DNA of 62,837 bases, filler included. It is 6 parts of 6 records of this genome, joined end to end, with 100 filler letters (N's around TTAATTAATTAA, not from the genome) between each part and the next. Parts side by side here need not be neighbours in the genome. Positions count along the whole stretch, not along the records: positions 30,876 to 41,475 come from SRR31156797_20049; 5 more parts are not named here. The stretch is one strand, 5' to 3'. This document shows positions 1-62,837 of this stretch, one piece after another. The notes under the pieces are model-generated. The model saw nothing but the letters and a program-made list of their open reading frames with translations, was not told the origin of the DNA and made no database searches. Position 1 is the stretch's first letter. The number at the start of each line of letters is the position of its first letter. Made by a program: the position numbers and the translations under genes.

Positions 1-28
1 ATAATCTTATTCTTGCTTTCTGTGACAT
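1..28 (-). CDS. rps10: 30S ribosomal protein uS10, 5' fragment
   Basis: Reverse strand reads MSQKARIRL from ATG at 28, directly downstream of EF-1a as in the canonical archaeal str operon; truncated by the window edge. Confidence 0.85.
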
Positions 29-66
29 GTTACTCTTCTCCTAAAAAAAAGGAAAGTTTGAGTGTC

Positions 67-1335
67 TTACTTCTGTTTGACACTCATGCACATGCCAGCT
101 GCAATGGTCATGCCCATATCACGGATAGCGAACCTTCCGAGCTGTGGGATTTCCTTTACTGGCTCGATAACCATTGGCCTTGTTGGCTTGATGGTTACGA
201 TTGCTGCATCGCCTGCCTTGATGAATGCTGCATTCTCTTCCTTGACCTGACCTGTCTTTGGATCAAGTTTCTTGTCAATGGACATGAGAGTACATGCAGT
301 CTGGGTTGTGTGGCAGTGGAATACAGGTGTGTATCCTGCTGTGATTGCGGATGGGTGCTGAAGGACAACGATCTGTCCTGTGAACTCGTCCGCTACTGAT
401 GGTGGGTTGTCAGCTGGACCACAGACATCTCCTCTGCGGACATCGTTCTTACCTACACCACGTACGTTCCATCCAATGTTGTCACCAGGTACTGCCTGGT
501 CGTGCTCCTCGTGGTGCATTTCGATGGATTTTACTTCACCGGTTACGCCACTTGGATTGAATGTTACGTTCTGGCCTTTCTTCATGATACCTGTCTCGAC
601 CCTACCGACTGGTACGGTTCCAATACCGGAGATGGTGTATGCATCCTGTACAGGAATTCTGAGTGGAAGTGTATCTGGCTTTTCTGGTTCACTAAGGTTG
701 TTAAGGCACTCAAGAAGTGATGGACCTTTGTACCATGATGTGTTTGCGCTTGCCTCTGTGATGTTGTCACCCTCGAACGCGGAGGTTGGGACGAATGGAA
801 TCTCGTCTGCCTTGAATCCTACCATACCGAGAAGTTCGCTTACGTCTTTCTTTACCTGGTTGTACCTGTCCTCGCTGTAGTCAGCTGCGTCCATCTTGTT
901 GACAGCAACGATAAGCTGGTTGATACCAAGGGTTCTTGAAAGGAAAACGTGCTCCTTTGTCTGAGCCATTACACCATCAGGTGCTGCTACGACAAGAACA
1001 GCTGCGTCAGCCTGGGATGCACCTGTGATCATGTTCTTTACGAAGTCACGGTGACCTGGGCAGTCTACTACTGTAAAGTAGAACTTGTCTGTGTCGAATC
1101 TCTTGTGGGAGATATCGATGGTTACTCCTCTCTCACGCTCTTCCTTGAGTGAGTCCATTACCCATGCAAAAGCAAAGGATTCTTTTCCTTTCTCTTTTGC
1201 TTCTTCTCTGTATTTCTCGATAAGGTGAGCAGGTACTGCTCCTGTCTCGAACATCAATCTTCCGACAAAGGTTGACTTGCCGTGGTCTACGTGACCGATA
1301 ACTGCTAAGTTTAAGTGTGGTTTCTCAGCTGCCAT
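67..1335 (-). CDS. tuf: Translation elongation factor EF-1 alpha
   Basis: [17 protein letters not shown] and NKMD motifs; start placed at 1335 (MAAEKPH), 7 nt after SD AGGAGA. Confidence 0.98.
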
Positions 1336-1470
1336 TTTCATATCTCCTATAGTTTAATTACAATATATCAGTTTGATTTGCCATAATAGGTCTTCTTACG
1401 TTTAAACCTTTCTGACGAAATAGGGTTTTTGCAGCAAAATACTGCAAATTCCCGATAGTAACATGTTAAA

Positions 1471-3669
1471 TTACATGCTAAGATAGTCAGACGCCTGTGG
1501 AAGTTCCTTCTTAAGTCCTTTCCTTTCTCTGATGCCACTAACTATCTCTGATGTCAGACTTGCCGGAAGTGTGTCAAATCCTGCAAACTCTGTGCTCCAC
1601 ATTGCGCGGCCTTCAGTTGCTGATCTGATATCTCCTGCAAATCCGAATAGTTCGGATACTGGTGCTCTGGATTCGATGATGGTCATGTCACCCTCAGCAG
1701 TCATGTTGATAATGACTCCACGACGTCCCTGAATTTCCTTGGTTGCGCCACCCATGTTATCCTGTGGAACCTGGATGAATACCTTCTGGTATGGTTCAAG
1801 AAGTGTGTCGTCAGCCATAAGCATTGCTGCCTGGATACCCTGTCTGGATGCAGGTATTACCTGTGCTGGTCCTCTGTGGACAGCATCCTCGTGTAACTTT
1901 GCGTCAACGAGCCTGACTTTTACACCCATGCATGGTTCCTTTGAAAGAGGTCCTGCCTTCATTACTTCCTGGAATCCTTCAAGGATAAGTTCCATGGTTT
2001 CATTAAGGTGCTGGATACCCTTTGTGACATCAATGTAAACATTACTCTCAAAGATATCTACAATACCTTTAGCTTCATCTTTACTAAGGCCAGCTTCCAT
2101 GAGTTTCTCTCTGCGCTCGACTTCAGGCATACGCATGGATATCTCGCCAGCTTTGATAAGGTCTCTAACTCCTTCCTCGAGGGGCTCGACTTCAACATAG
2201 AACCTGTTGTGTCTGTTTGGTGACTTACCTTCTACAGGTCCTGCACCGCCACGGATTGTCTCACGGTAAACTACAAGAGGTGGTGTAGTTGTGATCTCGA
2301 CACCCTTGTCACGTTCAATCCTGTGTGCAATGACTTCAAGATGGAGTTCACCCATACCAGCCATCAAGTGCTCACCGGTTTCTTCGTCAAGTGTAATCTT
2401 AAGGGTTGGGTCTTCCTTTGCAACCTGTCTCAATACTTCAACAAGCTTTGGAAGATCCTTCATGTGCTTAGCTTCTACAGCGACGGTAACTACAGGTTCA
2501 CTTGCGTGAGTGATACTCTCGAAAGCTTCCATGCCTTCAAGAGTGGTTACTGTTGAACCGACAATAGCATCTCTAAGTCCGGTTACAGCTGCGATATTTC
2601 CTGCTGGGATGTTTTCCACTTCAAGTCTCTTCGGACCCATGAAAACACCAACCTGCTGTATCCTGTTAGTTCTTGAGGTGCCTGATACGTATGCTTCCAT
2701 ACCACGCTTGAGTGATCCGCTGAACAACCTTCCGGTTGCAACTTCACCAGCGTGCGGATCCATTGTGATATCAGTCACCATGAATGCAAGCTCTCCGTCA
2801 GGATTTGCAGCAAACATTGATTTTGCAATTTCGGATTCCTTGTCACCGTGCCAGATAGCACCAATCCTTCCTTCCTGTGCTTGAAGTGGGGATGGAAGGA
2901 ATCTTATTACCATATCGTTGAGGACTTCATGGAGTGGGCACTTTTCTGCAAGTTCCTTTATTTGTTCAGGATCGTCTGATTTATTGTAATCATAGATCTG
3001 CTGGAAAGTGACACCGGTCTTTTGCATCATTGGTACACTGATAGCCCAGTTGTACAATGCTGAACCGAAAGCAACAGTACCTTCTGCTGCGTCAACTCTC
3101 CATCCTGCCTTGTAACGCTCTTCGTTCATACCTTTGATGAGCTTGTTCACGTGGTCGATGAGCTTACCGAGCCTGATCTGCATCTCCTGTCCGTCGACCT
3201 GTAACTCATTGATGAGACGGTCAACCTTGTTGATGAACAGAACCGGCTTGACGTGTTCCTTAAGTGCCTGCCTGAGAACGGTCTCGGTCTGTGGCATTGT
3301 ACCTTCAACAGCGTCAATGACAACTACCGCACCATCTACTGCGCGCATTGCACGTGTAACGTCCCCACCAAAGTCTACGTGACCTGGTGTATCGATAAGG
3401 TTGATGAGATATTCATCGCCCTCGTACGTGTGGACCATTGAAACGTTTGCGGAATCAATTGTAATACCTCTCTCCTGTTCCTCTTCATCAGAATCTGTCC
3501 AGCATGCGTTACCTGCAAGTTCCTTTGAGAGCATGCCTGCGCCTGCAAGAAGGTTATCTGATAAAGTTGTCTTTCCGTGGTCGATGTGTGCAACGATACC
3601 GATGTTACGTATCATCTTTGGTTCGCTCATGAGCGCTGCTACACGATCGACCATTTTATCTTTAGCCAT
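1471..3669 (-). CDS. fusA: Translation elongation factor EF-2 (archaeal)
   Basis: [21 protein letters not shown]; diphthamide loop HEDAVHRG. Confidence 0.98.
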
Positions 3670-3713
3670 ATTTACTACCTGATCCTTATTTTACTAACTC
3701 TGCCCGGATTCGA

Positions 3714-4274
3714 TTAACGTGCTGCCTTTGCGACTCTTTCTTTGGAGTCTTTCCTGTTGATGGAGAAGCACTTTGCGTCGCGGTTAGAAGCTGCAATAAG
3801 CTCTGATGCAAGGCACTCGGCTGCACTTCTTTTTGCTTTGAAAGCTGCCTGGTTTGCGCCCTTTGTGATGTATCTGAGTGCAGAATCGACACGTCTCTGC
3901 GGTGCGGTGTCCACTGCCTTTGGCACGGATATTCCGCCGTACTTGAGCCTAACGACCTCTTCCCTTGGGCCTGCGTTGGATATAGCCTCAACAAGTACCT
4001 GCACAGGGTTCTTCTGTGTCCTGTTGTTGATGATGTCAAAAGCTTCAGAGACAATCATCATTGCTCTCTGCTTCTTACCTGTGTTCTGTTGGTTGCGCAT
4101 GACATTATTGACAAGACGCTCAACGATGCAGATGTCTGACTTGTTGAACTGCTGTCTTGCATGCTTACCGTTTGTGTGTGGGATGATCACAGGATCGAGG
4201 TTTACGTACCTTCTGATTCCCTGATCAGTGACCTCAACTTCACTGAGATCCCATTTTCCGAATAACTTATACAT
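3714..4274 (-). CDS. rps7: 30S ribosomal protein uS7
   Basis: MYKLFGKW start, [16 protein letters not shown] and ERVAKAAR end; operon position. Confidence 0.96.
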
Positions 4275-4278
4275 CTGA

Positions 4279-4707
4279 TTATCTCCTTGGTTTCTCTTTA
4301 CGGCCAATGACCATTTCCCTTAAGGATACATTGTTTACAGCAGTTACCTTGAAACGTACACCTGGGATATCACCCATTGCACCGCCCATACGGCCACCGA
4401 TTCTTTCTACTGTAACTTCATCGTGCTCGTCAATAAAGTTGATAGCACCGTCACCTGGACAGAAAGCTGTCGCCTGACGACCGTTCTTGATCAACTGAAT
4501 TCTTACACATTTCCTGATTGCTGAGTTTGGCTGTTTAGCCTCTACGCCCACTTTCTCAAGTACAATGCCCCTACCCTGAGGTGCACCACTGAGTGGATCC
4601 GCCTTGATGTCAAGTCCCAGTGTACGCCTGTTATAGCGTGAGTCTTTCCACCTTGCATCTTGTCGCATGCGCTGAAGAGTATGAGCTGCATATTTTCCGT
4701 TTGGCAT
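4279..4707 (-). CDS. rps12: 30S ribosomal protein uS12
   Basis: [10 protein letters not shown] and [10 protein letters not shown] motifs. Confidence 0.98.
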
Positions 4708-4759
4708 ATATTATGTCCTCCAATTTATGTCTTTGATGAGTATGATATTATTTGAATAA

Positions 4760-5185
4760 TCACTGCAGGATGACATCATCTATGTTATGATGTCTGTTTG
4801 CTACGAGTTTGACTTTCTCTATGTTTTTTCCGTTTCGTCCTATGGCAAGACCCTTGTCTTTATTGGATACTTCTACATAAGCCAATCGCTTATCATTCCT
4901 GCTTGTGATGTTAACTGATCTAACAGATACCGGACTGAAAGCGTTTTTAATAAACACTTCAGCTTCGTCCGAGTATTCGACAAGATCAATATGCTTATCC
5001 ACTGTTTTCTTCATCCTGTTGATGTGGTCTCCTTTTTTCCCAATAGCGGCACCCATGTCGCCTGCTTTTATCACATATATTAGCCTGTCATCCTCGATCA
5101 TACAATCTTTGACAGTTGCCCCTGTAAGTTTTTCAAATAATGCGATATACCGGATACCTTCAGTGGATAACTTGATCTCGCCCAA
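4760..5185 (-). CDS. nusA: Archaeal NusA-like KH-domain factor
   Basis: Two KH GxxG loops (AIGKKG, AIGRNG); TTG start at 5185 fits SD AAGGAG; conserved position. Confidence 0.93.
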   Translation of the reverse strand: MGEIKLSTEGIRYIALFEKLTGATVKDCMIEDDRLIYVIKAGDMGAAIGKKGDHINRMKKTVDKHIDLVEYSDEAEVFIKNAFSPVSVRSVNITSRNDKRLAYVEVSNKDKGLAIGRNGKNIEKVKLVANRHHNIDDVILQ

Positions 5186-5199
5186 ATATCGCAACTCCT

Positions 5200-5487
5200 T
5201 TAAGCTGCAGCCAGAATATCGGATTCACCGCTGTCAACGATAGCCATTGCAGCAATGATAAATGGTTTACCACATGCAGGTCCGAGTTCAGTTCCTGTGC
5301 CTGGGTAGTTGAGTATCGGTACGTTTGTGCTTTCGATCTTGGCCCTTACATCTGCAGGACAGTTTTCAGCGAGTACTACCATTTTAGCTTCATTGCTTGT
5401 GGCAGCATCGATAGTCCTGTTGGAACCAATAATCACCTTTCCGGTTCTGATCACTTTGATCAGTGCTTTGTCAATGTTAATGTCCAT
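5200..5487 (-). CDS. rpl30e: 50S ribosomal protein eL30
   Basis: TGKVIIG and [10 protein letters not shown] motifs; position between rpoA'' and nusA. Confidence 0.95.
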
Positions 5488-5591
5488 TTATATCAACTCA
5501 TATATAATGTCAGTTTGAGATTTGTATTAATACGTGATTCCGTATATTTACTTTCTGGTTGTTCTTTATATACGTCCATAGAATCAACCAG

Positions 5592-6734
5592 TTATTTCGT
5601 AATGAGATGTACGTCTCCTGTACCCAGCTTGATAGGCTGTCCAACAATAATGTTTTCAGTGACACCGTTTAGTTCATCACGGTCTCCACGCATACCCGCA
5701 TCAAGCAGGTGGTTTACAGTTACCTCGAATGCTGCACGTGCAAACACACTGGCTTTCTCACCAGAAATACCATGCCTACCGATCTGCTTTACTTCCCCAT
5801 CACAGCACATGATATCAGATACAAGCATGATGTGCCTTATATCAACAGTAAGACCCTGCTCGTTGAGTGTGTTGGTAGCTTCAGTGATAATGGAGTTCCT
5901 TGCAGCCTCAATACCGAAAACCTCGTGTATCTCTCCGATATTATTGGTTGATGTTCTTGTGACATCAACACCTTCTATCTGGAGTACTTCCTTTAGCTGT
6001 GAACCTTCGGTATAAAGTGTGTATTCTTCACCATCTTTTCTGATAACGACCCTTTTGATACCTTCAATACCTTTCAGGGTTATGGAATGGATATTCTTTG
6101 CAAGCTGGAGAAGTTCACGGTATGATGGTGCGTTAGGTGTCACAATGATCTGGCTTGCAACACTTTCTGAAACATTCACCATCACATCAAGTTCCTCACG
6201 GAGCTTATCTGCGATTTCATCAGGTGTAAGTGACCTGTGCATCAATGTCTTCTCGTGAAGATCGATGATAAGATGCATGTTGGCAAGATCAGTGGTGATG
6301 TCTGCAAGATGTTCGATGTGAGTTGCCTCAATCTCCCATGCAAGATGACGTGCCTTATCCCTGTCGTTTGCGTAGTCTTCCTCCAATGCAATTGTCATCA
6401 TTGGTGTACTTGGAGTCTTCCTGGCATCCACAATCTCAATGAGACGTGGAAGACCGAGTGTAACGTTAATTTCAGCGACACCAGCGTAGTGGAAAGTACG
6501 CATAGTCATCTGGGTACCCGGTTCACCAATAGATTGTGCCGAAACGACACCCACTGCCTCACAGGGTTCAACGCATGCATATTCATAACTTGACTTAACA
6601 TGTTCAATGATCTCTTCCAGCTCTTTCTTAGTAACGCCTACCTTCATCACGTCATCCTTTAAGGTTTCCATGATGTTCATTGGCAGATCAAGTCCGCTGA
6701 TCATTGCATCTATAGTAGCTTCACTGATTGTCAT
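5592..6734 (-). CDS. rpoA2: RNA polymerase subunit A''
   Basis: [17 protein letters not shown] trigger loop; [14 protein letters not shown]. Confidence 0.98.
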
Positions 6735-6735
6735 T

Positions 6736-9381
6736 TTAGTTCACCTCCTTCCCGGTGACTCTCCTGACGATACGGTGAATCGCCTCAGGTTTACTATAGT
6801 CACTCTTTGTGGAGTCAATACCGTCCTCTCCATACTTGAACTGGACAATAACTCCACGTGTTTCACGTACTGAACCGTCGTACTGGACCTCAAGATCCTG
6901 CAATGCATTTACAAGTCTTCTCTGCAGGTAACCTGATTGGGAAGTACGAACCGCTGTATCTACAAGACCTTCACGACCACCAATTGCGTGGAAGAAGTAT
7001 TCGGTCGGATTTAGTCCGCTCTTGTAGCTCGCTTTCACGAAACCGTGAGCATCTGCACCAAGGTCACCCTTGTCAAAGTGTGGGAGTGTCCTTCCTGCAT
7101 AACCTCTCCTGATCCTTTCACCACGAACCGCCTGTTGTCCAACACAGGCAGCCATCTGAGTAAGGTTAAGCATTGAACCTCTTGCTCCGGACTTTGCCAT
7201 CAGCACAGCAGAGTTCTCAAGACCAAGCTGCTGACCTGCAATGTTACCGGTCTGGTCCCTGGCTTTACCAAGTACCTGCATGATCTTCATTTCAATTGTT
7301 TCCTTAAGAGTACGTCCTGGCAGCGGTTCAAGTTCCTTTGCTTCGTAAGCGTCAATTAGCTCCTTGACTGATTCTTCTGCTTTTTCCAGAAGGTTTCCAA
7401 TCTGTATCTTTGCTGTTTTTGGAATATCTTCATCACTAATACCGAAACTAAGACCAGTCTTCATCACACCACGGATAGCAAGTCTGGTAAAGTCATCTAC
7501 GAATTTAGCTCCTGCTTCTGAGCTATATTCCTTAACCACTTTATCTAGAATCTTGCCTTTAAAGGCACCAATAGATTGTTCATCAATAGTACCCTGGAGC
7601 ATCTCTCCGTCTTCTATGACAACATAGGCATTGTATTCACAATCCCTCTTCTTACAGGTCTCGCACTTAAAGCAGGCCTGTGCAGGGAATTCCAGATAGA
7701 GTCCTTTTGGAAGGATCTGACTGAAAATCTGCTTACCATTCCAGAGTGGTTCACCATCATCTGAATAACTTGATGGTTCAGGCAGGACTCTTATGTCGGA
7801 TTTCCTGAGCAGTTCAAGAGCTGCGTTCTTTGTGATGGCATTCTCGTTCCTTGTAAGAAGGAAAAGACCGGAGATGTGGTCGTGTATACCACCGATGATC
7901 GGTCCACCGAAACGCGGGGAAAGAATGTTCTCCTGAACCTGCATGAGAATACTGGCTTCTGCCCTTGATTCTTCAGTCTGCAAAACATGCATATTCATTT
8001 CGTCACCGTCAAAGTCGGCGTTGTATGGTGCACATACTGCAGGGTTAAGTCTGAATGTCTTGTTTGGAAGTACCTTGACCCTGTGAGCCATGATACTCAT
8101 CTTGTGAAGGGAAGGCTGTCTGTTAAAGAGTACGATGTCGCCGTCCATGAGCTGCCTTTCAACAGTCCATCCGACCTCTATCTTCTCTGCAAGTTCTTCC
8201 TTGTTGATCTCAGAGACCCTGATACGTCTCCCATCATCACGTATTGCGTAATTGGCACCTGGATGGACCTGGTTACCGCGCAGTACGTACATACGGAGAA
8301 GTTCTAAGTTCCTGGTGGTAACTTTCTCAGGGATCGTCATGTGCCTTGCGATTGGCATAGGCACCCCCACCTCATTGATACTGAGATTAGGATCAGGGGA
8401 AACTACAGTACGTGCTGAGAAGTTGACACGCTTACCTGAAAGACTTCCTCTGAAACGTCCTTCCTTACCCTTAAGACGCTGGGTGAGTGTCTTAAGAGGT
8501 CTTCCTGATCTGTGTCTTGCAGGTGGTACACCTGACACTTCATTATCGAAGAATGTTGTAACGTGATACTGGAGAAGCTCCCACAGATCCTCAATAATAA
8601 GTTGTGGAGCACCAGCATCCCTGTTCTCCTGGAATCTCTGGTTGATCCTGATAATGTCTACAAGCTTGTGTGTAAGGTCATCTTCACTGCGCTGTCCGGA
8701 TTCAAGTGTGATAGAAGGTCTGACAGTTACCGGTGGTACCGGGAGTACCGTAAGGATCATCCATTCCGGCCTTGCACTTGTTGGGTCCATACCAAGAACC
8801 TTAACATCCTCATCAGGGATGTTCTCGAAGCGGTCACGGATCTCGGTTGGTGTGAGCTTGTGGCCGTCCTCTACATAGTCACTTGGCTTTTCGAACTTTA
8901 TCTCAAGCTGGTCTGTGGAACAATACGGACATGATTTGGACTTGCGTGCTTCCTTGAATACATCGTTGATGATATTGTCCGGAAGGTGTCCCATTTCCTT
9001 TGATGTGCTCAACTGGTCAAGGAATTCTTCTTTCTTACTTGCATCGAGGAGAAGCCTGCTACAGTTACGGCAGACAGAGCGCAGTGTCTTGCGTATCGTC
9101 TTGTTGAATCCGACGTGTATGACCGGAGCCACAAGGTCTATGTGTCCGAAGTGTCCCGGACATTCGCCTGCACGGCTGCCACAGGTCTTACATTTAAGAC
9201 CCGGGTCTATTACTCCGAGGCGCAGGTCCATAAGACCCATGTCGATTGGATAACCGTCGTCGTCATAGGTGTCAGCAGTAATGATTGCTGTCACACTCAT
9301 CTTCCTTACTTCACGTGGTGAGATAAGGCCGAATTTGATCGCGCCGACCCTTTTTGGAATTGATGGAATATCATTATTCAT
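6736..9381 (-). CDS. rpoA1: RNA polymerase subunit A'
   Basis: Catalytic NADFDGD motif, N-terminal Zn fingers, bridge helix [15 protein letters not shown]. Confidence 0.99.
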
Positions 9382-9395
9382 CCTTGATCATCTCC

Positions 9396-11210
9396 TTATA
9401 CCGCATCCTCAAGTTGCATTCTTGGAGCTACACCAAGGGATTTTATTTCGTCAAGCAGCAGTTTGAATGCATAACTCATCTCTACAGGATGGATGTCTGT
9501 CTCAGCACCGCAGTTGGAGCAGTACCTGACATTCCTCTTCCGGTCAAAGGTTGCTATCATTCCACAGTGTCCGCAGACAAGCTCTACTACCTTGTCAGAC
9601 TCATCAAGCAGTCTTTCTTTCAGTGTCATTGCAGCACCGTGACCAATTAGCACATCACGCTCCATTTCACCGAAACGCAGACCTCCTTCACGGGCACGAC
9701 CTTCTGTTGGCTGCCTTGTAAGCACCTGTACAGGTCCACGGGACCTTGCGTGCATCTTTGATGCTACCATGTGGTGCAGTTTCTGGTAAAGGATAACTCC
9801 GACAAACACATCTGCCTGGATCTTCTTTCCGGTTACACCGTCAAAGAATACTTCCTTTCCTGTGTGTGCAAATCCGTGAGTCTTAAGAGCGCCACGGAGG
9901 TCGTCTTCATTCTCTCCTGAAAAAGAGGTAGCGTTAATCCTTCTTCCTTCCATGGAACCGACCTTACCACCAATCATCTCAAGCACATGACCTACTGTCA
10001 TACGTGAAGGAATTGCGTGTGGGTTAATTACAAGGTCAGGCACCATCCCTTTCTCTGTAAATGGCATGTCAGCAAAAGGAACGATCAGTCCGATAACTCC
10101 CTTCTGACCGTGTCTTGATGCGAACTTGTCGCCGATCTCAGGTATTCTCTGGTCTCTTATCTTTACCTTTGCAAGACGTGTTCCGTTGATTGATTCTGTG
10201 AGGATGACTGTGTCAACGACACCTTTTTCGTTAGAACGCATAGTGATAGCACTTTCTCTGCGCTGCTCAACGGTGATACCGAAGTCAGATTGTTCCTCAA
10301 GGAAACGTGGCGGACTTGTCTTTCCGATAAGTACATCATTTGGACCTACTCTTGTTTCAGGGTTTACAAGACCGTCAATGTCAAGGTTTGCATATGCCTC
10401 TGGACTACGTGCACCTCTGAATTCGGAATCAGGAATCTCGAACTTGTCTTCCTGTCCACCAGGGTAGCGCCTTTCCTCACCTTCAAATGTCCTGAGGAAG
10501 TGACTTCTTCCCAGTCCTCTCTCGATTGAACCTTTATTAAAGACAAGTGCATCTTCAATATTGTGTCCTTCGTAGGACATAACAGCTACAACGAAATTCT
10601 GACCTGCAGGCCTGTCATCGAAATGGATGGATTCACAGGTCTGTGTCCTGACCATTGCTCTTTGTGGATAGTGTAAAAGGTGTGCACGGGTATCTGGCCT
10701 GAGTTTGGTGTTGGATGTGGATACACCAATACACTGCTTGACCATTGCTGCACCCATTGTGTTACGTGGGGATGCATTGTGTTCAGGATATGGTACCATT
10801 CCCGTACAAATGCCCAGCATAAGTCCAGGGTTGATTTCCATGTGAGTATGCTTGTCTGTAATATGTTCCCTGTAAAGTGCGATAAAAGCATTTTCCTCTT
10901 CTTCAGAGTCAAGGTATTCGATCTTTCCGGCTTTGATCGGTTCATCATAGAACATCTTGCCTTCTGCAAGTAACGCTTCCTCGTCCTCTGTCAGCATGGC
11001 CTCACCATTTTTCACAATGATAAGTGGCCTTCTGGCTCGACCCATGTCCGAGTTTAGAAGTACTTCATGTATGTCTTCGTAATATGTAACATTGATCTGC
11101 CCTGAGATCAATCCTGCCCTGCGCTGTTCCCTGATGTTCGCTACAAGTTCGTCGGGGTCAGTATGAGTTCCTATAAGTTCCCCGTTGAGGAACACTTTTG
11201 CTTCATTCAT
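9396..11210 (-). CDS. rpoB1: RNA polymerase subunit B'
   Basis: [23 protein letters not shown]-terminal Zn ribbon. Confidence 0.98.
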
Positions 11211-12852
11211 CGAGGAGTCCTCCCATGTCTTCTATATTCTCTGAATAGTTCGTGTACCCGATAGGTTCCGGTTTAGTCTCTTCCTCGACCACTACTGTTT
11301 TCTTATCAAGTTCCTCGAGGTAGTCATCAAGCTCTTCGTCATATTCAGGAAGTGCTTTTATTGAGGAATTAAGGACTGTCTTTTCAACACCAAGGTCGTA
11401 GAGTACACCCTTTATTTTCTTGTCTTCATAGGTTCCTGTGGAAAGCTCTACCATCTGTGCAAAGTTCTTCACAAGACCACAGTTCGGACCTTCAGGAGTT
11501 TCCGATGGACAGAGTCTTCCCCATTGAGTTGGGTGAAGGTCACGAGCCTCGAAGTGAGGTTGAGCCCTTGAGAGCGGGGAGATTACACGCCTTAAGTGTG
11601 AGAGTGTTGATATGTAATCTGTCCTGTCAAGAAGCTGTGATACACCGGTTCTTCCACCTACCCAGTTACCTGTTGCAAGCGGGTGCTGGAGCCTGTCAGT
11701 TAGTACGTCTGCCCTTACAAGTGTGACCACGTTTAACTCACGGTTTCTCATATTCGCTCTTTCAAGCTGGTATTTGATATCTCTTGAGAGCCTGTTGAAT
11801 GCTACCCTGAACAGGTCTTCCATAAGGTCACCAGTGAGCTTGAGCCTCTTGTTTGAGTAGTGATCCTTATCATCCGGATTACGCCTTCCAAGTGCAAGTT
11901 CGAAACATGATTCTGCCATCCTTCCGAGGAAGTTTGCTTTTGCAGGCCTGTCAGTTGGCTCATTTCCAAGATGGGGTAAAAGATATCTGTCAATAACGTA
12001 GTTGGCACGTTTGATCTGGTAGTCCCTTGCCTGCCCTGAAGCTACTCTTGAACCAATCTTCTCCATGGCATCCTCGATGTTGTCGACTTCTGCCTCTTCA
12101 AGGTTCTCGAACATGAACTTCATGATCTCAGGATCTGTGGATACTGCCTTTACGAGCTCTTCGTCAGTCTCCACACCCAGTGCCCTCATTAGTGTGATGA
12201 AATTGATACGTCCTGAAATTGATGGGAATGATACTTCCAGAAGTGATTTTCTTCCTCTCTCAACAACCACGAGTGCCCTGTATCCTCTTCTTTGTGAGAA
12301 TACTTTAGAAACTTCAATGGTGTCACCGTATCTCTCGCCAAATTCAGTGAGTATTTTGTTCGGTGCCAGGTCTTCCAGTGTCATGACCACACGTTCGGTT
12401 CCGTTGACTATGAAATATCCTCCAGGGTCAAGCGGGTCCTCTCCGAATGTAACCATCTCTTCCTCCACAATCTCGGTGAGGTTACAGATGTTGGATTTAA
12501 TCATCACTGGAAGTTGTCCGATCTTTGCTTCCTGTGGTTCCTTTTCCTCATCATTTTCCACTACACTCATCTGCAGGTAGAGTGGTGCTGAATATGAAAG
12601 GTTTCTGAGTCTTGCTTCATTTGGATACAGATTTTCTATGGCACCGTCTGCCTCTTTAACCACTGGGTTTTCTACACGGATGGTACCCAGTTTGATATAT
12701 GTATCCTCTAAGTCGGTCTCGATGATCTGCTGTTCATCGATGATCTTTTGCAGCCCGGTCTCCAAAAACTTATTATAGGAATCGATGTGATGCTGTACGA
12801 TCTTATCTTTCGTGAAATACGAGCGTGGGATCTGTCCTTTAGTTAACGCTAT
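11203..12852 (-). CDS. rpoB2: RNA polymerase subunit B''; start extended to a probable ATA codon
   Basis: [11 protein letters not shown] and CPSETPEG motifs. The conserved N-terminal HHIDSYNKF lies upstream of the track start (12765) in the same open frame, and SD GAAGGTG precedes ATA at 12852. Confidence 0.93.
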
Positions 12853-12943
12853 AATAGCACCTTCTTTGTGATTTGTATTATTGTAAAAAAGACATATGAT
12901 ATAGTCATAAAAATTGCAGGATATTTGTAGATCGCATCCCTCT

Positions 12944-13180
12944 TTATGCGATTACAAGTCGATAGTAAAACGCTTCACCAGCGGTTTGGCTGTTACGGGT
13001 AATCCTTACAACCTCTCCAACCTGTGCCCCTATTTCCTGAATAACAGGATCAACAACCTTTACCTTTGGTAATTGTTCCTTCTCAATTGCATATTGCTTC
13101 AAAACAGATTTAAGTTCATCTTCCATCATAATCTCATGTTTAGGGATTAACTGATGGTCAAGCAGGCTAAATTTTCTCAC
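12944..13180 (-). CDS. rpoH: RNA polymerase subunit H (Rpo5)
   Basis: HQLIPKHE, QLPK, SQTAGE and YYRLV motifs; GTG at 13180 after SD GAGGGAGGAG. Confidence 0.96.
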   Translation of the reverse strand: MRKFSLLDHQLIPKHEIMMEDELKSVLKQYAIEKEQLPKVKVVDPVIQEIGAQVGEVVRITRNSQTAGEAFYYRLVIA

Positions 13181-13233
13181 TATTATTACTCCTCCCTCAA
13201 AAATGTGAACGTGAACACTCTTCCGCAAAATGA

Positions 13234-13310
13234 TGGCGGGCTCGTAGGGATTTGAACCCTAGGCCGTCTGGTTAAAAGCCAGACGCTCTGCCTGACTGAG
13301 CTACGAGCCC
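13234..13310 (-). tRNA. tRNA-Lys(UUU) with encoded CCA
   Basis: GGGCTCG acceptor stem, anticodon arm TCTGG-CT-TTT-AA-CCAGA, T arm GGTTCAAATCC, 3' GCCA. Confidence 0.97.
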
Positions 13311-13386
13311 AATTTGTTGGGTGGATTTGCTGAGGCTGCTTCACGTTCATCGACTTCGGTGTAGCGGGTGATAGAGGCACTTATAG

Positions 13387-13394
13387 CATATAAA
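13387..13394 (-). promoter_or_regulatory. Putative archaeal TATA box for the tRNA/RNAP operon
   Basis: TTTATATG on the minus strand, about 80 nt upstream of the tRNA 5' end. Confidence 0.5.
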
Positions 13395-13649
13395 GTTTAC
13401 GTGCTCCCCCGATATGTAATGTCTATTATAATTTACAATGAACTACTTCTACTTATATGTTTTTTATATAACCATCTTTTAGCAGATTAAAAGCAGAATG
13501 TTTATATCATATTATTTTCGCTTTTTACAAAGTAGACACAGATTATCTTCCCTGTAAATAGCAAAACAGGTCATAAAAGCGAGATTTTAGTAGTGAAACA
13601 ATGGTGTAGCAACCGGATAGATTGCTTTACAAAAAAAAAAGAAGGGGAC

Positions 13650-14685
13650 TTATGTCCCACATTCCCAGCCACTCATGTAGGCTGACTGTTCCTCTGAAAG
13701 TTTATCAATGTTGATTCCCATTGACATGAGTTTCATCTCTGCAACTCCAATGTCAAGCTCACGTGGAACTCCATGTACTCCATCAGGTAACTTGTTTTCT
13801 GCAATGTATTTCACACAGAGTGCCTGGTTTGCAAAGCTCATGTCCATTACCTCTGCAGGATGTCCATCACCTGCTGCAAGATTCACAAGCCTGCCGTCTG
13901 CAAGCACATAAACACGCCTGTCCTTGAGCTTGTATTCCTTGATATTGTTCCTGACAGTCTTCACAGAGCTTGCCATTGCAAGAAGGTCTTCGAGATTGAT
14001 CTCAACATTGAAGTGACCTGCATTGGCCAGTATTGCTCCATCCTTGATGACCTCGAAATCTTCTCTCTTCAGAATATCCCTGTTACCTGTAGTAGTGAGG
14101 AATATATCGCCTATCTTTGCTGCTTCTTTCATAGGCATGACAGTGTTACCGTCCATACGTGCTTCAAGTGCCCTTATCGGGTCGATCTCAGTAACAATTA
14201 CATTTGCACCAAGTCCGCTTGCGCGCATTGCTGCACCCTTCCCACACCAGCCGTATCCGCCGATAACCACATTCTTACCTGCTACAAGGAGGTTGGTGGT
14301 CCTCATGATGCCATCCCATGCTGACTGGCCTGTACCGTAGCGGTTGTCGAAAAGGAACTTTGTCATTGCATCATTCACCGCGATGACTGGCATCTTCAGG
14401 GCACCGTCACGTTCCATTGCCTTGAGCCTGTGGATACCTGTTGTTGTTTCCTCACAGCCTCCAAGAATCTCAGGCAGGAAGTCTGTACGTTCTGTGTGAA
14501 GCTTGAAGATAAGGTCTGCACCGTCATCTATGGTAATGTCAGGTTCAAAGTCAAGGACCTGATCGATCGCCTCATAGTACTCCTCGGTACAGCAGTCATA
14601 TTTTGCAAAGCATTGGATGTTTTCCTTCTGGTGAAGTGCAAGGGAAACATCGTCCTGTGTACTTAACGGATTGCAACCTGCAATA
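13650..14685 (-). CDS. ahcY: S-adenosylhomocysteine hydrolase, 5'-truncated at contig end
   Basis: EETTTG upstream of the track start, [32 protein letters not shown]. Confidence 0.96.
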
Positions 14686-14785
14686 NNNNNNNNNNNNNNN
14701 NNNNNNNNNNNNNNNNNNNNNNNNNNNNNTTAATTAATTAANNNNNNNNNNNNNNNNNNNNNNNNNNNNNNNNNNNNNNNNNNNN
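14686..14785. other. Artificial contig linker
   Basis: N run, TTAATTAATTAA (stops in all six frames), N run; composition changes abruptly across it. Confidence 0.99.
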
Positions 14786-14786
14786 A

Positions 14787-15260
14787 GCAGGAGAAGCAGG
14801 AAAAGGATTTGCAGTAGTCGCAGAGGAGATAAGAAAATTGGCTGGAAATTCAAAAGGTATGGCAGAAGAAATAGAAAATAAAATAGTGGATATTTCGGAT
14901 AAAATTGACTCTACTGTTGAGAAATCAAATAAGAGTAGAAAAAAAGTATCAGGAATGATTGAGGAAATAGATAGGATAGAAACAATATTTACTCAAGTAA
15001 TGGAAGTACTACAAAATGTTATTAAATCAATAGAATTAATTTATGATAATACAAAAAATCAAACTAATGAGTTAAATCATTTAAGTCAGAACTCAGATGA
15101 AGTCAGACTTGCATTTGAAAATATATCAATAAGCATAGAGGAGATAGATCAAGCAATGCTAGACACAAGTAATTCTATTAGCGGGCTGGTTAATGTGGTA
15201 GAAAACTTAACGCAGACCTCAGAGGAGGTGAACCATTCTATAAATAAATTTAGTATATAG
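14787..15260 (+). CDS. Methyl-accepting chemotaxis protein, C-terminal fragment
   Basis: Frame from 14787 reads [19 protein letters not shown], the MCP hairpin tip. Confidence 0.93.
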   Translation, partial: AGEAGKGFAVVAEEIRKLAGNSKGMAEEIENKIVDISDKIDSTVEKSNKSRKKVSGMIEEIDRIETIFTQVMEVLQNVIKSIELIYDNTKNQTNELNHLSQNSDEVRLAFENISISIEEIDQAMLDTSNSISGLVNVVENLTQTSEEVNHSINKFSI

Positions 15261-15304
15261 TTTGTTATGGTGATTATTTTACAAAGAATTAAAATAGGAG
15301 GAAA

Positions 15305-16039
15305 ATGATGAAAAAATTAGGATTGGTTTTATTGATTATTATTAGTTGTGTGAGTTTTTCTCTAGATAGTGTAACTTTTACATCTGGAGATTGGGAGCCA
15401 TATGCGTCGAGTAAAAATGAAGATGGAAGAGTAGCGGAGATATTGATTGAAGAAGCATTGGAATTAGAGGGAGTTGAAGTAAAATATAGATATTTTCCAT
15501 GGAAAAGAAGTCTTGAAACTGCTAGAAAAGCAAAATCAGATGGAGCGATACTTTGGTTTAAAACAGATGAAAGAGAAAAAGATTTTTACTATAGTTCGGA
15601 AAGTATAATTGACTCAAAACATGTATTATTTCACAAAAATAGTCAAACTATCGATTGGAATAACTTAGATGATTTGAAAAATTACAAAATAGGGATTTCA
15701 ATAGGCCATAAAAGCGAAAAGGATTTAAAAGAAGCAGGTATTGGATACGATGCCTCTCCGGATTATAAAACATTATTTAAAAAGTTAGCTGCAGGAAGAC
15801 TTGATATTGTTATTTGCGAAGAGATAGTTGGGTATACTATTATGAAAGATAGCTTATCTGACAATCAGTTCATGCAGATAACTAATCATGAAAAACCAAT
15901 ATACTCTTCACCTTTATATTTACTTGTAGCTAAAAGTCATAAAGATGCTGAAACAATAGTTAATTCATTTGATAAAGGAATGAGTAGATTAAAAGAATCA
16001 GGGAATTACTCTGAAATTATAGACAAAGTAAAGAAATAG
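15305..16039 (+). CDS. Family 3 substrate-binding protein
   Basis: Signal peptide, WEPY, FPWKR, GRLDIVI pattern. Confidence 0.85.
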   Translation: MMKKLGLVLLIIISCVSFSLDSVTFTSGDWEPYASSKNEDGRVAEILIEEALELEGVEVKYRYFPWKRSLETARKAKSDGAILWFKTDEREKDFYYSSESIIDSKHVLFHKNSQTIDWNNLDDLKNYKIGISIGHKSEKDLKEAGIGYDASPDYKTLFKKLAAGRLDIVICEEIVGYTIMKDSLSDNQFMQITNHEKPIYSSPLYLLVAKSHKDAETIVNSFDKGMSRLKESGNYSEIIDKVKK

Positions 16040-16154
16040 ATGATTTAAGTTAGGGTATAGAAAAAACATTAATAAAAATTCAGACTGATGGGACGATAGA
16101 AAGAATTTATAATAATATACTAAATAGGAATGATTTATTTTTGGGAGTGTTGAT

Positions 16155-18146
16155 ATGAGTAGAGAGTTAATCATTACAAATGGTGAAGAGTGTATTGGGT
16201 GTAATGCCTGTATAGAAGCTTGTCCAGTAGATTTTGCAAATAAGTTATATAAAACAATTGACGAGGAATTAAAGGTTTCAATTAATACTGAGAACTGTAT
16301 TGCCTGTGGAGAATGTATAAAAGTATGTTCGCATGGTGCACGAGATTTTTATGATGATTCTGAAAAATTTTTATATGAGTTAAAAGCAAAAAATATAGAA
16401 GCTGTTGTTGTTGCACCTGCACTATTGATTAATTATCCTGATGAGTATAAGAAAGTATTTGCTTGGCTAAAAAAAAATGGAGTGGAGCATATATGGGATG
16501 TAAGTTTTGGAGCTGATATTACAACTGTTTTATATGTTAAAGCAATTAAAGAGTTAGATTTAAAAAATATTATAGCACAACCATGTAGGAGCGTCGTTTC
16601 CTCAATAGAACGATATTATCCTAATTTAATAGAGTTGCTAAGTCCTATTGGATCACCGATGCATTGTACTGCGGTATTTATGAAAGAAAATCAAAACATA
16701 AATAATATTTGGGGGATTTCACCTTGTATTTCAAAAGGTGTAGAGTTCGAAGCTCATGAAGCCATTAAAGGAAATGTTTCTTTTAAGACACTAATGAAAG
16801 CGTATAGAAAAGAATCAAAAGAGATAACTGATTATGTCGATTTTGATTCTCCCGAATCATTAGTTGGGTTTTGGTATCCAATTCCAGGTGGTCTAATGGA
16901 GGCAGTTGAACAAGTTTTTGGAAAACAGTATCATATAAAAAGAATTGAAGGTCCTAAAGTAGTGCAAAAATATTTGAAGGAGATTAATAACGATAAAGCG
17001 CAATTACCATTATTAATTGATATTTTAAATTGTACTGAAGGTTGTTCTGTTGGAACAGGAACGGAATACCACGGAAATCAAGTAGAAAATTTACCTTCAA
17101 TTGATGAAATGGATTATTCAATATATGTCAAAAGTAAAAATCTTTTTAAAGAGAATAAAAATCTCTTTAAAAGAAAATCCCCTAAAGACATTGTCAAATT
17201 ATTATATAATAAACTTGATTTAGAAACCTATACTGTTAAGTATAATAATAAAAATACTAGCTATATAGATCAAATTGAGAGTGCCAAAAAAAATATTGAA
17301 AATGGTTTTAACTCTTTACTTAAAATTGAAAATGTCGAAAGGAAACATGATTGTCCGGCATGTGGATTTAATTCCTGTGAAAAAGCTGCATTAGCAATAG
17401 AACTAAATTTAAATGTGCCTGAATCATGTAGAGAATATACTCGGAAAGTTGCGGAACAAGATCGACTAGAAGTTCTTGATAAAGTTGAACTTTTAGAGGA
17501 AGCATTCAATTTAATCAAGTCTTTTTCAAATAAAAATCAGGATTATATGGATGCAACATCAACGCTAACAACAGAACTTTCTTCTGAAGCAAGTAGTTTA
17601 TCAGATTCTAATTTTACAGTAATTTCAAGAGTGGAAAAAATGGTAGATGGAATTAAATCTTCAAATGAAACACTTAACAAAACATCAGAAAGTATAAAAA
17701 TCATAAAAAAAAGAGCTAAGGAATTAAATGTAATATCAAATACTATACAAGGAATTTCTGAACAAACAAATCTCCTAGCCTTAAATGCAGCTATTGAAGC
17801 CGCCAGAGCTGGAACAGCCGGAAAAGGCTTTGGTGTTGTTGCTGATGAAGTAAAAAAACTGGCAGAAAATACAAAAAGGGAAGTTGAAAAGATTAATCCT
17901 TTTGTTGATTGGATTCATAATAAAATATCAGATTTGGAATCAACTTTTGCACAGATTATTAAAAGGTCAAATGTCAACTTGGAGGATGCAGAAATAATAT
18001 ATTCATCAACAGAAGAAATTAATGCAACATTAGATGAACTGACAAATGAAATTACAGCACTAGCTGAAGATAACTCGAGACAAAAAAATGAAATGGAAGA
18101 AAACGAGAGAAAAGTATTTAGAATAAAAATGGAATTAGAGAAATAA
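16155..18146 (+). CDS. Soluble [FeFe]-hydrogenase-like sensor fused to an MCP signalling domain (group C2-like)
   Basis: Two CxxCxxCxxxC motifs, H-cluster-like motifs [13 protein letters not shown] and [12 protein letters not shown], an FeS domain [10 protein letters not shown], and [17 protein letters not shown]. Confidence 0.85.
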
Positions 18147-18159
18147 ACCAAGGAGAATA

Positions 18160-19554
18160 ATGAGCGAATTTAAAAATCAAATTGGAAGTGATATTGATAT
18201 TGAAAAAGTTGATAGATTTATCAAAAAATACAGTAAAAATGATATTAGAAATGAATTAAGAAGCTTTATAATAATAAAAAATAATAAAATATTATTTGAA
18301 TATTGTAAGTCTCCATATAATATCAAAACGCCAACACATGTTTTTTCAGTAAGTAAAACTTTAACTGCGTTAGCTGTAGGCTTAGCTGAGAATGATGGCT
18401 TATTATCCGTTAATGATAGTATTAGTCCGTATTTTCTAGGAGAAATTGAGAATATTGATGAGTTCAAAAATATAAAAATAAAAGATCTTTTAACAATGTC
18501 AACAGGACAAATATATGACATGTTTGAAGAGAATGATTATGTAACTGGTATAAAAGACGAATGGGCAAAGAAGTTTTTCTCAATTCCTATTAAAGAAAAG
18601 ACAGGAGAATTTTTTAAATATAATACCGGAGCATCATATATTTTATCTATTATAATTCAAAAAATAACTGGAGAGTTACTAGTAGATTATATTTATAAAA
18701 ATCTTTTATTCAAAATGGGAATAGATAAACCACATTGGATTTTATCTCCAGAAGGATACTGTGCAGGTGGATTCGGAGCATTTATTACTCTAGAAGATAT
18801 GGTGAAACTAGGACTTCTTTTTTTAAATAAAGGAAAATGGAATAATGAGCAAATAATTTCTAAAGATTGGCTACAGAAATCAAGCTCTTTACAGTGTAAA
18901 ACAGATAACATAGAATTAGGTGACTACGCATTTGGATATGGATACCAAATGTGGATGGGGCGCGGGAACACTTACAAATTAGACGGTGCATATGGTCAAT
19001 TTTCAATTATTTTCCCAAATGATAATATGGTAATTGCTGTTACCTCGAGTATATCTGATAATACTAAAATGTTAGAAGATATTTATGATTTACTATATAA
19101 GGCAGTTTATTCCGATAAGACTGAATTAAATTCTGAAATTATTGATTGGAATGATTATTTTACTAATTCTCAAAATCTAGAAATTACCCCATCGTTAAGA
19201 AGATACAAAGTTGATAAAGATATTTTGGGCTTTAACGAAGTAATAATTGAGTTGAATAAAGACAAATTAGGATTTCAAATAGGGCAACAAAAGAAAATAT
19301 ATTTCAATTATTTTGAATGGTCAAAAACTAAAACATCAATAGATATTTTTGATGATAATATTTTGGTTAAAGGATACTGGGAAAATGAAGGCAAGTTTAA
19401 AGCAAGAATAAGATATGAGAAAACACCATTTATTATTGACTTTGATATTATTTTTTATGAGGATAATCGTATAATGCTAAATTTTTCTAAAAACTTACTT
19501 ACACCGATTGCCAGGGAATATATAGGTGTATTGATTGAGGAAATTCAACTCTGA
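18160..19554 (+). CDS. Serine hydrolase, beta-lactamase class C/esterase family
   Basis: SVSK (SxxK), LLTMSTG, FKYNT, GAYGQ. Confidence 0.85.
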   Translation: MSEFKNQIGSDIDIEKVDRFIKKYSKNDIRNELRSFIIIKNNKILFEYCKSPYNIKTPTHVFSVSKTLTALAVGLAENDGLLSVNDSISPYFLGEIENIDEFKNIKIKDLLTMSTGQIYDMFEENDYVTGIKDEWAKKFFSIPIKEKTGEFFKYNTGASYILSIIIQKITGELLVDYIYKNLLFKMGIDKPHWILSPEGYCAGGFGAFITLEDMVKLGLLFLNKGKWNNEQIISKDWLQKSSSLQCKTDNIELGDYAFGYGYQMWMGRGNTYKLDGAYGQFSIIFPNDNMVIAVTSSISDNTKMLEDIYDLLYKAVYSDKTELNSEIIDWNDYFTNSQNLEITPSLRRYKVDKDILGFNEVIIELNKDKLGFQIGQQKKIYFNYFEWSKTKTSIDIFDDNILVKGYWENEGKFKARIRYEKTPFIIDFDIIFYEDNRIMLNFSKNLLTPIAREYIGVLIEEIQL

Positions 19555-19715
19555 ACTACTGAATAATAGTTTAATTTTTATGTTTAACTTAATCTTTTGA
19601 AAGATGTGATTAAAATGAGCGAAATGATGGATATAATTAAAGAAATAGTTGATTTAAGTCAGGATAATAATTTTAATTATCAATTTTTACTTGTTAATTT
19701 TTTAGAGGAGGAATC

Positions 19716-20525
19716 ATGAAAAAAGAATTTAAATTAATATTAGTTGTATTTTTAATGGTGATTTTTCAAAGTATCAGTGCTGAACAAAGAAAATTTAGAA
19801 TTTATGCTTACGATAATGCTCCCTGGCATTTTCAACATCCTGGGACAAAAGAAGTAGTTGGAATAGTACCTGATATAATGAGAGAAATAGCAAAAGAATT
19901 AGATATTGATTTAAAATTTTATTTTGCTCCCGGTAAGAGATGCTGGGAAATGGTTTCAAGCGGAGAGGGAGAAATGATGCTTAGCCTTGCAGTAAAAGAG
20001 AGTAGAAAAGGTTTGATTTACTATGGTAATGAATCTATCTCAAGTGATGAGTTTGTATTCTTCGTTCATAAAGATCTAAAGAAATCAAATATAAAGGGAA
20101 CTATTCAGGATATGAAAAAATATAATCAAAAGATAGGAATTATTAGAGGAGCATCAGTTAATAAAGAGTTTTGGGAGGCATTTCCATATAAAGATGGAAC
20201 AACTTCATATAAAATAGATGGCGATGATTATAATGGTAGTATTCAGGCTGTTTCAAGTTATGTATTAGGTATGAGAATGGTCGGTAGAAGGAGAGAATTG
20301 AATTTTCTAGCTTTAAAAAATGCGGGCAGATATATCGCTAATCAAGAAGGAGTTGAAGTCGATTATTATGATTATCCACTGATTGAAAGAAAATACCCCA
20401 TTGCACTTTCAAAAAAATCTAAGTATCCCAACTTATTAAATTTAGCAGAAAAAATTGATAATGAATTAATAAAAATGAAACAAAATGGTTCATATAAAAA
20501 AATCATGGATGAATGGATAAGATAA
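19716..20525 (+). CDS. Family 3 substrate-binding protein
   Basis: Signal peptide, NAPW..GIVPDI, C-terminal MKQNGSYKKIMDEW. Confidence 0.8.
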   Translation: MKKEFKLILVVFLMVIFQSISAEQRKFRIYAYDNAPWHFQHPGTKEVVGIVPDIMREIAKELDIDLKFYFAPGKRCWEMVSSGEGEMMLSLAVKESRKGLIYYGNESISSDEFVFFVHKDLKKSNIKGTIQDMKKYNQKIGIIRGASVNKEFWEAFPYKDGTTSYKIDGDDYNGSIQAVSSYVLGMRMVGRRRELNFLALKNAGRYIANQEGVEVDYYDYPLIERKYPIALSKKSKYPNLLNLAEKIDNELIKMKQNGSYKKIMDEWIR

Positions 20526-20538
20526 AAATATATCAATA

Positions 20539-20578
20539 AAAAGAACAGGCAACCTTGAGATGGTTTGCCTGTTCTTTT
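20539..20578. terminator. Bidirectional intrinsic terminator
   Basis: AAAAGAACAGGCAA...TTGCCTGTTCTTTT between convergent genes. Confidence 0.85.
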
Positions 20579-20581
20579 AGT

Positions 20582-23515
20582 TTATTTAAATTCTGATGTA
20601 TAATCTATAAAGTCATTTAAGCTTAGCGGTTTACTGAAGAAAAATCCTTGTATGGTAATCTCTTCATTTTGGGATAAAATATCTAATTGTTCTGCTGTTT
20701 CCACACCTTCTACGACAGCTGATAGATTTAGTGAACTGGCCATATTTATAATTGTAGATACGAACTCTTTCTCGTCAGTTTTTCCCAGTTTATCAGTAAA
20801 GGTTTTATCAATTTTAAGACAATCAATAGGGAGTGTTCCTAATAGATTGAGCGATGAATAACCAGTACCAAAATCATCAATAGATATTTTTACTCCATAA
20901 CTTTTTATCTTTTCGAGTTTCTCTGTTATTTTTTTTATATTATTTTTGAATATTGACTCTGTAATCTCTAATTCAAGTTGCCAAGGAGCTATTCCGTTAT
21001 TTTCAACTGCAAATATTATATCACTGACAAAATTCTCATCCTCAAACTGTTTAACTGATACGTTAACCGCTAAAGAAGTTGGTAATCCTATTTTATTGAG
21101 ATTTGCAGCCATCTTACATGCTTCTGAAATTACCCATCTGCCTAGAGGAATGATTAAACCGCTATTCTCAGCTACTTTTATAAATTCAAAAGGAGGAATC
21201 AAATTACCGTTTCCATCTTTCATTCTAATTAATGCCTCTCCGCCTTGCATCAATTTAGTACCACTTTGAAATTTAATCTTAGGCTGAATATGCAATAGAA
21301 AATCATTATTAATTAAACCTTTTTTTATTTTTGATTCCATTTGGATTGCAGCTATATTTTTATCCTGAATCTCTTTTGAGTAGAAGCAATATCTGTTTTT
21401 ACCCAGTTCTTTTGCATTATACATTGCACTGTCTGCCTTCATGAGTAGGTCCTCTACTTCAGTTGAATCATCAGGTGCGATTACGATCCCTATACTGGCA
21501 CCTAAAAATAACTCAACATCATCTATTTGATAAGATTTCGATAGTTCTCGCAGAATTCTTTTAGCGACCAAATTCGGATTGGTATTACGATCAAAGTTTT
21601 CTAATAATATTATAAACTCGTCTCCTCCTAATCTTGAAACCGTATCAGTTGATTTAATAACACCTTTTATTCTTTTGGCAGCTTCTATCAGAACTTCATC
21701 TCCTTTAGAGTGCCCTAGAGTATCATTAACCATTTTAAACCCATCTAAATCAAGAAACATTAGAACTAACTCAACTTTGTTTCTTTTCACTTCTACAAGT
21801 GCTTTTTTTAGTATCTCCTTACAGAAAAATCTATTAGGAAGACCGGTTAAAGAATCATAATATGCCAGTTGTTTTACTTTCTCCTCTGTCCTTCTTAATT
21901 CAGATATATCTGAAAATAAGCCGATAAAATTAGTTGCCTTCCCTTGAGTATTTCTAATAATGTTAATAGAAAGCCAAACTGGAAATTGAGTTCCGTTTTT
22001 ACGAGGGAACCACACTTCACCCTTCCAAGTATTATTTTTTAGAAACTCATTCCATACTTTTACATAAAATGTTTTATAGTCATTATATAGACTAATCTCT
22101 CTTATATTCTTTCCTATTAGTTCATCTTTGGAGTAACCAGTGAATTCACAAAATGAATCGTTTATTTTTATGATATTTCTATCCAAATCAGTAATACATA
22201 CTCCGTCTGATGTTTGATTGATAATTTGTTCAGATAATAAAAGTTCATCATTTGCAGACTCCAGATCATTTTTTCTCTTAACAAATACTTTTCTTACATA
22301 ATTATTTAAAATATAAGCAGTTAAATAAAAACTGATTCTACCTATATGATCAACCACTGTAATATCAATAGTGTGAATTGGAAATCTGGTCATTATATTA
22401 AGTTCAAATATGATTGCCACTACTAAAATCAAAAAAGATAACAGTTTGATCTCAAATACAGAAGTGATAGTCATATAAATTATTGGAATTGCCCAAAGAA
22501 AATTCTGTAAATACTCAATTTTATCTCCACGAAATAGTAACTGTAATATCGAACCACACATTAATAGAACAAGTAAAATATCCTGTACTCTAACCGGCAT
22601 CCGCATCTTCGGCATATGATGTGTCAATGTTCCGAGTAAAATAAAAAAAGTACTTGAGAGCATAACTTGTGGTAGATTACTATAACTTTTTATTAAAGTA
22701 AAGAAAGTAAAAAATGATGTTAAGTAAAAGATAAAACCAATATCTTTATAGAAATTTTTTCGTAAAGATTTGGTGAGAATATCTTTTTCCTTAATTTTTT
22801 GTGTAGAAACTTCCAGAGTATTTTTACCATGTTTCTTTAAAAAAAGTTTAAATGTTAATAGTGCAATTAATAGATAAAAAGGCTCTAGTGCAGGTACCGG
22901 AACTCCGAATGTTTTTTTTATAAAAAAATCTACAATATTAGTTAATGCTAATAGTGATATAAAAACGATAGTATTTAATTGAACTGTTTTACGAAATTCT
23001 TTATTTTTACTTCTCCTATACATTATGAACATTATAGAAATAGTTGCAAAAACGAAAGTAAGATAATAAATTCTATAATACATATCAAATGGTGTAAACA
23101 TCTGGGTGTTTATCCATCCCAGGTTCGTTTCGACTAAGACAAACTCATTGTTTGCTATAGGTGAATATAATCCAAATAAGAATATATTGATCATAGCGGG
23201 GATATACATTATGATTGTTTTAATTCGATTTAATTTCTGTGCATAACCACTAAAATTTAACACAAAATGAAACAGAATAATGAATGAAGTTCCCCAACCT
23301 ATAGAGGCGAATCTTCTCCATAAAACAGCGGTTTCAGAACTGGTGTTTGCATTTGCAATTCCTAAAGCCTCACTCCAAATTGCAAAGGATAGGCATAGGA
23401 AAAAATATAATTGATTATTTTTATTTTTTACATTTCGAAGCAATACAGAAACTCCGTTAAAGAAAAAGAAAATAAATAAAATGTGATAACTAATAGTTAA
23501 TATAAATCGTCCCAT
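20582..23515 (-). CDS. Membrane (HisKA_7TM-like) PAS-GGDEF-EAL c-di-GMP enzyme
   Basis: Multiple N-terminal TM segments, PAS domain, intact GGDEF, EAL and DDFGTGYSSL motifs. Confidence 0.92.
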   Translation of the reverse strand: MGRFILTISYHILFIFFFFNGVSVLLRNVKNKNNQLYFFLCLSFAIWSEALGIANANTSSETAVLWRRFASIGWGTSFIILFHFVLNFSGYAQKLNRIKTIIMYIPAMINIFLFGLYSPIANNEFVLVETNLGWINTQMFTPFDMYYRIYYLTFVFATISIMFIMYRRSKNKEFRKTVQLNTIVFISLLALTNIVDFFIKKTFGVPVPALEPFYLLIALLTFKLFLKKHGKNTLEVSTQKIKEKDILTKSLRKNFYKDIGFIFYLTSFFTFFTLIKSYSNLPQVMLSSTFFILLGTLTHHMPKMRMPVRVQDILLVLLMCGSILQLLFRGDKIEYLQNFLWAIPIIYMTITSVFEIKLLSFLILVVAIIFELNIMTRFPIHTIDITVVDHIGRISFYLTAYILNNYVRKVFVKRKNDLESANDELLLSEQIINQTSDGVCITDLDRNIIKINDSFCEFTGYSKDELIGKNIREISLYNDYKTFYVKVWNEFLKNNTWKGEVWFPRKNGTQFPVWLSINIIRNTQGKATNFIGLFSDISELRRTEEKVKQLAYYDSLTGLPNRFFCKEILKKALVEVKRNKVELVLMFLDLDGFKMVNDTLGHSKGDEVLIEAAKRIKGVIKSTDTVSRLGGDEFIILLENFDRNTNPNLVAKRILRELSKSYQIDDVELFLGASIGIVIAPDDSTEVEDLLMKADSAMYNAKELGKNRYCFYSKEIQDKNIAAIQMESKIKKGLINNDFLLHIQPKIKFQSGTKLMQGGEALIRMKDGNGNLIPPFEFIKVAENSGLIIPLGRWVISEACKMAANLNKIGLPTSLAVNVSVKQFEDENFVSDIIFAVENNGIAPWQLELEITESIFKNNIKKITEKLEKIKSYGVKISIDDFGTGYSSLNLLGTLPIDCLKIDKTFTDKLGKTDEKEFVSTIINMASSLNLSAVVEGVETAEQLDILSQNEEITIQGFFFSKPLSLNDFIDYTSEFK

Positions 23516-23622
23516 TTAAATCACCTTTATATTTTTTTATTATATATATAGTTAAATATACAAAATTTTAAACAAATTCCTCTAAATAATCCTTTCTATA
23601 TAAATTTTAATTAGTTTCTTAT

Positions 23623-23722
23623 NNNNNNNNNNNNNNNNNNNNNNNNNNNNNNNNNNNNNNNNNNNNTTAATTAATTAANNNNNNNNNNNNNNNNNNNNNN
23701 NNNNNNNNNNNNNNNNNNNNNN
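23623..23722. other. Artificial contig linker
   Basis: N/TTAATTAATTAA/N. Confidence 0.99.
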
Positions 23723-24097
23723 GTGTTCATCGGAAAAACGCTGAAGTAAAAACGAAAAAAGCAGAACGTGGGCAGATCCTCTCTGAACCCTCCCTTACAT
23801 CATCTCTCCCAAAAACAATTCTTGCCCACGTTCAACTCTTCAGTATTTGTTCTATAAATCGATATTTTGAAAAGCTGGTACTATAATAGTAACATAGCAA
23901 CATTGTAGACTTTTATTTTTTGTAATTTTATACAGAATTTTGTAGTTCAGTATAGTGTTAGATAGCAGAATAGTGGAGTAAAGAAGTGGAGACAAAACAT
24001 TGGACAGATTCCATTTTGGATTTACTGTCCCCGTATGATTCATCTCCACTTATGGAAGAAGTTGTGCGTTTATTCAGGTACTTTTGCCTGGATGTTC

Positions 24098-24497
24098 TCA
24101 CATGACTGCGAGTTCAAAATTCTCCGCATTCGCATTCATATTTGGCATCCTCTGTTCTATTTTCGGAGCATCGTCCAATGGAGTTTTTCCAGTGTCCGGC
24201 ACATTCTTCAAACCATAGAGGCTTTGTCGTGCATCCTTGAAATAGAACCTTTCCTGCAGGAAATCCTCGTCCTTCAGTCTGCCTAGTGCATATCTGATGG
24301 TACGTGGAGGCAGGTAACTTTGTTCAGCAATCTCCTTCTGTGTAAGGAGTCCGCCATATTCGAGAACCTTAAAGACTAGTTTTGCAGAAGGTGGAAGTCC
24401 TTCTATTGTCTTTCTGACATCCCTGCCTTTTTGTTTTTCAATATCCTTAGTTATCTGTGCTTTTTCTCTGTAAGTATCAACAAAAGCGATCCCTCAT
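24098..24497 (-). CDS. Archaeal MarR-like winged-helix regulator, missing from the ORF track; its ATG is out of frame by one base
   Basis: Frame 24490-24098 reads LPPSAKLVFKVLEYGGLLTQKEIAEQSYLPPRTIRYALGRLK..DARQSLY. The SD-preceded ATG at 24497 gives MRDRFC-stop in another frame. Confidence 0.8.
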
Positions 24498-24547
24498 TTT
24501 ATATTTCTCCTCTTTGTTTTTGAGTATAAATTATTTGACATATAACT

Positions 24548-24576
24548 CTTCACGATTGTGAAGTAACAATTGTGAA
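24548..24576. promoter_or_regulatory. Tandem palindromic operator-like sites
   Basis: CTTCACGATTGTGAAG followed by GTAACAATTGTGAA in the divergent intergenic region. Confidence 0.55.
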
Positions 24577-24723
24577 ATTGTATTGATTTCATATATAATT
24601 GTCGATAAAAAAATCTGTTAAAAATGCTCTGTAGTAATTTTCTGTTTATAGTTATAATGCAGGTCTATTTTACCTTATCATATACTTATATATCAGAACC
24701 TGCGAAATTGTGTTTGATAATAT

Positions 24724-25584
24724 ATGGGTGAAAAGACAAACAACTATGACAGGCTTAAACAAGGCGGTTTCCTTCGCCAGAGGCAGCAGGAAGACCTCTT
24801 TTCCATGCGTCTTCGCATTGTAGGCGGCCAGCTAAGCGCTGAGCAGCTTCGGGCGCTTGCCGATGCTTCCGAGAAGTACGGCAGGGGTGAGGTTCACATA
24901 ACCTCACGTCAGGGACTTGAGATATCCTACGTGCCTTTCGATGACGCGGAATCCCTTCTTGACGAACTTGAGGACCGAGGCGTCCGTCAAGGCACCTGTG
25001 GTCCGAGGGTTCGTGGTGTAGTTGCATGTCAGGGTGATCGTATTTGCCCACGGGGACTGATCGATGCAGAGGACATTGCAAACAAGATTGATGAAAAGTA
25101 TTTTGCCATGGAGCTTCCTGGCAAGTTCAAGTTTGGAGTCACAGGTTGCCCTGCATCATGTATGAAGGCCCAGGAGAATGACTTCGGTGTCATGGGAGGC
25201 CTTGAGCCGAAGTGGAGAGAGGCTAATTGTAATTATTGCGGCCTCTGCCAGACTGCATGTCCTGCTGATGCCATCAGGGTTGAGAATAAAGCTCTGCACT
25301 TTGACCGGGATAAATGCATCCTATGTGGTCAGTGCCGCCTCATATGCCCTAAAGATTCATGGGTTATATCAAAAGAAGGATATACAATATATATCGGTGG
25401 CAAGGTTGGCAGATATCCAAGGTTTGGTATTAAGCTTGTAGAACTCGTAGATGAAGAAACACTCTTCAGTATTGTAGAAAAGTCTATTGAATTCTTCAGT
25501 AATGAAGCAAACCCTGAAGAGCGTTTCGGAGATACTATAGAGCGTATTGGTCTTGAAAAGTTCAAGAGCTTCGTACTGGAATGA
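24724..25584 (+). CDS. Small siroheme-[4Fe-4S] sulfite/nitrite reductase-like protein (Dsr-like/AsrC-like) with a ferredoxin domain
   Basis: HITSRQG, Cx5C (CQGDRIC), GCPASC and two CxxCxxCxxxCP motifs. Confidence 0.85.
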   Translation: MGEKTNNYDRLKQGGFLRQRQQEDLFSMRLRIVGGQLSAEQLRALADASEKYGRGEVHITSRQGLEISYVPFDDAESLLDELEDRGVRQGTCGPRVRGVVACQGDRICPRGLIDAEDIANKIDEKYFAMELPGKFKFGVTGCPASCMKAQENDFGVMGGLEPKWREANCNYCGLCQTACPADAIRVENKALHFDRDKCILCGQCRLICPKDSWVISKEGYTIYIGGKVGRYPRFGIKLVELVDEETLFSIVEKSIEFFSNEANPEERFGDTIERIGLEKFKSFVLE

Positions 25585-25697
25585 ATATGTTTAACTTAAT
25601 CTAAACCATATAGGATGATGGTTCAGTTATTTTTATATGTATATACATTATATATCTATAATCACATATGCAGCCAATATTACAGGGAAATTAAACA

Positions 25698-26408
25698 ATG
25701 CCAGAAGAAAAAACAGAAATAGAGAAACTAGCTGATGAGTATCGAGATAGTACTCCACAGATAATCCTTGAGTATGCCCTAAACAGGTTTGGAAAAGGTA
25801 TAACCATTGCATTTAGTGGTGCAGAGGATGTGGTGCTTATCGATATGGCCGTAAAGATCAGGCCGGATGTGAGTGTCTTTTCTCTGGATACGGGTCGTCT
25901 GCATCCTGAAACATACAGATATTTCGATGTTATTCGTGATCATTATGATATCCCGCTCGAGATATTCTTCCCCAACATGGAAAGGACAGAGGAACTTGTC
26001 CGGGAGAAGGGTATGTTCTCATTTTACAGAGATGGACATGAGGAGTGCTGCGACGTCCGAAAGGTAGATCCTCTCAGGCGCTCTCTCAGTACTAGGGATG
26101 CTTGGATCACAGGCCAGCGTAAGGACCAGAGTCCTAATACACGCAGTGATGTTCCTGTAATTCAAATCGACCCTTCCTTCGGTAATGGGCGGCTGATAAA
26201 GTTCAATCCACTGGCAAACTGGAGTTCAAAACAGGTTTGGAATTATATTCGAGAGAATGATGTACCATACAATGAACTTCATGAGAGGGGATATATCAGC
26301 ATAGGGTGTGAACCATGTACCAGACCAATCATGCCGGGACAGCATGAACGTGAAGGGCGCTGGTGGTGGGAAGATGCTACAAAAAAAGAATGCGGTTTGC
26401 ATTCATAA
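25698..26408 (+). CDS. cysH: APS/PAPS reductase, [4Fe-4S] APS-reductase type
   Basis: [24 protein letters not shown] and C-terminal ECGLH. Confidence 0.92.
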
Positions 26409-26503
26409 ATAGCTGATCTCTTATATTATTACCAGTTCATTTTTTTGTATAGATTGCAAGCTTAATTGAAAATTTCATTTAATGTGACTATAATACTAAA
26501 AGG

Positions 26504-26706
26504 ATGGCCAGTACAAAAGAATGCAATGGTCTTTCAAATTTGAAGATACTTGAACATGAAAGCATAACTATAATAAGGGCAGTAGTGGCTGAATTTGAGA
26601 ATCCTGTCAGTTGTGTTCGGTGGGTAAGGACTCATCGGCAATAGCTCATTTTGCTATAAGCTTTCGACCCAAAAAAGTACCTTTTCCGCTTTTGCATGTT
26701 GAATTC
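26504..26706 (+). pseudogene. cysD: Decayed sulfate adenylyltransferase subunit 2, N-terminal remnant
   Basis: LKILEHESITIIRAVVAEFENPV, a frameshift near 26610, then SVGKDSS..PFPLLHVE; matches the CysD N-terminus and similarity then ends. Confidence 0.82.
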
Positions 26707-26785
26707 ATACTCAGAAAGACACGCTTTCACATGCGTATGATATTTTCATATAATGTATGGCAGGTGGACAAAAAGCTGTTCAAAG

Positions 26786-27859
26786 TCAGTGTTCATTTTC
26801 CATGTCTTTGTAAGTATCATTTAGATCCACTTTAAGATATTCTTCATGGAACATTCTTGCCATGAGAACAACATATGATATTAGCAAGGGTCCTATAATT
26901 ATTCCAAGCAGGCCGAATAGATTCAGTCCTATTATTACTCCGATAAGCGATTCAAGTGGATGTATTTGTCCTACTTTTTTTTGTATCATGGGCCTTAAGA
27001 AGTTATCAATTGTACTGAGAAGCGCTCCACCTATGAGTATCCCGACGGCAGTAAAATAATCCTGCTGGATGAGCTGGATAATCACAGCAGGAACCCAGAT
27101 AAATGTAGCTCCGACAACTGGTAAGAATGAAAGAATTACTGCAATAAATCCCCAGAGGAAGGCCCCTTCTACTCCAAGTACCAGAAAGGTGATCGTAAGC
27201 AATCCTCCTTGTACAACAGCTATTATGCCTGAACTGATAAGTGTTGTATTAACGACAGATTTGAATTCATTTTGCAGTATATCCCTGTTCTTTTTGCTAA
27301 AGGGTATTGCTGCTTTGAATTTTTCGGATGTGTGTGTTCCGGTCCCTACAAGCAGGTAATACAGAAGGAAATACATAATGATGAATTCAATAATCCTCTG
27401 TCCAAGGCTCTGTATTGCATTCACAAGCATGACACTGAAGAAATTAGCAGTAGCAGCAACCACTTCCGTTATTTTCTCCCGGACATTTATCTCAACCGGA
27501 AGTTTGTCAAGGGGTAACTGGTTTATGTAGAGGTTGGCTGCATCCATATATTCGAGAATAGTGCTTGTATCAAAAAGGATGCTCTGGAGCTGAAAAACGA
27601 CAATTGTAATGAGTATATATAGCGGGATCATTATCAAAATGACAGTAAGTACTATTATCCCCATGGCTGCAATGCTTCTATTTACTTTCAGCCTGTTTGT
27701 TGCATATACAAAGAGAGGCTTAAAGATCACATACAGGATGAAAGCTCCAAAAAAGGCATTAATGTATGGGTATAATGCATAAACAAGCACCGCTGCTAAT
27801 AACGCAAGTATCAGGAGTGCCTGTGGCATTTTACTCGACTGCTTCATTACTTCTCCCAT
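26786..27859 (-). CDS. AI-2E family transporter
   Basis: Polytopic membrane protein with DNFLRP and FGLLGIIIGP motifs. Confidence 0.88.
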   Translation of the reverse strand: MGEVMKQSSKMPQALLILALLAAVLVYALYPYINAFFGAFILYVIFKPLFVYATNRLKVNRSIAAMGIIVLTVILIMIPLYILITIVVFQLQSILFDTSTILEYMDAANLYINQLPLDKLPVEINVREKITEVVAATANFFSVMLVNAIQSLGQRIIEFIIMYFLLYYLLVGTGTHTSEKFKAAIPFSKKNRDILQNEFKSVVNTTLISSGIIAVVQGGLLTITFLVLGVEGAFLWGFIAVILSFLPVVGATFIWVPAVIIQLIQQDYFTAVGILIGGALLSTIDNFLRPMIQKKVGQIHPLESLIGVIIGLNLFGLLGIIIGPLLISYVVLMARMFHEEYLKVDLNDTYKDMENEH

Positions 27860-27939
27860 TAATGTTCATTGTATTTAAGGTTATTATTTTTAGTATTAGA
27901 TTAATAACATCTATATCCCTTTGGATGCTATTTTAGTCG

Positions 27940-28782
27940 ATGATACCAAAATATGTTTTCCTTTTCAAAAATACTTTTATTAAATGGATGGAAGATGATG
28001 GCATCACTAGTAGTGCGGCTCTTTCCTTTCATGCTATAATAGGACTTCCGGCACTTATTCTTTTTACTCTCTTTCTGGGGAGCATCTTTTTGAAACAGCA
28101 GTTAATCGAGGCAGCCATCATAACAGATGTATCTCTTTTTGCAGACGATACCTCTATAAAGGCATTGAACATGCTTTTCACCCAGCTTTCTGTTAATACA
28201 TCTTTTAATTTTGGCATTATCCTGAGTTTCTTCGTGTACCTCTGGAGTGCGGGAAATATCTTCCTGCAACTTCAGCGAATGGTCAATAAAATGTGGGGTT
28301 CAAAAGCCACTGACAGGAGCTGGCTTCATCGTTTTGTCCGTAACAGGGCTGTTGCCCTGTTTGCAGCCCTGGTCTTTGGAATGCTTGTGACTCTAAGCAC
28401 TTTGTTCGAAGTTGTTTTCTTTGTCACTTCTGACAATCTGGAAATGGCATTTTCTATTCCAACAGGCATTATTCAATCGATCAACTTCGGAATAAATATC
28501 CTGACTCTGATAGCTCTTTTCATGTTCCTTTTCCGGGTTCTTCCTGAAAGAAACCCTGGATTAAGTTTTGTTTTCAGGGGATCCTTACTGACAGTTTTCC
28601 TGTTGACAATTGGCAAATATCTAATGGGCCTCTATCTGTTCTATAGTAATGTTGCAACTGTATATGGGACCATAGGTTCCGTTCTTGTTGTTTTCATGTG
28701 GGTATATATGTCATCCATTATTGTGACTTTCATGACCGAATTCATTGGGATCTATTCAGAATCAGGAAGAGGCGGGCAATAG
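27940..28782 (+). CDS. YihY/BrkB family membrane protein
   Basis: SAALSF, VNKMWG, YGTIGSV..W.Y.S motifs. Confidence 0.88.
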   Translation: MIPKYVFLFKNTFIKWMEDDGITSSAALSFHAIIGLPALILFTLFLGSIFLKQQLIEAAIITDVSLFADDTSIKALNMLFTQLSVNTSFNFGIILSFFVYLWSAGNIFLQLQRMVNKMWGSKATDRSWLHRFVRNRAVALFAALVFGMLVTLSTLFEVVFFVTSDNLEMAFSIPTGIIQSINFGINILTLIALFMFLFRVLPERNPGLSFVFRGSLLTVFLLTIGKYLMGLYLFYSNVATVYGTIGSVLVVFMWVYMSSIIVTFMTEFIGIYSESGRGGQ

Positions 28783-29169
28783 TTTAAAAAAGATACATGT
28801 CTCATAATGGCTTTTCAATAGTCTGTAATGTGTGATACATTACAAAATATATACATATCACAGTACATGTACTTGATATCTAATATATTATCAGAAGGAT
28901 CTTTGGAGTCCTTTTCTTCTCTATCATCAATTTGCGGGATTGTTGATTGCCTCTTTATTCTGTTCTGCAACTGCGAATGTATATATTATCTGTATGATTG
29001 CTTCATAAAGCATCATTTATGAATAAAACATATAAATTAATACGAATACCATCTTGTAGCATACGTGTAATAATATGTGTGAATTATGCATTGATCGCTT
29101 ACAGGACACTTTTATGCACCTGCAGGATCAAATACAAAAAAGAAAGTGTAATGGTTTCCAGGAGATTCT

Positions 29170-29469
29170 TTAAAGAATATCCCTGAGGCCATTGGCTGCT
29201 GTGTAAATGCTTCCAACCCCACCAATGAAGTTAGCAATACGTACTGCTTCCATTATTTCCTTTTTTGTTGCACCTGCTTCCAGTGCCTGCAGAGCAAGTA
29301 CCTTTACACCATCTACAGCTCCATGGTCTGCATCAAGTGCCATGGCTATGAGGAATTTGTATTTTAGCGGTATATTACCTTCAGAAAGTGCGTTCTCACG
29401 CACTCCTTCTAAGATGTCAAAAAATTCACTGTCCTTTTCCTGAATTATGTTCAACGGATGTCCTTCCAT
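29170..29469 (-). CDS. Carboxymuconolactone decarboxylase/AhpD family protein
   Basis: IPLKYKFLIAMALD and ALEAGATKKEIMEA; start at MEGHPL. Confidence 0.85.
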   Translation of the reverse strand: MEGHPLNIIQEKDSEFFDILEGVRENALSEGNIPLKYKFLIAMALDADHGAVDGVKVLALQALEAGATKKEIMEAVRIANFIGGVGSIYTAANGLRDIL

Positions 29470-30017
29470 TTTATTCGCTCCACATTTTTGATTTAAGAGG
29501 TATTGGATTGTATAGGTACTTTGCAACAATAATCTCAATATACTTGAACATGCCTGTGTTCTGATGTTTCATCCATACTTTTGTTGTTAAGTCAATGGTT
29601 TAAAGAGGGTTAAGCTAACGATCATGATGTGAAATTGTATGAATAAAGATGATGAAGTTGGTTATTAGATACTCAGTGTTTTAATCCGTAAAGTGTATAC
29701 ATATGGTCTCCGTAAAATAAATATATTAATAAATAAAAATAACCCATATTCCTTGATAGGTCAATTTAATAACAAGTACCCTAAAACGAAAGAACTGACT
29801 AAATTATCCTGAAAAGCAACGATTATTAAATGTTCAGATTTTTAAAAGAATCTTTATCAGTGAATCATTATATTGAAATCTATTTTCTATACCACCATTG
29901 ATTCCATTATTTTTTTATAATAGTAACCTTAAAAGAGCTATAACTCTGCGACCATTTTGCTCTGAAAATAGTAGTTTTGTTCGTAGGTATATTTGGTGCT
30001 TTTGTGGAAGGTTATTA

Positions 30018-30775
30018 ATGAAAAAAATATCACTGCTTGATTTTGGCAATGTCAAAGATTCTGAACTTAAGTCTAAACTTGAAAATTTTGGCTATCTTGT
30101 TCACTCATTGTCGGTGCCGGACCTGATGTCCCTTGATAAAACTGACCTGAAAGGATCGGATATCCTCATCTGTTCATACGATAAAGCTGAATTCAATGAT
30201 TTATCTGCCAGCCTTGTACCTTTGCCAAATAATGTTTCTATTATTTTTGTAGTTAAAAACTGCAGCAATGATCTTTTCCACAATATGCGCAGGTTTAGCA
30301 ATTCGTTGTATGTTAAAATACCATTTGAGAAAACTGAACTTGATTTCCTTATCTCCATTGCTTCCAAATGTCCACCAGATAATAATAACAAAAATGATCA
30401 TTTTGAAGATGGAACTGAGCTTAAAAATACTGAAAAAACTTTAAAGGAAATAGAGGAACGCTTCCAGATCATGTATGAGAATGTACCTGGTGGTACGATG
30501 ATCATTGGACGGGACTATATTATTGAAGATGTGAATCAGAGAACCTGTGATATTACAGGATACAAAAAAGAAGAACTTATAGGCCAGTTATGTGATATCG
30601 TGTGTCCCAAAGGGTCATTGTCAAAGAAGTGTCCTATATGGGTTGATGGTCTTGAAGGATTCAGGGGTATGGATACGGCCATTAAATGCAAGAATGGTGC
30701 AAAAACTCCCATCCTTAAAAATACGAAAAGGATTTTCATAGACGGCAATCAGTTCATCCTGGAGAACTTCCAGGA
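30018..30775 (+). CDS. PAS-domain signal transduction protein with a degenerate receiver-like N-terminus, 3'-truncated
   Basis: ERFQIMYEN..VNQRTCDITGYKKEELIG PAS pattern; the frame runs into the linker. Confidence 0.75.
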
Positions 30776-30875
30776 NNNNNNNNNNNNNNNNNNNNNNNNN
30801 NNNNNNNNNNNNNNNNNNNTTAATTAATTAANNNNNNNNNNNNNNNNNNNNNNNNNNNNNNNNNNNNNNNNNNNN
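30776..30875. other. Artificial contig linker
   Basis: N/TTAATTAATTAA/N. Confidence 0.99.
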
Positions 30876-30961
30876 TGTGGCGAACTCAAGATTAGTGGCC
30901 ACATTCCGCCGAAAGGACCAAGCATCCTTGAGGAATCGTAGCAATCTGAAGGGGAACGACT

Positions 30962-31480
30962 ATGGCAACTACAACTGACGTCGCAGTCCACTGTCGGGAT
31001 CAAGAGCCGCAGTGCCATGTCACTACACGAAGACACGGACAAACAACAGCTCAGATCGTTGCCGAGAGCAGCTTACAGGAAATCGACCTCAACCCGTTTA
31101 ACTTGGTCATTGATCTTGTCCATATGGATGGCCACTTACGACGTTCCGATGGAACAACAGAAGCACTCTCCGACAGGCTTAGGACGATCCAGGGACAGCC
31201 GCTATGTCTCCTGCTAAAGCTACTCCGACGAGCCGGCGTCTTTCAAGCCCCGTACGACATCGGATATGTGCGTCCTTACAATGAAAGCCAGTTCGTGAAG
31301 GACAACATAATTCAGTATGTAGCGAGGCTTAGGACACGCCTGTTTGGAGAGAATGGAAACAGGCCACATTTCGTATTGACAGTAAGTCGACCCTACAAGG
31401 TTGCCATCAATGGTGATGTCAACTTCTGTTTGATTGAGCCCTGGCGCAATGAAAACACAGACTCAAACAAGACCCACTAG
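30962..31480 (+). CDS. Putative OmpR/PhoB-type winged-helix DNA-binding protein without a receiver domain
   Basis: LLLKLLRRAG..NIIQYVARLRTRLF..PHFVLTV resembles Trans_reg_C; SD-like GAAGGGGA. Confidence 0.55.
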   Translation: MATTTDVAVHCRDQEPQCHVTTRRHGQTTAQIVAESSLQEIDLNPFNLVIDLVHMDGHLRRSDGTTEALSDRLRTIQGQPLCLLLKLLRRAGVFQAPYDIGYVRPYNESQFVKDNIIQYVARLRTRLFGENGNRPHFVLTVSRPYKVAINGDVNFCLIEPWRNENTDSNKTH

Positions 31481-31852
31481 ATGAACCCGAGTGGGGCCAA
31501 GTCGAATGCTATCGATCAGCGTGTCGCGCGGACGCAAGACTACGTATACTTTCACCCAGGTTACAGACTATTCTCGTTCAATGAAGTTCGTATGCAGCCG
31601 CGACAATAGCTTGTCTCATGCCTTTCACAATAGCGCCATCTTTGTACTCTGCGGCATCTATTGAAAATCAATTGCGGCGTGCCGTACTGACTGGCACTAG
31701 AGCGAGCAATCAGAATATAAGTCTCCTGTAACTGACAGGACAGTAGTTCGTCATCAATCTCACTCGCCTCTGTGCAAGAATGTCTATTGAGCCGCGCGCA
31801 CCGTGCGCAAGGCGTAAAGCGTTTGACTGTGACATTGCAGAGAGGACAACCC

Positions 31853-32314
31853 ATGCGAAAGCCGAAACCGATTCCACTCACGCTCGAGCCTTGGCCTGAT
31901 CCTAAACCCAACACACTCTACAGAGGACAAATCATAGGAATCAGCGAAACTAAAAATGCCATTTCCGCGACGCTCAGAACCCTGGACAAGGCCCTAGCTG
32001 GGTTCTTGCAGCACGTGGACCTCTCAAAGGATCTGCACCCCGGCAACAAGACATACCGCTTCGTGCTGGCTGCGGGTTTCGACATCAATACGGTCGGCGT
32101 GCAGATCGATGATTTGCGCCAGGCAATCGGGCGCATTGTTGGCATGCGTTTCGTTCCCACCGACGACGGTTACGAAATCGAATTCGAAAAAGTCACAACA
32201 AAGGCAAAAACCCAAACGACGACGAAACCTCGTTCCTCTGACGCCAGCCATACAGAAGCGCTTGGCGATCTGGAACATCTCTCAGACTCCGAGGAAGACG
32301 TTCTTTCCCTATAG
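31853..32314 (+). CDS. Hypothetical protein, possibly a phage-type OB-fold ssDNA-binding protein
   Basis: SD AGAGGA before ATG 31853; beta-rich core and an acidic tail DSEEDVLSL. Confidence 0.5.
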   Translation: MRKPKPIPLTLEPWPDPKPNTLYRGQIIGISETKNAISATLRTLDKALAGFLQHVDLSKDLHPGNKTYRFVLAAGFDINTVGVQIDDLRQAIGRIVGMRFVPTDDGYEIEFEKVTTKAKTQTTTKPRSSDASHTEALGDLEHLSDSEEDVLSL

Positions 32315-32326
32315 AAAGGATGCCCC

Positions 32327-32524
32327 ATGCAACTACCGGCCCCCAAGGAAGATAGACGAAGATTTCAAGCCTTTGTGCGAGCCTACGGTGAGCTCATCGG
32401 CGATGGCCTGGTCTTTCTGGCCTGGACCGTGGTGGCCTTGGTGGCTGGGGGCATAGCCTTCCTGATCCTTCGTGTCGCGTGGTGGCTGTTGCTACTGGCG
32501 CTTCGAGCGTTGGGAGAGATTTGA
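32327..32524 (+). CDS. Small membrane protein (65 aa)
   Basis: SD AAAGGA; long hydrophobic C-terminal half; packed into the operon. Confidence 0.7.
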   Translation: MQLPAPKEDRRRFQAFVRAYGELIGDGLVFLAWTVVALVAGGIAFLILRVAWWLLLLALRALGEI

Positions 32525-32535
32525 AAGGAACGAAA

Positions 32536-32988
32536 ATGGCCAAGCAAGACCAAGAACCGACCTCAGAAGAACGAGTTGAGACCGTTATTCATGAGCGAGA
32601 CGGCAACGAAATGCGGATCGGCTTCATCAATCGTGAGTATGAGGATGGTGACAATGAACGCACGGAGAAGATCACGGAATACGTAGAGAGCCCCGAAGGC
32701 CACATGTGGGGACCGCATTTCCTGATGAAGGAAGGGCAGAAAGGCAGCCTTGTCGTCTGTGCAGAATGCCGTCGCCGAGCGCGATCGTTCCTTCGCCGGC
32801 GCCGTCCTCAGATGGTATGGACACCCGTAGTATCAGCCCGCAGGTGCTACCGATGCGGCCGTTGGTATTGCAGCCGCGATTACACACTTTCGCGTGACAA
32901 CCATGTTCGGTGCCGGCGGTGCAACCGTTGGTATTTCTTCATCTACCATGTCCTCAGGCCCCTCTTCTTCAAAGAAATCGAACGATGA
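32536..32988 (+). CDS. Zn-finger protein with a hydrophobic/basic C-terminus
   Basis: SD AAAGGAA; CAEC, CYRC, YCSRD and CRRC motifs; stop overlaps the next ATG (ATGA). Confidence 0.72.
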   Translation: MAKQDQEPTSEERVETVIHERDGNEMRIGFINREYEDGDNERTEKITEYVESPEGHMWGPHFLMKEGQKGSLVVCAECRRRARSFLRRRRPQMVWTPVVSARRCYRCGRWYCSRDYTLSRDNHVRCRRCNRWYFFIYHVLRPLFFKEIER

Positions 32989-35114
32989 GTGTTAATCAAC
33001 TTCACAGCCTCATAAAGCGATACTACCTCGACGTGCGTCAACCGGAGAGGTATGCACGGATTGTGCGACGTATCGAGCGAGGCCGAATGACACCCCAACA
33101 GGCTGCCAGGTGGCTGAAGAAACGCAGCTTTCGTCAAGACATTGATCGGCAGATCCGGGAAGGAAACTACCTGCCGCCAGCCCCCATACACGACGATCTG
33201 CAACGCGAGCAACAGACCCCAATGGTAACCATCGGTCACTACAGCGAGCGGCCAGAAGTCGAATTGCAGGTCCCCGTCACACAGGCCGTGCCCCATATGC
33301 TGATCGTGGGTAAGCCAGATTCAGGCAAGTCAGTGACACTGCGTATGTACCTCAAGAGGGTGCACGAACTGGGATTACAGTACCCCGATCGTAAGGTCTC
33401 CTGTGTCCTTTTCGACCCCAAGAAGGACCTGCCCAATCCGAGGACCATCCTCGGCGATGATACGGTGCATCTGACACTTCAGGATCCAAGTAAGGTACGG
33501 TTCGCACTGAACGGACCAGCCGGTGTGCTCGGTTCAGTGTACGCAGCGTCGATGGCCACGGTATTGGGCGCGCGGCTGGGCTTGATCGTCTCGCGCACTT
33601 GCCTCAGTGCCATCTATCTTTGGCTGCTGGGCCTCTTGAATCCCGCGCCAAAGCCGGGGCATCCGATGAGGACACCCAGCGTACGGTTGATCCTGGATGT
33701 GCTCTTGAACAGCCCGACGTACTGCTGGGGCGAGAAGATCGACTATATCAAAACGTTGGTCCAGAAGCTCTCTGCCCTGCTGGTCGATGCCCAAGGTCTG
33801 CTCGATGCCGACCGCGGTTTCGACGTTGTTCAGGACATCATCCTCCAGGGCAAACACTGCGTGATCGATACCTCCAAATTCGAGCCGCCGTACTTGCGCT
33901 ATCTAATCGCCGACATCATCCTGACCCAGTTGCTTCTCTACCGACTTCACAATCACCTCAAGACAACTTCCACCCGTATCTGCCTGGCCTATGATGAAGG
34001 AGACTTCTTTCTGTCGCCAGACGCCCAGGCCGCCTATGTGCAAACCCTCTCTCCGGCCTCAGCGGGGGCTCGATGGTTCCGTGAATACGGAGTCCAGTTT
34101 GTGATTTGCGCCAGCGCCCTGCACCGAATCGATCCTTACCTGGTGACCGGCATGACTTGCACTTTCGCACACTGTACCGTCGATGCCGACTCGATACGAC
34201 AGATCCAGCGGACAATGATGCTCAATCCCGGCACAGAGAGACTATTGCCCGCCTTGAAGGCTGGGCAATGCATCTATCGAGAGGCGCAGGGTCCGTACCC
34301 GTATCCGGGCTTGGTGCAAATCGACCACATAGCACCGGATCACTCAGCCAAGGAAGGACCGTATGACTCCATCTCATTCACTGAGGCCACCGGGCTTGAT
34401 GATCTGCCCTCTATCCAAAAGGCACTGGAAGAACGAATTCGCCAATGTGACAAGGGCAGGCTGCGACGACGCCAGGCGGGCACAACGGCGGCAGCGCTTC
34501 ACAAGACGGCACGCACCTTTCTCGATCATATGTCCCTTCACGAGCATACCCCTCTGGATGTGGTGTTCTCGCATGTGGACCGAGTCGCCGTTGGTACCCA
34601 AAAGAAGATAGTCGACACACTTGTCCGCAAGGGCCTGATCCAGGCCAAGACCGTGCGCACATGCCGATCCTGGACGCGTTTTGGCCAGATCACGGAGAAG
34701 GGGTGGCAATACCTCGGCAAGATCAGCAGGTATCCGGCGCTACGAGGCGGGGTAGTACACACGAACGTCTGCTTCGAAAAGCAGCGCCTGGATCTCAAGC
34801 AAGGTTTTGAAAAATCCTTCTGCGAACACCAACTCGAAGGCAGCGCTGGTTTCCATGACGTTGTGTCAATCAAGGATGGCAAATACTACGTCACCGAAGT
34901 GGTCATCGACTGCGATGCAAACATCGCCCAGCATGCGCGGAATTGCCTGATCAATAGCCAGGCACCTGTAGAAATGCTGACGGTAGTGACTCTGCTGAAA
35001 TCTGAGCACGCCAAGATCCGCGAAACTCTCATGTCCGATTCTGAGCTTGTCTTCCACATCCAGCGTGTCTCTTTCCTTACCGTCGAAGACATCTTGAAGG
35101 AGTTGTACCGATGA
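32985..35114 (+). CDS. HerA/FtsK/VirB4-superfamily ATPase with C-terminal winged helix and PD-(D/E)XK-like domain
   Basis: Walker A HMLIVGKPDSGKS, LFDPK, Walker B LAYDEGD, FREYGV; wHTH LVRKGLI..ITEKG; FHDVV..VTEV. Confidence 0.78.
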   Translation: MSVNQLHSLIKRYYLDVRQPERYARIVRRIERGRMTPQQAARWLKKRSFRQDIDRQIREGNYLPPAPIHDDLQREQQTPMVTIGHYSERPEVELQVPVTQAVPHMLIVGKPDSGKSVTLRMYLKRVHELGLQYPDRKVSCVLFDPKKDLPNPRTILGDDTVHLTLQDPSKVRFALNGPAGVLGSVYAASMATVLGARLGLIVSRTCLSAIYLWLLGLLNPAPKPGHPMRTPSVRLILDVLLNSPTYCWGEKIDYIKTLVQKLSALLVDAQGLLDADRGFDVVQDIILQGKHCVIDTSKFEPPYLRYLIADIILTQLLLYRLHNHLKTTSTRICLAYDEGDFFLSPDAQAAYVQTLSPASAGARWFREYGVQFVICASALHRIDPYLVTGMTCTFAHCTVDADSIRQIQRTMMLNPGTERLLPALKAGQCIYREAQGPYPYPGLVQIDHIAPDHSAKEGPYDSISFTEATGLDDLPSIQKALEERIRQCDKGRLRRRQAGTTAAALHKTARTFLDHMSLHEHTPLDVVFSHVDRVAVGTQKKIVDTLVRKGLIQAKTVRTCRSWTRFGQITEKGWQYLGKISRYPALRGGVVHTNVCFEKQRLDLKQGFEKSFCEHQLEGSAGFHDVVSIKDGKYYVTEVVIDCDANIAQHARNCLINSQAPVEMLTVVTLLKSEHAKIRETLMSDSELVFHIQRVSFLTVEDILKELYR

Positions 35115-35320
35115 AAGCTGCACAATTGGCCGTATTGGCGATTGTCGTTTTGGCCCTGATGAACTGGTCCCGGGGCGAGTATGCTTTCGCTCTGCCAATG
35201 ACGTTGCCCCTGTTAGGCGGTCAAGAACCCTCGATCTACGATCTCGCCGGCGCGATGGTAATCGTCATTGCCATCGCCGGCCTGCTCCGTCTTAGCCGCA
35301 ACCACCGTCACCATGAGTAA
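35111..35320 (+). CDS. Small two-TM membrane protein (69 aa)
   Basis: ATGA overlap with the ATPase stop, SD AAGGAG, two hydrophobic segments. Confidence 0.7.
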   Translation: MKAAQLAVLAIVVLALMNWSRGEYAFALPMTLPLLGGQEPSIYDLAGAMVIVIAIAGLLRLSRNHRHHE

Positions 35321-35353
35321 ACGACCATTATTCCATTAAGAAGGAGACTACCG

Positions 35354-35644
35354 ATGACCTACAAACCCCAAGGCCAGCAAGATCAACCGTCCATGAAGAT
35401 CCCCGAACCGCCCCCGCCAAAGGCGAAGCGAAGCTTGCGTCTGGAGTGGATTCTCATCCCACTCGCCCTGCTTGGCATGGTCTACCTACTTCGAAATATA
35501 GACTCTGCCGTGACATGGGAACAGGTCATGGACCTGTTGCATGTGAAAAACCGCGAGCGTTACACGATGCTCTTTCACATGTGCCTAGCATTGACTTTTG
35601 CCGTTGCCGCAATTCGCATCCTCGGCCGCAAGAACAAGGAATAG
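35354..35644 (+). CDS. Small two-TM membrane protein (96 aa) with a Pro-rich N-terminus
   Basis: SD AAGGAG; two hydrophobic helices. Confidence 0.72.
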   Translation: MTYKPQGQQDQPSMKIPEPPPPKAKRSLRLEWILIPLALLGMVYLLRNIDSAVTWEQVMDLLHVKNRERYTMLFHMCLALTFAVAAIRILGRKNKE

Positions 35645-35714
35645 GGCCCACCCAAGGAGACAGGCCATGTCCATGGAGATCGCATCAAATCCAGCAGAAT
35701 AGGAGGTACAAGAA

Positions 35715-37262
35715 ATGAAGTCAACACTGCTCATATTGATGGTCACCTTGCACCTGATGGTAGCGACCCTCGCTGTCGGCGAAGGCGACTCTGACGGTAT
35801 TGCTCTGACGGTTGTCATTGATTCCCGCTGGTCATGCGGCAACGACATGCCTGAGTTCCGCACGCTTGCTCGTCAGGGAATTGGAGCCTTGCAACTGGGA
35901 GACTGTGTGGAGATCCTCACGGCCCATCCAAGCCGACCGCGTATCCGGTTGGCCCAGACCGCTCGCCGCAGCAGTCCCAGTCAGATGCACTCGGTCAATA
36001 GCGTCCTGTCTAGGATACATGTGGGCTTTCTTTCCGATGCCAAAGTGAGCCGTGCGCTCGCAATGGCGCTCGACCGCCTCGAACGCATCTGCTCGACGCA
36101 GGGCTACCAAAAGGCCATAGTGATTGTCCTTAGTGACGGACATCTGGCCGACTCTGACGTAGCCAGCGTCCTGAAGCTCGCGGCGGAGTTTCGCAAGCGC
36201 GGTTGGCCTCTATATATTACCGGCGATAGGAACACAAACCGCAATCTCCTAATTGCCGCCAATCGGCGCATGATCAATTGGTCGTCCATCGGCGACGCCA
36301 ATCCGGCCCTGTGGCTCCAGCAGGCCCGCATATCAGGGCAGCCTGAGCCGAAGAACAGGCCATCGGGAGAACGCCCCCAAGAAACGAAGATGGCCCCGCT
36401 CGCAGCTGCGGCGGAGACACCTTCAACCCTCGGCGAAACTCCATTGCGTACTGTGCCGCGGCCATCCTATTTTGCTCCGGAATGGCCTGAACGTAATTCG
36501 GCCGCAAGAGGACCGAGGCAACCTCAGGATATCACCACCAGGTCCCGGACTGAGGTTGAGGTGACCTTCTCAGGCGGTTCTTCACCCGCCTCTGCGGCCA
36601 GACCGGATGAGTCATCCTCGGAGGAAGAAGTCGCCGTGGCTCTCAGCATTCCTGAGGAGCCGAATCAGGCGCCGGAGATGCTCAAAGGCGTCAGGACCGA
36701 CAAAGAAGAAACTGATTCCAAGTCCAAGCCACCGATGTGGGGCCAAGTCAAACGTTGGCTTGGCCGCTTCTGGCCTTGGCTTCTGATAGGTCTTTGCGCG
36801 CTTCCAATCATGGCAGTCGGTTACACGTTCGTCCGCGGCAGCCGCCGAGCGGAAGAGATAAGAAGAATACTGCAGGGTTACGTCAGGAAGCCAAAGACCA
36901 GCAACGATGGCATGCTTGTGGTTACCATCAATGGCCAAGCCCGTCACCTGGGTCGACTCAGTCGGCTGCGGCCAATCTATATCGGAAGCGGAGTCAAAAA
37001 CACGATTCGAGTCGTGGAAAAAGGCATCGGCGACCGTCACCTCTGTTTGTACCAGAAAGCGGGGAAGTTGATGGTGCGAAACCTCAGCAAGAATCCCGTC
37101 ACCCTCCGTGGTTTGGCCATAGAACCCAAGGCCAAGCAAGCCGTGGCCCTTCCCACTGTGATCGATCTGACCGAAAGGGTCAAAGTCCGCCTTTCCCTCC
37201 AACAGAACGGTACCGATAGCACAATCCAGAGGAGTGAGAACCATGCCCAAAACAAACAATAA
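35715..37262 (+). CDS. Signal peptide-vWA-linker-TM-FHA-like membrane protein
   Basis: SD AGGAGGT; VVIDSRWS (MIDAS-like) and IVLSDG; Pro/Ser-rich linker; TM WPWLLIGLCALPIMAVGY; FHA-like IYIGSG..GDRH..RNLSKN. Confidence 0.75.
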   Translation: MKSTLLILMVTLHLMVATLAVGEGDSDGIALTVVIDSRWSCGNDMPEFRTLARQGIGALQLGDCVEILTAHPSRPRIRLAQTARRSSPSQMHSVNSVLSRIHVGFLSDAKVSRALAMALDRLERICSTQGYQKAIVIVLSDGHLADSDVASVLKLAAEFRKRGWPLYITGDRNTNRNLLIAANRRMINWSSIGDANPALWLQQARISGQPEPKNRPSGERPQETKMAPLAAAAETPSTLGETPLRTVPRPSYFAPEWPERNSAARGPRQPQDITTRSRTEVEVTFSGGSSPASAARPDESSSEEEVAVALSIPEEPNQAPEMLKGVRTDKEETDSKSKPPMWGQVKRWLGRFWPWLLIGLCALPIMAVGYTFVRGSRRAEEIRRILQGYVRKPKTSNDGMLVVTINGQARHLGRLSRLRPIYIGSGVKNTIRVVEKGIGDRHLCLYQKAGKLMVRNLSKNPVTLRGLAIEPKAKQAVALPTVIDLTERVKVRLSLQQNGTDSTIQRSENHAQNKQ

Positions 37263-40056
37263 CAGACACCGACCCGCACAGTTTCGCATCGAGGCGATAC
37301 TGGGATCAACGCCCAAGGCCGTCGGCAAACTGTACGAGTTGCTGGCAGCTAACCCAAATACACGGGTATGCGTCAAACGTCTCATCTTTGACTCCAAGAA
37401 GCCATCGCCGGCAGACTTGGTGGGGTCAGCGGATGACAACCATTTGCCGTCAGGCACTACCTACGTGCCGGCCGACAAGCCGCAAGGCCAGGTCTCATTG
37501 GATCAAGCCGTACAAGAGGGCTTGATGCGGCCAATCGATGAATCCGGTCGGCAAACCCAGGTTCCCGACAACGATGGCGCCGGCGGCATTCCGCGCGATG
37601 GCCTTGACCGAACCAAGTTAAACGCCAAGAATCTGCGCAAAGCCACCAACCAGTGTCTTCAGAAAGCAATCGAATACCACATCAGAATGACGCCCACCCA
37701 AAAGGGTGAGGGCATCGCCCGTCACAACGTACGCGTGCCGTTCCATATCATCGCTTCGACGGTGGGAGGCATGGGCAGCGGCTCGCTCATTTGGTTTGTC
37801 GTCGAGGGAATCCCTGCTTGCGTCCAAGCCACGGGCGTGGAGGCAAAGATCGTTCCCGAACTGATCAGCCTCGGCAACCTGTCTACACACGACAGCCACC
37901 AAGCCCGGCTAAACGAGTATTGCGCGTTCACAGCCACCCGGGCCCTTGCCACCGGCGCCTATGTGAACCCTGTAACAGGACGGGTACAACCGGCTCCGTT
38001 CGACCACGTTCGACTCTTCTCCAATCGCAACAACGGTGGCAGCATCGCAAGCCTCAAAGAACTTGTACACCATCACGCACAGCTTCATCGTTTCTATTGG
38101 GACACACCGGCCGGGGCCGACATGCAGGAGCGTGAGCCGGACATCGGTCATTGGGGCTACGGGGAGTTTGGAGATCCGCTATGTGGTTACACGGCCTCCG
38201 TGGCGTGTATCCACTGGAACAAGGCCCGACTCCTGGCTTCCCTGGCCTATATGGCCGCTGGACTACTGGCCGAGAAGTTCCTAGCCGAAGGTGACAGTGA
38301 CCAAGTCATAAGGGACGCGGCCTCGCTGGCAGCTATCGCCAACCTGATCGAATCCGAAGAGGAGAATCAGCTGACAAAGACCGTCAGCCACCCCGAAGCG
38401 TTGGCGGGCCAGTCGGTCTACGCGGCCACCGAACAAAGCCTGACCGACCAGATCGCAGGCACCAAAGGAATAGAGAAAGGCGGCCAACTGACCGAGAAGA
38501 TCACTCTGATCCGGGATGAGATCCAGTCGGTCTATCGTCCCTACATGTGCGAGGAAGCCCAAGCGATACTTGACGTAGCCAAAGAGGCGCTCAACCGACG
38601 CCTCGACCAGATCTTGCGGCAATCTTCGGGCCTCTCGAATGCGATCCTGATGCTACAATCGATGGAATCAATCCTGGAGCGGTCCCAAGAGGCGATCGCT
38701 GTCAAGACCAGCGAACTCCAAGAGTTTCTTGCCTCATACGACCAAGCCTTGGCCGAGGCCGCCGAACAGTTGCAGGAGCTCGCCGAGCAGGGCAGGCTCC
38801 GTCGCTCAATTGGTTTTCAGGCGGTGCGAGCGATCAACACAGTGCTGGAAGAGTCCGGTCGTGCCGCTGTCAACTATGAGCTACAGATCACAGCCTGTGC
38901 GGTCGCCACAGAACATGTGCTGGCACCGTTGCGTCAGTTCATCCAGGCCAAACTCGCAGAACTCCTCTCCACCCGTCAGAACCTCGTTGAACTCGTCCCG
39001 CATTGCACCAACATGGCCCGCCATAAGGCTATTGAGCGAACGGTTCACGATCCAGCCGTCGGTCTGGAACTCGTTACTGAAGAGTATGCCAAGGCCTATT
39101 TTGCCGACTATCTGGCCCTCAACAGTGGCGTAAAGAGCGTTGCCGATCACTTGTGGAGCCGGTTCCTGCAGAAACACAGTAGCTTCGATGTGCTGCTCGC
39201 TGCTTCCATGACGCAGACGGAGGCGTCTTTGTTAGACGTATGTCACTCCGTGTTTGAGCCCAGCCTGGAGAACAGCAACGTTTTGATCGAATTTCAGAGG
39301 GTCTATCCCGACGAGCATATCCAACTGGAACTCCTTACCGAATTGGTCAGGGAATGCGAAGGCCGCCTGCGCGTCGAAGGAGAGATCAACAAAGAGGTCG
39401 CATGGATCAAAACCGCCAATGTCCCAGCCGAAGACCAGGCCCAGTGGATGCGACGCATACTCGACAATGTCGACCCCAAGGCCGGCAAATGGCAAGTGGC
39501 GGTCAACCCCGCCGACCCTGAGACCTTCAGCATGGCGCAGCTGCGGGGCGAGATTTCTCTGACGCAGTTCATCAATCGGCTTCGGATCGGAGATGACTAC
39601 GAGACATGGTGTCAGCTTGTAGCACGCGCCGCCGATCCAGTCAGTGCCATTGGAGTGGGTCCTAACGCTACAACCTCTCAATTCAAACGCGTGATCGCGA
39701 AGGCTGCCGCCGCTGGATTGTTGACTCTGGATGCGAATGGCTGCTTTGTATTTCGCTCCTCCACCGGGGAAGCGTGGCTGCTCGGCAAGGATGCAGACGC
39801 GGTTCATGAGAAATTGCAGCCGCAGTTCCAGCAGCTTGTCTTTGCTGAATCCTATTTCGCCGGCCGACTGGTCGACTCTGAGCCGCAGATCGTGGCCAAG
39901 CTCACAGAAATGAAGACCCAGCTTCAGGAGGCCTCTGGCGACAAGCTCCTTGGCCTTTGCGACATCACTACGACGCTCGAATGCATTCAGCAGGCTGACC
40001 TGTTGCGTCCCTGGGCTCGACAGATCCAGAAACACCGCAAGAGGATCAAAGCATGA
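37243..40056 (+). CDS. Tubulin/FtsZ-like protein (FtsZl1/Tubulin_2 type) with a long helical C-terminus
   Basis: SD GAGGAG; GAGGIPRDG, STVGGMGSG (tubulin signature variant), ARLNEYCAF, PFDHVRLFSN; coiled-coil-like region. Confidence 0.8.
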   Translation: MPKTNNNRHRPAQFRIEAILGSTPKAVGKLYELLAANPNTRVCVKRLIFDSKKPSPADLVGSADDNHLPSGTTYVPADKPQGQVSLDQAVQEGLMRPIDESGRQTQVPDNDGAGGIPRDGLDRTKLNAKNLRKATNQCLQKAIEYHIRMTPTQKGEGIARHNVRVPFHIIASTVGGMGSGSLIWFVVEGIPACVQATGVEAKIVPELISLGNLSTHDSHQARLNEYCAFTATRALATGAYVNPVTGRVQPAPFDHVRLFSNRNNGGSIASLKELVHHHAQLHRFYWDTPAGADMQEREPDIGHWGYGEFGDPLCGYTASVACIHWNKARLLASLAYMAAGLLAEKFLAEGDSDQVIRDAASLAAIANLIESEEENQLTKTVSHPEALAGQSVYAATEQSLTDQIAGTKGIEKGGQLTEKITLIRDEIQSVYRPYMCEEAQAILDVAKEALNRRLDQILRQSSGLSNAILMLQSMESILERSQEAIAVKTSELQEFLASYDQALAEAAEQLQELAEQGRLRRSIGFQAVRAINTVLEESGRAAVNYELQITACAVATEHVLAPLRQFIQAKLAELLSTRQNLVELVPHCTNMARHKAIERTVHDPAVGLELVTEEYAKAYFADYLALNSGVKSVADHLWSRFLQKHSSFDVLLAASMTQTEASLLDVCHSVFEPSLENSNVLIEFQRVYPDEHIQLELLTELVRECEGRLRVEGEINKEVAWIKTANVPAEDQAQWMRRILDNVDPKAGKWQVAVNPADPETFSMAQLRGEISLTQFINRLRIGDDYETWCQLVARAADPVSAIGVGPNATTSQFKRVIAKAAAAGLLTLDANGCFVFRSSTGEAWLLGKDADAVHEKLQPQFQQLVFAESYFAGRLVDSEPQIVAKLTEMKTQLQEASGDKLLGLCDITTTLECIQQADLLRPWARQIQKHRKRIKA

Positions 40057-40970
40057 AGCGCAAGTACATCAAACTGCCCGACGGCCGGCTGGCCCCGGCG
40101 CAGATGTCCCGACTCGAAGCCTATCTGCGGGATAGTCAGTCGCTGGCTACCGGCACTAGATCAGCCGTATCGCAGCCAAAGTCACCGGCGCAGCGAGGAG
40201 GCGATGTCGGCTCAACTGATTTCGACATGCAATGCTTGACTGGCCGGGAAATCATCCTTTTTGGAGCTGGCTCTGTCGGTAGCTACTTGGCCAAGTTCCT
40301 TGCCGTCGCTGGCTTGATCCTGCACGTGGTCGATTTCAAGAGAGTCGAGCCCAAGCATCTGCGTGAGGGCCGAACCATATACACAGCCCGAGATCTAGGC
40401 CTGTTGAAGGTTGAGGCCCTCAAACGCCATATTGAGGAAGATCATCCCGGCACCCAGGTACGAACCTATCCCTGCAACGTTGCCCAGTTCACTGACTCCG
40501 ACCTGATCGCGATGTTTCGGCGATGCGTCATTGCCATCCTGGCCATCGATGACCCCGAGCAGATGATCCGGATAGCCGATCTGGCCTACCCGCTCGTGCA
40601 ACTACTGCAAGTGGCGATGCACAGACGTGGACATAGCAGTCACATCATCATCTCGATTCCCTACGTGACGCCCTGCCTGCGATGCACGCTGAGAATTTCC
40701 AGCCCCCATGAGATCAGGCGTCTCGACCGAGAACGGTCAGCCACAGGCGATATCGTGACCTTGGCCAATACGACCGCAAACTTTGCCCTCGATTTGGCCT
40801 GCAGCAAGGTCACCGGTCAAGGCATCACACGCTGGGACATCTCTAAGAACCGCATCTTCATCGCCGGTCGGCGCGATGATGCCGTGAGCCCGGACGGTCC
40901 GGGCCTGCATTACGAGAGGGCCCAGAGACGGCCTGGGTGCCCTGTTTGCAACAACCAACGGCCGTCATAA
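40053..40970 (+). CDS. ThiF/MoeB/E1-like adenylyltransferase
   Basis: FGAGSVG, VVDFKRV..HL, KVEAL, AIDD, Zn pairs CLRC and CPVC; ATGA overlap with the tubulin gene. Confidence 0.88.
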   Translation: MKRKYIKLPDGRLAPAQMSRLEAYLRDSQSLATGTRSAVSQPKSPAQRGGDVGSTDFDMQCLTGREIILFGAGSVGSYLAKFLAVAGLILHVVDFKRVEPKHLREGRTIYTARDLGLLKVEALKRHIEEDHPGTQVRTYPCNVAQFTDSDLIAMFRRCVIAILAIDDPEQMIRIADLAYPLVQLLQVAMHRRGHSSHIIISIPYVTPCLRCTLRISSPHEIRRLDRERSATGDIVTLANTTANFALDLACSKVTGQGITRWDISKNRIFIAGRRDDAVSPDGPGLHYERAQRRPGCPVCNNQRPS

Positions 40971-40981
40971 GGAGTATTGCC

Positions 40982-41287
40982 ATGAATGCTATTGTCGTTC
41001 GTTCTCCCCGCAGCCTTTCGAAGCCCCGGCGGGTTGAGATGGTCAAGTCCACCTCTGCGGTCGGCACCGTCCTCCAGGGCGCTGCGACGACGATCGTCCG
41101 GGGCTTCAGAGGAACTGTGGCCTTGGCGGCTCGGGCACGAGACCTAGCACCCCCCCCTCCCCGGGAGGTTCGCTGGGTCAATGCTCGGCAGATCGATGCC
41201 CCAAAGCCGCGTCCTCCCATAGTACCGGCCCTGCCGCCTGAGCCGCGTCAGGTCAAGGTGCATGACTTCCTGGACATGTTTGATTGA
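40982..41287 (+). CDS. Hypothetical basic, Pro-rich protein (101 aa)
   Basis: SD TAAGGAG overlapping the ThiF stop; ends HDFLDMFD. Confidence 0.6.
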   Translation: MNAIVVRSPRSLSKPRRVEMVKSTSAVGTVLQGAATTIVRGFRGTVALAARARDLAPPPPREVRWVNARQIDAPKPRPPIVPALPPEPRQVKVHDFLDMFD

Positions 41288-41295
41288 CAAACGGC

Positions 41296-41318
41296 GGGGA
41301 GAGGCCTTGCCTCTCCCC
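41296..41318. other. Perfect 10-bp hairpin without a U-tract
   Basis: GGGGAGAGGC-CTT-GCCTCTCCCC, intergenic. Confidence 0.6.
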
Positions 41319-41345
41319 TGCCCCATCCTCGAAAGGATACGGGCC

Positions 41346-41475
41346 ATGGCTGTCAAACCGAAGGACCCCGTGCAGATGCGAAATGCCATCCTGATCGTCG
41401 GTGCCACGATCCTGTTGATCGCCATCCTGGCAGGGCCTGCGATCCCAACGCTGTTCACCACACAGATTGGGCGAC
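41346..41475 (+). CDS. Membrane-anchored or exported protein, 5' fragment
   Basis: SD AAAGGA; MAVKPKDPVQMRN followed by a hydrophobic helix; truncated by the linker. Confidence 0.55.
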
Positions 41476-41575
41476 NNNNNNNNNNNNNNNNNNNNNNNNN
41501 NNNNNNNNNNNNNNNNNNNTTAATTAATTAANNNNNNNNNNNNNNNNNNNNNNNNNNNNNNNNNNNNNNNNNNNN
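41476..41575. other. Artificial contig linker
   Basis: N/TTAATTAATTAA/N. Confidence 0.99.
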
Positions 41576-42570
41576 TCGCCACCTTTCCCGTCAGAAATCG
41601 TATATTCAAAAGTATCAGTACCACTAAAACCTTCATCCGGAGTATATGTTATCGTTCCGTCGGAGTTAATAACAACCGTTCCGCCGTCAGGGTCGGTAAC
41701 ACCTATTACTTCAAGTGTGTCGCCATCAGCGTCAGTATCGTCAGCAAGTACGTTAATATTAATAACGCCATCACTACCAACTGTCTGGGTGTCGTTAACT
41801 GCTACAGGTGCATCATTCTCAGGGTCAACAGTCACACTAACCGTTGTTGTGGACTCTCCGCCTTGACCGTCTGTGATGGTATATGTAAAGGAATCATCGC
41901 CATAAAAATCGTCATTAGGTGTGTATGTTACAGTGCCATCTTCGTTTAGCACTACTGTTCCGTTTGCAGGTTCGGTAATGACGACAAAGGATACAGGGTC
42001 GCCATCAGGGTCTGAATCGTTCGCAAGAACATCAATTGTCACATTATTATCTTCGATAGTGGAAGACTCATCAGGGTTAGCAACAGCGTCTCTGTTATTA
42101 GTGTTATTCGCATCAGCACCGTCGAAACGTCTATCGATATCCTCAGCGCCACTCTGACCAGAATCAAGCAGGTATGCCCCAACGTCACCTTGTGAGGTAT
42201 CGCCAGGCAGGAAATTCCACGAAGCAAAATCCGTAACAGCATCTGGCAAATCATTACCAGCAGCAGTATCGCCCTCTTCAATAGCTTCGCCTCTTAAGAG
42301 TGCTTCCTGAAGTGCTTGTGCCTCTGCTTCCGCATCCTGCACCTCTGCATTCTCCAGCACGGTATCGTCAAGGACAAATTCCTTGCCGCCGTCGAGCTGT
42401 AGCTCGTTACCGTTTGCAAGTGTGATAACAATGTTTGAACCTGGGGCAGTAATTATCACATCGTTCTTATTTACGACATCTCCTACGCCGAGAACTCTAA
42501 TCTCACCTTCGGAGTCTCTCGCTGTAACGTATCCTGTTATAGATTTGACTGTTCCTGCTATTTGAGCCAT
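41576..42570 (-). CDS. Retention-module-containing large adhesin (LapA/RTX-like) with Ig/cadherin-like repeats, 3'-truncated
   Basis: N-terminal GTVKSITG..RVLGVGDVV, TAAG motif, repeated VLANDSDPDGD..YTP..F.G.D.F.YTI.DG.GG units. Confidence 0.88.
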
Positions 42571-42814
42571 CTCTGCACCTCAATGATTTTTTAAGCTATA
42601 TGTAAGGATATACCAAAAAAAAGGGAAAACATCGTACCAAGGTACAAGAGATGCAAAATTAACCTAATTTGTCATTATTACCATTTGACATATATTACAT
42701 AAAAATACCCTATGTATATTAAAATACACGTGTTAAAGTAATATACTAGCTAACCAAACAAGTCAAACACGATCTATAGTGAACATACAACCATATCAAC
42801 CACCGGAGGAAAGG

Positions 42815-44446
42815 ATGAAAAATTCACTAAGCATTAAATTTAAATTAATTATCTCATTTGTAATTTTACTTATTCTCGTAGCAGTTTTAGGTATCAGTAC
42901 AATTATGACAATTATGAAGCTCGACTCTGCTAACAATACTCAAAACGCACGTGCTTTGCAGATGCGCACCATACTCAACTTTGAAAAGTATATAACCAAC
43001 ATAACTCTCACAGCTATGGACGTAATAATCGACAAATCCGACATGAAAGTCTCCGAAGAGAGAGATGCTAACCTCAAAGAGCTTTTTGCTAATCTTAAAA
43101 AAATCAGTCCGAACCTGATAGAGGCGGCTGATACTGACGCTGAGATTGATGCCGCTCGATATATGGTACAGTCCGTAGAAAATCTTGAACCTATAATAAT
43201 GAAAGATCTTTACAAATTAATAGAGCAAGGTGCAGGTGAGTGGGAATTTGCAAAAATTGACGATGGTATCGATAATGCAGCCGGCGATCTTGAAACTCAG
43301 ATCAACATCATGATCAACTCTATACAGGAAGAAGTAAACGAATCAAGAGAGAACATGCACACAGCATCAAAAGCAGCGGAAACCTCAAGCGTTATCCTTA
43401 TGATAGCTGTGGCCGTGATAAGCATCGGAGCTATAACAATATCTGTGAAAGCTGTCATGACGCCTGTGACCAAGATGACAAATGTAACCGGCGACCTCGC
43501 CAAAGGTGACGGCGACCTGACAAAAAGAATAGAGATAACCTCAAACGATGAGATGAGCAAACTCGGTGCAAACATCAACCTCTTTATAGATAATGTACAC
43601 GATGTTGTCACAAATGTGAGCGAACAATCACAAAACCTTACCAGTGCAAGCTCAGAGCTGGCCGCCACCACAGAAGAGCTCTCCTCGACTTTCAGCGAGC
43701 AGAACATTCAGGTTACAGAAGTAGCATCGGCTATGGAAGAGATGAGCGCATCAAGCGCAGAGGTTCTTAATAGTGTTGAATCGTCACTCATAACAGCGGA
43801 AGAGGCGACGACAAAAACCAGAGAGGGGATAGAAATCCTCAACAAAGCCGTTTCAGATATGGGTAAAATCGAGCATAGTATCTCCGGACTCTCAGAGATT
43901 ATTGCACAGCTTAATAACTCTTCATCCCAGATCGGAGACATCCTTAATGTTATTGACGATATTGCAGACCAGACTAACCTCCTCGCTCTTAATGCGGCTA
44001 TTGAGGCGGCAAGAGCTGGTGAGCACGGGCGAGGATTCGCTGTCGTTGCTGATGAGGTCAGAAAGCTGGCTGAAAGGACACAAAGTGCTACCGGCGAAGT
44101 GGAGACAATTATCAAATCGCTCCAGAGCGAAAGCGGAAAGGCCTCTGAGAATATGGAATCAGCTCTACAGTCAGTTAACAGAGGAAGCGAAGTTGTAAAT
44201 GAAACAAGTCATATTTTTGCTCAGGTGAGCGAAGCTATAGAAAATGTAAACACTAACAACAGCATGGTTGGAGCTGCCGTACGAGAAGAGAGCAGCACAA
44301 TCGCAAGTGTTAATGATAACGTACAGGTTATCGCATCTGCCGTAGAGCAGAGTTCTAAAGCTGTATCTGAAGTGGCTCTGACAGTCTCTTCACTCCAGCA
44401 GCTTGCACTTGAGCAGGATAATATGATAGGAAAATTTAAAATCTAA
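42815..44446 (+). CDS. Methyl-accepting chemotaxis protein
   Basis: Two TM segments, HAMP (GDLTKR), [31 protein letters not shown]. Confidence 0.96.
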
Positions 44447-44461
44447 ATTATCTCTAAACTC

Positions 44462-44491
44462 GGGCAGGGAGCCTGTTTCTCTGCCCTTTTT
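44462..44491 (+). terminator. Intrinsic terminator
   Basis: GGGCAGGGAG..TTCTCTGCCC followed by a T run after the MCP stop. Confidence 0.75.
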
Positions 44492-44570
44492 ATTCTCCAT
44501 TTCTCAATATCTGTTTCAAATATTCAATTTTTCCAATACAATAAGGTATTATTTATATAAAGGTGCCGAT

Positions 44571-45014
44571 TTGAAAATAAGTACAGCTACACTGAATGAC
44601 GTTCCTGAGCTTTGCGGACTTCTTACTATCCTCTTCACTCAGGAGCAGGAATTTCGTCCGGATTTTGAGAGACAAGCTGACGGCTTGAAAAAAATAATTT
44701 CGTCGCCACAGACAGGATGTATACTGAAAGTTGAAGCGAACGGACGCATAATAGGAATGGTAAATCTCCTGTTTACTATAAGCACTGTTACAGGTGGAAA
44801 CGTTGCGATACTCGAAGATATGGTTGTCCTTCCGGAAAGCAGAGGGACAGGAACAGGAGCTAAGCTTTTGCAGGCGGCAAAAGATAAGGCTAACGAACAT
44901 GGATGCAGCCGTATAACCCTACTTACTGACGGCAGCAACACCCGTGCGCAAAAATTTTATAAAAATAATGAATTCAGCCAATCAGATATGGTGGCAATGA
45001 GATTCTTCTTCTAA
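44571..45014 (+). CDS. GNAT family N-acetyltransferase
   Basis: VLPESRGTGTG acetyl-CoA motif; NTRAQKFY. Confidence 0.9.
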   Translation: MKISTATLNDVPELCGLLTILFTQEQEFRPDFERQADGLKKIISSPQTGCILKVEANGRIIGMVNLLFTISTVTGGNVAILEDMVVLPESRGTGTGAKLLQAAKDKANEHGCSRITLLTDGSNTRAQKFYKNNEFSQSDMVAMRFFF

Positions 45015-45025
45015 AGGTTTGAACA

Positions 45026-45652
45026 ATGTCGGAAAAGATTATTATATTAGGAACTTGCGGACACGCAAAAGTTATAAAGGAACTCGCTGAGGAGAGTGGA
45101 TACGAAGTTGTAGGTTTCGCTGGTAATGGGAAGCCTGTAGGCTCAAGGATACTCGACAAAAAAGTTCTCTGCGTACCAGAAGAGATGGAAGAGTACGCAA
45201 AGGAAGTTATCAACGCTGTGGTCGCTGTTATCCCTAACTCAGTTAGAGAGAAACGTGCCGAGTTTGTAAAATCACTCGGTTTTAAGACACCATCACTCGT
45301 TCACCCTTCATGCATATTCAGCAAGAGCGCTGATGTAGGCGAAGGGACTGTCGTTATGGCTGGAACTGTTATTAATTCAGATGCGTATATTGGAGATTTC
45401 TCCATAGTTAATACCGGAGCAACTATAGACCACGACTGCCGTATAGGGGACTTCTGCCACATATCACCAGGGGCAAACCTTGCAGGCGAAGTCACAGTCA
45501 GGGATCACACATGGATAGGTGTCGGTGCAGCTGTCAGAGAATGTATCACAATAGGAAAACAGGTCATGATAGGCGGAAGCGCCTTTGTAGCATGTGATAT
45601 AGAAGACGGTGTAACCGCTATTGGAGTACCTGCGAAAGTTACCAAACTTTAA
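45026..45652 (+). CDS. PglD/NeuD-family hexapeptide-repeat acetyltransferase
   Basis: GTCGHAKV, IVNTGATIDHDC, GVPAK. Confidence 0.9.
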   Translation: MSEKIIILGTCGHAKVIKELAEESGYEVVGFAGNGKPVGSRILDKKVLCVPEEMEEYAKEVINAVVAVIPNSVREKRAEFVKSLGFKTPSLVHPSCIFSKSADVGEGTVVMAGTVINSDAYIGDFSIVNTGATIDHDCRIGDFCHISPGANLAGEVTVRDHTWIGVGAAVRECITIGKQVMIGGSAFVACDIEDGVTAIGVPAKVTKL

Positions 45653-45661
45653 GGAGCCATA

Positions 45662-46144
45662 ATGTCACTGCTTAATTTTGAATTACCGCTTTTATCAGGC
45701 GAAGTAAAAGACCTCTCAGAGTATGACGGTCAGGTTGTGCTCGTGGTAAACACTGCCAGCAACTGTGGTTTCACACCTCAGTATGAAGCACTTGAGGAAC
45801 TCTATAGAAGGTATAAAGATCAGGGATTTGTCGTACTCGGATTTCCCTGTAACCAGTTCGGCGAGCAGGAACCGGGCGATGGGGAAGAGATTCAGGATTT
45901 TCTCGACTGTAACTACACAATCACATTTCCAATTTTCTCAAAAATAGAGGTCAACGGTGACGAACAGCACCCATTCTTCAGAGCACTGAAAACCATGGCT
46001 CCGGGCACAATGGGAACCAAGCCGATTAAATGGAATTTTACAAAGTTTCTGATAAGCCGAGACGGGGGAAAGGTTGAGCGTTTCGCATCGTCGAAGGCCC
46101 CTGAGAAACTCATCACAGCCATCGAAAGGGAACTAGCTTACTAA
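45662..46144 (+). CDS. gpx: Glutathione peroxidase family protein (Cys type)
   Basis: VNTASNCGFT, GFPCNQF, KWNFTKFL. Confidence 0.93.
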   Translation: MSLLNFELPLLSGEVKDLSEYDGQVVLVVNTASNCGFTPQYEALEELYRRYKDQGFVVLGFPCNQFGEQEPGDGEEIQDFLDCNYTITFPIFSKIEVNGDEQHPFFRALKTMAPGTMGTKPIKWNFTKFLISRDGGKVERFASSKAPEKLITAIERELAY

Positions 46145-47571
46145 CGTTTCTTTATACCGAGCAGGTGCCAGATATTATCCTTCTCAACCAGAAGCGAACC
46201 TTCCACCTTCTCGTCAATATGCACTAATTTCCCTATCTTCGGTAACTCTTCCGATGTTGAGCGAGCCAGTATCAGATGATCTTTGCGCTGTAAAATGACC
46301 AGATCAAGTGGAGCCTCGAAACCTTCCGGCGGGGAGTAAAGCCTTGTCGCTGAGTATATCCTAAACCTTTTATCCTTAACTGACTTAATTTTAGGCGGTT
46401 CATAAACCATAGGTCTCTCAAGCGGTTTTATCTTTGAGCCTGTGCGTCTGAGTATCGTAACAAAATTATTAGTCGCCAAACCACCTATGCTCTGAGTAAT
46501 TGCAACATCTCTCTTGTCCGGAGTTATCTCCTTAGGGTAGCGACCAGTCATAATCTTATAACACTCAACAACCTGAGCTAGACCGGAAGCACCAACAGGG
46601 TGTCCTCTGGATTTCAGACCGCCAGAGATATTAACCGGCAGTCTTCCGTCGTGATACCCTTCCTTCTCTTTATAAAACTTTGCAACATCTTCAGGTTTAA
46701 GGAGGAAAGTGTCGATAAGCCCCGCTACCTCAAAAGGTGTAAATGCGTCATGGATCTCAGCGAAATCAACATTCTCAGGTCCGAACCCAGCCATGTTATA
46801 AGCCGAGATTGCCGCTTTCCTCGTGGACAAAAAACTCGTTATCACGCTCCGCTTAGTGAGTGCCTGCTTGTCAGTGCCCTGCCCCACCCCCGCAATAGTC
46901 ACATCGGACTTTTCAGAAGAGATGAGCAGTGCGGCGGCACCGTCACTAATAGGCGAGCAGTCGTAAAGCCTTAAAGGTTCTGATATATATTTACTCTCCA
47001 GGTATTTCTCTTTTGTGATCTCCTTGCGGAATTGCGCCTTCGGGTTCAGGCATCCGTAATGGTGACTCTTTATAGCCACTTCGCTCAGGATATCAGTAAA
47101 TTTCTTCTCACTCATCCCCTGTTCATAAGCGAACCGACGTGCGCACATCGCCGCCAGCGAAGGCATACTGGCACCCGTTTTACGCTCAGAAGGTTCTATA
47201 ACCTCCGAGATAATCTTTGTAACTTTTGGAGTGGAAAGGTGCGTCATCTTTTCAGCGGCTATCACCAGAACATTCTTATAAAGCCCCGCCTTGACAGCGG
47301 CAAAAGCGAGATTTAAAACCGCTGCGCCTGTGCTGGAGGCTGTCTCTATACGCACAGAAGGTACACCAGAAAGACCCACTTTATCTGTCACATAAGAGGC
47401 GATATTCCCGACACCGGTAAAAGCCTCGGGATTCATAAGCCCGAGATACACAGCATCAACACACGAAAGGTCAGCCCCCATCGCCTCAATTGCCTCTCGT
47501 ATTTTGGTAATCAGCCTGTCGTCCGACTTGCTGAAAGTCGAAAGACCGCCAGCTTTTATGTAAACGCCCAT
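46141..47571 (-). CDS. SCP2-type thiolase-family protein with a C-terminal DUF35-like OB domain
   Basis: DCSPISDGAAA, EIHDAF, GHPVGASG; C-terminal RIYSAT..PPEGF; SD GAGGTG before ATG 47571. Confidence 0.85.
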   Translation of the reverse strand: MGVYIKAGGLSTFSKSDDRLITKIREAIEAMGADLSCVDAVYLGLMNPEAFTGVGNIASYVTDKVGLSGVPSVRIETASSTGAAVLNLAFAAVKAGLYKNVLVIAAEKMTHLSTPKVTKIISEVIEPSERKTGASMPSLAAMCARRFAYEQGMSEKKFTDILSEVAIKSHHYGCLNPKAQFRKEITKEKYLESKYISEPLRLYDCSPISDGAAALLISSEKSDVTIAGVGQGTDKQALTKRSVITSFLSTRKAAISAYNMAGFGPENVDFAEIHDAFTPFEVAGLIDTFLLKPEDVAKFYKEKEGYHDGRLPVNISGGLKSRGHPVGASGLAQVVECYKIMTGRYPKEITPDKRDVAITQSIGGLATNNFVTILRRTGSKIKPLERPMVYEPPKIKSVKDKRFRIYSATRLYSPPEGFEAPLDLVILQRKDHLILARSTSEELPKIGKLVHIDEKVEGSLLVEKDNIWHLLGIKKR

Positions 47572-47904
47572 AAAGCACCTCGCTCTACTCTTATTTTGAG
47601 ACAAGTTTTGTACGATATCAAGCTGAATTACTTTAATTTGTGTTCAAAATAGCTGAGAAAGCAATAAATAAAATCATTAAAATTGCAAATTTTACATCAT
47701 AAGGATTTTGTCATACGCAATAAACATTAATAAACTCATTATCTGGCTAATTTTAGCATTTTTCACATTTCAGCTATAACCCATTATCTATTAATGACTT
47801 GACATTTTTATGATAAAAACCTACCGTTACTACAGACGAAAAATAACCAATATTTAATCGCATTAATCGAAAATTTTCAGATTTTTGCATTTGAGAGGTA
47901 AAAA

Positions 47905-48294
47905 TTGGACAGGATGCTCGGCAACCATATTCTGGTTGAATTTTATGGATGCGACAACGATCTCCTCAACAACGAGGATATCATCGGAGCAGAGATGACT
48001 CAGGCCGCATATGAAGCAGAGGCGACTATTGTAGACAGGCGTTTTAACAAATTCGCTCCATACGGTGTAAGCGGTGTTGTGGTTCTTGCTGAATCTCACC
48101 TCACCATACACACTTGGCCGGAGCACGGATACGCCGCTGTTGACCTCTTTACCTGCGGAGATACTGTTGAACCTTGGAAAGCTTTTAACCACCTGAAAAA
48201 GGTGCTGAAAGCAACCAATGTCTCTACTGTGGAGATGAAAAGAGGACGTATGGCTGATATCGAGGCAGCGAATAAGAGAGAGCTTTTCGTATAG
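47905..48294 (+). CDS. speD: S-adenosylmethionine decarboxylase proenzyme
   Basis: [13 protein letters not shown] self-cleavage motif and DLFTCG; start is TTG 47905 or ATG 47914. Confidence 0.95.
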
Positions 48295-48295
48295 C

Positions 48296-49135
48296 ATGAA
48301 ACTAACTTTTACAGAAAAGTACCTCAACGGAACAGCACTTCAGTTCAATATTGAAGAGCACCTATTCTCTGGTGAGAGTGAGTTTCAGACTGTTGACGTG
48401 CTTAAGACTGAAAAATTAGGCAATCTTATGCTGATTGATGGCGTTGTGATGCTCACTGAAGCTAACGAACACGCTTATCACGAAATGATAGCTCACGTGC
48501 CGATATTCTCTCACCCTAACCCCGAACGTGTACTCGTAATAGGCGGAGGGGACGGAGGAACAGCCCGAGAGGTGATGAAACACCCGAAAGTGAAAGAGTG
48601 TGTGGTGTGCGAGATTGACGACTTGGTTGTAGATACAGCCAGGAACTTCTTCACGGACCTCGCCGTTGCATTTGATCACCCGAAGATGAATCTTGTCATC
48701 GATGATGGCATTAAATACATACAGAAAAACAGAAACTCATTTGACGTAATCATAATTGACTCCACCGATCCTGAAGGTCCTGCTGAGGGGCTCTTCAAAG
48801 CACCATTCTACAGAGACGTCCATGAGGCACTCAGAGACGGCGGTATTATGACAGCTCAGACGGAAAGCCCGTACGAGATGCCGGCAGAGCAGAAAGCTAT
48901 GTTTGCCGAAATCCGTAAAGTGTTCCCATTTATTACTATGTATCTGTCATTTATACCATTCTACCCCACAGGCATGTGGAGCTTTGCCTTCGCATCCAAA
49001 GGTGGTACGGGACTCGGGGAACCGAGGATAAACGACATAGAGGCTATGCAGGATGATTTGAAATATTTCAACATTGAAATGATGACATCATGCTTTGCGC
49101 TGCCAAACTTTGTCGCAAACAACATCGCAGAATGA
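48296..49135 (+). CDS. speE: Spermidine synthase
   Basis: YHEMIAH, VIGGGDGG, IIIDSTDP. Confidence 0.95.
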   Translation: MKLTFTEKYLNGTALQFNIEEHLFSGESEFQTVDVLKTEKLGNLMLIDGVVMLTEANEHAYHEMIAHVPIFSHPNPERVLVIGGGDGGTAREVMKHPKVKECVVCEIDDLVVDTARNFFTDLAVAFDHPKMNLVIDDGIKYIQKNRNSFDVIIIDSTDPEGPAEGLFKAPFYRDVHEALRDGGIMTAQTESPYEMPAEQKAMFAEIRKVFPFITMYLSFIPFYPTGMWSFAFASKGGTGLGEPRINDIEAMQDDLKYFNIEMMTSCFALPNFVANNIAE

Positions 49136-49270
49136 CCCCTGCGCTAACACACACAAGGAGCGCACTATGAACCTTTTTACTCTTTTTCGCTATTTTTTTG
49201 CGAAACCGGGAAAACTTCCTAGACCTAGAAACTACTGACAAGGCAAGCGCATTGAGGCGGGACACTACAC

Positions 49271-49370
49271 NNNNNNNNNNNNNNNNNNNNNNNNNNNNNN
49301 NNNNNNNNNNNNNNTTAATTAATTAANNNNNNNNNNNNNNNNNNNNNNNNNNNNNNNNNNNNNNNNNNNN
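49271..49370. other. Artificial contig linker
   Basis: N/TTAATTAATTAA/N. Confidence 0.99.
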
Positions 49371-49371
49371 C

Positions 49372-49527
49372 ATGGCGGGACTCTACCGCTTCAAGACCGG
49401 GTTCGGAGGGGAGCTGCGTCACAGGCCCGGCGCCTGGGACTATCCCTACAGCAGGCTCTTCTACGGAGCCTACCGCCTGCTTGAAGCGGGCAGGCGCTGG
49501 TACTATAAGGTCTGGAGGAAGCGTTGA
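49372..49527 (+). CDS. FemABX-family peptidoglycan peptidyltransferase, C-terminal fragment
   Basis: GLYRFKTGFGG..PGAWDYP; not in the ORF track. Confidence 0.82.
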   Translation: MAGLYRFKTGFGGELRHRPGAWDYPYSRLFYGAYRLLEAGRRWYYKVWRKR

Positions 49528-49533
49528 ATGAAG

Positions 49534-49570
49534 AAAGGCTCCGATAGGATTGCATCCCGCCGGAGCCTTT
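49534..49570. terminator. Intrinsic terminator
   Basis: AAAGGCTCCG...CGGAGCCTTT after the Fem stop. Confidence 0.7.
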
Positions 49571-49706
49571 TGTCATTGTATGGCTATTCTTCCAAACATC
49601 CGTTCTAAGCCGTGTCTGTTCATCCTGTCCCATGATCAGCGTTGGTCCTCCCATATAGCAGTACAGCTCCCAAATCAGATTGATGCGGTATCATAATCGT
49701 TTCTAA

Positions 49707-50612
49707 TTAAATTCTTATGCCGCTTCCGAAGCCGGACGTTCCGTCTGAACATAGCTTTTTATATTGCATGGGAGTCATTCCCGCATATTTTTTGAAAGAT
49801 CGGCTGAACAAAGGAAGGCTTTCCATTCCCAGCAGCCCGGCAGTCTCCGATACGCTGTAATTCATTCTTAAATAGCTTTCAGCCAGCCTTATCTTTCTCT
49901 CTGTTATATACGCATGAATAGGTTTGTTCAGGTAGGTTCTGAAGAGCCGGTACAAGTGTCTCCGCGAGGTGTTGACCTGATTCGCCAAATCCTCAGCCGT
50001 GATTCTATAGGCCATATTCTTATCGATGATATCCAGAGCTTTCTCCAATCTTGATTCATCTGATCTGCTTTTATTGCTCTGGCCAGGGAGTTCGTGGCAC
50101 AGGGTTTCAAGGCTGTTGAATACAAAGAGCTCTGCCACTTCCCCGAACCATGGACTGTTGCGGTCTCCCCCAAGAGAGATATAGTCTGTGAAGAATGAGG
50201 TGTAGGCTTTGAGCTCTCCGGCTCCGGTAGTGCTTTTTTTATGGCCACTTAAAAAAGACTCTACGGTTTTCTCTTTATGGGACAGAAATACCGGACTGCG
50301 GTCATTCTTCCTTATGCTGAATACAAAATAGATAAGAGACATCTGTTTTCTTTTGTCTATATGTATCTCATGCAATGCGCCGGGATCGGCCATATACAAA
50401 CTGCTCGGACCTAGACGTTCTTCCTCCTTGTCTGTTCTGAATATGGCTTCGCCGCTTATTACGTAAACCATTTCATAGCAGTCATGGTAGTGTGTGCCGT
50501 TGGAAATTTTTTCAAAATCAAAAGTGAAATATTCTACTCTCCTGAAAGAGAGGGTATAGCTGTTCATGGCTATTTCAAAATGGCTTCTGCCAAGGGGTCT
50601 TTCATCTGTCAT
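49707..50612 (-). CDS. AraC family regulator (cupin plus HTH)
   Basis: HYHDCYEM cupin; FSRSFKKYAGMTPMQY; start placed at MTDERP. Confidence 0.92.
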   Translation of the reverse strand: MTDERPLGRSHFEIAMNSYTLSFRRVEYFTFDFEKISNGTHYHDCYEMVYVISGEAIFRTDKEEERLGPSSLYMADPGALHEIHIDKRKQMSLIYFVFSIRKNDRSPVFLSHKEKTVESFLSGHKKSTTGAGELKAYTSFFTDYISLGGDRNSPWFGEVAELFVFNSLETLCHELPGQSNKSRSDESRLEKALDIIDKNMAYRITAEDLANQVNTSRRHLYRLFRTYLNKPIHAYITERKIRLAESYLRMNYSVSETAGLLGMESLPLFSRSFKKYAGMTPMQYKKLCSDGTSGFGSGIRI

Positions 50613-50720
50613 TAATAAAATAATAGCACAAATAGATAAATAATAGTCTCTATATGTAAATAATGTCTTCAGTTCTGCAAGTACTATGAACTTAAGAATA
50701 CGGATGCAAAGGAGCGCAGA

Positions 50721-51815
50721 ATGTCTGAAAAACTCATTAAAAATATCATTAGAAACGGAAAAGGAGAACGGAGAGGTTTCTGGCATGGTAATCCCGTCGA
50801 TGAGACGAAGGACATATATTATAAGTATTTCGGCATCAAGGAAACGGCAAATGATATTTCCGAGGAAGCAAAGAGAGCCGCTCAGGTATTTACAACAAAG
50901 ACAGGCGACTCGGATCTGCAGCTCGCCAAAGCCCTAAAAAGCGATGTTATGTGGCTTAGCCCTGAGTTGGATCTGAGTGCATATAAATGTCCTAAGGGTA
51001 GGCCATTGTGGGACTACTATGGCGGAAAAGAAAGAACCCACTTGACCGAACCAGGTATTTTTGCCGAATGCGAGGATGTCAGTGAGGTCGAGGCTTTTGA
51101 CTGGCCTGACCCTGATTATATGGATTTTGCAAATTTCGTTAATGAGGTAGATGCTGCTTGTGAATCAGATATGGCCGTTATCGGCGGAATGTGGATGCCT
51201 TTCTTTCATGTGGTTGCCGATTTTTTCGGTATGGATAACTATTTCATTAAGATGTATACCCATCCCGAAGTTGTTCATGCCGTCACTGAAAAAGTCATGG
51301 AATTTTATCTGGAGGCTAATACTCGATGCCTTTCTCTTGTCGAGGGAAAAATGACTGCTGGATTCTTTGGCAATGATTTCGGTAGCCAGCGGGACCTGCT
51401 TATCAGTCCCGATTGTTTCGACGATTTCATTCTTCCCTATTACAAAAGAGCCATTGAGACTATCCAAGCTCAGGATCTGCCGGTTTTTACCCATTCCTGC
51501 GGTGCTATTTCGCGCATCATACCCAAACTGATTGATGCGGGTGTTGAAGGGCTGCATCCCCTGCAGGCCAATGCTGCGGGTATGGATGCAGAATCGCTGG
51601 CAGGTGAATTCAAGAATGATCTTGTATTTATGGGTGGCGTCGATACACAGCATCTGCTCCCCTTCGAGACGCCGGAGAAGATAAAAGCGGAGGTCCATCG
51701 GCTTAAGAAAGTGTTCGGGGAACGCTTTATCGTCTCGCCCAGTCATGAAGCCTTATTGCCCAATGTGAGCATTGAGAATACTCTGGCTATGGCCAAGGCC
51801 GTTTTCGAAGACTGA
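50721..51815 (+). CDS. Uroporphyrinogen decarboxylase (UroD/MtaA-like) family protein
   Basis: NDFGSQ, HSCG, LHPLQ, GGVDTQ, SPSH motifs. Confidence 0.88.
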   Translation: MSEKLIKNIIRNGKGERRGFWHGNPVDETKDIYYKYFGIKETANDISEEAKRAAQVFTTKTGDSDLQLAKALKSDVMWLSPELDLSAYKCPKGRPLWDYYGGKERTHLTEPGIFAECEDVSEVEAFDWPDPDYMDFANFVNEVDAACESDMAVIGGMWMPFFHVVADFFGMDNYFIKMYTHPEVVHAVTEKVMEFYLEANTRCLSLVEGKMTAGFFGNDFGSQRDLLISPDCFDDFILPYYKRAIETIQAQDLPVFTHSCGAISRIIPKLIDAGVEGLHPLQANAAGMDAESLAGEFKNDLVFMGGVDTQHLLPFETPEKIKAEVHRLKKVFGERFIVSPSHEALLPNVSIENTLAMAKAVFED

Positions 51816-51823
51816 AAACAAAG

Positions 51824-51856
51824 CCGGCCTTTTCTGAAGAAACAGATAAAGGCCGG
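51824..51856. terminator. Hairpin between convergent genes
   Basis: CCGGCCTTT.CTG...CAG.TAAAGGCCGG. Confidence 0.6.
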
Positions 51857-51941
51857 GGAAAGCTACTGTATTATTCTATAAAACTGTCCTGTTTATTAAG
51901 CAAACTATAATACGAAAGTTCGATCTTCTCGGATCATCGAT

Positions 51942-54158
51942 TTAGCTGATCAGTATCCTGTCCACCAGTACTTGCCGGAACTCGGGGGTCAGCATACCGA
52001 AGTAGGCGGTGAATCCCGTAACCCTGACCACCAGGTCCGGATAAAGAGAGGGATCCTTATGGGCCTCCATAATCTTGTCCCTGTCAAAGATGTTCACATT
52101 GATAAGGGTGCCTCCCAGTTCGAAGTGGGAAAGGATCAGAGCCTTTACGATCTCATGGGGATTATCGCTCAGGGAAAAAGGATCGAATTCAAGCTGAAGG
52201 GGGGCCGTGTTGCCGTATCCCGGCTGAATCCTGGCTATGGCCGAGGACTGAGAAAGGGCCGCAGCCTCATCGCAGAAGGCGGGATTGGGATTGGCTCCAT
52301 GGGTAATAGGGGCTCCGAAACGCCGCCCGTCGGGGGTCGCTCCGACGACATTGCCCAGAATATGGGGCTTGGCCCAGGAGAAGAGTCCCGGAATAAAGCG
52401 CAGCTCTCCCTCGCTTTCCCTGACCGTCATCTCCGAGAAGAACAGGGAAACCCTGTCCGCCCACAGGTCGCTCAAAGAGCCGCCCTGTCCGTAACGAGAG
52501 CTGGCCATCATCATCCGTCTGGCTTCTTCTCCGGCGGAAGAGGCCCAGCTGGTTCGCAGATGGTGGTTGACCGAAGACCAGGACGCGCGCTTCTCTATCT
52601 CGATCCTCTGTTCCAGGGCGCCGAAGGAGTCGGCTACAGTAGCCAACCCAGCCCCGTCGATGGCCAGGTTGTAATACATGGCCCCGCCGTTGCTGACGTC
52701 CAGGCCCCTCTCGATAGGTCCGTGGCTCAGCAGGTTGAGCAGGAGCTCCACCTCATTGTCCTTCATGATCTTCAGATGAAAGCGGATCGCATCCGCCGTT
52801 GCATGGATAGCCCGGGTCAGATGGCTCTGAAAGATTTTCCACAGCAGACCCGTCGAGGGGGGGAGGAGCTCCCGCTTCTGTCCTTTTAGTACGGGCTTGT
52901 AATTCCCTATATCATTGGTCAGCCCCGGGAAGCCGCATTTATTCATCATCTCTCCCCAGGAGATTTCGAAAACCTTTGCCATATTGACCTTGAACAGGTC
53001 GTTCAGGGTGTATTCCATTCCCGGGAGGGACATCCAGTTACAGCCTACGGCGATGCGTTTTCTCGCCATCTTCTCATCGAATCCCAGGTTCTTAAAACCC
53101 TCTACCAGGGCCTTGTCACCGGAGAAGCGGGGCCACGCTTCCTTATGCTTGATAAGGAGTTCCACTGCGCGGTCAAAGAGCTTCTGGTCCATACCCTCGT
53201 GAACCCGCATCGTTATGTTCAGGGATATGTTCACATACTCAGCACCATCCAGGATGATGAAGGACATATCGTTTGTCTGATCGATGCCGTTCTCATCGGG
53301 TCCGCCTATCTGCCAGTAGATAGGGTCGTTGATCAGGAAGCAGCCCATAAGATACAGCGCTTCATCCCTGCTGATTCTGCCTTCTTTCAGGTCCTTTTCG
53401 TAGAAAGGCTGAAGAAGCGCGTCCAGCTGCCCGCCGGCCCCGTCCCTGTTAAAGGTCCGTGAGGCGAGGTGGAACCAGAGTATCCATTGCAGGGCCTCCC
53501 TCAGGGTAGAAGGTTTGCCGGACTTCACATTTTTATTGACCTCCCGTTTGATGATCAGCTCTCTGCGGATCTCCTCATCCTCTTCCTTCAGGATCATGGA
53601 CTCAAGTTCGTCGATATGCTTCTGTATCCATGACTGGACGCTCCGGATGATACGGGAGTGGCAGTCGTAAAACACGGGATCGAAATTCTCTTTGTCCGAA
53701 TTCTCGCCTTTGTAATAGGCGATCTTGTCAAGCAGTCCCTGCCATCCCAGCTCGAGCCCGATACCGTAGTCGGGGCAGAAGTGGGCGTCGAATCCGATGC
53801 CCGCGTCGATCTCGTATTTCCTGATCTCGTCCGCGAGATCTTCGGGCAGCAGTTTCTTGTTGTACTGGGACGGGCGCATCTTGGACATGAAATACATCCA
53901 GCGTCCGGTAAAGGCGTCGTCGGCAGAGATGTATGTGTCGTGCTTCTCCATCAGGTCGCAGAAGTTCTCACACCAGCCCTCTACGCCGTAGAAGTTCCCG
54001 TCGGCTGCATTGGGGATGATCTGCCAGGGAAAGGTAGGGACGATACGGCCGTAATCATCCTCATCCAGATAGCCTTCGCAGTCAAGCTTTTCCTGGGTCT
54101 GGGCGAGTTTCGTTTCTCTCAGCCTTGCCAGCTTCGAGATATATTCCTTCTTCATCAT
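51942..54158 (-). CDS. Glycyl radical enzyme (PFL superfamily), unknown reaction
   Basis: Gly loop LVVRVTGF, Cys loop AVGCNW, GATPDGR. Confidence 0.9.
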   Translation of the reverse strand: MMKKEYISKLARLRETKLAQTQEKLDCEGYLDEDDYGRIVPTFPWQIIPNAADGNFYGVEGWCENFCDLMEKHDTYISADDAFTGRWMYFMSKMRPSQYNKKLLPEDLADEIRKYEIDAGIGFDAHFCPDYGIGLELGWQGLLDKIAYYKGENSDKENFDPVFYDCHSRIIRSVQSWIQKHIDELESMILKEEDEEIRRELIIKREVNKNVKSGKPSTLREALQWILWFHLASRTFNRDGAGGQLDALLQPFYEKDLKEGRISRDEALYLMGCFLINDPIYWQIGGPDENGIDQTNDMSFIILDGAEYVNISLNITMRVHEGMDQKLFDRAVELLIKHKEAWPRFSGDKALVEGFKNLGFDEKMARKRIAVGCNWMSLPGMEYTLNDLFKVNMAKVFEISWGEMMNKCGFPGLTNDIGNYKPVLKGQKRELLPPSTGLLWKIFQSHLTRAIHATADAIRFHLKIMKDNEVELLLNLLSHGPIERGLDVSNGGAMYYNLAIDGAGLATVADSFGALEQRIEIEKRASWSSVNHHLRTSWASSAGEEARRMMMASSRYGQGGSLSDLWADRVSLFFSEMTVRESEGELRFIPGLFSWAKPHILGNVVGATPDGRRFGAPITHGANPNPAFCDEAAALSQSSAIARIQPGYGNTAPLQLEFDPFSLSDNPHEIVKALILSHFELGGTLINVNIFDRDKIMEAHKDPSLYPDLVVRVTGFTAYFGMLTPEFRQVLVDRILIS

Positions 54159-55069
54159 ACGCTTCCTTCGCTTTTCGTCTTGCCGATGGCGATACCGGCG
54201 GCCTTGTTCAGCTCTTCCAGTCTTTCCTTATTAAAAAAAACTTTGTCTCCGTATTCCGATTCCATCTGGAATTGTTTGTACTTTGACAGTCCCAGGGGAT
54301 GATAGGGGACGAGGGTATAGGAGCTTAGGGCTTTGATCCTTCCGGCGAATCCGGCGATAGCCGAGATCTCCTCTTCCCTGTCGTTGACCCCTTTTATAAC
54401 GGGGGTTCTGATTTCCACTCTTCCTCCCAGGACGTCGAAGCGGAGCAGGTTTTCCTTGATCCGATCATTCCCGGTCCCGGTCCAGCGGCGATGATCATCC
54501 GTATCGAAGATCTTCAGATCCACCATAAACAGATCGGCCATTCTGATGCACTCCTCCCTTTCCGGGGTGAGAGGAAGGGATAAGTTGGACTGTATGATGG
54601 TGGAGATGTTCCTTTCCTTGAGAAGCGCTATCATTCGGGAAAGGAATCCCGCTTGTATGAGAGGTTCTCCTCCGGAGAAGGTCACGCCGCCGCCTGACTG
54701 CCTGAAATAAACCTCGTCTTTCAGAAGAGCGTCCAGTAATTCATCAAGGCTCATCTCGAAACCGGACAGCGTAAACACCGAGGAATAGCATTCGTCGACA
54801 CAGATGCCGCAGCCGCCGCATTTATCATTATCAAGGGAGATTCCCCCCGATTCCGAGTACTCAAGGGCTTGTTCTGGACAAAGGCCTACGCATCTTCCGC
54901 ATCCGACGCAGCGCTCCGGCAGTATTCCTATCTGAGTGTCACTGCTGAGGGATTCGGGATTGTGGCACCAGGCGCAGCGCATATTGCAGCCCTTGAAAAA
55001 GACGGTCGTTCTGATACCGGGACCGTCATGGGTTGAGAGGCGCTGAATATGGTTAATATTGGCTGTCAT
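54155..55069 (-). CDS. Glycyl-radical-enzyme activating enzyme (radical SAM with ferredoxin insert)
   Basis: HDGPGIRTTVFFKGCNMRCAWCHNPES, two CxxCxxCxxxC motifs, SGGEP; overlaps the GRE start. Confidence 0.95.
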   Translation of the reverse strand: MTANINHIQRLSTHDGPGIRTTVFFKGCNMRCAWCHNPESLSSDTQIGILPERCVGCGRCVGLCPEQALEYSESGGISLDNDKCGGCGICVDECYSSVFTLSGFEMSLDELLDALLKDEVYFRQSGGGVTFSGGEPLIQAGFLSRMIALLKERNISTIIQSNLSLPLTPEREECIRMADLFMVDLKIFDTDDHRRWTGTGNDRIKENLLRFDVLGGRVEIRTPVIKGVNDREEEISAIAGFAGRIKALSSYTLVPYHPLGLSKYKQFQMESEYGDKVFFNKERLEELNKAAGIAIGKTKSEGSV

Positions 55070-55102
55070 GTCCTGTATATTAATAAAGCAGGGAGGAGCC
55101 GT

Positions 55103-55227
55103 TGTCAATCTTAATGTTAAATGAAATAACATAAAAATGTGTAGGAATATAACAATAATCCGCATTTAGGCAAATTATATTTGACAAAAGATAGAAGCAA
55201 TGTTTAAATAACGTTAAATCAATTAAC
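55103..55227. promoter_or_regulatory. Divergent sigma70-type promoters with two palindromic operator-like sites
   Basis: TTGACA on minus (55108-55103) and plus (55181-55186); GTTAAATGAAATAAC (55116-55130) and GTTAAATCAATTAAC (55213-55227). Confidence 0.65.
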
Positions 55228-55243
55228 AATAAGTGAGCTTGAA

Positions 55244-56470
55244 GTGAAAGGCAGTAATTCTAAGAACGCAAAACTGAAGAACAGGGCGCTGGTGGTAAAG
55301 ATGATCCAGCAGAACGGTCTGATAACAAGAGCGGACATTGCCAAGAAGACCGGTTTGACCAGGGCCGCTATTACGACCATCACCAACTCACTGATTTCCG
55401 AAGGCCTCGTGAAAGAAGAAGCTGACCCCAGTGTTAATAAGAAGAGTATACCTCTGGCCATTAATAATGATTACCACCGGACACTGGCTCTCTCCCTGGG
55501 ACGGTCCAGCACGGTGGGAGCTCTTCTCGATCTGAGCGGAAACATTCTCTATACGGAGGAGATCCCTCACGGAGAGGCGGGGCTGAAGAAGTATATGATC
55601 CTGGATAATCTGCTTCTTATCATCGCAAACATTACAAAAGTCTGTCATCTGGATACCCGTCAGATCATCGGTATCGGCGTGGCCGGTCCGGGACCCATCA
55701 GCATGCAGGACCAGAGCATGTCGGAATCCGAGGATCAGTCAGAACTCCCTCCCTATCGCTGGGGGGAGTTTGATATGAAGTCGGTATTGGAACAGAATCT
55801 GGGACTTCCTGTCTTTCTGGAGAATAACTGTAATGTCAGCGCCCTGGGGGAGCGATGGTACGGGGCCGGAAGAGGGGTGGATAAGTTCGCCGTCTATTCC
55901 GTTGGTATCGGTGTCGGCGCCGGCGTTGTCCTGGATGGAGAGATGCGAAGCGGAAAGGGCGATGTGTTCGGCGAGGTCGGCCATATCACCGTCGACCTGA
56001 ACGGGCCGGAGTGCAGTTGCGGTAACAGAGGTTGTCTGGAGATCTACGGCAGCTTCAAGGCCCTTGTGGACAAGTATCTGCTTGCCATGGGTTATGACTC
56101 AGGAGTGTCCACCGACGCTCAGTATCTTCGCAATATCGAGTCGGTCTTTCAGAAGGCTGCGGATGGGGATGAGGTATGCAGGGATCTTGTTGAGAAACAG
56201 GGCGAGATCTTAAGCATCGGCGCGGTCTCTCTTGCCAATATGTTCTCCCCCGACAGGATCATCATCACATCCAACGAAATCGGCGATACGGACTACAGCA
56301 TGATCGTTCCCGTGATAGATCGCCTTGTGAAGAAGAGAGCCTTCAAGGTTATCGCGGACAAGGTGGAGATCATCAAATCACCTCTGGGAAAGGATGTGGA
56401 TCTTTACGGAGGCGCGGCCCTTGTGTTGGAGAATTTTCTTGAGAAGGATCTGCCGAGAATCAGTCAGTAA
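55244..56470 (+). CDS. ROK family transcriptional repressor
   Basis: N-terminal HTH (TRADIAKKTGLT), GEVGH, CSCGNRGCLE. Confidence 0.93.
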   Translation: MKGSNSKNAKLKNRALVVKMIQQNGLITRADIAKKTGLTRAAITTITNSLISEGLVKEEADPSVNKKSIPLAINNDYHRTLALSLGRSSTVGALLDLSGNILYTEEIPHGEAGLKKYMILDNLLLIIANITKVCHLDTRQIIGIGVAGPGPISMQDQSMSESEDQSELPPYRWGEFDMKSVLEQNLGLPVFLENNCNVSALGERWYGAGRGVDKFAVYSVGIGVGAGVVLDGEMRSGKGDVFGEVGHITVDLNGPECSCGNRGCLEIYGSFKALVDKYLLAMGYDSGVSTDAQYLRNIESVFQKAADGDEVCRDLVEKQGEILSIGAVSLANMFSPDRIIITSNEIGDTDYSMIVPVIDRLVKKRAFKVIADKVEIIKSPLGKDVDLYGGAALVLENFLEKDLPRISQ

Positions 56471-56516
56471 TTTTCCGTCGAGAAGGAGACGGTTAATCAA
56501 ATAGAGGAGTTTATCT

Positions 56517-57509
56517 ATGAAGAAGTTAATGTTCGTTCTTATGGTCCTGTGTTGCGCTTCCGGTCTCTGGGCCGAGGGCCAGAAAGATGCCGGAGAGAAG
56601 AAGATGAAGGTCGGATACGTATTCAGTGTCATGACTCACGAATGGTACCAGAACATTCTGCAGGGCGCTGAAGCCCGCGCCGACGAACTGGGAATCGACC
56701 TGGTTACCGCCGACGCCAATATGGACATCAACAAGCAGATCGGCGCCGCAGAGAACCTCCTGGCCCAGGGCGTTGACGCTCTGATCATTACGCCTGTGGA
56801 TGCCAAGGCCATGGCCCCCATCGTTCAGATGGCCAGGCAGGCCGGTGTTCCCGTACTCTCCGAATCCAATGTGATCGAAGGCGCAGAGACCTTCGTCGGC
56901 ATCAGCAATTACGAGTCCGCCAAGTCCGTCGGCAAGTGGTATGCAGACTATGCCCGGTCCCAGGGAATCAGTCCCAAGGCCCTGATCGTCGGATTCCCCA
57001 ACTACGAGGACTGCCGTCAGAGAGTCGCCGGTTTCAAGGACGCTCTGAAGGAATCCGGACTGGACTATGAGATCAAGCAGGAAGTGGACGCCGGAGGAGA
57101 CAAGGAGAAGGCTCTTCTCGTATCCCAGGACGCCCTGACTGCTCATCCCGATATCAATGTTATCTTCGGTATCAACGACAACTCTGCCACCGGTGGAATG
57201 GCCGCCTATCAGGAAGCCGGGCTTGATGAGTCCAGGCTGACTGTCATCGGTTTCGGCTTCGAAGGCGTGGTCGGCCAGTCCGCTCTGCTGAACGGCACCC
57301 CTTACAAGGCCGCCCTGGCCATGTTCCCCAACTACGTAGGCGTTGCCTGCGTGGACGCCGCAGTGAAGGCTGCCAACGGTGAATCTCTTCCCGAGCACTA
57401 TATGACCCCCACCGTAGCCATCAATGCCGACAACTTCGATCAGTACTACAATAAGGAAGGCGATAAGTACGTTATCGACTTTGGCGCTGTGAGGAAGCTG
57501 GAGAAATAA
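56517..57509 (+). CDS. Sugar ABC transporter substrate-binding protein (RbsB-like)
   Basis: Signal peptide with spirochaete-style AEGQKD; IFGIND motif. Confidence 0.92.
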   Translation: MKKLMFVLMVLCCASGLWAEGQKDAGEKKMKVGYVFSVMTHEWYQNILQGAEARADELGIDLVTADANMDINKQIGAAENLLAQGVDALIITPVDAKAMAPIVQMARQAGVPVLSESNVIEGAETFVGISNYESAKSVGKWYADYARSQGISPKALIVGFPNYEDCRQRVAGFKDALKESGLDYEIKQEVDAGGDKEKALLVSQDALTAHPDINVIFGINDNSATGGMAAYQEAGLDESRLTVIGFGFEGVVGQSALLNGTPYKAALAMFPNYVGVACVDAAVKAANGESLPEHYMTPTVAINADNFDQYYNKEGDKYVIDFGAVRKLEK

Positions 57510-57518
57510 TCCGTTCAT

Positions 57519-57549
57519 CCCTTCGGAAGGCCGCCGGCCTTCCGAAGGG
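57519..57549. other. Intercistronic hairpin after the SBP gene
   Basis: CCCTTCGGAAGGCCG-C-CGGCCTTCCGAAGGG; typical mRNA-stabilising or attenuating stem. Confidence 0.7.
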
Positions 57550-57558
57550 TTTCTTTGC

Positions 57559-58587
57559 ATGACTCTGGAGGGAGTTTTGGCTAAACAAACTATTGGAAAA
57601 TCTATTTATTCTAAGTTGAGGTCCAGCGAGCAACTGAGCCTGATCATAGCGCTTTTCATTCTCTGTGTGGTGATATCTTTTATGTCACCCGTTTTCCTGA
57701 CGCTGTTCAATCTCACGAATGTTCTCAGACAGTCTTCACTGGTCGCCATTACGGGTATCGGAATGGCCATGATCATTCTGACCGGAGAGATCGACCTTAG
57801 CGTCGGATCCTCAATCGCCGTAGTGGGCGTCGCCTCCGTCTGGATCCTGAACCATACGGGAAGCCTCTTTCTGGCCGTTGCCGCGGGCATCGTTATCGGC
57901 GGACTCATCGGTCTTATCAACGGGCTCCTGGTCACCAAGGGGCAGATCGCCTCTCTTATCGCCACCCTGGGAACCCTCTCCATACTCAGAGGTATCGCCT
58001 TTATCACCACAAAGGCCGTTTCTTTTCAGGTTGAAATACCAGAATACGGACAGTTGGGCAGCGGATTCGTCGGTCCCGTACCCGTTCCGGTTCTGATCAT
58101 GGCCGTCCTGCTTATCGTATTTTATTACATACTGAACCACACTATGTTCGGACGCTATATCTACGCCGTCGGCGGCAACGACAGCGCCGCCCATCTTTCG
58201 GGTATTCCCGTCGTTAAGATCAAGATTCAGACCTATATGATCAGCGGGCTGCTGACCGGCCTGACCGGTTGCATCCTGGCCGCCAGAATGTACTCGGGGC
58301 AACCCAACGCGGGACTCGGTTTCGAACTGGAAGTCGTTTCCGCCGTTATCCTGGGAGGACTGAGCCTGACCGGAGGCGTGGGAACCCTGACAGGGGCCTT
58401 TATCGGGGTTCTCATCCTGAGCGTTCTTCAGAACGGGCTGACCCTTATGAACGTCTCCTCCTTTTATCAGGAGGTCGCGAGGGGGCTGGTTCTTATCCTC
58501 GCTGTTTACCTTGACGGTTACAGAAAGAGAAGGCTGGAGAAGGATCTTCTCAGAGCCTCCATAAAAGCGGGGGAATGCGATGACTGA
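57559..58587 (+). CDS. Sugar ABC transporter permease (RbsC-like)
   Basis: GEIDLSVGS, GRYIYAVGGN, AVILGG. Confidence 0.94.
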   Translation: MTLEGVLAKQTIGKSIYSKLRSSEQLSLIIALFILCVVISFMSPVFLTLFNLTNVLRQSSLVAITGIGMAMIILTGEIDLSVGSSIAVVGVASVWILNHTGSLFLAVAAGIVIGGLIGLINGLLVTKGQIASLIATLGTLSILRGIAFITTKAVSFQVEIPEYGQLGSGFVGPVPVPVLIMAVLLIVFYYILNHTMFGRYIYAVGGNDSAAHLSGIPVVKIKIQTYMISGLLTGLTGCILAARMYSGQPNAGLGFELEVVSAVILGGLSLTGGVGTLTGAFIGVLILSVLQNGLTLMNVSSFYQEVARGLVLILAVYLDGYRKRRLEKDLLRASIKAGECDD

Positions 58588-60079
58588 TCAAGGAGCGGAA
58601 AAACTCGTCTCCATGGCGGATATCCATAAGAGATTTCCCGGCGTGTATGCCCTGAGGGGAGTCAGTCTGGATCTATATCCCGGCTCGGTGCATGCCCTGA
58701 TGGGAGAGAACGGAGCGGGAAAGTCCACCCTTATCAAGATTATGTCCGGCGCCTATCCCGAGTTTGAGGGCGAGTATTCCATCGCTTCCAAACCGGCGGA
58801 TGTCAAACGCCCTCTGGATGCCATTGAAAAGGGGATCAGCGTTATCTACCAGGAACTCAATCTGGTTCGGGAGATCTCTGTAGCTGAGAACATCTACTTC
58901 GGACGTCTGCCTCATACAAAAAGCGGGCGGGTGCTCTGGCCCAAGATGCTCGAGGATTCGAAGGAGATGCTGAAGAGGGTAGGCCTGGAGATCGATCCCA
59001 TGACCAAGGTCGGTCATCTCCCAATAGCCCAGCAGCAGCTGGTTGAGATCGCCAAGGCCATCTCCCAGAATGCCAGGGTCATCGTTATGGACGAGCCTAC
59101 CTCGGCGCTTAGCCCCAAGGAGATCGAGAAGCTTTTCGTTCTGGTCCGCAAGCTGCAAGCCGAAGGCGTTTCTATCCTCTATGTCTCTCACAAGCTGGAT
59201 GAGATCTTCGAGATCGCCGATACGGTTACGGTCCTCCGGGACGGCTGCCTGATCGGTAAGTACCCCATTGAGGATCTGAATCATGAGAAGCTGATCGCCC
59301 TTATGGTTGGCCGAGAGCTGAACGATCTCTGTCCCAAGACGGAGCACCCGCTGGGTGATGTGGCCCTGAACGTAGAGAATCTTTCTTCCGAAAGGGTAAA
59401 GGATATCTCCTTCCATGTCCGAAGGGGTGAAGTTGTAGGTTTTTCCGGGCTTATGGGTGCCGGCAGGAGCGAGCTGGCCCGCGCCCTGATCGGAGCGGAT
59501 GGAAGGCTGGAAGGCAAGGTCCGGTTAGAAGGGAGTCCCATACCCTCCAACAGCCCCTTTGAGGCCAGAAAGAGGGGATTGGGACTGATTCCCGAGGACA
59601 GAAAGCATGACGGCATCTTCACCAATCTGGATGTTCTGAAGAATATCTCCATCGTTTCGCTGCGCTCAGTGCTTTCGGGGCTCTCCATCGACAGGAAGAA
59701 AGAGAAAGACAAAGTTAGCGAGTTCGTTTCCAAGTTATCTGTGAAGACCCCTTCGGTGCATCAGTTTATCTCCAAGCTCAGCGGAGGAAACCAGCAGAAG
59801 GCCATTTTGGCCCGCTGGCTGATGAACGAGGATCTGAAGGTCCTTATCATTGACGAACCGACCCGGGGAATCGATGTGGGCGCTAAATCCGAGATCTACG
59901 CCTTGATCGATTCCCTGGCAAGCGAAGGTCTGGCCATCATCATGATGTCTTCCGAGCTGCCCGAGATCCTGGGCATGTGCGATAGGATCTACGTTATGAA
60001 GGACGGTAGGATCAACGGAGAGTTCGACCGGGCCGAGGCGACTGAAGAGACGCTTCTGCGCAAAGCGATTCACGCCTGA
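58580..60079 (+). CDS. Sugar ABC transporter ATP-binding protein (RbsA-like)
   Basis: GENGAGKST, LSGGNQQK, DEPTRGIDVGAK. Confidence 0.96.
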   Translation: MTDQGAEKLVSMADIHKRFPGVYALRGVSLDLYPGSVHALMGENGAGKSTLIKIMSGAYPEFEGEYSIASKPADVKRPLDAIEKGISVIYQELNLVREISVAENIYFGRLPHTKSGRVLWPKMLEDSKEMLKRVGLEIDPMTKVGHLPIAQQQLVEIAKAISQNARVIVMDEPTSALSPKEIEKLFVLVRKLQAEGVSILYVSHKLDEIFEIADTVTVLRDGCLIGKYPIEDLNHEKLIALMVGRELNDLCPKTEHPLGDVALNVENLSSERVKDISFHVRRGEVVGFSGLMGAGRSELARALIGADGRLEGKVRLEGSPIPSNSPFEARKRGLGLIPEDRKHDGIFTNLDVLKNISIVSLRSVLSGLSIDRKKEKDKVSEFVSKLSVKTPSVHQFISKLSGGNQQKAILARWLMNEDLKVLIIDEPTRGIDVGAKSEIYALIDSLASEGLAIIMMSSELPEILGMCDRIYVMKDGRINGEFDRAEATEETLLRKAIHA

Positions 60080-60457
60080 TCTTTCATACCGGTATAAACC
60101 TTCTCCTGCCGCTTCAGGCGGAGGACCTTTCTTCTGGACCGGGGACGCGCCGGAGGCCTTCCGGGCTCAGGCGGCCCAGGGCCCTATCGGGGCCTGCCAT
60201 TGAGAACCCCGTCTCGCCTCAATAGGCAGGGTTCTGTCTTTCCGGAATTTAATTATTCGACAAACAGTCAAATCTCAAGTATCATTTCTTTTTTAACAAA
60301 TTCTCAATCTAACCAACTGTTGAGATTTGGCATTGAGAGATTCAGCATCCCGATTGTTCAATGGTTATATCTGATGATTATATGAAAATGTTGGATTTTG
60401 ATTAATTATGTTTATACAATGTAAGTGATTATATAAAAAATAAGTTGAGTATGTAAA

Positions 60458-62293
60458 ATGAAAAAAACATCCAGTATCAATTTCAGGATTAGTATAATCC
60501 TGACCGTCTCTATGTCGCTTCTTTCCATTGCCCTTGTTATTGCCAGTCTTCAATCGGTAAACGACTCTGCTTTGAGAACGTCAAAAGCCATCGCCAAAGA
60601 AAAATTGAGGGGCGATATCAACTCAGCAGTCTTCTATCTGGAGTCGATGCATGGGAAGTTGATCCTGAAACAGGGGACTCTGATGAACGGAGAGGGTGAA
60701 GCGCTAAACGATAAGAATATAATAATTGACAAAATTGCGAATGATCTGGGTGTGGAAGCTACCATATTCATAGCTGAAAATGACGGTTTTACAAGGATAC
60801 TCACAAGTATGCAGGATGAAAAAGGTCAGCGGATCATCGGAACCAGACTCACCAGCGACAGCGAAGCCTTTGAAACAGTGTTCAAAGGGAAAATATTTGT
60901 AGGAGAAGATGAGATCCTGGGGAAAAAGTATCTGACCGGATACCGCCCCCTGTTCAACAAGGTCAATGATATCGTGGGCCTTATATTTGTTGGAATAGAG
61001 ATTACGGATATCGATAATATAATCGATATGACCCTGCAGGAGTCTTTCTACAAGCTGCTGAGGATAGCCCTGGGCATCGCTATACTGAGTATCATCCTGG
61101 CCGGATTCATTTCCAGAAGGATAATCTCAAAGCCCCTTTTGCATACCGTGGCGCTTATGAAGGAGATCTGTGAGGACGAAACCGGCATGAATCTCAGCAA
61201 AAGACTCAGGTCCGGAAGGGGCGATGAAATAGGCGTCCTCTCAAGCTATTTCGATCTTACCCTGGAGAAAATCGAGAGCCTGATAAGGATTATTCAACAA
61301 GAGGCCCTGAGCCTCGATGAAGCGGGTGATCATCTAAGTGCCAACATGGTGCAGACAGAGGACGCCCTCAAGCTGATCGATATTCATATTGATAAGATTC
61401 AAAGGCAGACGGAGAACCAGACGGGGTCCATATCGGAAACGACAGTCTCCATCGAACAGATAAGCAAGAATATTGAGAACCTGAATATGAGCATAGAGAA
61501 ACAGGCGGCCAATGTCACCCAGTCGAGCTCTGCGATCGAAGAGATTTCCGCGAATATCGTTTCGATAAACCAATCGCTTGTTGAAAACTCTGATGACCTG
61601 AATGAACTGGAAAATGCGTCGGCGGAGGGACACAGATCACTCAAAAGCGTTACCGAAAAGATCATTGAAGTGGCTGATGAGTCGGTTAAGCTCTTCGATG
61701 TAAGCGCGGTTATACAGAAGATAGCCAGTCAGACGAACCTGCTCTCCATGAACGCTGCCATCGAAGCGGCCCATGCCGGAGAGGCGGGCAAAGGCTTTGC
61801 CGTGGTTGCCGAGGAAATCCGAAAGCTCGCGGATTCGTCCGGGGAACAGTCCAAGTCAATCACAGAGGCTCTCAAGAACATTAAGATAAGCCTGGACAGT
61901 ATTAAATCGTCCACCGAAGCCGTGGTGCTCCAGTTTGACGGTATCAATAAAAAAATGAAAACAGTTCACTCAAGAGGCAGCAGCATAGGCGGCGCAATGG
62001 AGGAGCTTCAGTCGGGCAGCCGGGAAATCCTGGGATCCATGGAAGAGCTCAATACGATCACGAGCAATGTGAAAGACGGCTCGAATGAGATGCTGACGGG
62101 CAGCCGCCAAATCATTGAGGAGAGTGCGAACATGACGGAAATCAATCGGCTTCAGAACGCCAATATCGATGAAATGGCCGTCGCGGCCTCTCAGATTACC
62201 GGTGCCGTCAAAGAGGTAAAGGACAACAGCATTGTCAACGCAGAGTCCATAAAGATTCTGAGCGATGAGATAGGGAAGTTTACCCTTACATAG
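60458..62293 (+). CDS. Methyl-accepting chemotaxis protein with a Cache-type sensor
   Basis: Two TM segments, EATIF..RILTS..IGT Cache pattern, [17 protein letters not shown] (spirochaete-type). Confidence 0.94.
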
Positions 62294-62546
62294 GGTGATG
62301 ACACTCTTTCTTATGCTCTGCATTATCTCCATAGCCTCTTTATCAGGATTCTGAGGGAAAGAGCAGATGGGTTGTGCATATCCTCTATTTTTCATAATAC
62401 AGAGCCTCTTGGTTGGCGATATACGCAATTAGTCCTCTCCCGTTCTGCCATTTTCACCAGAGGTCATACATTCATTTTTTCTTAATCCTTTCCATTGGAA
62501 TAGTGTGTTATAATTGGTATCAAGTCTGTACCAAGGAGCTTATACT

Positions 62547-62837
62547 ATGTCCGTAAACCGCGTTACCCCGGTTCCCTCCGATCTTAAAATCGCCCAGTCT
62601 GCCGATGTCAAACCCATCGCCGAGCTGGCCGGGCGCTATGGACTGGATGAGGCCTCACTCATCCCCTACGGAAATGACAAGGCCAAGATCCGCCTCTCCG
62701 CCCTGGAGGAGCTGGAGAAGAAGCCGGCCGGAAAATATATTGATGTGACCGCCATCACCCCGACCCCCCTGGGCGAGGGAAAGACGACGACCACCATCGG
62801 CCTCTGCGAGGGACTGGCCCATCTGGGACACAAGTCC
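62547..62837 (+). CDS. fhs: Formate--tetrahydrofolate ligase, 5' fragment
   Basis: SD AAGGAG; PSDLKIAQ, PYGNDKAK, TAITPTPLGEGKTTT; not in the ORF track. Confidence 0.95.
   Translation, partial: MSVNRVTPVPSDLKIAQSADVKPIAELAGRYGLDEASLIPYGNDKAKIRLSALEELEKKPAGKYIDVTAITPTPLGEGKTTTTIGLCEGLAHLGHKS

Follow-up and report, generated by a model that had tools for sequence, protein, structure and literature searches.

On the minus strand of the window (the whole stretch of DNA that was analysed, 62,837 nucleotides with filler included), a GGAG Shine-Dalgarno (SD) sequence at 24510-24507 is followed, after a 9-nt spacer, by an ATG at 24497-24495 that opens a very short ORF, MRDRFC-stop. Both can be read directly from the sequence, and both had been described in an earlier note on this DNA as the entry to a gene for a winged helix-turn-helix (wHTH) regulator. 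The wHTH frame lies in +1 relative to the short ORF and is open from 24493 to its stop at 24100-24098 (131 codons, GIAFVDTYREK...). In the window, an ORF listing and a count of start codons found no ATG, GTG or TTG before the HTH in this frame, as the earlier note had described, though an ATC is present at 24490-24488. The ATC is used as the start by annotators of relatives, and the frame-0 ATG sits seven bases 5' of it. A run of four T's (minus strand) occupies 24485-24482. The features of the locus are collected in Table 1.

Table 1. Features of the candidate frameshift locus and its neighbours (positions counted along the window)
Feature	Position	Strand	Remarks
Putative operator, palindrome TTCACGATTGTGAA (24549-24562) and adjacent imperfect copy	24549..24578	-	2-3 tandem copies in relatives
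Shine-Dalgarno GAGGAG/GGAG	24507..24512	-	9 nt 5' of ATG; predicted 16S-tail duplex -7.2 kcal/mol
Frame-0 entry ORF, ATG AGG GAT CGC TTT TGT TGA (MRDRFC-stop)	24477..24497	-	Stop 24479-24477
Internal SD-like element AUGAGGGAUC	24488..24497	-	Predicted to pair with 16S 3' tail GGAUCACCUCCU; ends 2 nt before slip codon
Putative slip site UUU_U	24482..24485	-	P-site UUU 24485-24483; proposed re-pairing 24484-24482
Frame-0 Cys codon UGU, proposed slow A-site (sensor) codon	24480..24482	-	UGY in 110/110 cassette loci
+1-frame coding part, GTT (Val) to stop	24098..24481	-	Predicted product with the five frame-0 codons 132 aa, MRDRF-VDTYREK...
Winged helix-turn-helix core LPPSAKLVFKVLEYGG...ARQSLYGLK	24203..24397	-	Pfam PF13412, alignment, AlphaFold model, fold search
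Divergent neighbour, small sulfite/nitrite-reductase-like protein with ferredoxin insert (NIR_SIR + Fer4)	24724..25584	+	Domain matches
APS/PAPS reductase (cysH-like)	25698..26408	+	Context
cysD remnant, about the first 65 residues only, in two frames	26504..26832	+	Context

The regulator and its gene neighbourhood

The predicted regulator matches Pfam PF13412 (HTH_24) with 23.1 bits against a cut-off of 21.9; MarR_2 stays below its own cut-off (18.1 versus 27). The family alignment has invariant columns in the wHTH core, and an AlphaFold model shows a core of three helices and two strands with pLDDT 84-93. In the fold search MarR-type and TFE-alpha winged helices came out on top, with MarR family chains at probability 1.0 and a TM score of about 0.45, and the best sequence match in the PDB is 4xrf, a MarR family protein (E 0.0015). 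Above the curated cut-off and with a winged-helix fold, the regulator is, as modelled, an HTH_24/MarR-like winged helix. It is much shorter than MarR and without MarR's C-terminal dimerisation helices; its N-terminal extension is modelled at low confidence as a helix packed before the wHTH, and its last 30 residues are predicted to be disordered. We found no characterised member of the family. The post-shift products of the family are very poor in cysteine: 89 of 95 proteins lack it altogether, and their 9,755 residues include 6 Cys in all, whereas canonical-start relatives have one to four Cys each (11 of the 11 examined).

The genes on the opposite strand are those that the earlier note had named, a sulfite-reductase-like gene, cysH and a cysD remnant. 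Sulfur or cysteine genes lie within about 4 kb in 11 of the 18 loci surveyed, as they do in the window. They include genes for sulfite reductase, APS/PAPS reductase, a PHO4-type permease, TusA, rhodanese, Thi4, SepCysS (TIGR02539, 512 bits), ThiF/ThiS/MoaE and O-acetylhomoserine sulfhydrylase, and a cysS fragment. Direct divergence from a sulfite reductase gene is peculiar to the window among the loci compared. In relatives the putative operator was found solely upstream of the regulator's own gene, and none of their sulfite reductase or permease promoters that were searched showed the operator motif TTCAC-N4-GTGAA; the window has a single occurrence, a number not above chance expectation over its full length. 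With an operator only before its own gene and a divergent arrangement specific to the window, the control of sulfite reductase and cysH that had been implied is unsupported.

Assembly and the shortened-run search

The A4 run at the slip site (24482-24485) is where the earlier note would have looked for a one-base error, and assembled contigs, as distinct from raw reads, show no missing base there. Over 24050-24750 the window shows 0 differences and 0 gaps to the Logan contig of run X1 (depth 40); this run is the probable source of the window DNA, so that this match, itself to a contig, is not independent. A related contig, which spans 24347-24577 and comes from metagenome run X2, has 14 differences, none of which falls inside 24477-24497, and there is no indel in that interval either. 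A search of 284 genomes for orthologues whose T-run is one base shorter, which would put the gene in frame, gave 0 real matches. Its sole match was the 3' end of an unrelated transporter gene.

The earlier note had kept a one-base sequencing error or a recent pseudogenisation as its alternative. We found no point that supports it. Against it stand the identical second assembly of the likely source run, the indel-free metagenome contig, the recurrence of the same arrangement in 110 loci across several families and the strong conservation of the wHTH core in the protein alignment. The T-run lengths also differ between assemblies (T3, T4 and T5), and a shared systematic error is therefore implausible. 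On the assembled sequences, the regulator gene is neither a sequencing error nor a pseudogene, and we regard the chance of either as negligible.

Conservation of the cassette

The short ORF and its surroundings recur as a cassette, consisting of an SD, an ATG, 0-3 codons, AGG-RAU-YNN, UUU_U or CUU_U and a Cys codon UGY, with the wHTH ORF in +1. It is present in 110 distinct homologous loci examined: 64 of the window's clade, 1 further locus, 30 of a second clade and 15 of a third. By their tool-given names the carriers are Methanolobus, Methanococcoides, Methanohalophilus, ANME-2, Ca. Methanoperedens and Methanothrix. Since the loci share ancestry, these counts are not counts of independent events, and 54 of the 110 were ascertained through the DNA motif itself. 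Those 54 belong to the window's clade, where the other 10 (L001-L010) were picked by protein and have the cassette in 10 of 10. In the second clade it is present in 30 of 30 protein-selected loci among the matches listed, and in the third in 15 of 15 complete protein-selected loci. Taken together, selection by protein only (56 of the 110 loci) gave the cassette in 55 of the 56 with a complete 5' end. Judged from these alignments, the recurrence of the cassette is far beyond chance, since it extends to all complete orthologues examined but one.

The one exception, L103, has a plain SD and an in-frame ATG in place of the cassette, and the cassette is thus dispensable. The tree was used for L103 only, in a quick version of 71 columns with most forks unresolved. 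Two loci, L104 and L156, are incomplete, cut by contig ends; L128 and the motif matches G148:C5 and G167:C1 are outside the parsed locus set, and L127 was recovered. Nine loci (L018, L023, L024, L027, L028, L040, L057, L065 and L077) were dropped from the counts as chance matches with two mismatches and no wHTH ORF.

Within the cassette, some elements hardly vary. All 64 loci of the window's clade have GGAG or GGTGA 4-10 nt 5' of the ATG. Across the family the ATG stands at one of three distances from the Cys codon (4, 6 or 7 codons upstream), but each time it has an SD of its own and opens frame 0; in no locus does it share the frame of the wHTH. The slip codon is UUU_U in 65 loci and CUU_U in 45, with no other, as re-pairing of the RF2 type would require, and the A-site position holds UGY in every one, a Cys codon rather than the UGA stop of an RF2-type site. 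Three elements are conserved family-wide, namely the ATG that lies out of frame together with its SD, the slippery run of U's, and the Cys codon. The Phe-Cys-stop site of the earlier note holds in part: slip codon and Cys codon are conserved, but a stop directly after the Cys codon is absent from all 30 loci of the second clade and, within the window's clade, present in 42 of 64. Likewise, a slip on tRNA-Phe at UUU fits the window and the 65 UUU_U loci, but CUU, read by tRNA-Leu, replaces it at the equivalent position in the two other clades.

The 41 protein-selected loci show where conservation begins and ends. The block from -12 to +5 around the slip codon is fully conserved, and its flanks carry about 1 bit or less. 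Inside the block the frame-0 wobble bases G6, T9 and T15 are invariant, two spacer bases vary, and positions -12 to -7 are always AUGAGG or AGAAGG. Phe is followed in the +1 frame by Val or Ala only (equal to UGU or UGC in frame 0), and the residues that come next vary freely. As a point against a frameshift, the +1 reading I-x-F-(V/A) could reflect conservation at the level of the protein.

Predicted pairing with the 16S tail and possible initiation at AUC

The strongest element of the site is an internal SD-like stretch, GAGGGAUC, which ends 2 nt 5' of the UUU slip codon and had been overlooked by the earlier note. The block A(UG/GA)AGGRAUC to which it belongs is a near-complement of the 16S tail, and the pairing of AUGAGGGAUC with GGAUCACCUCCU is predicted as 4 bp, a 1-nt bulge and 4 bp. 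Calculated in silico with the organisms' own 16S tail, the duplex in the window reaches -11.5 kcal/mol; over 95 loci the mean is -9.5 kcal/mol, against a background of -1 to -2.5. On average the predicted pairing exceeds that of the true SD in strength (mean -9.5 versus -7.4 kcal/mol). In the second clade it is weaker: two sequences folded as examples gave -6.6 and -4.9 kcal/mol. In having such an element shortly before the slip codon, as found here in silico, the locus resembles a site of the RF2 type.

NCBI annotation assumes instead that the protein starts at the conserved AUC (or AUU), which would make the ATG mini-ORF a decoy or a regulatory uORF. An ATC, or rarely an ATT, does stand at the same +1-frame position in all cassette loci. 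The C-to-T changes there (L007, L114, L161) leave the +1-frame residue unaltered, annotation has the proteins start with MVFV, MVFA or MYFA (e.g. P0050, P0065), and conservation in two frames would be explained if both were read. The SD, however, is placed for the ATG: its distance to the AUC is about 14-17 nt in the window's clade (about 11-17 nt or more if reckoned from the 4-10 nt between SD and ATG), rising to about 23-26 nt in loci whose ATG is three codons farther 5', and a strong AUG 7-16 nt upstream of the AUC would capture ribosomes. A ribosome-binding site positioned for AUC or AUU, with no stronger start just upstream, was thus not what we found. Nor would such a start account for an upstream ATG that always holds frame 0 through YUU-UGY, for the restriction of the slip codon to UUU or CUU, or for the constant AUGAGG or AGAAGG at -12 to -7. 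The AUC lies inside the stretch that would pair with the 16S tail, and its conservation is explained by this without its being a start. In archaea AUC and AUU starts are weakly used. We consider initiation at the AUC unlikely.

The mini-ORF as a possible leader peptide

If the mini-ORF were a leader peptide coupled to its gene in some other manner (attenuation-like, or by termination and reinitiation), the regulator would start downstream at an internal or unrecognised codon. An ATG, GTG or TTG indeed lies somewhere in the N-terminal extension in 28 of 64 loci of the window's clade, and some database homologues are annotated with short N-termini (P0047, P0068, P0071). These internal codons are found at differing places, and the other 36 of the 64 loci, the window included, have none before the HTH in the +1 frame, as in an RF2-type gene whose main ORF is startless. 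Despite this, the +1 frame stays open from the cassette across 20-32 variable codons in all; indels in the extension are whole codons and the frame is open back to the cassette in every locus. The extension itself is predicted, at low confidence, to be a helix packed before the wHTH. The distance to the frame-0 stop is variable in the window's clade (ORF0 has 6-16 codons), and RNAalifold predicted 0 pairs around the site for 27 diverse sequences. Conserved alternative hairpins coupled to the leader ORF, which attenuation would call for, were thus not seen. A leader peptide of this kind is very unlikely.

Proposed mechanism

With error and pseudogene set aside, the cassette conserved and its geometry matching a known type of +1 site, a slip on UUU_U giving MRDRF-VDTYREK, as the earlier note had proposed, is the best-supported reading. 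We put at about 0.6 the probability that the regulator is made through a programmed +1 frameshift cassette at the very start of its gene. Ribosomes would bind the normal SD, initiate at the ATG at 24497 and read four further codons, AGG GAU CGC UUU. With UUU in the P site, GAGGGAUC would pair with the 16S 3' tail 2 nt behind it, while the A site awaits Cys-tRNA on UGU. If the A site were filled fast, the frame would be kept and translation would stop one codon later (after 6-16 codons in relatives), giving no regulator. If it stayed empty, peptidyl-tRNA-Phe would re-pair in +1 on UUU_U, GUU would be read next and the 132-aa regulator would be made, which would bind the tandem palindromes before its own gene and probably other targets in sulfur or cysteine metabolism as well.

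An empty A site would drive the slip, and the yield of regulator would therefore rise when charged tRNA-Cys is scarce, at a shortage of sulfur or cysteine. In these archaea Cys-tRNA can form directly from a sulfur donor by SepCysS. The slip itself, its dependence on Cys-tRNA and the targets of the regulator we infer, as we do cysteine sensing by the cassette, which gains strength from the Cys-free products and the sulfur and cysteine gene neighbourhoods. Against the frameshift stands the low efficiency that shifts at sense codons usually have.

The frameshift could also have a different trigger, namely the modification of G37 in the P-site tRNA, with the Cys codon secondary. Position 37 carries a wyosine derivative in tRNA-Phe and m1G in tRNA-Leu, which are made by SAM- and Fe-S-dependent enzymes. 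The supply of SAM and Fe-S tracks sulfur status, which would match the gene neighbourhoods. At RF2 sites, according to the Atkins 2016 review (PMC5009743), modification at this position restrains +1 slipping for the tRNAs of both slip codons. Such a trigger would leave the strict UGY (110/110) and the Cys-free products unexplained; it is distinctly unlikely.

Comparison with known systems

The closest likeness of the proposed +1 frameshift is to the autoregulatory one of bacterial release factor 2 (RF2, prfB). According to the 2016 review, CUU_U is conserved at RF2 shift sites and UUU_U found in a minority (PMC5009743). Common to both are a short ORF0, an internal SD-like stretch a few nt 5' of CUU_U or UUU_U, an A-site codon that begins with UG and is slowly decoded when its decoder is scarce, a startless main ORF in +1 and a deeply conserved site. 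The candidate site differs in its archaeal host, in a product that is a transcription regulator, in lying just 5-8 codons from the start and in being known from sequence. Its A-site codon is the sense codon UGY (Cys) rather than the stop UGA, and the molecule sensed would accordingly be Cys-tRNA, not the product.

Ornithine decarboxylase antizyme, mentioned in a 2021 review (PMC8211752), is alike in that a metabolite-responsive +1 frameshift decides the synthesis of a regulatory protein; it differs in being eukaryotic, in using UCC_UGA with a downstream pseudoknot and in sensing polyamines, not a tRNA. Bacterial leader-peptide attenuation shares the very short ORF with codons for the amino acid sensed, at which hungry-codon pausing sets downstream expression. 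Frameshifting in the pheL leader has reportedly been seen in bacteria. Unlike attenuation and pheL, the locus has no predicted alternative hairpins, its leader and the ORF under control overlap, and what is made would be a fusion across the two frames. The autoregulated AUU start of infC (IF3), a conserved non-AUG regulatory start, is a precedent for initiation at the AUC; in infC no upstream AUG with a separate SD competes, whereas here the SD serves an out-of-frame AUG.

For Archaea, neither the part of the 2016 review consulted (PMC5009743) nor a full-text literature search yielded a cellular +1 frameshift. The 2021 review (PMC8211752) gives fucA1 of Saccharolobus solfataricus as the sole cellular programmed frameshift demonstrated there, a -1 shift of unknown purpose. 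It differs from the candidate in shifting by -1 on A_AAA_AAT, in lying in an enzyme gene, in being confined to one lineage and in having no known sensor role. We suggest tentatively, and at somewhat short of even odds, that the cassette is ancient and RF2-like, common to Methanosarcinales-type, ANME-2, Methanoperedens and Methanothrix lineages, and that it would be the first case in Archaea of a conserved programmed +1 frameshift in a cellular gene. Through a single hungry Cys codon the ribosome itself would gauge charged tRNA-Cys, the Cys-free regulator being made only at a shortage of sulfur or cysteine.

If this is true, archaeal ribosomes support SD-stimulated +1 slippage, and a frameshift can couple the supply of an aminoacyl-tRNA directly to the making of a transcription factor. 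A signal of sulfur or cysteine status, missing so far, would then be known for methanogens and methane oxidisers; built from a frameshift, it would be the archaeal equivalent of what attenuation and T-box sensing do in bacteria. The site is short and portable, and reporters would test it readily. Annotation would be affected as well: genes of the family currently have their starts annotated at ATC, ATA or ATT, or their N-termini truncated. One protein from ANME-2, P0034, is annotated as MIVFV..., which implies a start-capable codon just before the ATT.

Regulator locus and sequence accuracy

The features of the locus and its surroundings are collected in the table. Frame 0 is that of the ATG at 24497, and the +1 frame encodes the regulator, whose winged helix-turn-helix (wHTH) is matched by PF13412 (23.1 bits; cut-off 21.9). 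The earlier note had described this frame as having no start codon before its HTH, and the ORF listing agrees: no ORF with an ATG, GTG or TTG start is found there, and the first canonical start codon of the frame lies downstream of the HTH.

Features of the regulator locus and of the neighbouring region
Feature	Position	Strand	Remarks
GGAG, Shine-Dalgarno (SD)	24510-24507	minus	sequence reading; ATG 9 bases further on
ATG of frame-0 mini-ORF	24497-24495	minus	then AGG GAT CGC TTT TGT TGA
Frame-0 stop TGA	24479-24477	minus	frame-0 translation MRDRFC*
+1 frame, *GIAFVDTYREK...	stop at 24100-24098	minus	translation; open for 131 codons
Small sulfite/nitrite-reductase-like protein	24724-25584		ferredoxin insert
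APS/PAPS reductase	25698-26408
cysD, first ~65 residues	26504-26832		split over two frames
977-aa 7TM-PAS-GGDEF-EAL protein	20582-23515		low-GC block
SBP_bac_3 protein	19716-20525		low-GC block
Beta-lactamase-fold protein	18160-19554		low-GC block
Fe-hydrogenase-like/MCP-signalling fusion	16155-18146		low-GC block

A one-base error or recent pseudogene, which the earlier note held out as the alternative, is unlikely. The Logan contig of sequencing run X1 is identical to the window over 24050-24750 at depth 40; X1 is the only run holding the whole stretch and probably its source, so this agreement, between contigs and from the same data, counts for little alone. A related contig from a salt-marsh metagenome (run X2) spans 24347-24577 with 14 differences; one base is inserted in its 5' leader, and 24477-24497 are unchanged. 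The comparative data on relatives settle the question. None of the 284 genomes of the same order has an in-frame orthologue in which the T-run lacks one base. Other couplings of the mini-ORF and the regulator are likewise unlikely.

Conservation among relatives

The protein search gave 409 homologues, the closest with source names such as Methanolobus, Methanococcoides, Methanohalophilus, ANME-2 archaeon, Ca. Methanoperedens and Methanothrix, among others. Ten loci that were selected by protein, from named Methanolobus and Methanococcoides genomes, all have ATGAGGGATCGNTTTTGTTGA, identical except at N and for one C-to-T change. A pattern search with the motif (up to 2 mismatches) found it in 73 of the 284 genomes, and the reversed control pattern gave 1 match. 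Nine fetched motif matches were chance occurrences with no wHTH ORF and were left out.

In the window's clade, 64 distinct loci carry ATG-[AG]GG-[GA]AT-[CT]GN-TTT-TG[TC] with the wHTH ORF in +1, and one further locus was added. Since 54 loci of this clade were ascertained through the motif, which makes their invariance partly a matter of construction, the 69-residue HTH core was used in a protein-only search; it matched in 119 of the 284 genomes. A second clade has the SD, the ATG, 0 or 3 more codons and AGG RAT C[G/A]T CTT TGY at all 30 loci examined, each with the wHTH ORF (GIVFA...) in +1; the N-terminus at one of them, L131, is that of P0050, a protein with the source name Ca. Methanoperedens. 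For a third clade, 392 genomes of the class were searched with P0065 (source name Methanothrix soehngenii), and all 15 complete loci read ATG (+0 or +2 codons) AGG GAT YNN CTT TGC.

Of the site in the earlier note, TTT-TGY-stop with an out-of-frame ATG, the ATG and the UGY are thus conserved. The slip codon is CUU in the second and third clades, and the stop does not belong to the site: it follows the Cys codon in 42/64 loci of the window's clade and 0/30 of the second, frame 0 ending within 6-16 codons. One orthologue, L103, is without the cassette and has GGAGGT-N8-ATG in frame; it looks like a secondary loss, because the gene is sister to a cassette-bearing one (SH-aLRT 98) in a quick tree. 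Genes of a paralogous subfamily (LSPSVKL/PSVKF), seen at 10 loci, start in the ordinary way.

Several variants were also seen. At L046 and L052 (genomes G169 and G185), in a paralogue with ATGGGGAATCG, the usual TGA stop of the +1 frame that overlaps the ATG is replaced by TGG, and the frame is thereby open for ~45 codons further upstream; at L046 an upstream in-frame ATG makes this a candidate longer ORF. The ANME-2 homologue P0034 is annotated as MIVFVNNN, which implies that the GGG or GGA of relatives is replaced by a codon able to act as a start; this could be a single-base variant (e.g. GTG) or a truly in-frame form. Four third-clade loci (L160, L164, L165 and L166) hold two cassette-bearing paralogues within 3 kb, neither of which shares its SD, ATG or CUU_UGC site with the other, and second-clade genomes have 2-5 family members each among the matches listed.

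A nucleotide signal before the slip codon

The 41 loci selected by protein were aligned on the slip codon, with [IV]-x-F-[VA] of the +1 frame as the anchor, a choice that brings some circularity. Positions -12 to +5 read A, [UG or GA], A, G, G, R, A, U, C (39/41), G (40/41), N, Y, U, U, U, G, Y, with 2 bits of information at most positions and seldom >1 bit in the flanks. The frame-0 wobble positions of AGG, GAU and UUU/CUU are free to vary synonymously but never do, while the two bases before the slip codon do vary (CGN, CUA, UUA, UGU, CAU). Judged from this alignment, the conservation is therefore that of a nucleotide signal with a 2-nt spacer, and neither peptide nor ordinary codon conservation.

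The signal resembles a second, internal SD. The 16S rRNA of relatives ends in ...GGAUCACCUCCU (the Rfam SSU model ends at L151:1520), and GAGGGAUC in the window is predicted to pair with this tail through 4 bp, one bulged rRNA base and 4 bp at -11.5 kcal/mol, compared with -7.2 kcal/mol for the true SD before the ATG. Over 95 loci the predicted means are -9.5 kcal/mol (internal element) and -7.4 kcal/mol (true SD); second-clade examples of the internal element give -6.6 and -4.9 kcal/mol, and elsewhere in the region values are -1 to -2.5 kcal/mol. The element's last base lies 2 nt before the slip codon. RNAalifold found no conserved hairpin in 27 diverse sequences.

The ATG is movable, lying 4, 6 or 7 codons 5' of the Cys codon. 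In every locus it follows GGAG, GGTGA or something close to these by 4-10 nt, and it shares frame 0 with YUU-UGY, never the wHTH frame. Where it has shifted away, -12 to -7 is AGAAGG instead of AUGAGG, each one mismatch off AGGAGG. In the third (+2) frame at the slip site, a tandem TTG TTG (window 24483-24478) has normal start spacing behind the internal element; its ORF has ~10 codons in the window and 4 in the second clade, and it is probably meaningless, though it might still attract initiating ribosomes.

A probable frameshift and a possible cysteine gauge

We favor a programmed +1 frameshift at the slip site, with a probability of roughly 0.6. The site is like that of bacterial RF2, in which a stretch resembling an SD is followed, after a short spacer, by CUU_U or UUU_U and then by a codon starting with UG. 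Atkins et al. (2016, PMC5009743) give CUU_U as the RF2 site, a minority of species having UUU_U instead, and the slip codons of our family are exactly this pair. The A-site codon differs: UGY (Cys) in 110/110 loci versus UGA in RF2. At the RF2 site, decoding is slow because RF2 itself has to recognize UGA; the analogous delay in the archaeal cassette would come from waiting for Cys-tRNA.

The main competing explanation is that translation starts at AUC or AUU in the +1 frame and that the ATG mini-ORF serves as a decoy. It accounts for the conserved AUY and for the annotated N-termini: full-length forms begin MVFV(D/E/G)N, and the annotated 'M' of relatives is ATC in the +1 frame. However, the SD serves the ATG, the AUC sits within the rRNA-pairing stretch, and nothing in this model explains why a movable ATG keeps its frame, why the slip codon is limited to UUU and CUU or why AGGAGG-like bases lie upstream; we consider this start unlikely.

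That the frameshift senses cysteine is a tentative reading, to which we give somewhat less than an even chance. The +1-frame residue after Phe is Val or Ala only, with residues beyond varying freely; this fits a cysteine gauge because it is Val and Ala codons that put UGU or UGC into frame 0. The post-shift products hold 6 Cys in 9,755 residues, with none in 89 of 95 (related sequences, not 95 independent events), and canonical-start relatives have 1-4 Cys each (11/11 examined). Together with the sulfur neighborhoods described below, these patterns would be consistent with such a gauge, none being decisive. The same frameshift triggered instead by the SAM- and Fe-S-dependent G37 modification of the P-site tRNA has a small probability.

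Confirmation of frameshifting or of cysteine sensing would give Archaea their first conserved +1 frameshift in a cellular gene, and with it a novel coupling of aminoacyl-tRNA supply to transcription. Sections of a 2021 review of archaeal recoding (PMC8211752) give one programmed -1 frameshift as the sole report in Archaea and +1 shifting for a haloarchaeal virus only; the corresponding section of the 2016 review (PMC5009743) agrees. The literature searched in full text (main texts only) has nothing on this regulator family or site, which is not proof.

Regulator fold and operators

The regulator is a small wHTH protein of generic type, for which no characterized family member was found. Its AlphaFold model (19-sequence alignment; mean pLDDT 67.6, core 84-93) has an N-terminal extension predicted at low confidence as a long helix, then a three-helix bundle with a two-strand wing, the last 30 residues being disordered. 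Top Foldseek matches are MarR-family chains (probability 1.0, TM ~0.45) and TFE-alpha or TFIIE winged helices; the best PDB sequence match is a MarR family protein (E 0.0015).

In six relatives, tandem palindromes TTCAC-N4-GTGAA occur only 5' of the regulator's own gene and are absent from the reductase and permease promoters; thus, autoregulation is plausible from the placement of these sites. Loci of the Methanolobus, Methanococcoides and Methanohalophilus types (window 24549-24578; L092, L094-L098) have 2-3 copies ~14-15 nt apart. In ANME-2-like loci and those of the second clade (e.g. L106, L114), GTTAAC-N3-GTTAAC takes this place, flanked by a TATA-like box (TTTATA) and the SD; canonical-start paralogues have it as well.

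Neighboring genes

The sulfur-gene neighbors named in the earlier note (sulfite-reductase-like gene, cysH-like gene and cysD remnant) are all present. Direct divergence of regulator and reductase is special to the window; at L097, the locus of the closest relative, the two are separated by a PHO4-type permease and an ORF of 154 codons. Both are missing from 24497-26832 of the window (compared with L097), where the sulfate-assimilation cluster looks eroded, cysD being a two-frame stump.

Methanolobus-type loci have sulfite reductase, APS/PAPS reductase and the PHO4-type permease as neighbors, with TusA also at L096; at L094, SepCysS (TIGR02539, 512 bits) with DUF169 lies directly upstream on the same strand. 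Further sulfur or cysteine neighbors are a cysS fragment, ThiF/ThiS/MoaE, rhodanese, O-acetylhomoserine sulfhydrylase and Thi4. Nothing sulfur-related is nearby at 7 of 18 context loci, and the large-genome clade (G217-G274) has a NifH-like gene as neighbor instead. At L085, L087, L088 and L090 of that clade, the regulator is downstream of this gene, which scores 350.4 bits with PRK13230 (cut-off 350) and falls short of the thresholds for CfbC and NifH, and of a 95-codon ORF that is conserved and matches no family; L090 has a nitrogenase-component-1-type gene as well.

Immediately 3' of the regulator gene, a low-GC block begins (window 15000-24000, 0.26-0.33 versus ~0.40 from 24000 on); it carries genes of bacterial type and looks like an acquired island.

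Follow-up and report, generated by a model that had tools for sequence, protein, structure and literature searches.

A predicted tRNA-integrating element of Planctomycetota combines a HerA-fold ATPase core with a vWA, tubulin-like and E1 cassette

What is the role of a locus in which a HerA/VirB4-type ATPase-nuclease, a vWA-TM-FHA protein, a tubulin-like protein and an E1/ThiF enzyme stand side by side? We analyzed this locus within a window of 62,837 nucleotides, filler included, made of six contigs joined by N spacers. Because N runs at 30776–30875 and 41476–41575 bracket it, the finding is one whole contig, 30876–41475 (10.6 kb), cut by spacers at both ends as a preliminary description had suspected. 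Its GC content is about 0.55, versus 0.27–0.47 for the flanking contigs. Together, the N runs and GC contrast indicate that its neighbors in the window are not physically linked to it. ORF analysis bore out the 12 or more co-oriented, partly overlapping genes first described: g1–g12 all lie on the plus strand, with overlaps at g4/g5 (32985–32988), g5/g6 (35111–35114), g8/g9 (37243–37262) and g9/g10 (40053–40056). Colinear orthologues in other assemblies, at 30–70% amino-acid identity, establish these as real genes rather than chance ORFs. Nearly all of the original domain calls stood, with the “SSB-like” label of g2 reduced to a lead.

On sequence evidence, the contig represents the central portion of a mobile element that integrates at tRNA genes and is rare and so far confined to Planctomycetota. 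Gene order is kept across Planctomycetota MAGs and metagenomes: g4–g11 are colinear in L002 and L003, the complete g4–g10 set is held by L030, L031 and L039, and two further loci carry the 3′ part of g5 through g10 (L071) or g6–g10 (L063). Relatives follow the order core, variable slot, PC4-like SSB, one or more AEP primases, Xis-like gene and tyrosine integrase abutting a tRNA gene. In six loci (L003, L034, L035, L039, L040 and L041) the integrase adjoins a tRNA gene whose 3′ end points to the element, and another four g9 loci have an integrase no more than about 5 kb away. An Xis-like gene is present in L003 and L031. L003 has two primase genes, one of which was scanned and matched phrog_16345 at 4.4e-28, the other being its paralogue by HMM; L002 has one homologue. 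The tRNA-adjoining integrase, Xis-like gene, AEP primases and PC4-like SSB of these relatives therefore mark an integrative mobile element, as had been proposed. A search for att repeats found none. Minimal elements span only about 11 kb (L040, L041), and the sister elements L030, L031 and L034 encode a class II ribonucleotide reductase. Pfam recognized no relaxase, coupling protein or mating-pore protein; Pfam and PHROGs recognized no virion family, whether capsid, portal, tail or other; and neither g9 nor the g5 profile found a relative in IMG/VR.

The conserved core, g1–g7, is built around a HerA-fold ATPase. g1 (30962–31480) encodes a DNA-binding protein with a winged helix of the OmpR/PhoB type: a profile built from 11 orthologues matched RstA in the PDB (E 1.2e-6), and OmpR-family DNA-binding domains made up 39 of the 39 matches listed. 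Kept in the backbone of most related loci, it is the probable regulator of the element. g2 (31772–32314, start codon uncertain) is a conserved backbone protein with orthologues in related loci and no match in Pfam or PHROGs; as no more than a lead, an Atlas feature score of 0.90 against DUF669-like clusters from phages suggests that it is possibly a DUF669-like ssDNA-binding protein. g3 (32327–32524) encodes a 65-aa protein with one TM segment (hydrophobic residues 29–47) and weakly matching orthologues in three loci. g4 (32536–32988) encodes a Zn-ribbon protein, with three CxxC motifs and a weak Zn_ribbon match, and always lies immediately 5′ of g5, a pairing kept in related loci. g5 (32985–35114) encodes a HerA/VirB4/DndH-fold P-loop ATPase (residues ~77–452) with Walker motifs, followed by a MarR-like wHTH (505–579) and a restriction-endonuclease-fold domain (591–709), and has no TM segment of its own. 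Its fold is closer to DndH, VirB4 and HerA than to FtsK. Its best structural neighbors are mostly defense or repair HerA-type proteins (DndH, SIR2-HerA, DUF4297-HerA, HerA-NurA), which are not clearly set apart from conjugation ATPases. NCBIfam yielded just a weak, sub-threshold EccCb match, and the PADLOC HerA model an E of only 0.014; BFVD returned phage HerA-like proteins (1.1e-13), a putative ATPase of Haloarcula virus PH1 (1.5e-7) and a Corticoviridae NTPase (4e-6). Small TM proteins flank g5 in nearly all loci. Those 3′ of it here are g6 (35111–35320; 69 aa) and g7 (35354–35644; 96 aa, the last core gene), both conserved and each with two hydrophobic segments.

Downstream of the core, a vWA-TM-FHA protein and a tubulin-like protein form a constant pair. 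The architecture of g8 (35715–37262), drawn from an alignment of four orthologues and TM segments, comprises a signal peptide, an outside vWA, a low-complexity linker, a TM segment (352–370) and an inside FHA. VWA and FHA matches fall under the Pfam cut-offs in the window copy; both domains were found in all four orthologues (best 6.7e-5 and 1.6e-4). The MIDAS motif of the window copy reads DSRWS, not DxSxS. g9 (37243–40056) combines a tubulin/FtsZ-fold N-domain (~12–298), a long helical or coiled-coil middle and a mixed C-terminal domain. By sequence it is a divergent FtsZl1/Tubulin_2-like protein: the window copy scores under the Pfam cut-off, the T1 loop is not glycine-rich, and the N-domain was modeled at low confidence (pLDDT 30–70). 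Its family forms a small separate group, with 187 of 1.84 billion representatives at E ≤ 1e-3. g8 lies immediately 5′ of g9 in 16 of 16 loci with that side visible, and wherever enough flank exists (14/14) the pair has a HerA-like ATPase no more than about 5 kb away.

An E1-like enzyme and a small protein with an invariant tail accompany most of these pairs. g10 (40053–40970) encodes a ThiF/E1-like adenylating enzyme (ThiF match 58.5 bits, cut-off 28.1) with a GxGxxG motif, a Cys4 zinc site and no conserved catalytic Cys. Its profile matched UBA5 best in the PDB (1.7e-9), and BubCD was not among the matches at E ≤ 0.001. The E1 gene is present in 10 of 15 g8–g9 loci with the downstream side visible and absent from five. 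g11 (40982–41287) encodes a Pro-rich protein of about 100 aa with an invariant C-terminal Phe-Asp, and such a protein directly follows the E1 gene in 10/10 loci. Frames of at least 60 aa ending in FD number only 11 in 436.7 kb from 27 loci; ten of these come from the 10 loci that carry E1, each as the ORF immediately 3′ of that gene, and the five E1-less g8–g9 loci have none. This pairing of E1 gene and FD-tailed protein is a new observation that makes g11 a candidate E1 substrate or partner. g12 (41262–41475), cut by the contig end, is the 5′ part of a polytopic membrane protein with orthologues in L002, L003, L030, L031, L063, L069 and L071; the L003 orthologue has four hydrophobic segments.

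The cassette occupies a variable slot in a wider element family that shares the g1–g7 core. The core is conserved in all close elements, and the contents of the slot, between g7 and the SSB gene, vary. The window carries g8–g12. Elsewhere the slot holds a vWA-TM-FHA and tubulin-like pair with or without E1; PP2C, FHA, Ser/Thr kinase and vWA; Hsp70 and vWA; a Bub-like E2 with a JAB-E1; Mokosh-like genes; or an ABC-3C pair. vWA and/or FHA recur in four of these six types. Some alternative sets match defense models: L037 has an MkoA-like gene (4e-98) with a PDC-M37B/DolB-like ATPase, and L033 has full-length matches to PDC-M68A/B (ABC-3C; 4.5e-76 and 6e-195). Nine related loci have the core without g8–g10, and other gene sets take the same position. 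These nine loci and the missing E1 in five of 15 speak against an obligate operon of all 12 genes. A quick maximum-likelihood ATPase tree groups the six close g8–g9 loci with L043, a locus whose slot lies out of view, in a single clade (SH-aLRT 97), and a second, distant clade consists exclusively of g8–g9 loci. The g8–g9 label changes four times on the tree, versus a shuffled mean of 8.7, with 0 of 500 shuffles as low; part of these loci were found by searching with g9, a selection bias, and the clustering may reflect only shared descent of whole elements.

Core and cassette recur together, and no system described so far matches this conserved combination. No PADLOC model matches the locus beyond single domains. 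With gene order conserved elsewhere, the locus is therefore neither an arrangement private to one genome nor a full match to a defined system model, the two outcomes that the preliminary description had set against its proposal. From folds and gene neighborhoods we infer its functions, and the reading we favor, at a probability of roughly 0.4, is a DNA-translocation motor of the element gated by an envelope-sensing cassette. The core would be a membrane-associated motor in which the g5 wHTH recognizes element DNA, the nuclease-fold domain cuts it and the hexameric ATPase pumps it through or at a channel built of small TM proteins. TraB with Spd proteins in Streptomyces AICEs and the archaeal Ced system offer analogies for such a motor. 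The slot cassette would act as its switch or scaffold: the external vWA of g8 may sense an envelope or contact cue and its internal FHA recruit the tubulin-like GTPase g9, which would assemble at the site, while the E1 could adenylate the C-terminal Asp of g11 so that a component is modified or tethered. Sister cassettes (PP2C, FHA, Ser/Thr kinase and vWA; Hsp70 and vWA) might do the same job through phosphorylation or chaperone cycles, much as the type VI secretion machine is gated by PpkA, whose vWA is extracellular, together with PppA and Fha1 (PMC3224232), a precedent for control of membrane machinery by genes of this kind. Several results tell against the motor reading: the nearest structures to g5 lean towards defense and repair, Pfam recognized no transfer proteins of the relaxase, coupling or mating-pore type, no att repeats turned up, the MIDAS motif of g8 departs from DxSxS, and the g9 N-domain has low model confidence and lacks a glycine-rich T1 loop.

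The main rival, somewhat less probable than the gated motor, is that g8–g12, perhaps with g5 as a fused HerA-nuclease effector, are anti-phage or anti-plasmid cargo in a hotspot of an integrative element or satellite. In such a system the vWA-FHA protein would detect infection or damage to the envelope, a polymerization threshold would come from the tubulin-like NTPase, and E1 would modify a target or effector before the 4-TM protein or nuclease kills the cell or invader. The Mokosh-like, PDC-M68A/B and Bub-like E2/JAB-E1 sets in sister slots fit this reading, and such defense-type genes mean that the slot is possibly just a cargo hotspot. For Bub operons, an immunity role was suggested by the authors of a preprint from genomic context (10.1101/2024.11.21.623953). 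The three themes that the main text of Kaur et al. 2020 (PMC7159879) classes as conflict systems, tubulin with vWA, Hsp70, and kinase with phosphatase, alternate in the slot too. The closest solved relatives of g5 include defense HerA complexes and DndH. However, PADLOC gives g8 no match and g9 a marginal PbeC hit (E 0.03), and in the E1-E2 models the match to g10 is confined to the E1 portion. No GAP1-N2 GTPase, the defining component of the tubulin systems of Kaur et al., turned up in the window. Moreover, g8–g9 were never found apart from a HerA-like ATPase (14/14 loci) and track its phylogeny, unlike the expectation for free-moving defense cassettes, and the g1–g7 core is conserved as variable cargo is not.

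Two further readings are less probable still. An unlikely one is a temperate virus or virus-like particle without a recognizable capsid, with g5 as genome-packaging ATPase-nuclease, g8 as a spike on the surface, anchored by its TM segment with vWA facing out and FHA facing in, and the small TM proteins as envelope components, as in membrane-containing or pleolipovirus-like viruses. The ribonucleotide reductase of sister elements, of a class commoner in phages than in conjugative elements, points this way, as do the DUF669-like lead for g2 and the viral BFVD matches of g5. Yet Pfam and PHROGs recognized no virion family, IMG/VR yielded no relative to g9 or the g5 profile, minimal elements are very small, and the packaging ATPases of membrane viruses that g5 matched, with chains of 204–240 aa, are only about a third as long as g5. 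Very improbable is a segregation system, in which g9 would partition or position the excised replicon like TubZ/PhuZ, with g8 as membrane anchor. No TubR-like adaptor or centromere repeats were recognized, a partition system does not need the external vWA of g8, the g9 sequence falls on the Tubulin_2/FtsZl1 side rather than with TubZ, and kinase/phosphatase or Hsp70 sets replace g9 in sister elements.

Known systems resemble the locus in parts. The small-element and DNA-motor comparisons are AICEs, which use FtsK-like TraB and Spd proteins, and Ced, the DNA-import system of archaea. Shared features are a small tRNA-integrating element with tyrosine integrase, Xis and replication genes of its own, a single ATPase of the FtsK/HerA superfamily with a DNA-recognizing wHTH, and several small membrane proteins. 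Unlike them, g5 lacks its own TM segment and has a nuclease-fold domain, and transfer here is putative; AICEs are not known to carry a vWA/tubulin/E1 cassette. DndFGH, SIR2-HerA, DUF4297-HerA and HerA-NurA, known from PDB titles, likewise join a HerA-type fold to a nuclease-type partner, whereas g5 fuses nuclease-fold domain and wHTH to the ATPase in one chain and belongs to the conserved backbone of an integrative element with TM-protein neighbors.

The cassette has its own relatives. The vWA-tubulin co-occurrence noted at the outset is a known theme of FtsZl1 (Pfam Tubulin_2)-vWA operons (Makarova & Koonin 2010, PMC2875224); PMC9871819 equates Tubulin_2 with FtsZ-like. As described in PMC2875224, those operons share the N-terminal FtsZ-like domain, coiled coil and helical C-terminal region, inserts in the T1-to-T4 region, a neighboring gene for a vWA protein that has a signal peptide or TM segment, and membrane-associated neighbors. 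Here, in contrast, a TM segment joins vWA and FHA in one protein, the window has no kinase or GTPase, the pair sits inside an integrative element beside a HerA-type ATPase, and in 10 of 15 loci E1 with an FD-tailed protein adjoins it. ThiF and FHA both go unmentioned in the main text of PMC2875224. The tubulin and vWA theme of the GAP1-N2 systems, as presented by Kaur et al. 2020, is similar in three respects: its tubulin domain is followed by a coiled-coil or helical C-terminal domain, its vWA protein sits in the membrane with the vWA on the outside, and Hsp70 or kinase and phosphatase themes replace it in a mutually exclusive way. The GTPase and FNIII-repeat protein that define those systems were not found here, where the constant partner is instead a HerA-fold ATPase, accompanied by small TM proteins and a Zn-ribbon protein; “ThiF” and “E1-like” are absent from the paper's main text.

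g10 resembles bacterial E1-like systems (Bub/6E, MccB-MccA, UBA5) in being a homodimer-type ThiF-fold adenylating enzyme with a Zn site, in lacking a catalytic cysteine like BubCD (10.1101/2024.11.21.623953), and in adjoining a small protein gene with a conserved C-terminus. Unlike Bub/6E operons, the window has no E2, JAB or DUF6527 gene, and g11 is Pro-rich rather than a predicted beta-grasp Ubl, ending in Phe-Asp and not Gly or Asn. The PpkA/PppA/Fha1 set of type VI secretion (PMC3224232) shares the extracellular vWA sensor, TM segment and FHA scaffold. The window differs from it in having a tubulin-like protein in place of kinase and phosphatase, FHA fused to vWA and no T6SS genes, whereas the slot of sister elements has exactly such a set, PP2C, FHA, Ser/Thr kinase and vWA.

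The operon occupies exactly one contig, 30876–41475 (10.6 kb), which is cut at both ends as the preliminary description held, and all twelve of the co-oriented genes it listed (g1–g12) are present as open reading frames with the overlaps it gave. GC content is about 0.55 here versus 0.27–0.47 in the contigs flanking it, so its neighbors in the window are not its physical neighbors. Across the whole window (1–62837), six contigs joined each to the next through two 44-N runs set 12 bases apart, contig GC ranges from 0.27 to 0.58, and the bin may therefore mix organisms. Other features of the window are a tRNA-Lys gene (13234–13310); on the next contig, a repeat-rich acidic adhesin-like protein built of repeated ...DPDGD...TYTP... 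units (41576–42570, minus strand); and a 555-aa protein resembling a methyl-accepting chemotaxis protein (42779–44446, plus strand). The latter two are unrelated to the operon. Scanning 30876–41475 for promoters and terminators did no better than shuffled sequence (4 versus 5.2 expected and 13 versus 9.5 expected).

The first seven genes center on a HerA-like ATPase. g1 is an OmpR/PhoB-type winged helix: an 11-orthologue profile matched RstA in the PDB (E 1.2e-6), and all 39 PDB matches listed belong to that family. g5 belongs to the HerA/FtsK/VirB4 superfamily by its P-loop ATPase fold and its Walker A and B motifs. Its 21-sequence profile matched solved HerA chains at 5.8e-10, a single-sequence PDB search returned nothing, and AlphaFold modeled it with confidence (pLDDT 89.5). 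Near the g5 C-terminus, D625 and E638 are nearly invariant. Because the canonical lysine of the D...(D/E)xK motif is not in place, the nuclease domain is supported as a fold, not as an activity. Replic_Relax was rejected for this C-terminus as too weak (Atlas score 0.84), the other matches there being unnamed clusters. g4 contains three CxxC motifs, and strongly hydrophobic segments occur in g3, g6, g7 and g12. The domain calls first made for the winged helix, ATPase, tubulin-like protein and ThiF enzyme stand, vWA and FHA are supported mainly through orthologues, and "SSB-like" for g2 is only a lead. g2 matched no family in Pfam, PHROGs or NCBIfam, and an Atlas feature search placed it nearest to phage DUF669-like clusters (score 0.90), likewise only a lead.

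g8 and g9 pair a predicted surface sensor with a tubulin-like protein. From its N-terminus, g8 runs through a signal sequence, a vWA region and a low-complexity linker to one transmembrane segment and an FHA region. Pfam detected VWA (best 6.7e-5) and FHA (best 1.6e-4) in all four g8 orthologues, the window copy scoring 14.3 bits against a cut-off of 23.8 and 15.6 bits against 20.7, respectively. The MIDAS DxSxS motif reads DTSWS in three of the four and DSRWS in the window copy; a g8 profile found nothing useful in the PDB. g9 has the tubulin/FtsZ GTPase-domain fold and falls within that superfamily. Its score against PF13809 (Tubulin_2) is 21.8 bits, below the gathering cut-off of 27; 8 of 11 family members match at E<=0.01 (best 1.7e-6), and two of nine database homologues carry a precomputed PF13809 annotation. 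Long helices at 409–457, 463–515 and 524–597 of the model complete an FtsZl1 architecture as part of PMC2875224 defines that family, with an FtsZ-like N-domain, a coiled coil, a helical C-terminus and an adjoining vWA gene. By our reading of the alignment, the T4-like motif GG(M/T)G(S/N/T)G is nearly invariant (G175, G178, G180), and the loop after the first strand, assigned as T1, is GST.KA and not glycine-rich. Relatives of g9 numbered 9 among 5.8 billion clustered proteins in a word-based search and 187, mostly about 940 aa, among 1.84 billion representatives in a full HMMER search (E<=1e-3). A single-sequence PDB search with g9 returned nothing; profile matches to Tfb1 were weak and were set aside as chance.

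g10 is an E1-like enzyme followed by a protein with a conserved tail. Its ThiF domain is clear (58.5 bits, cut-off 28.1), with GxGxxG as GAGSVG at residue 71 and a Cys4 zinc site (CLRC at 208, CPVC at 296) invariant in six of six orthologues. These four ligands are the only invariant cysteines in the six, which thus lack the conserved catalytic cysteine of a canonical, thioester-forming E1. The closest solved structures to its profile are UBA5 (1.7e-9) and MccB (3e-6). Unlike Bil, Bub and CBASS type II operons, which carry E2, Ubl and JAB or DUF6527 genes by the E1, the window showed none of these to Pfam or PADLOC. Directly 3' of the E1 gene, in all ten E1-bearing loci, lies a frame of about 90–135 codons, g11 in the window, whose products are poorly conserved (19–42% identity) except at the C-terminal end: D-x-F-D in eight, N-M-F-D in one and K-V-F-D in one. 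A six-frame reading of 436.7 kb from 27 loci yielded 11 frames of at least 60 aa ending in FD. Ten of them are the gene directly after the E1, one in each E1-bearing locus, and the five E1-less g8–g9 loci contain none. We infer that g11 is a candidate substrate or partner of g10, acting through its C-terminal Asp. A g10–g11 complex prediction, run without alignments and without controls, scored 0.00 and gave no verdict, weighing neither way.

The gene order is shared with other genomes, and g8–g9 tends to follow the ATPase lineage. g5 has 19 relatives, and the conserved order on which the first proposal depended appears in a Sedimentisphaerales MAG (L002), a Pirellulales MAG (L001) and a metagenome contig (L003), all colinear with the window over g4–g11. 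An even sample of the phylum contained g5 in one of 401 genomes, the query genome itself. Within the order to which the Pirellulales MAG belongs, g5 relatives turned up in 20 of 401 genomes and g9 relatives in 16 of 401, the two query genomes included in each count. Twenty-four regions were compared by scanning with HMMs built iteratively from the window proteins. g8 lies immediately 5' of g9 in all 16 loci with that side visible, and an E1 gene follows g9 in 10 of 15 with the downstream side visible. The ATPase tree comes from a quick maximum-likelihood search (IQ-TREE), with split-frame fragments (L041 contributing two rows) and the long branches of L042, L064 and L066 among its members. On it, the six close g8–g9 loci group with L043, a locus with an unseen slot, in a single clade (SH-aLRT 97). 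Every locus of a second, distant clade is of the g8–g9 type, and other cassette types interleave. In this sample, partly chosen by searching with g9, the g8–g9 label changes 4 times versus a shuffled mean of 8.7, with 0 of 500 shuffles as low. These patterns fit long-term co-inheritance of g8–g9 with the ATPase; the tree does not prove co-function. Cassette exchange in L002, where identity to the window is 30% for g5 and 62% for g9, was rejected because the tree places L002 inside the g8–g9 clade on a long branch. L066 carries two divergent HerA-like ATPase genes (12498–14261 and 17182–18915, minus strand) 5' of a single g8–g9 pair.

Relatives of the operon reside in what look like integrative elements, in line with its first description as mobile. 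After the module, L003 encodes a g2-like gene, a small protein that reads as PC4-like and two AEP primases, the first matching phrog_16345 (4.4e-28) and the second its paralogue by HMM; next are an Xis-like protein with an HTH and a tyrosine integrase gene (PF00589, 5.4e-19) that adjoins a tRNA-Arg gene, the 3' end of the latter pointing toward the element. The tandem primase genes (L003 15535–17759) share 33% identity, and L002 has a single copy. Xis-like genes occur in two relatives (L003, L031). The integrase–tRNA arrangement recurs in L034, L035, L040, L041 (tRNA-Met) and L039 (tRNA-Phe), making six loci with L003, and four further g9 loci have an integrase within about 5 kb. Integrase, Xis and replication genes are unseen in the window because 30876–41475 is cut at both ends. 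A search for att repeats found no copy of the tRNA 3' part in any of the six integrase–tRNA loci, and a 16-nt pair in L003 (2717, 19942) and a 13-nt pair in L040 were rejected as misplaced or too weak. L042 has a 48-nt exact repeat (10165–10212) of part of a tRNA-Phe gene (10491–10565), about 300 nt upstream of that gene and near a distant HerA-like ATPase (12999–15104, minus strand); it may be the att remnant of another element. Some elements also have a class II ribonucleotide reductase gene (L030 16191–18563; L031 2373–4657, minus strand; L034 6341–8710, minus strand; about 64% identity among them) or, in a comparable place, a radical-SAM gene (L035, L039).

These elements combine a conserved core with a variable slot. 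Nearly all close loci contain g1, g2, (g3), g4, g5, g6, g7 and the PC4-like gene, and the content between g7 and the PC4-like gene varies. The slot holds g8–g9, with or without g10–g11, and g12 in the window and seven relatives (L002, L003, L030, L031, L039, L063, L071). Elsewhere it holds PP2C, Zn-ribbon-FHA, Ser/Thr kinase-FHA and vWA proteins (L038, L032, L040), Hsp70-like and vWA proteins (L041, L036), or vWA, PP2C and kinase-like proteins (L034). In L037 (4995–13021, minus strand) it contains a Mokosh-like SF1 helicase of 1269 aa (PADLOC MkoA, 4e-98), unknown proteins of 486 aa and 378 aa, and an ATPase of the Clp/AAA_2 kind with matches to PDC-M37B (3e-34) and DolB. L033 (14157–16154) and L035 (7733–9601) encode an E2-like protein and a JAB-E1 fusion related to Citrobacter BubB (PDB, 9e-6) and BubCD (1e-16, residues 26–423). 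With no Ubl fused to the E2-like protein, these pairs possibly represent type I Bub operons in a Ubl-less form. The fusion in L035 is followed by an unknown protein of 214 aa and then by a g12-like membrane protein. L033, a sister element on a complete chromosome, also has a complete, full-length PDC-M68A/B pair (8653–11347; HNH_2+CTD10 and DUF2326+CTD10, ABC-3C type, a PADLOC candidate system) between g6 and g7.

We tentatively propose, with a probability of roughly 40%, that g8–g12 sense the envelope and serve the putative DNA motor of the core as a switch or scaffold. According to part of PMC3224232, PpkA, with its extracellular vWA domain, PppA and Fha1 gate type VI secretion. The slot cassettes follow the same logic, sharing an external vWA and internal FHA or phospho-signaling parts, and it is this likeness that leads us to the switch or scaffold reading. 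In the core, a hexameric HerA/VirB4-type ATPase that carries DNA-recognition and nuclease-fold domains of its own would work with a Zn-ribbon partner and small membrane proteins as a membrane-sited motor for handling DNA. Tubulin-like g9 would be the assembling element, the E1 and g11 would add a modification step, and the rest of the element would encode integration, replication and regulation only. Less probably, and on balance unlikely, the whole would be an undescribed Planctomycetes apparatus for DNA export or transfer, in which assembly of a HerA motor-nuclease is triggered by vWA through FHA and a tubulin-like polymer and licensed by the E1 on the FD protein. Such an apparatus would perform cytoskeleton-gated conjugation, or vesicle or particle export, moving the element itself.

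Defense cargo in the slot is the rival we take most seriously, though we consider it somewhat doubtful. The slot clearly takes defense genes in sister elements, and the solved proteins nearest to g5 are mostly HerA-type ones from defense or repair. Tubulin+vWA, Hsp70 and kinase+phosphatase themes all count as conflict systems in passages of Kaur et al. (PMC7159879). However, the tubulin systems of Kaur et al. (2020) have a GAP1-N2 TRAFAC GTPase, which defines them, and an FNIII-repeat protein; in the window, where the contig ends within g12, a Pfam scan of g1–g10 matched no GTPase or FNIII family, and neither protein was noted in L002 or L003. Nor does any model in PADLOC-DB (version dated 2023) fit the locus in full, the outcome that would have refuted the first proposal; matches were to single domains (g5 to mad8, 5.3e-7, and HerA, 0.014; g9 to PbeC, 0.03; g10 to E1-E2 models, over their E1 part only; g8 to none). 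Moreover, g8–g9 was never seen apart from a HerA-like ATPase, which lies within about 5 kb in all 14 g8–g9 loci with enough flank. A capsid-less or membrane-virus element, an origin we hold improbable, draws on the ribonucleotide reductases of sister elements, the phage-like lead for g2 and weak g5 matches to membrane-virus packaging ATPases, but Pfam and PHROGs revealed no virion protein, and IMG/VR scanned with g9 and with a g5 profile yielded no relative. Least likely is a TubZ-like partition role for g9, which fits its fold and nothing else.

The locus places the FtsZl1-type tubulin–vWA pair in a genetic context that is defined and recurs, a small element that integrates itself and carries a putative DNA motor, in which the pair's function becomes testable after 15 years of context-only prediction. 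The locus also points to a new E1–substrate pair, an adenylating enzyme and a protein ending in Phe-Asp. To our knowledge, few mobile elements have been described in Planctomycetota. The family described here collects vWA/FHA/kinase, Hsp70, ubiquitination-like and known defense genes in its slot, a natural place to seek further conflict or regulatory systems.

Several parts of this locus have known counterparts. The g1–g7 core resembles the transfer modules built on a single translocase in actinomycete AICEs and in the archaeal Ced system. Our literature search found no description of the combination, in line with the preliminary description, which did not recognize it; such neighborhoods might be listed in supplementary tables to PMC2875224, to PMC7159879 or to the Bub preprint, which lay beyond that search. 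Both the vWA–FtsZl1 pairing and FtsK/HerA ATPases on integrative elements were known kinds beforehand. New are the fixed union of that pair with a HerA-type integrative element in a Planctomycetota element family, the family's variable slot, the vWA-TM-FHA fusion, the ATPase-wHTH-nuclease-fold fusion in one chain and the pairing of an E1 with an FD-tailed protein.
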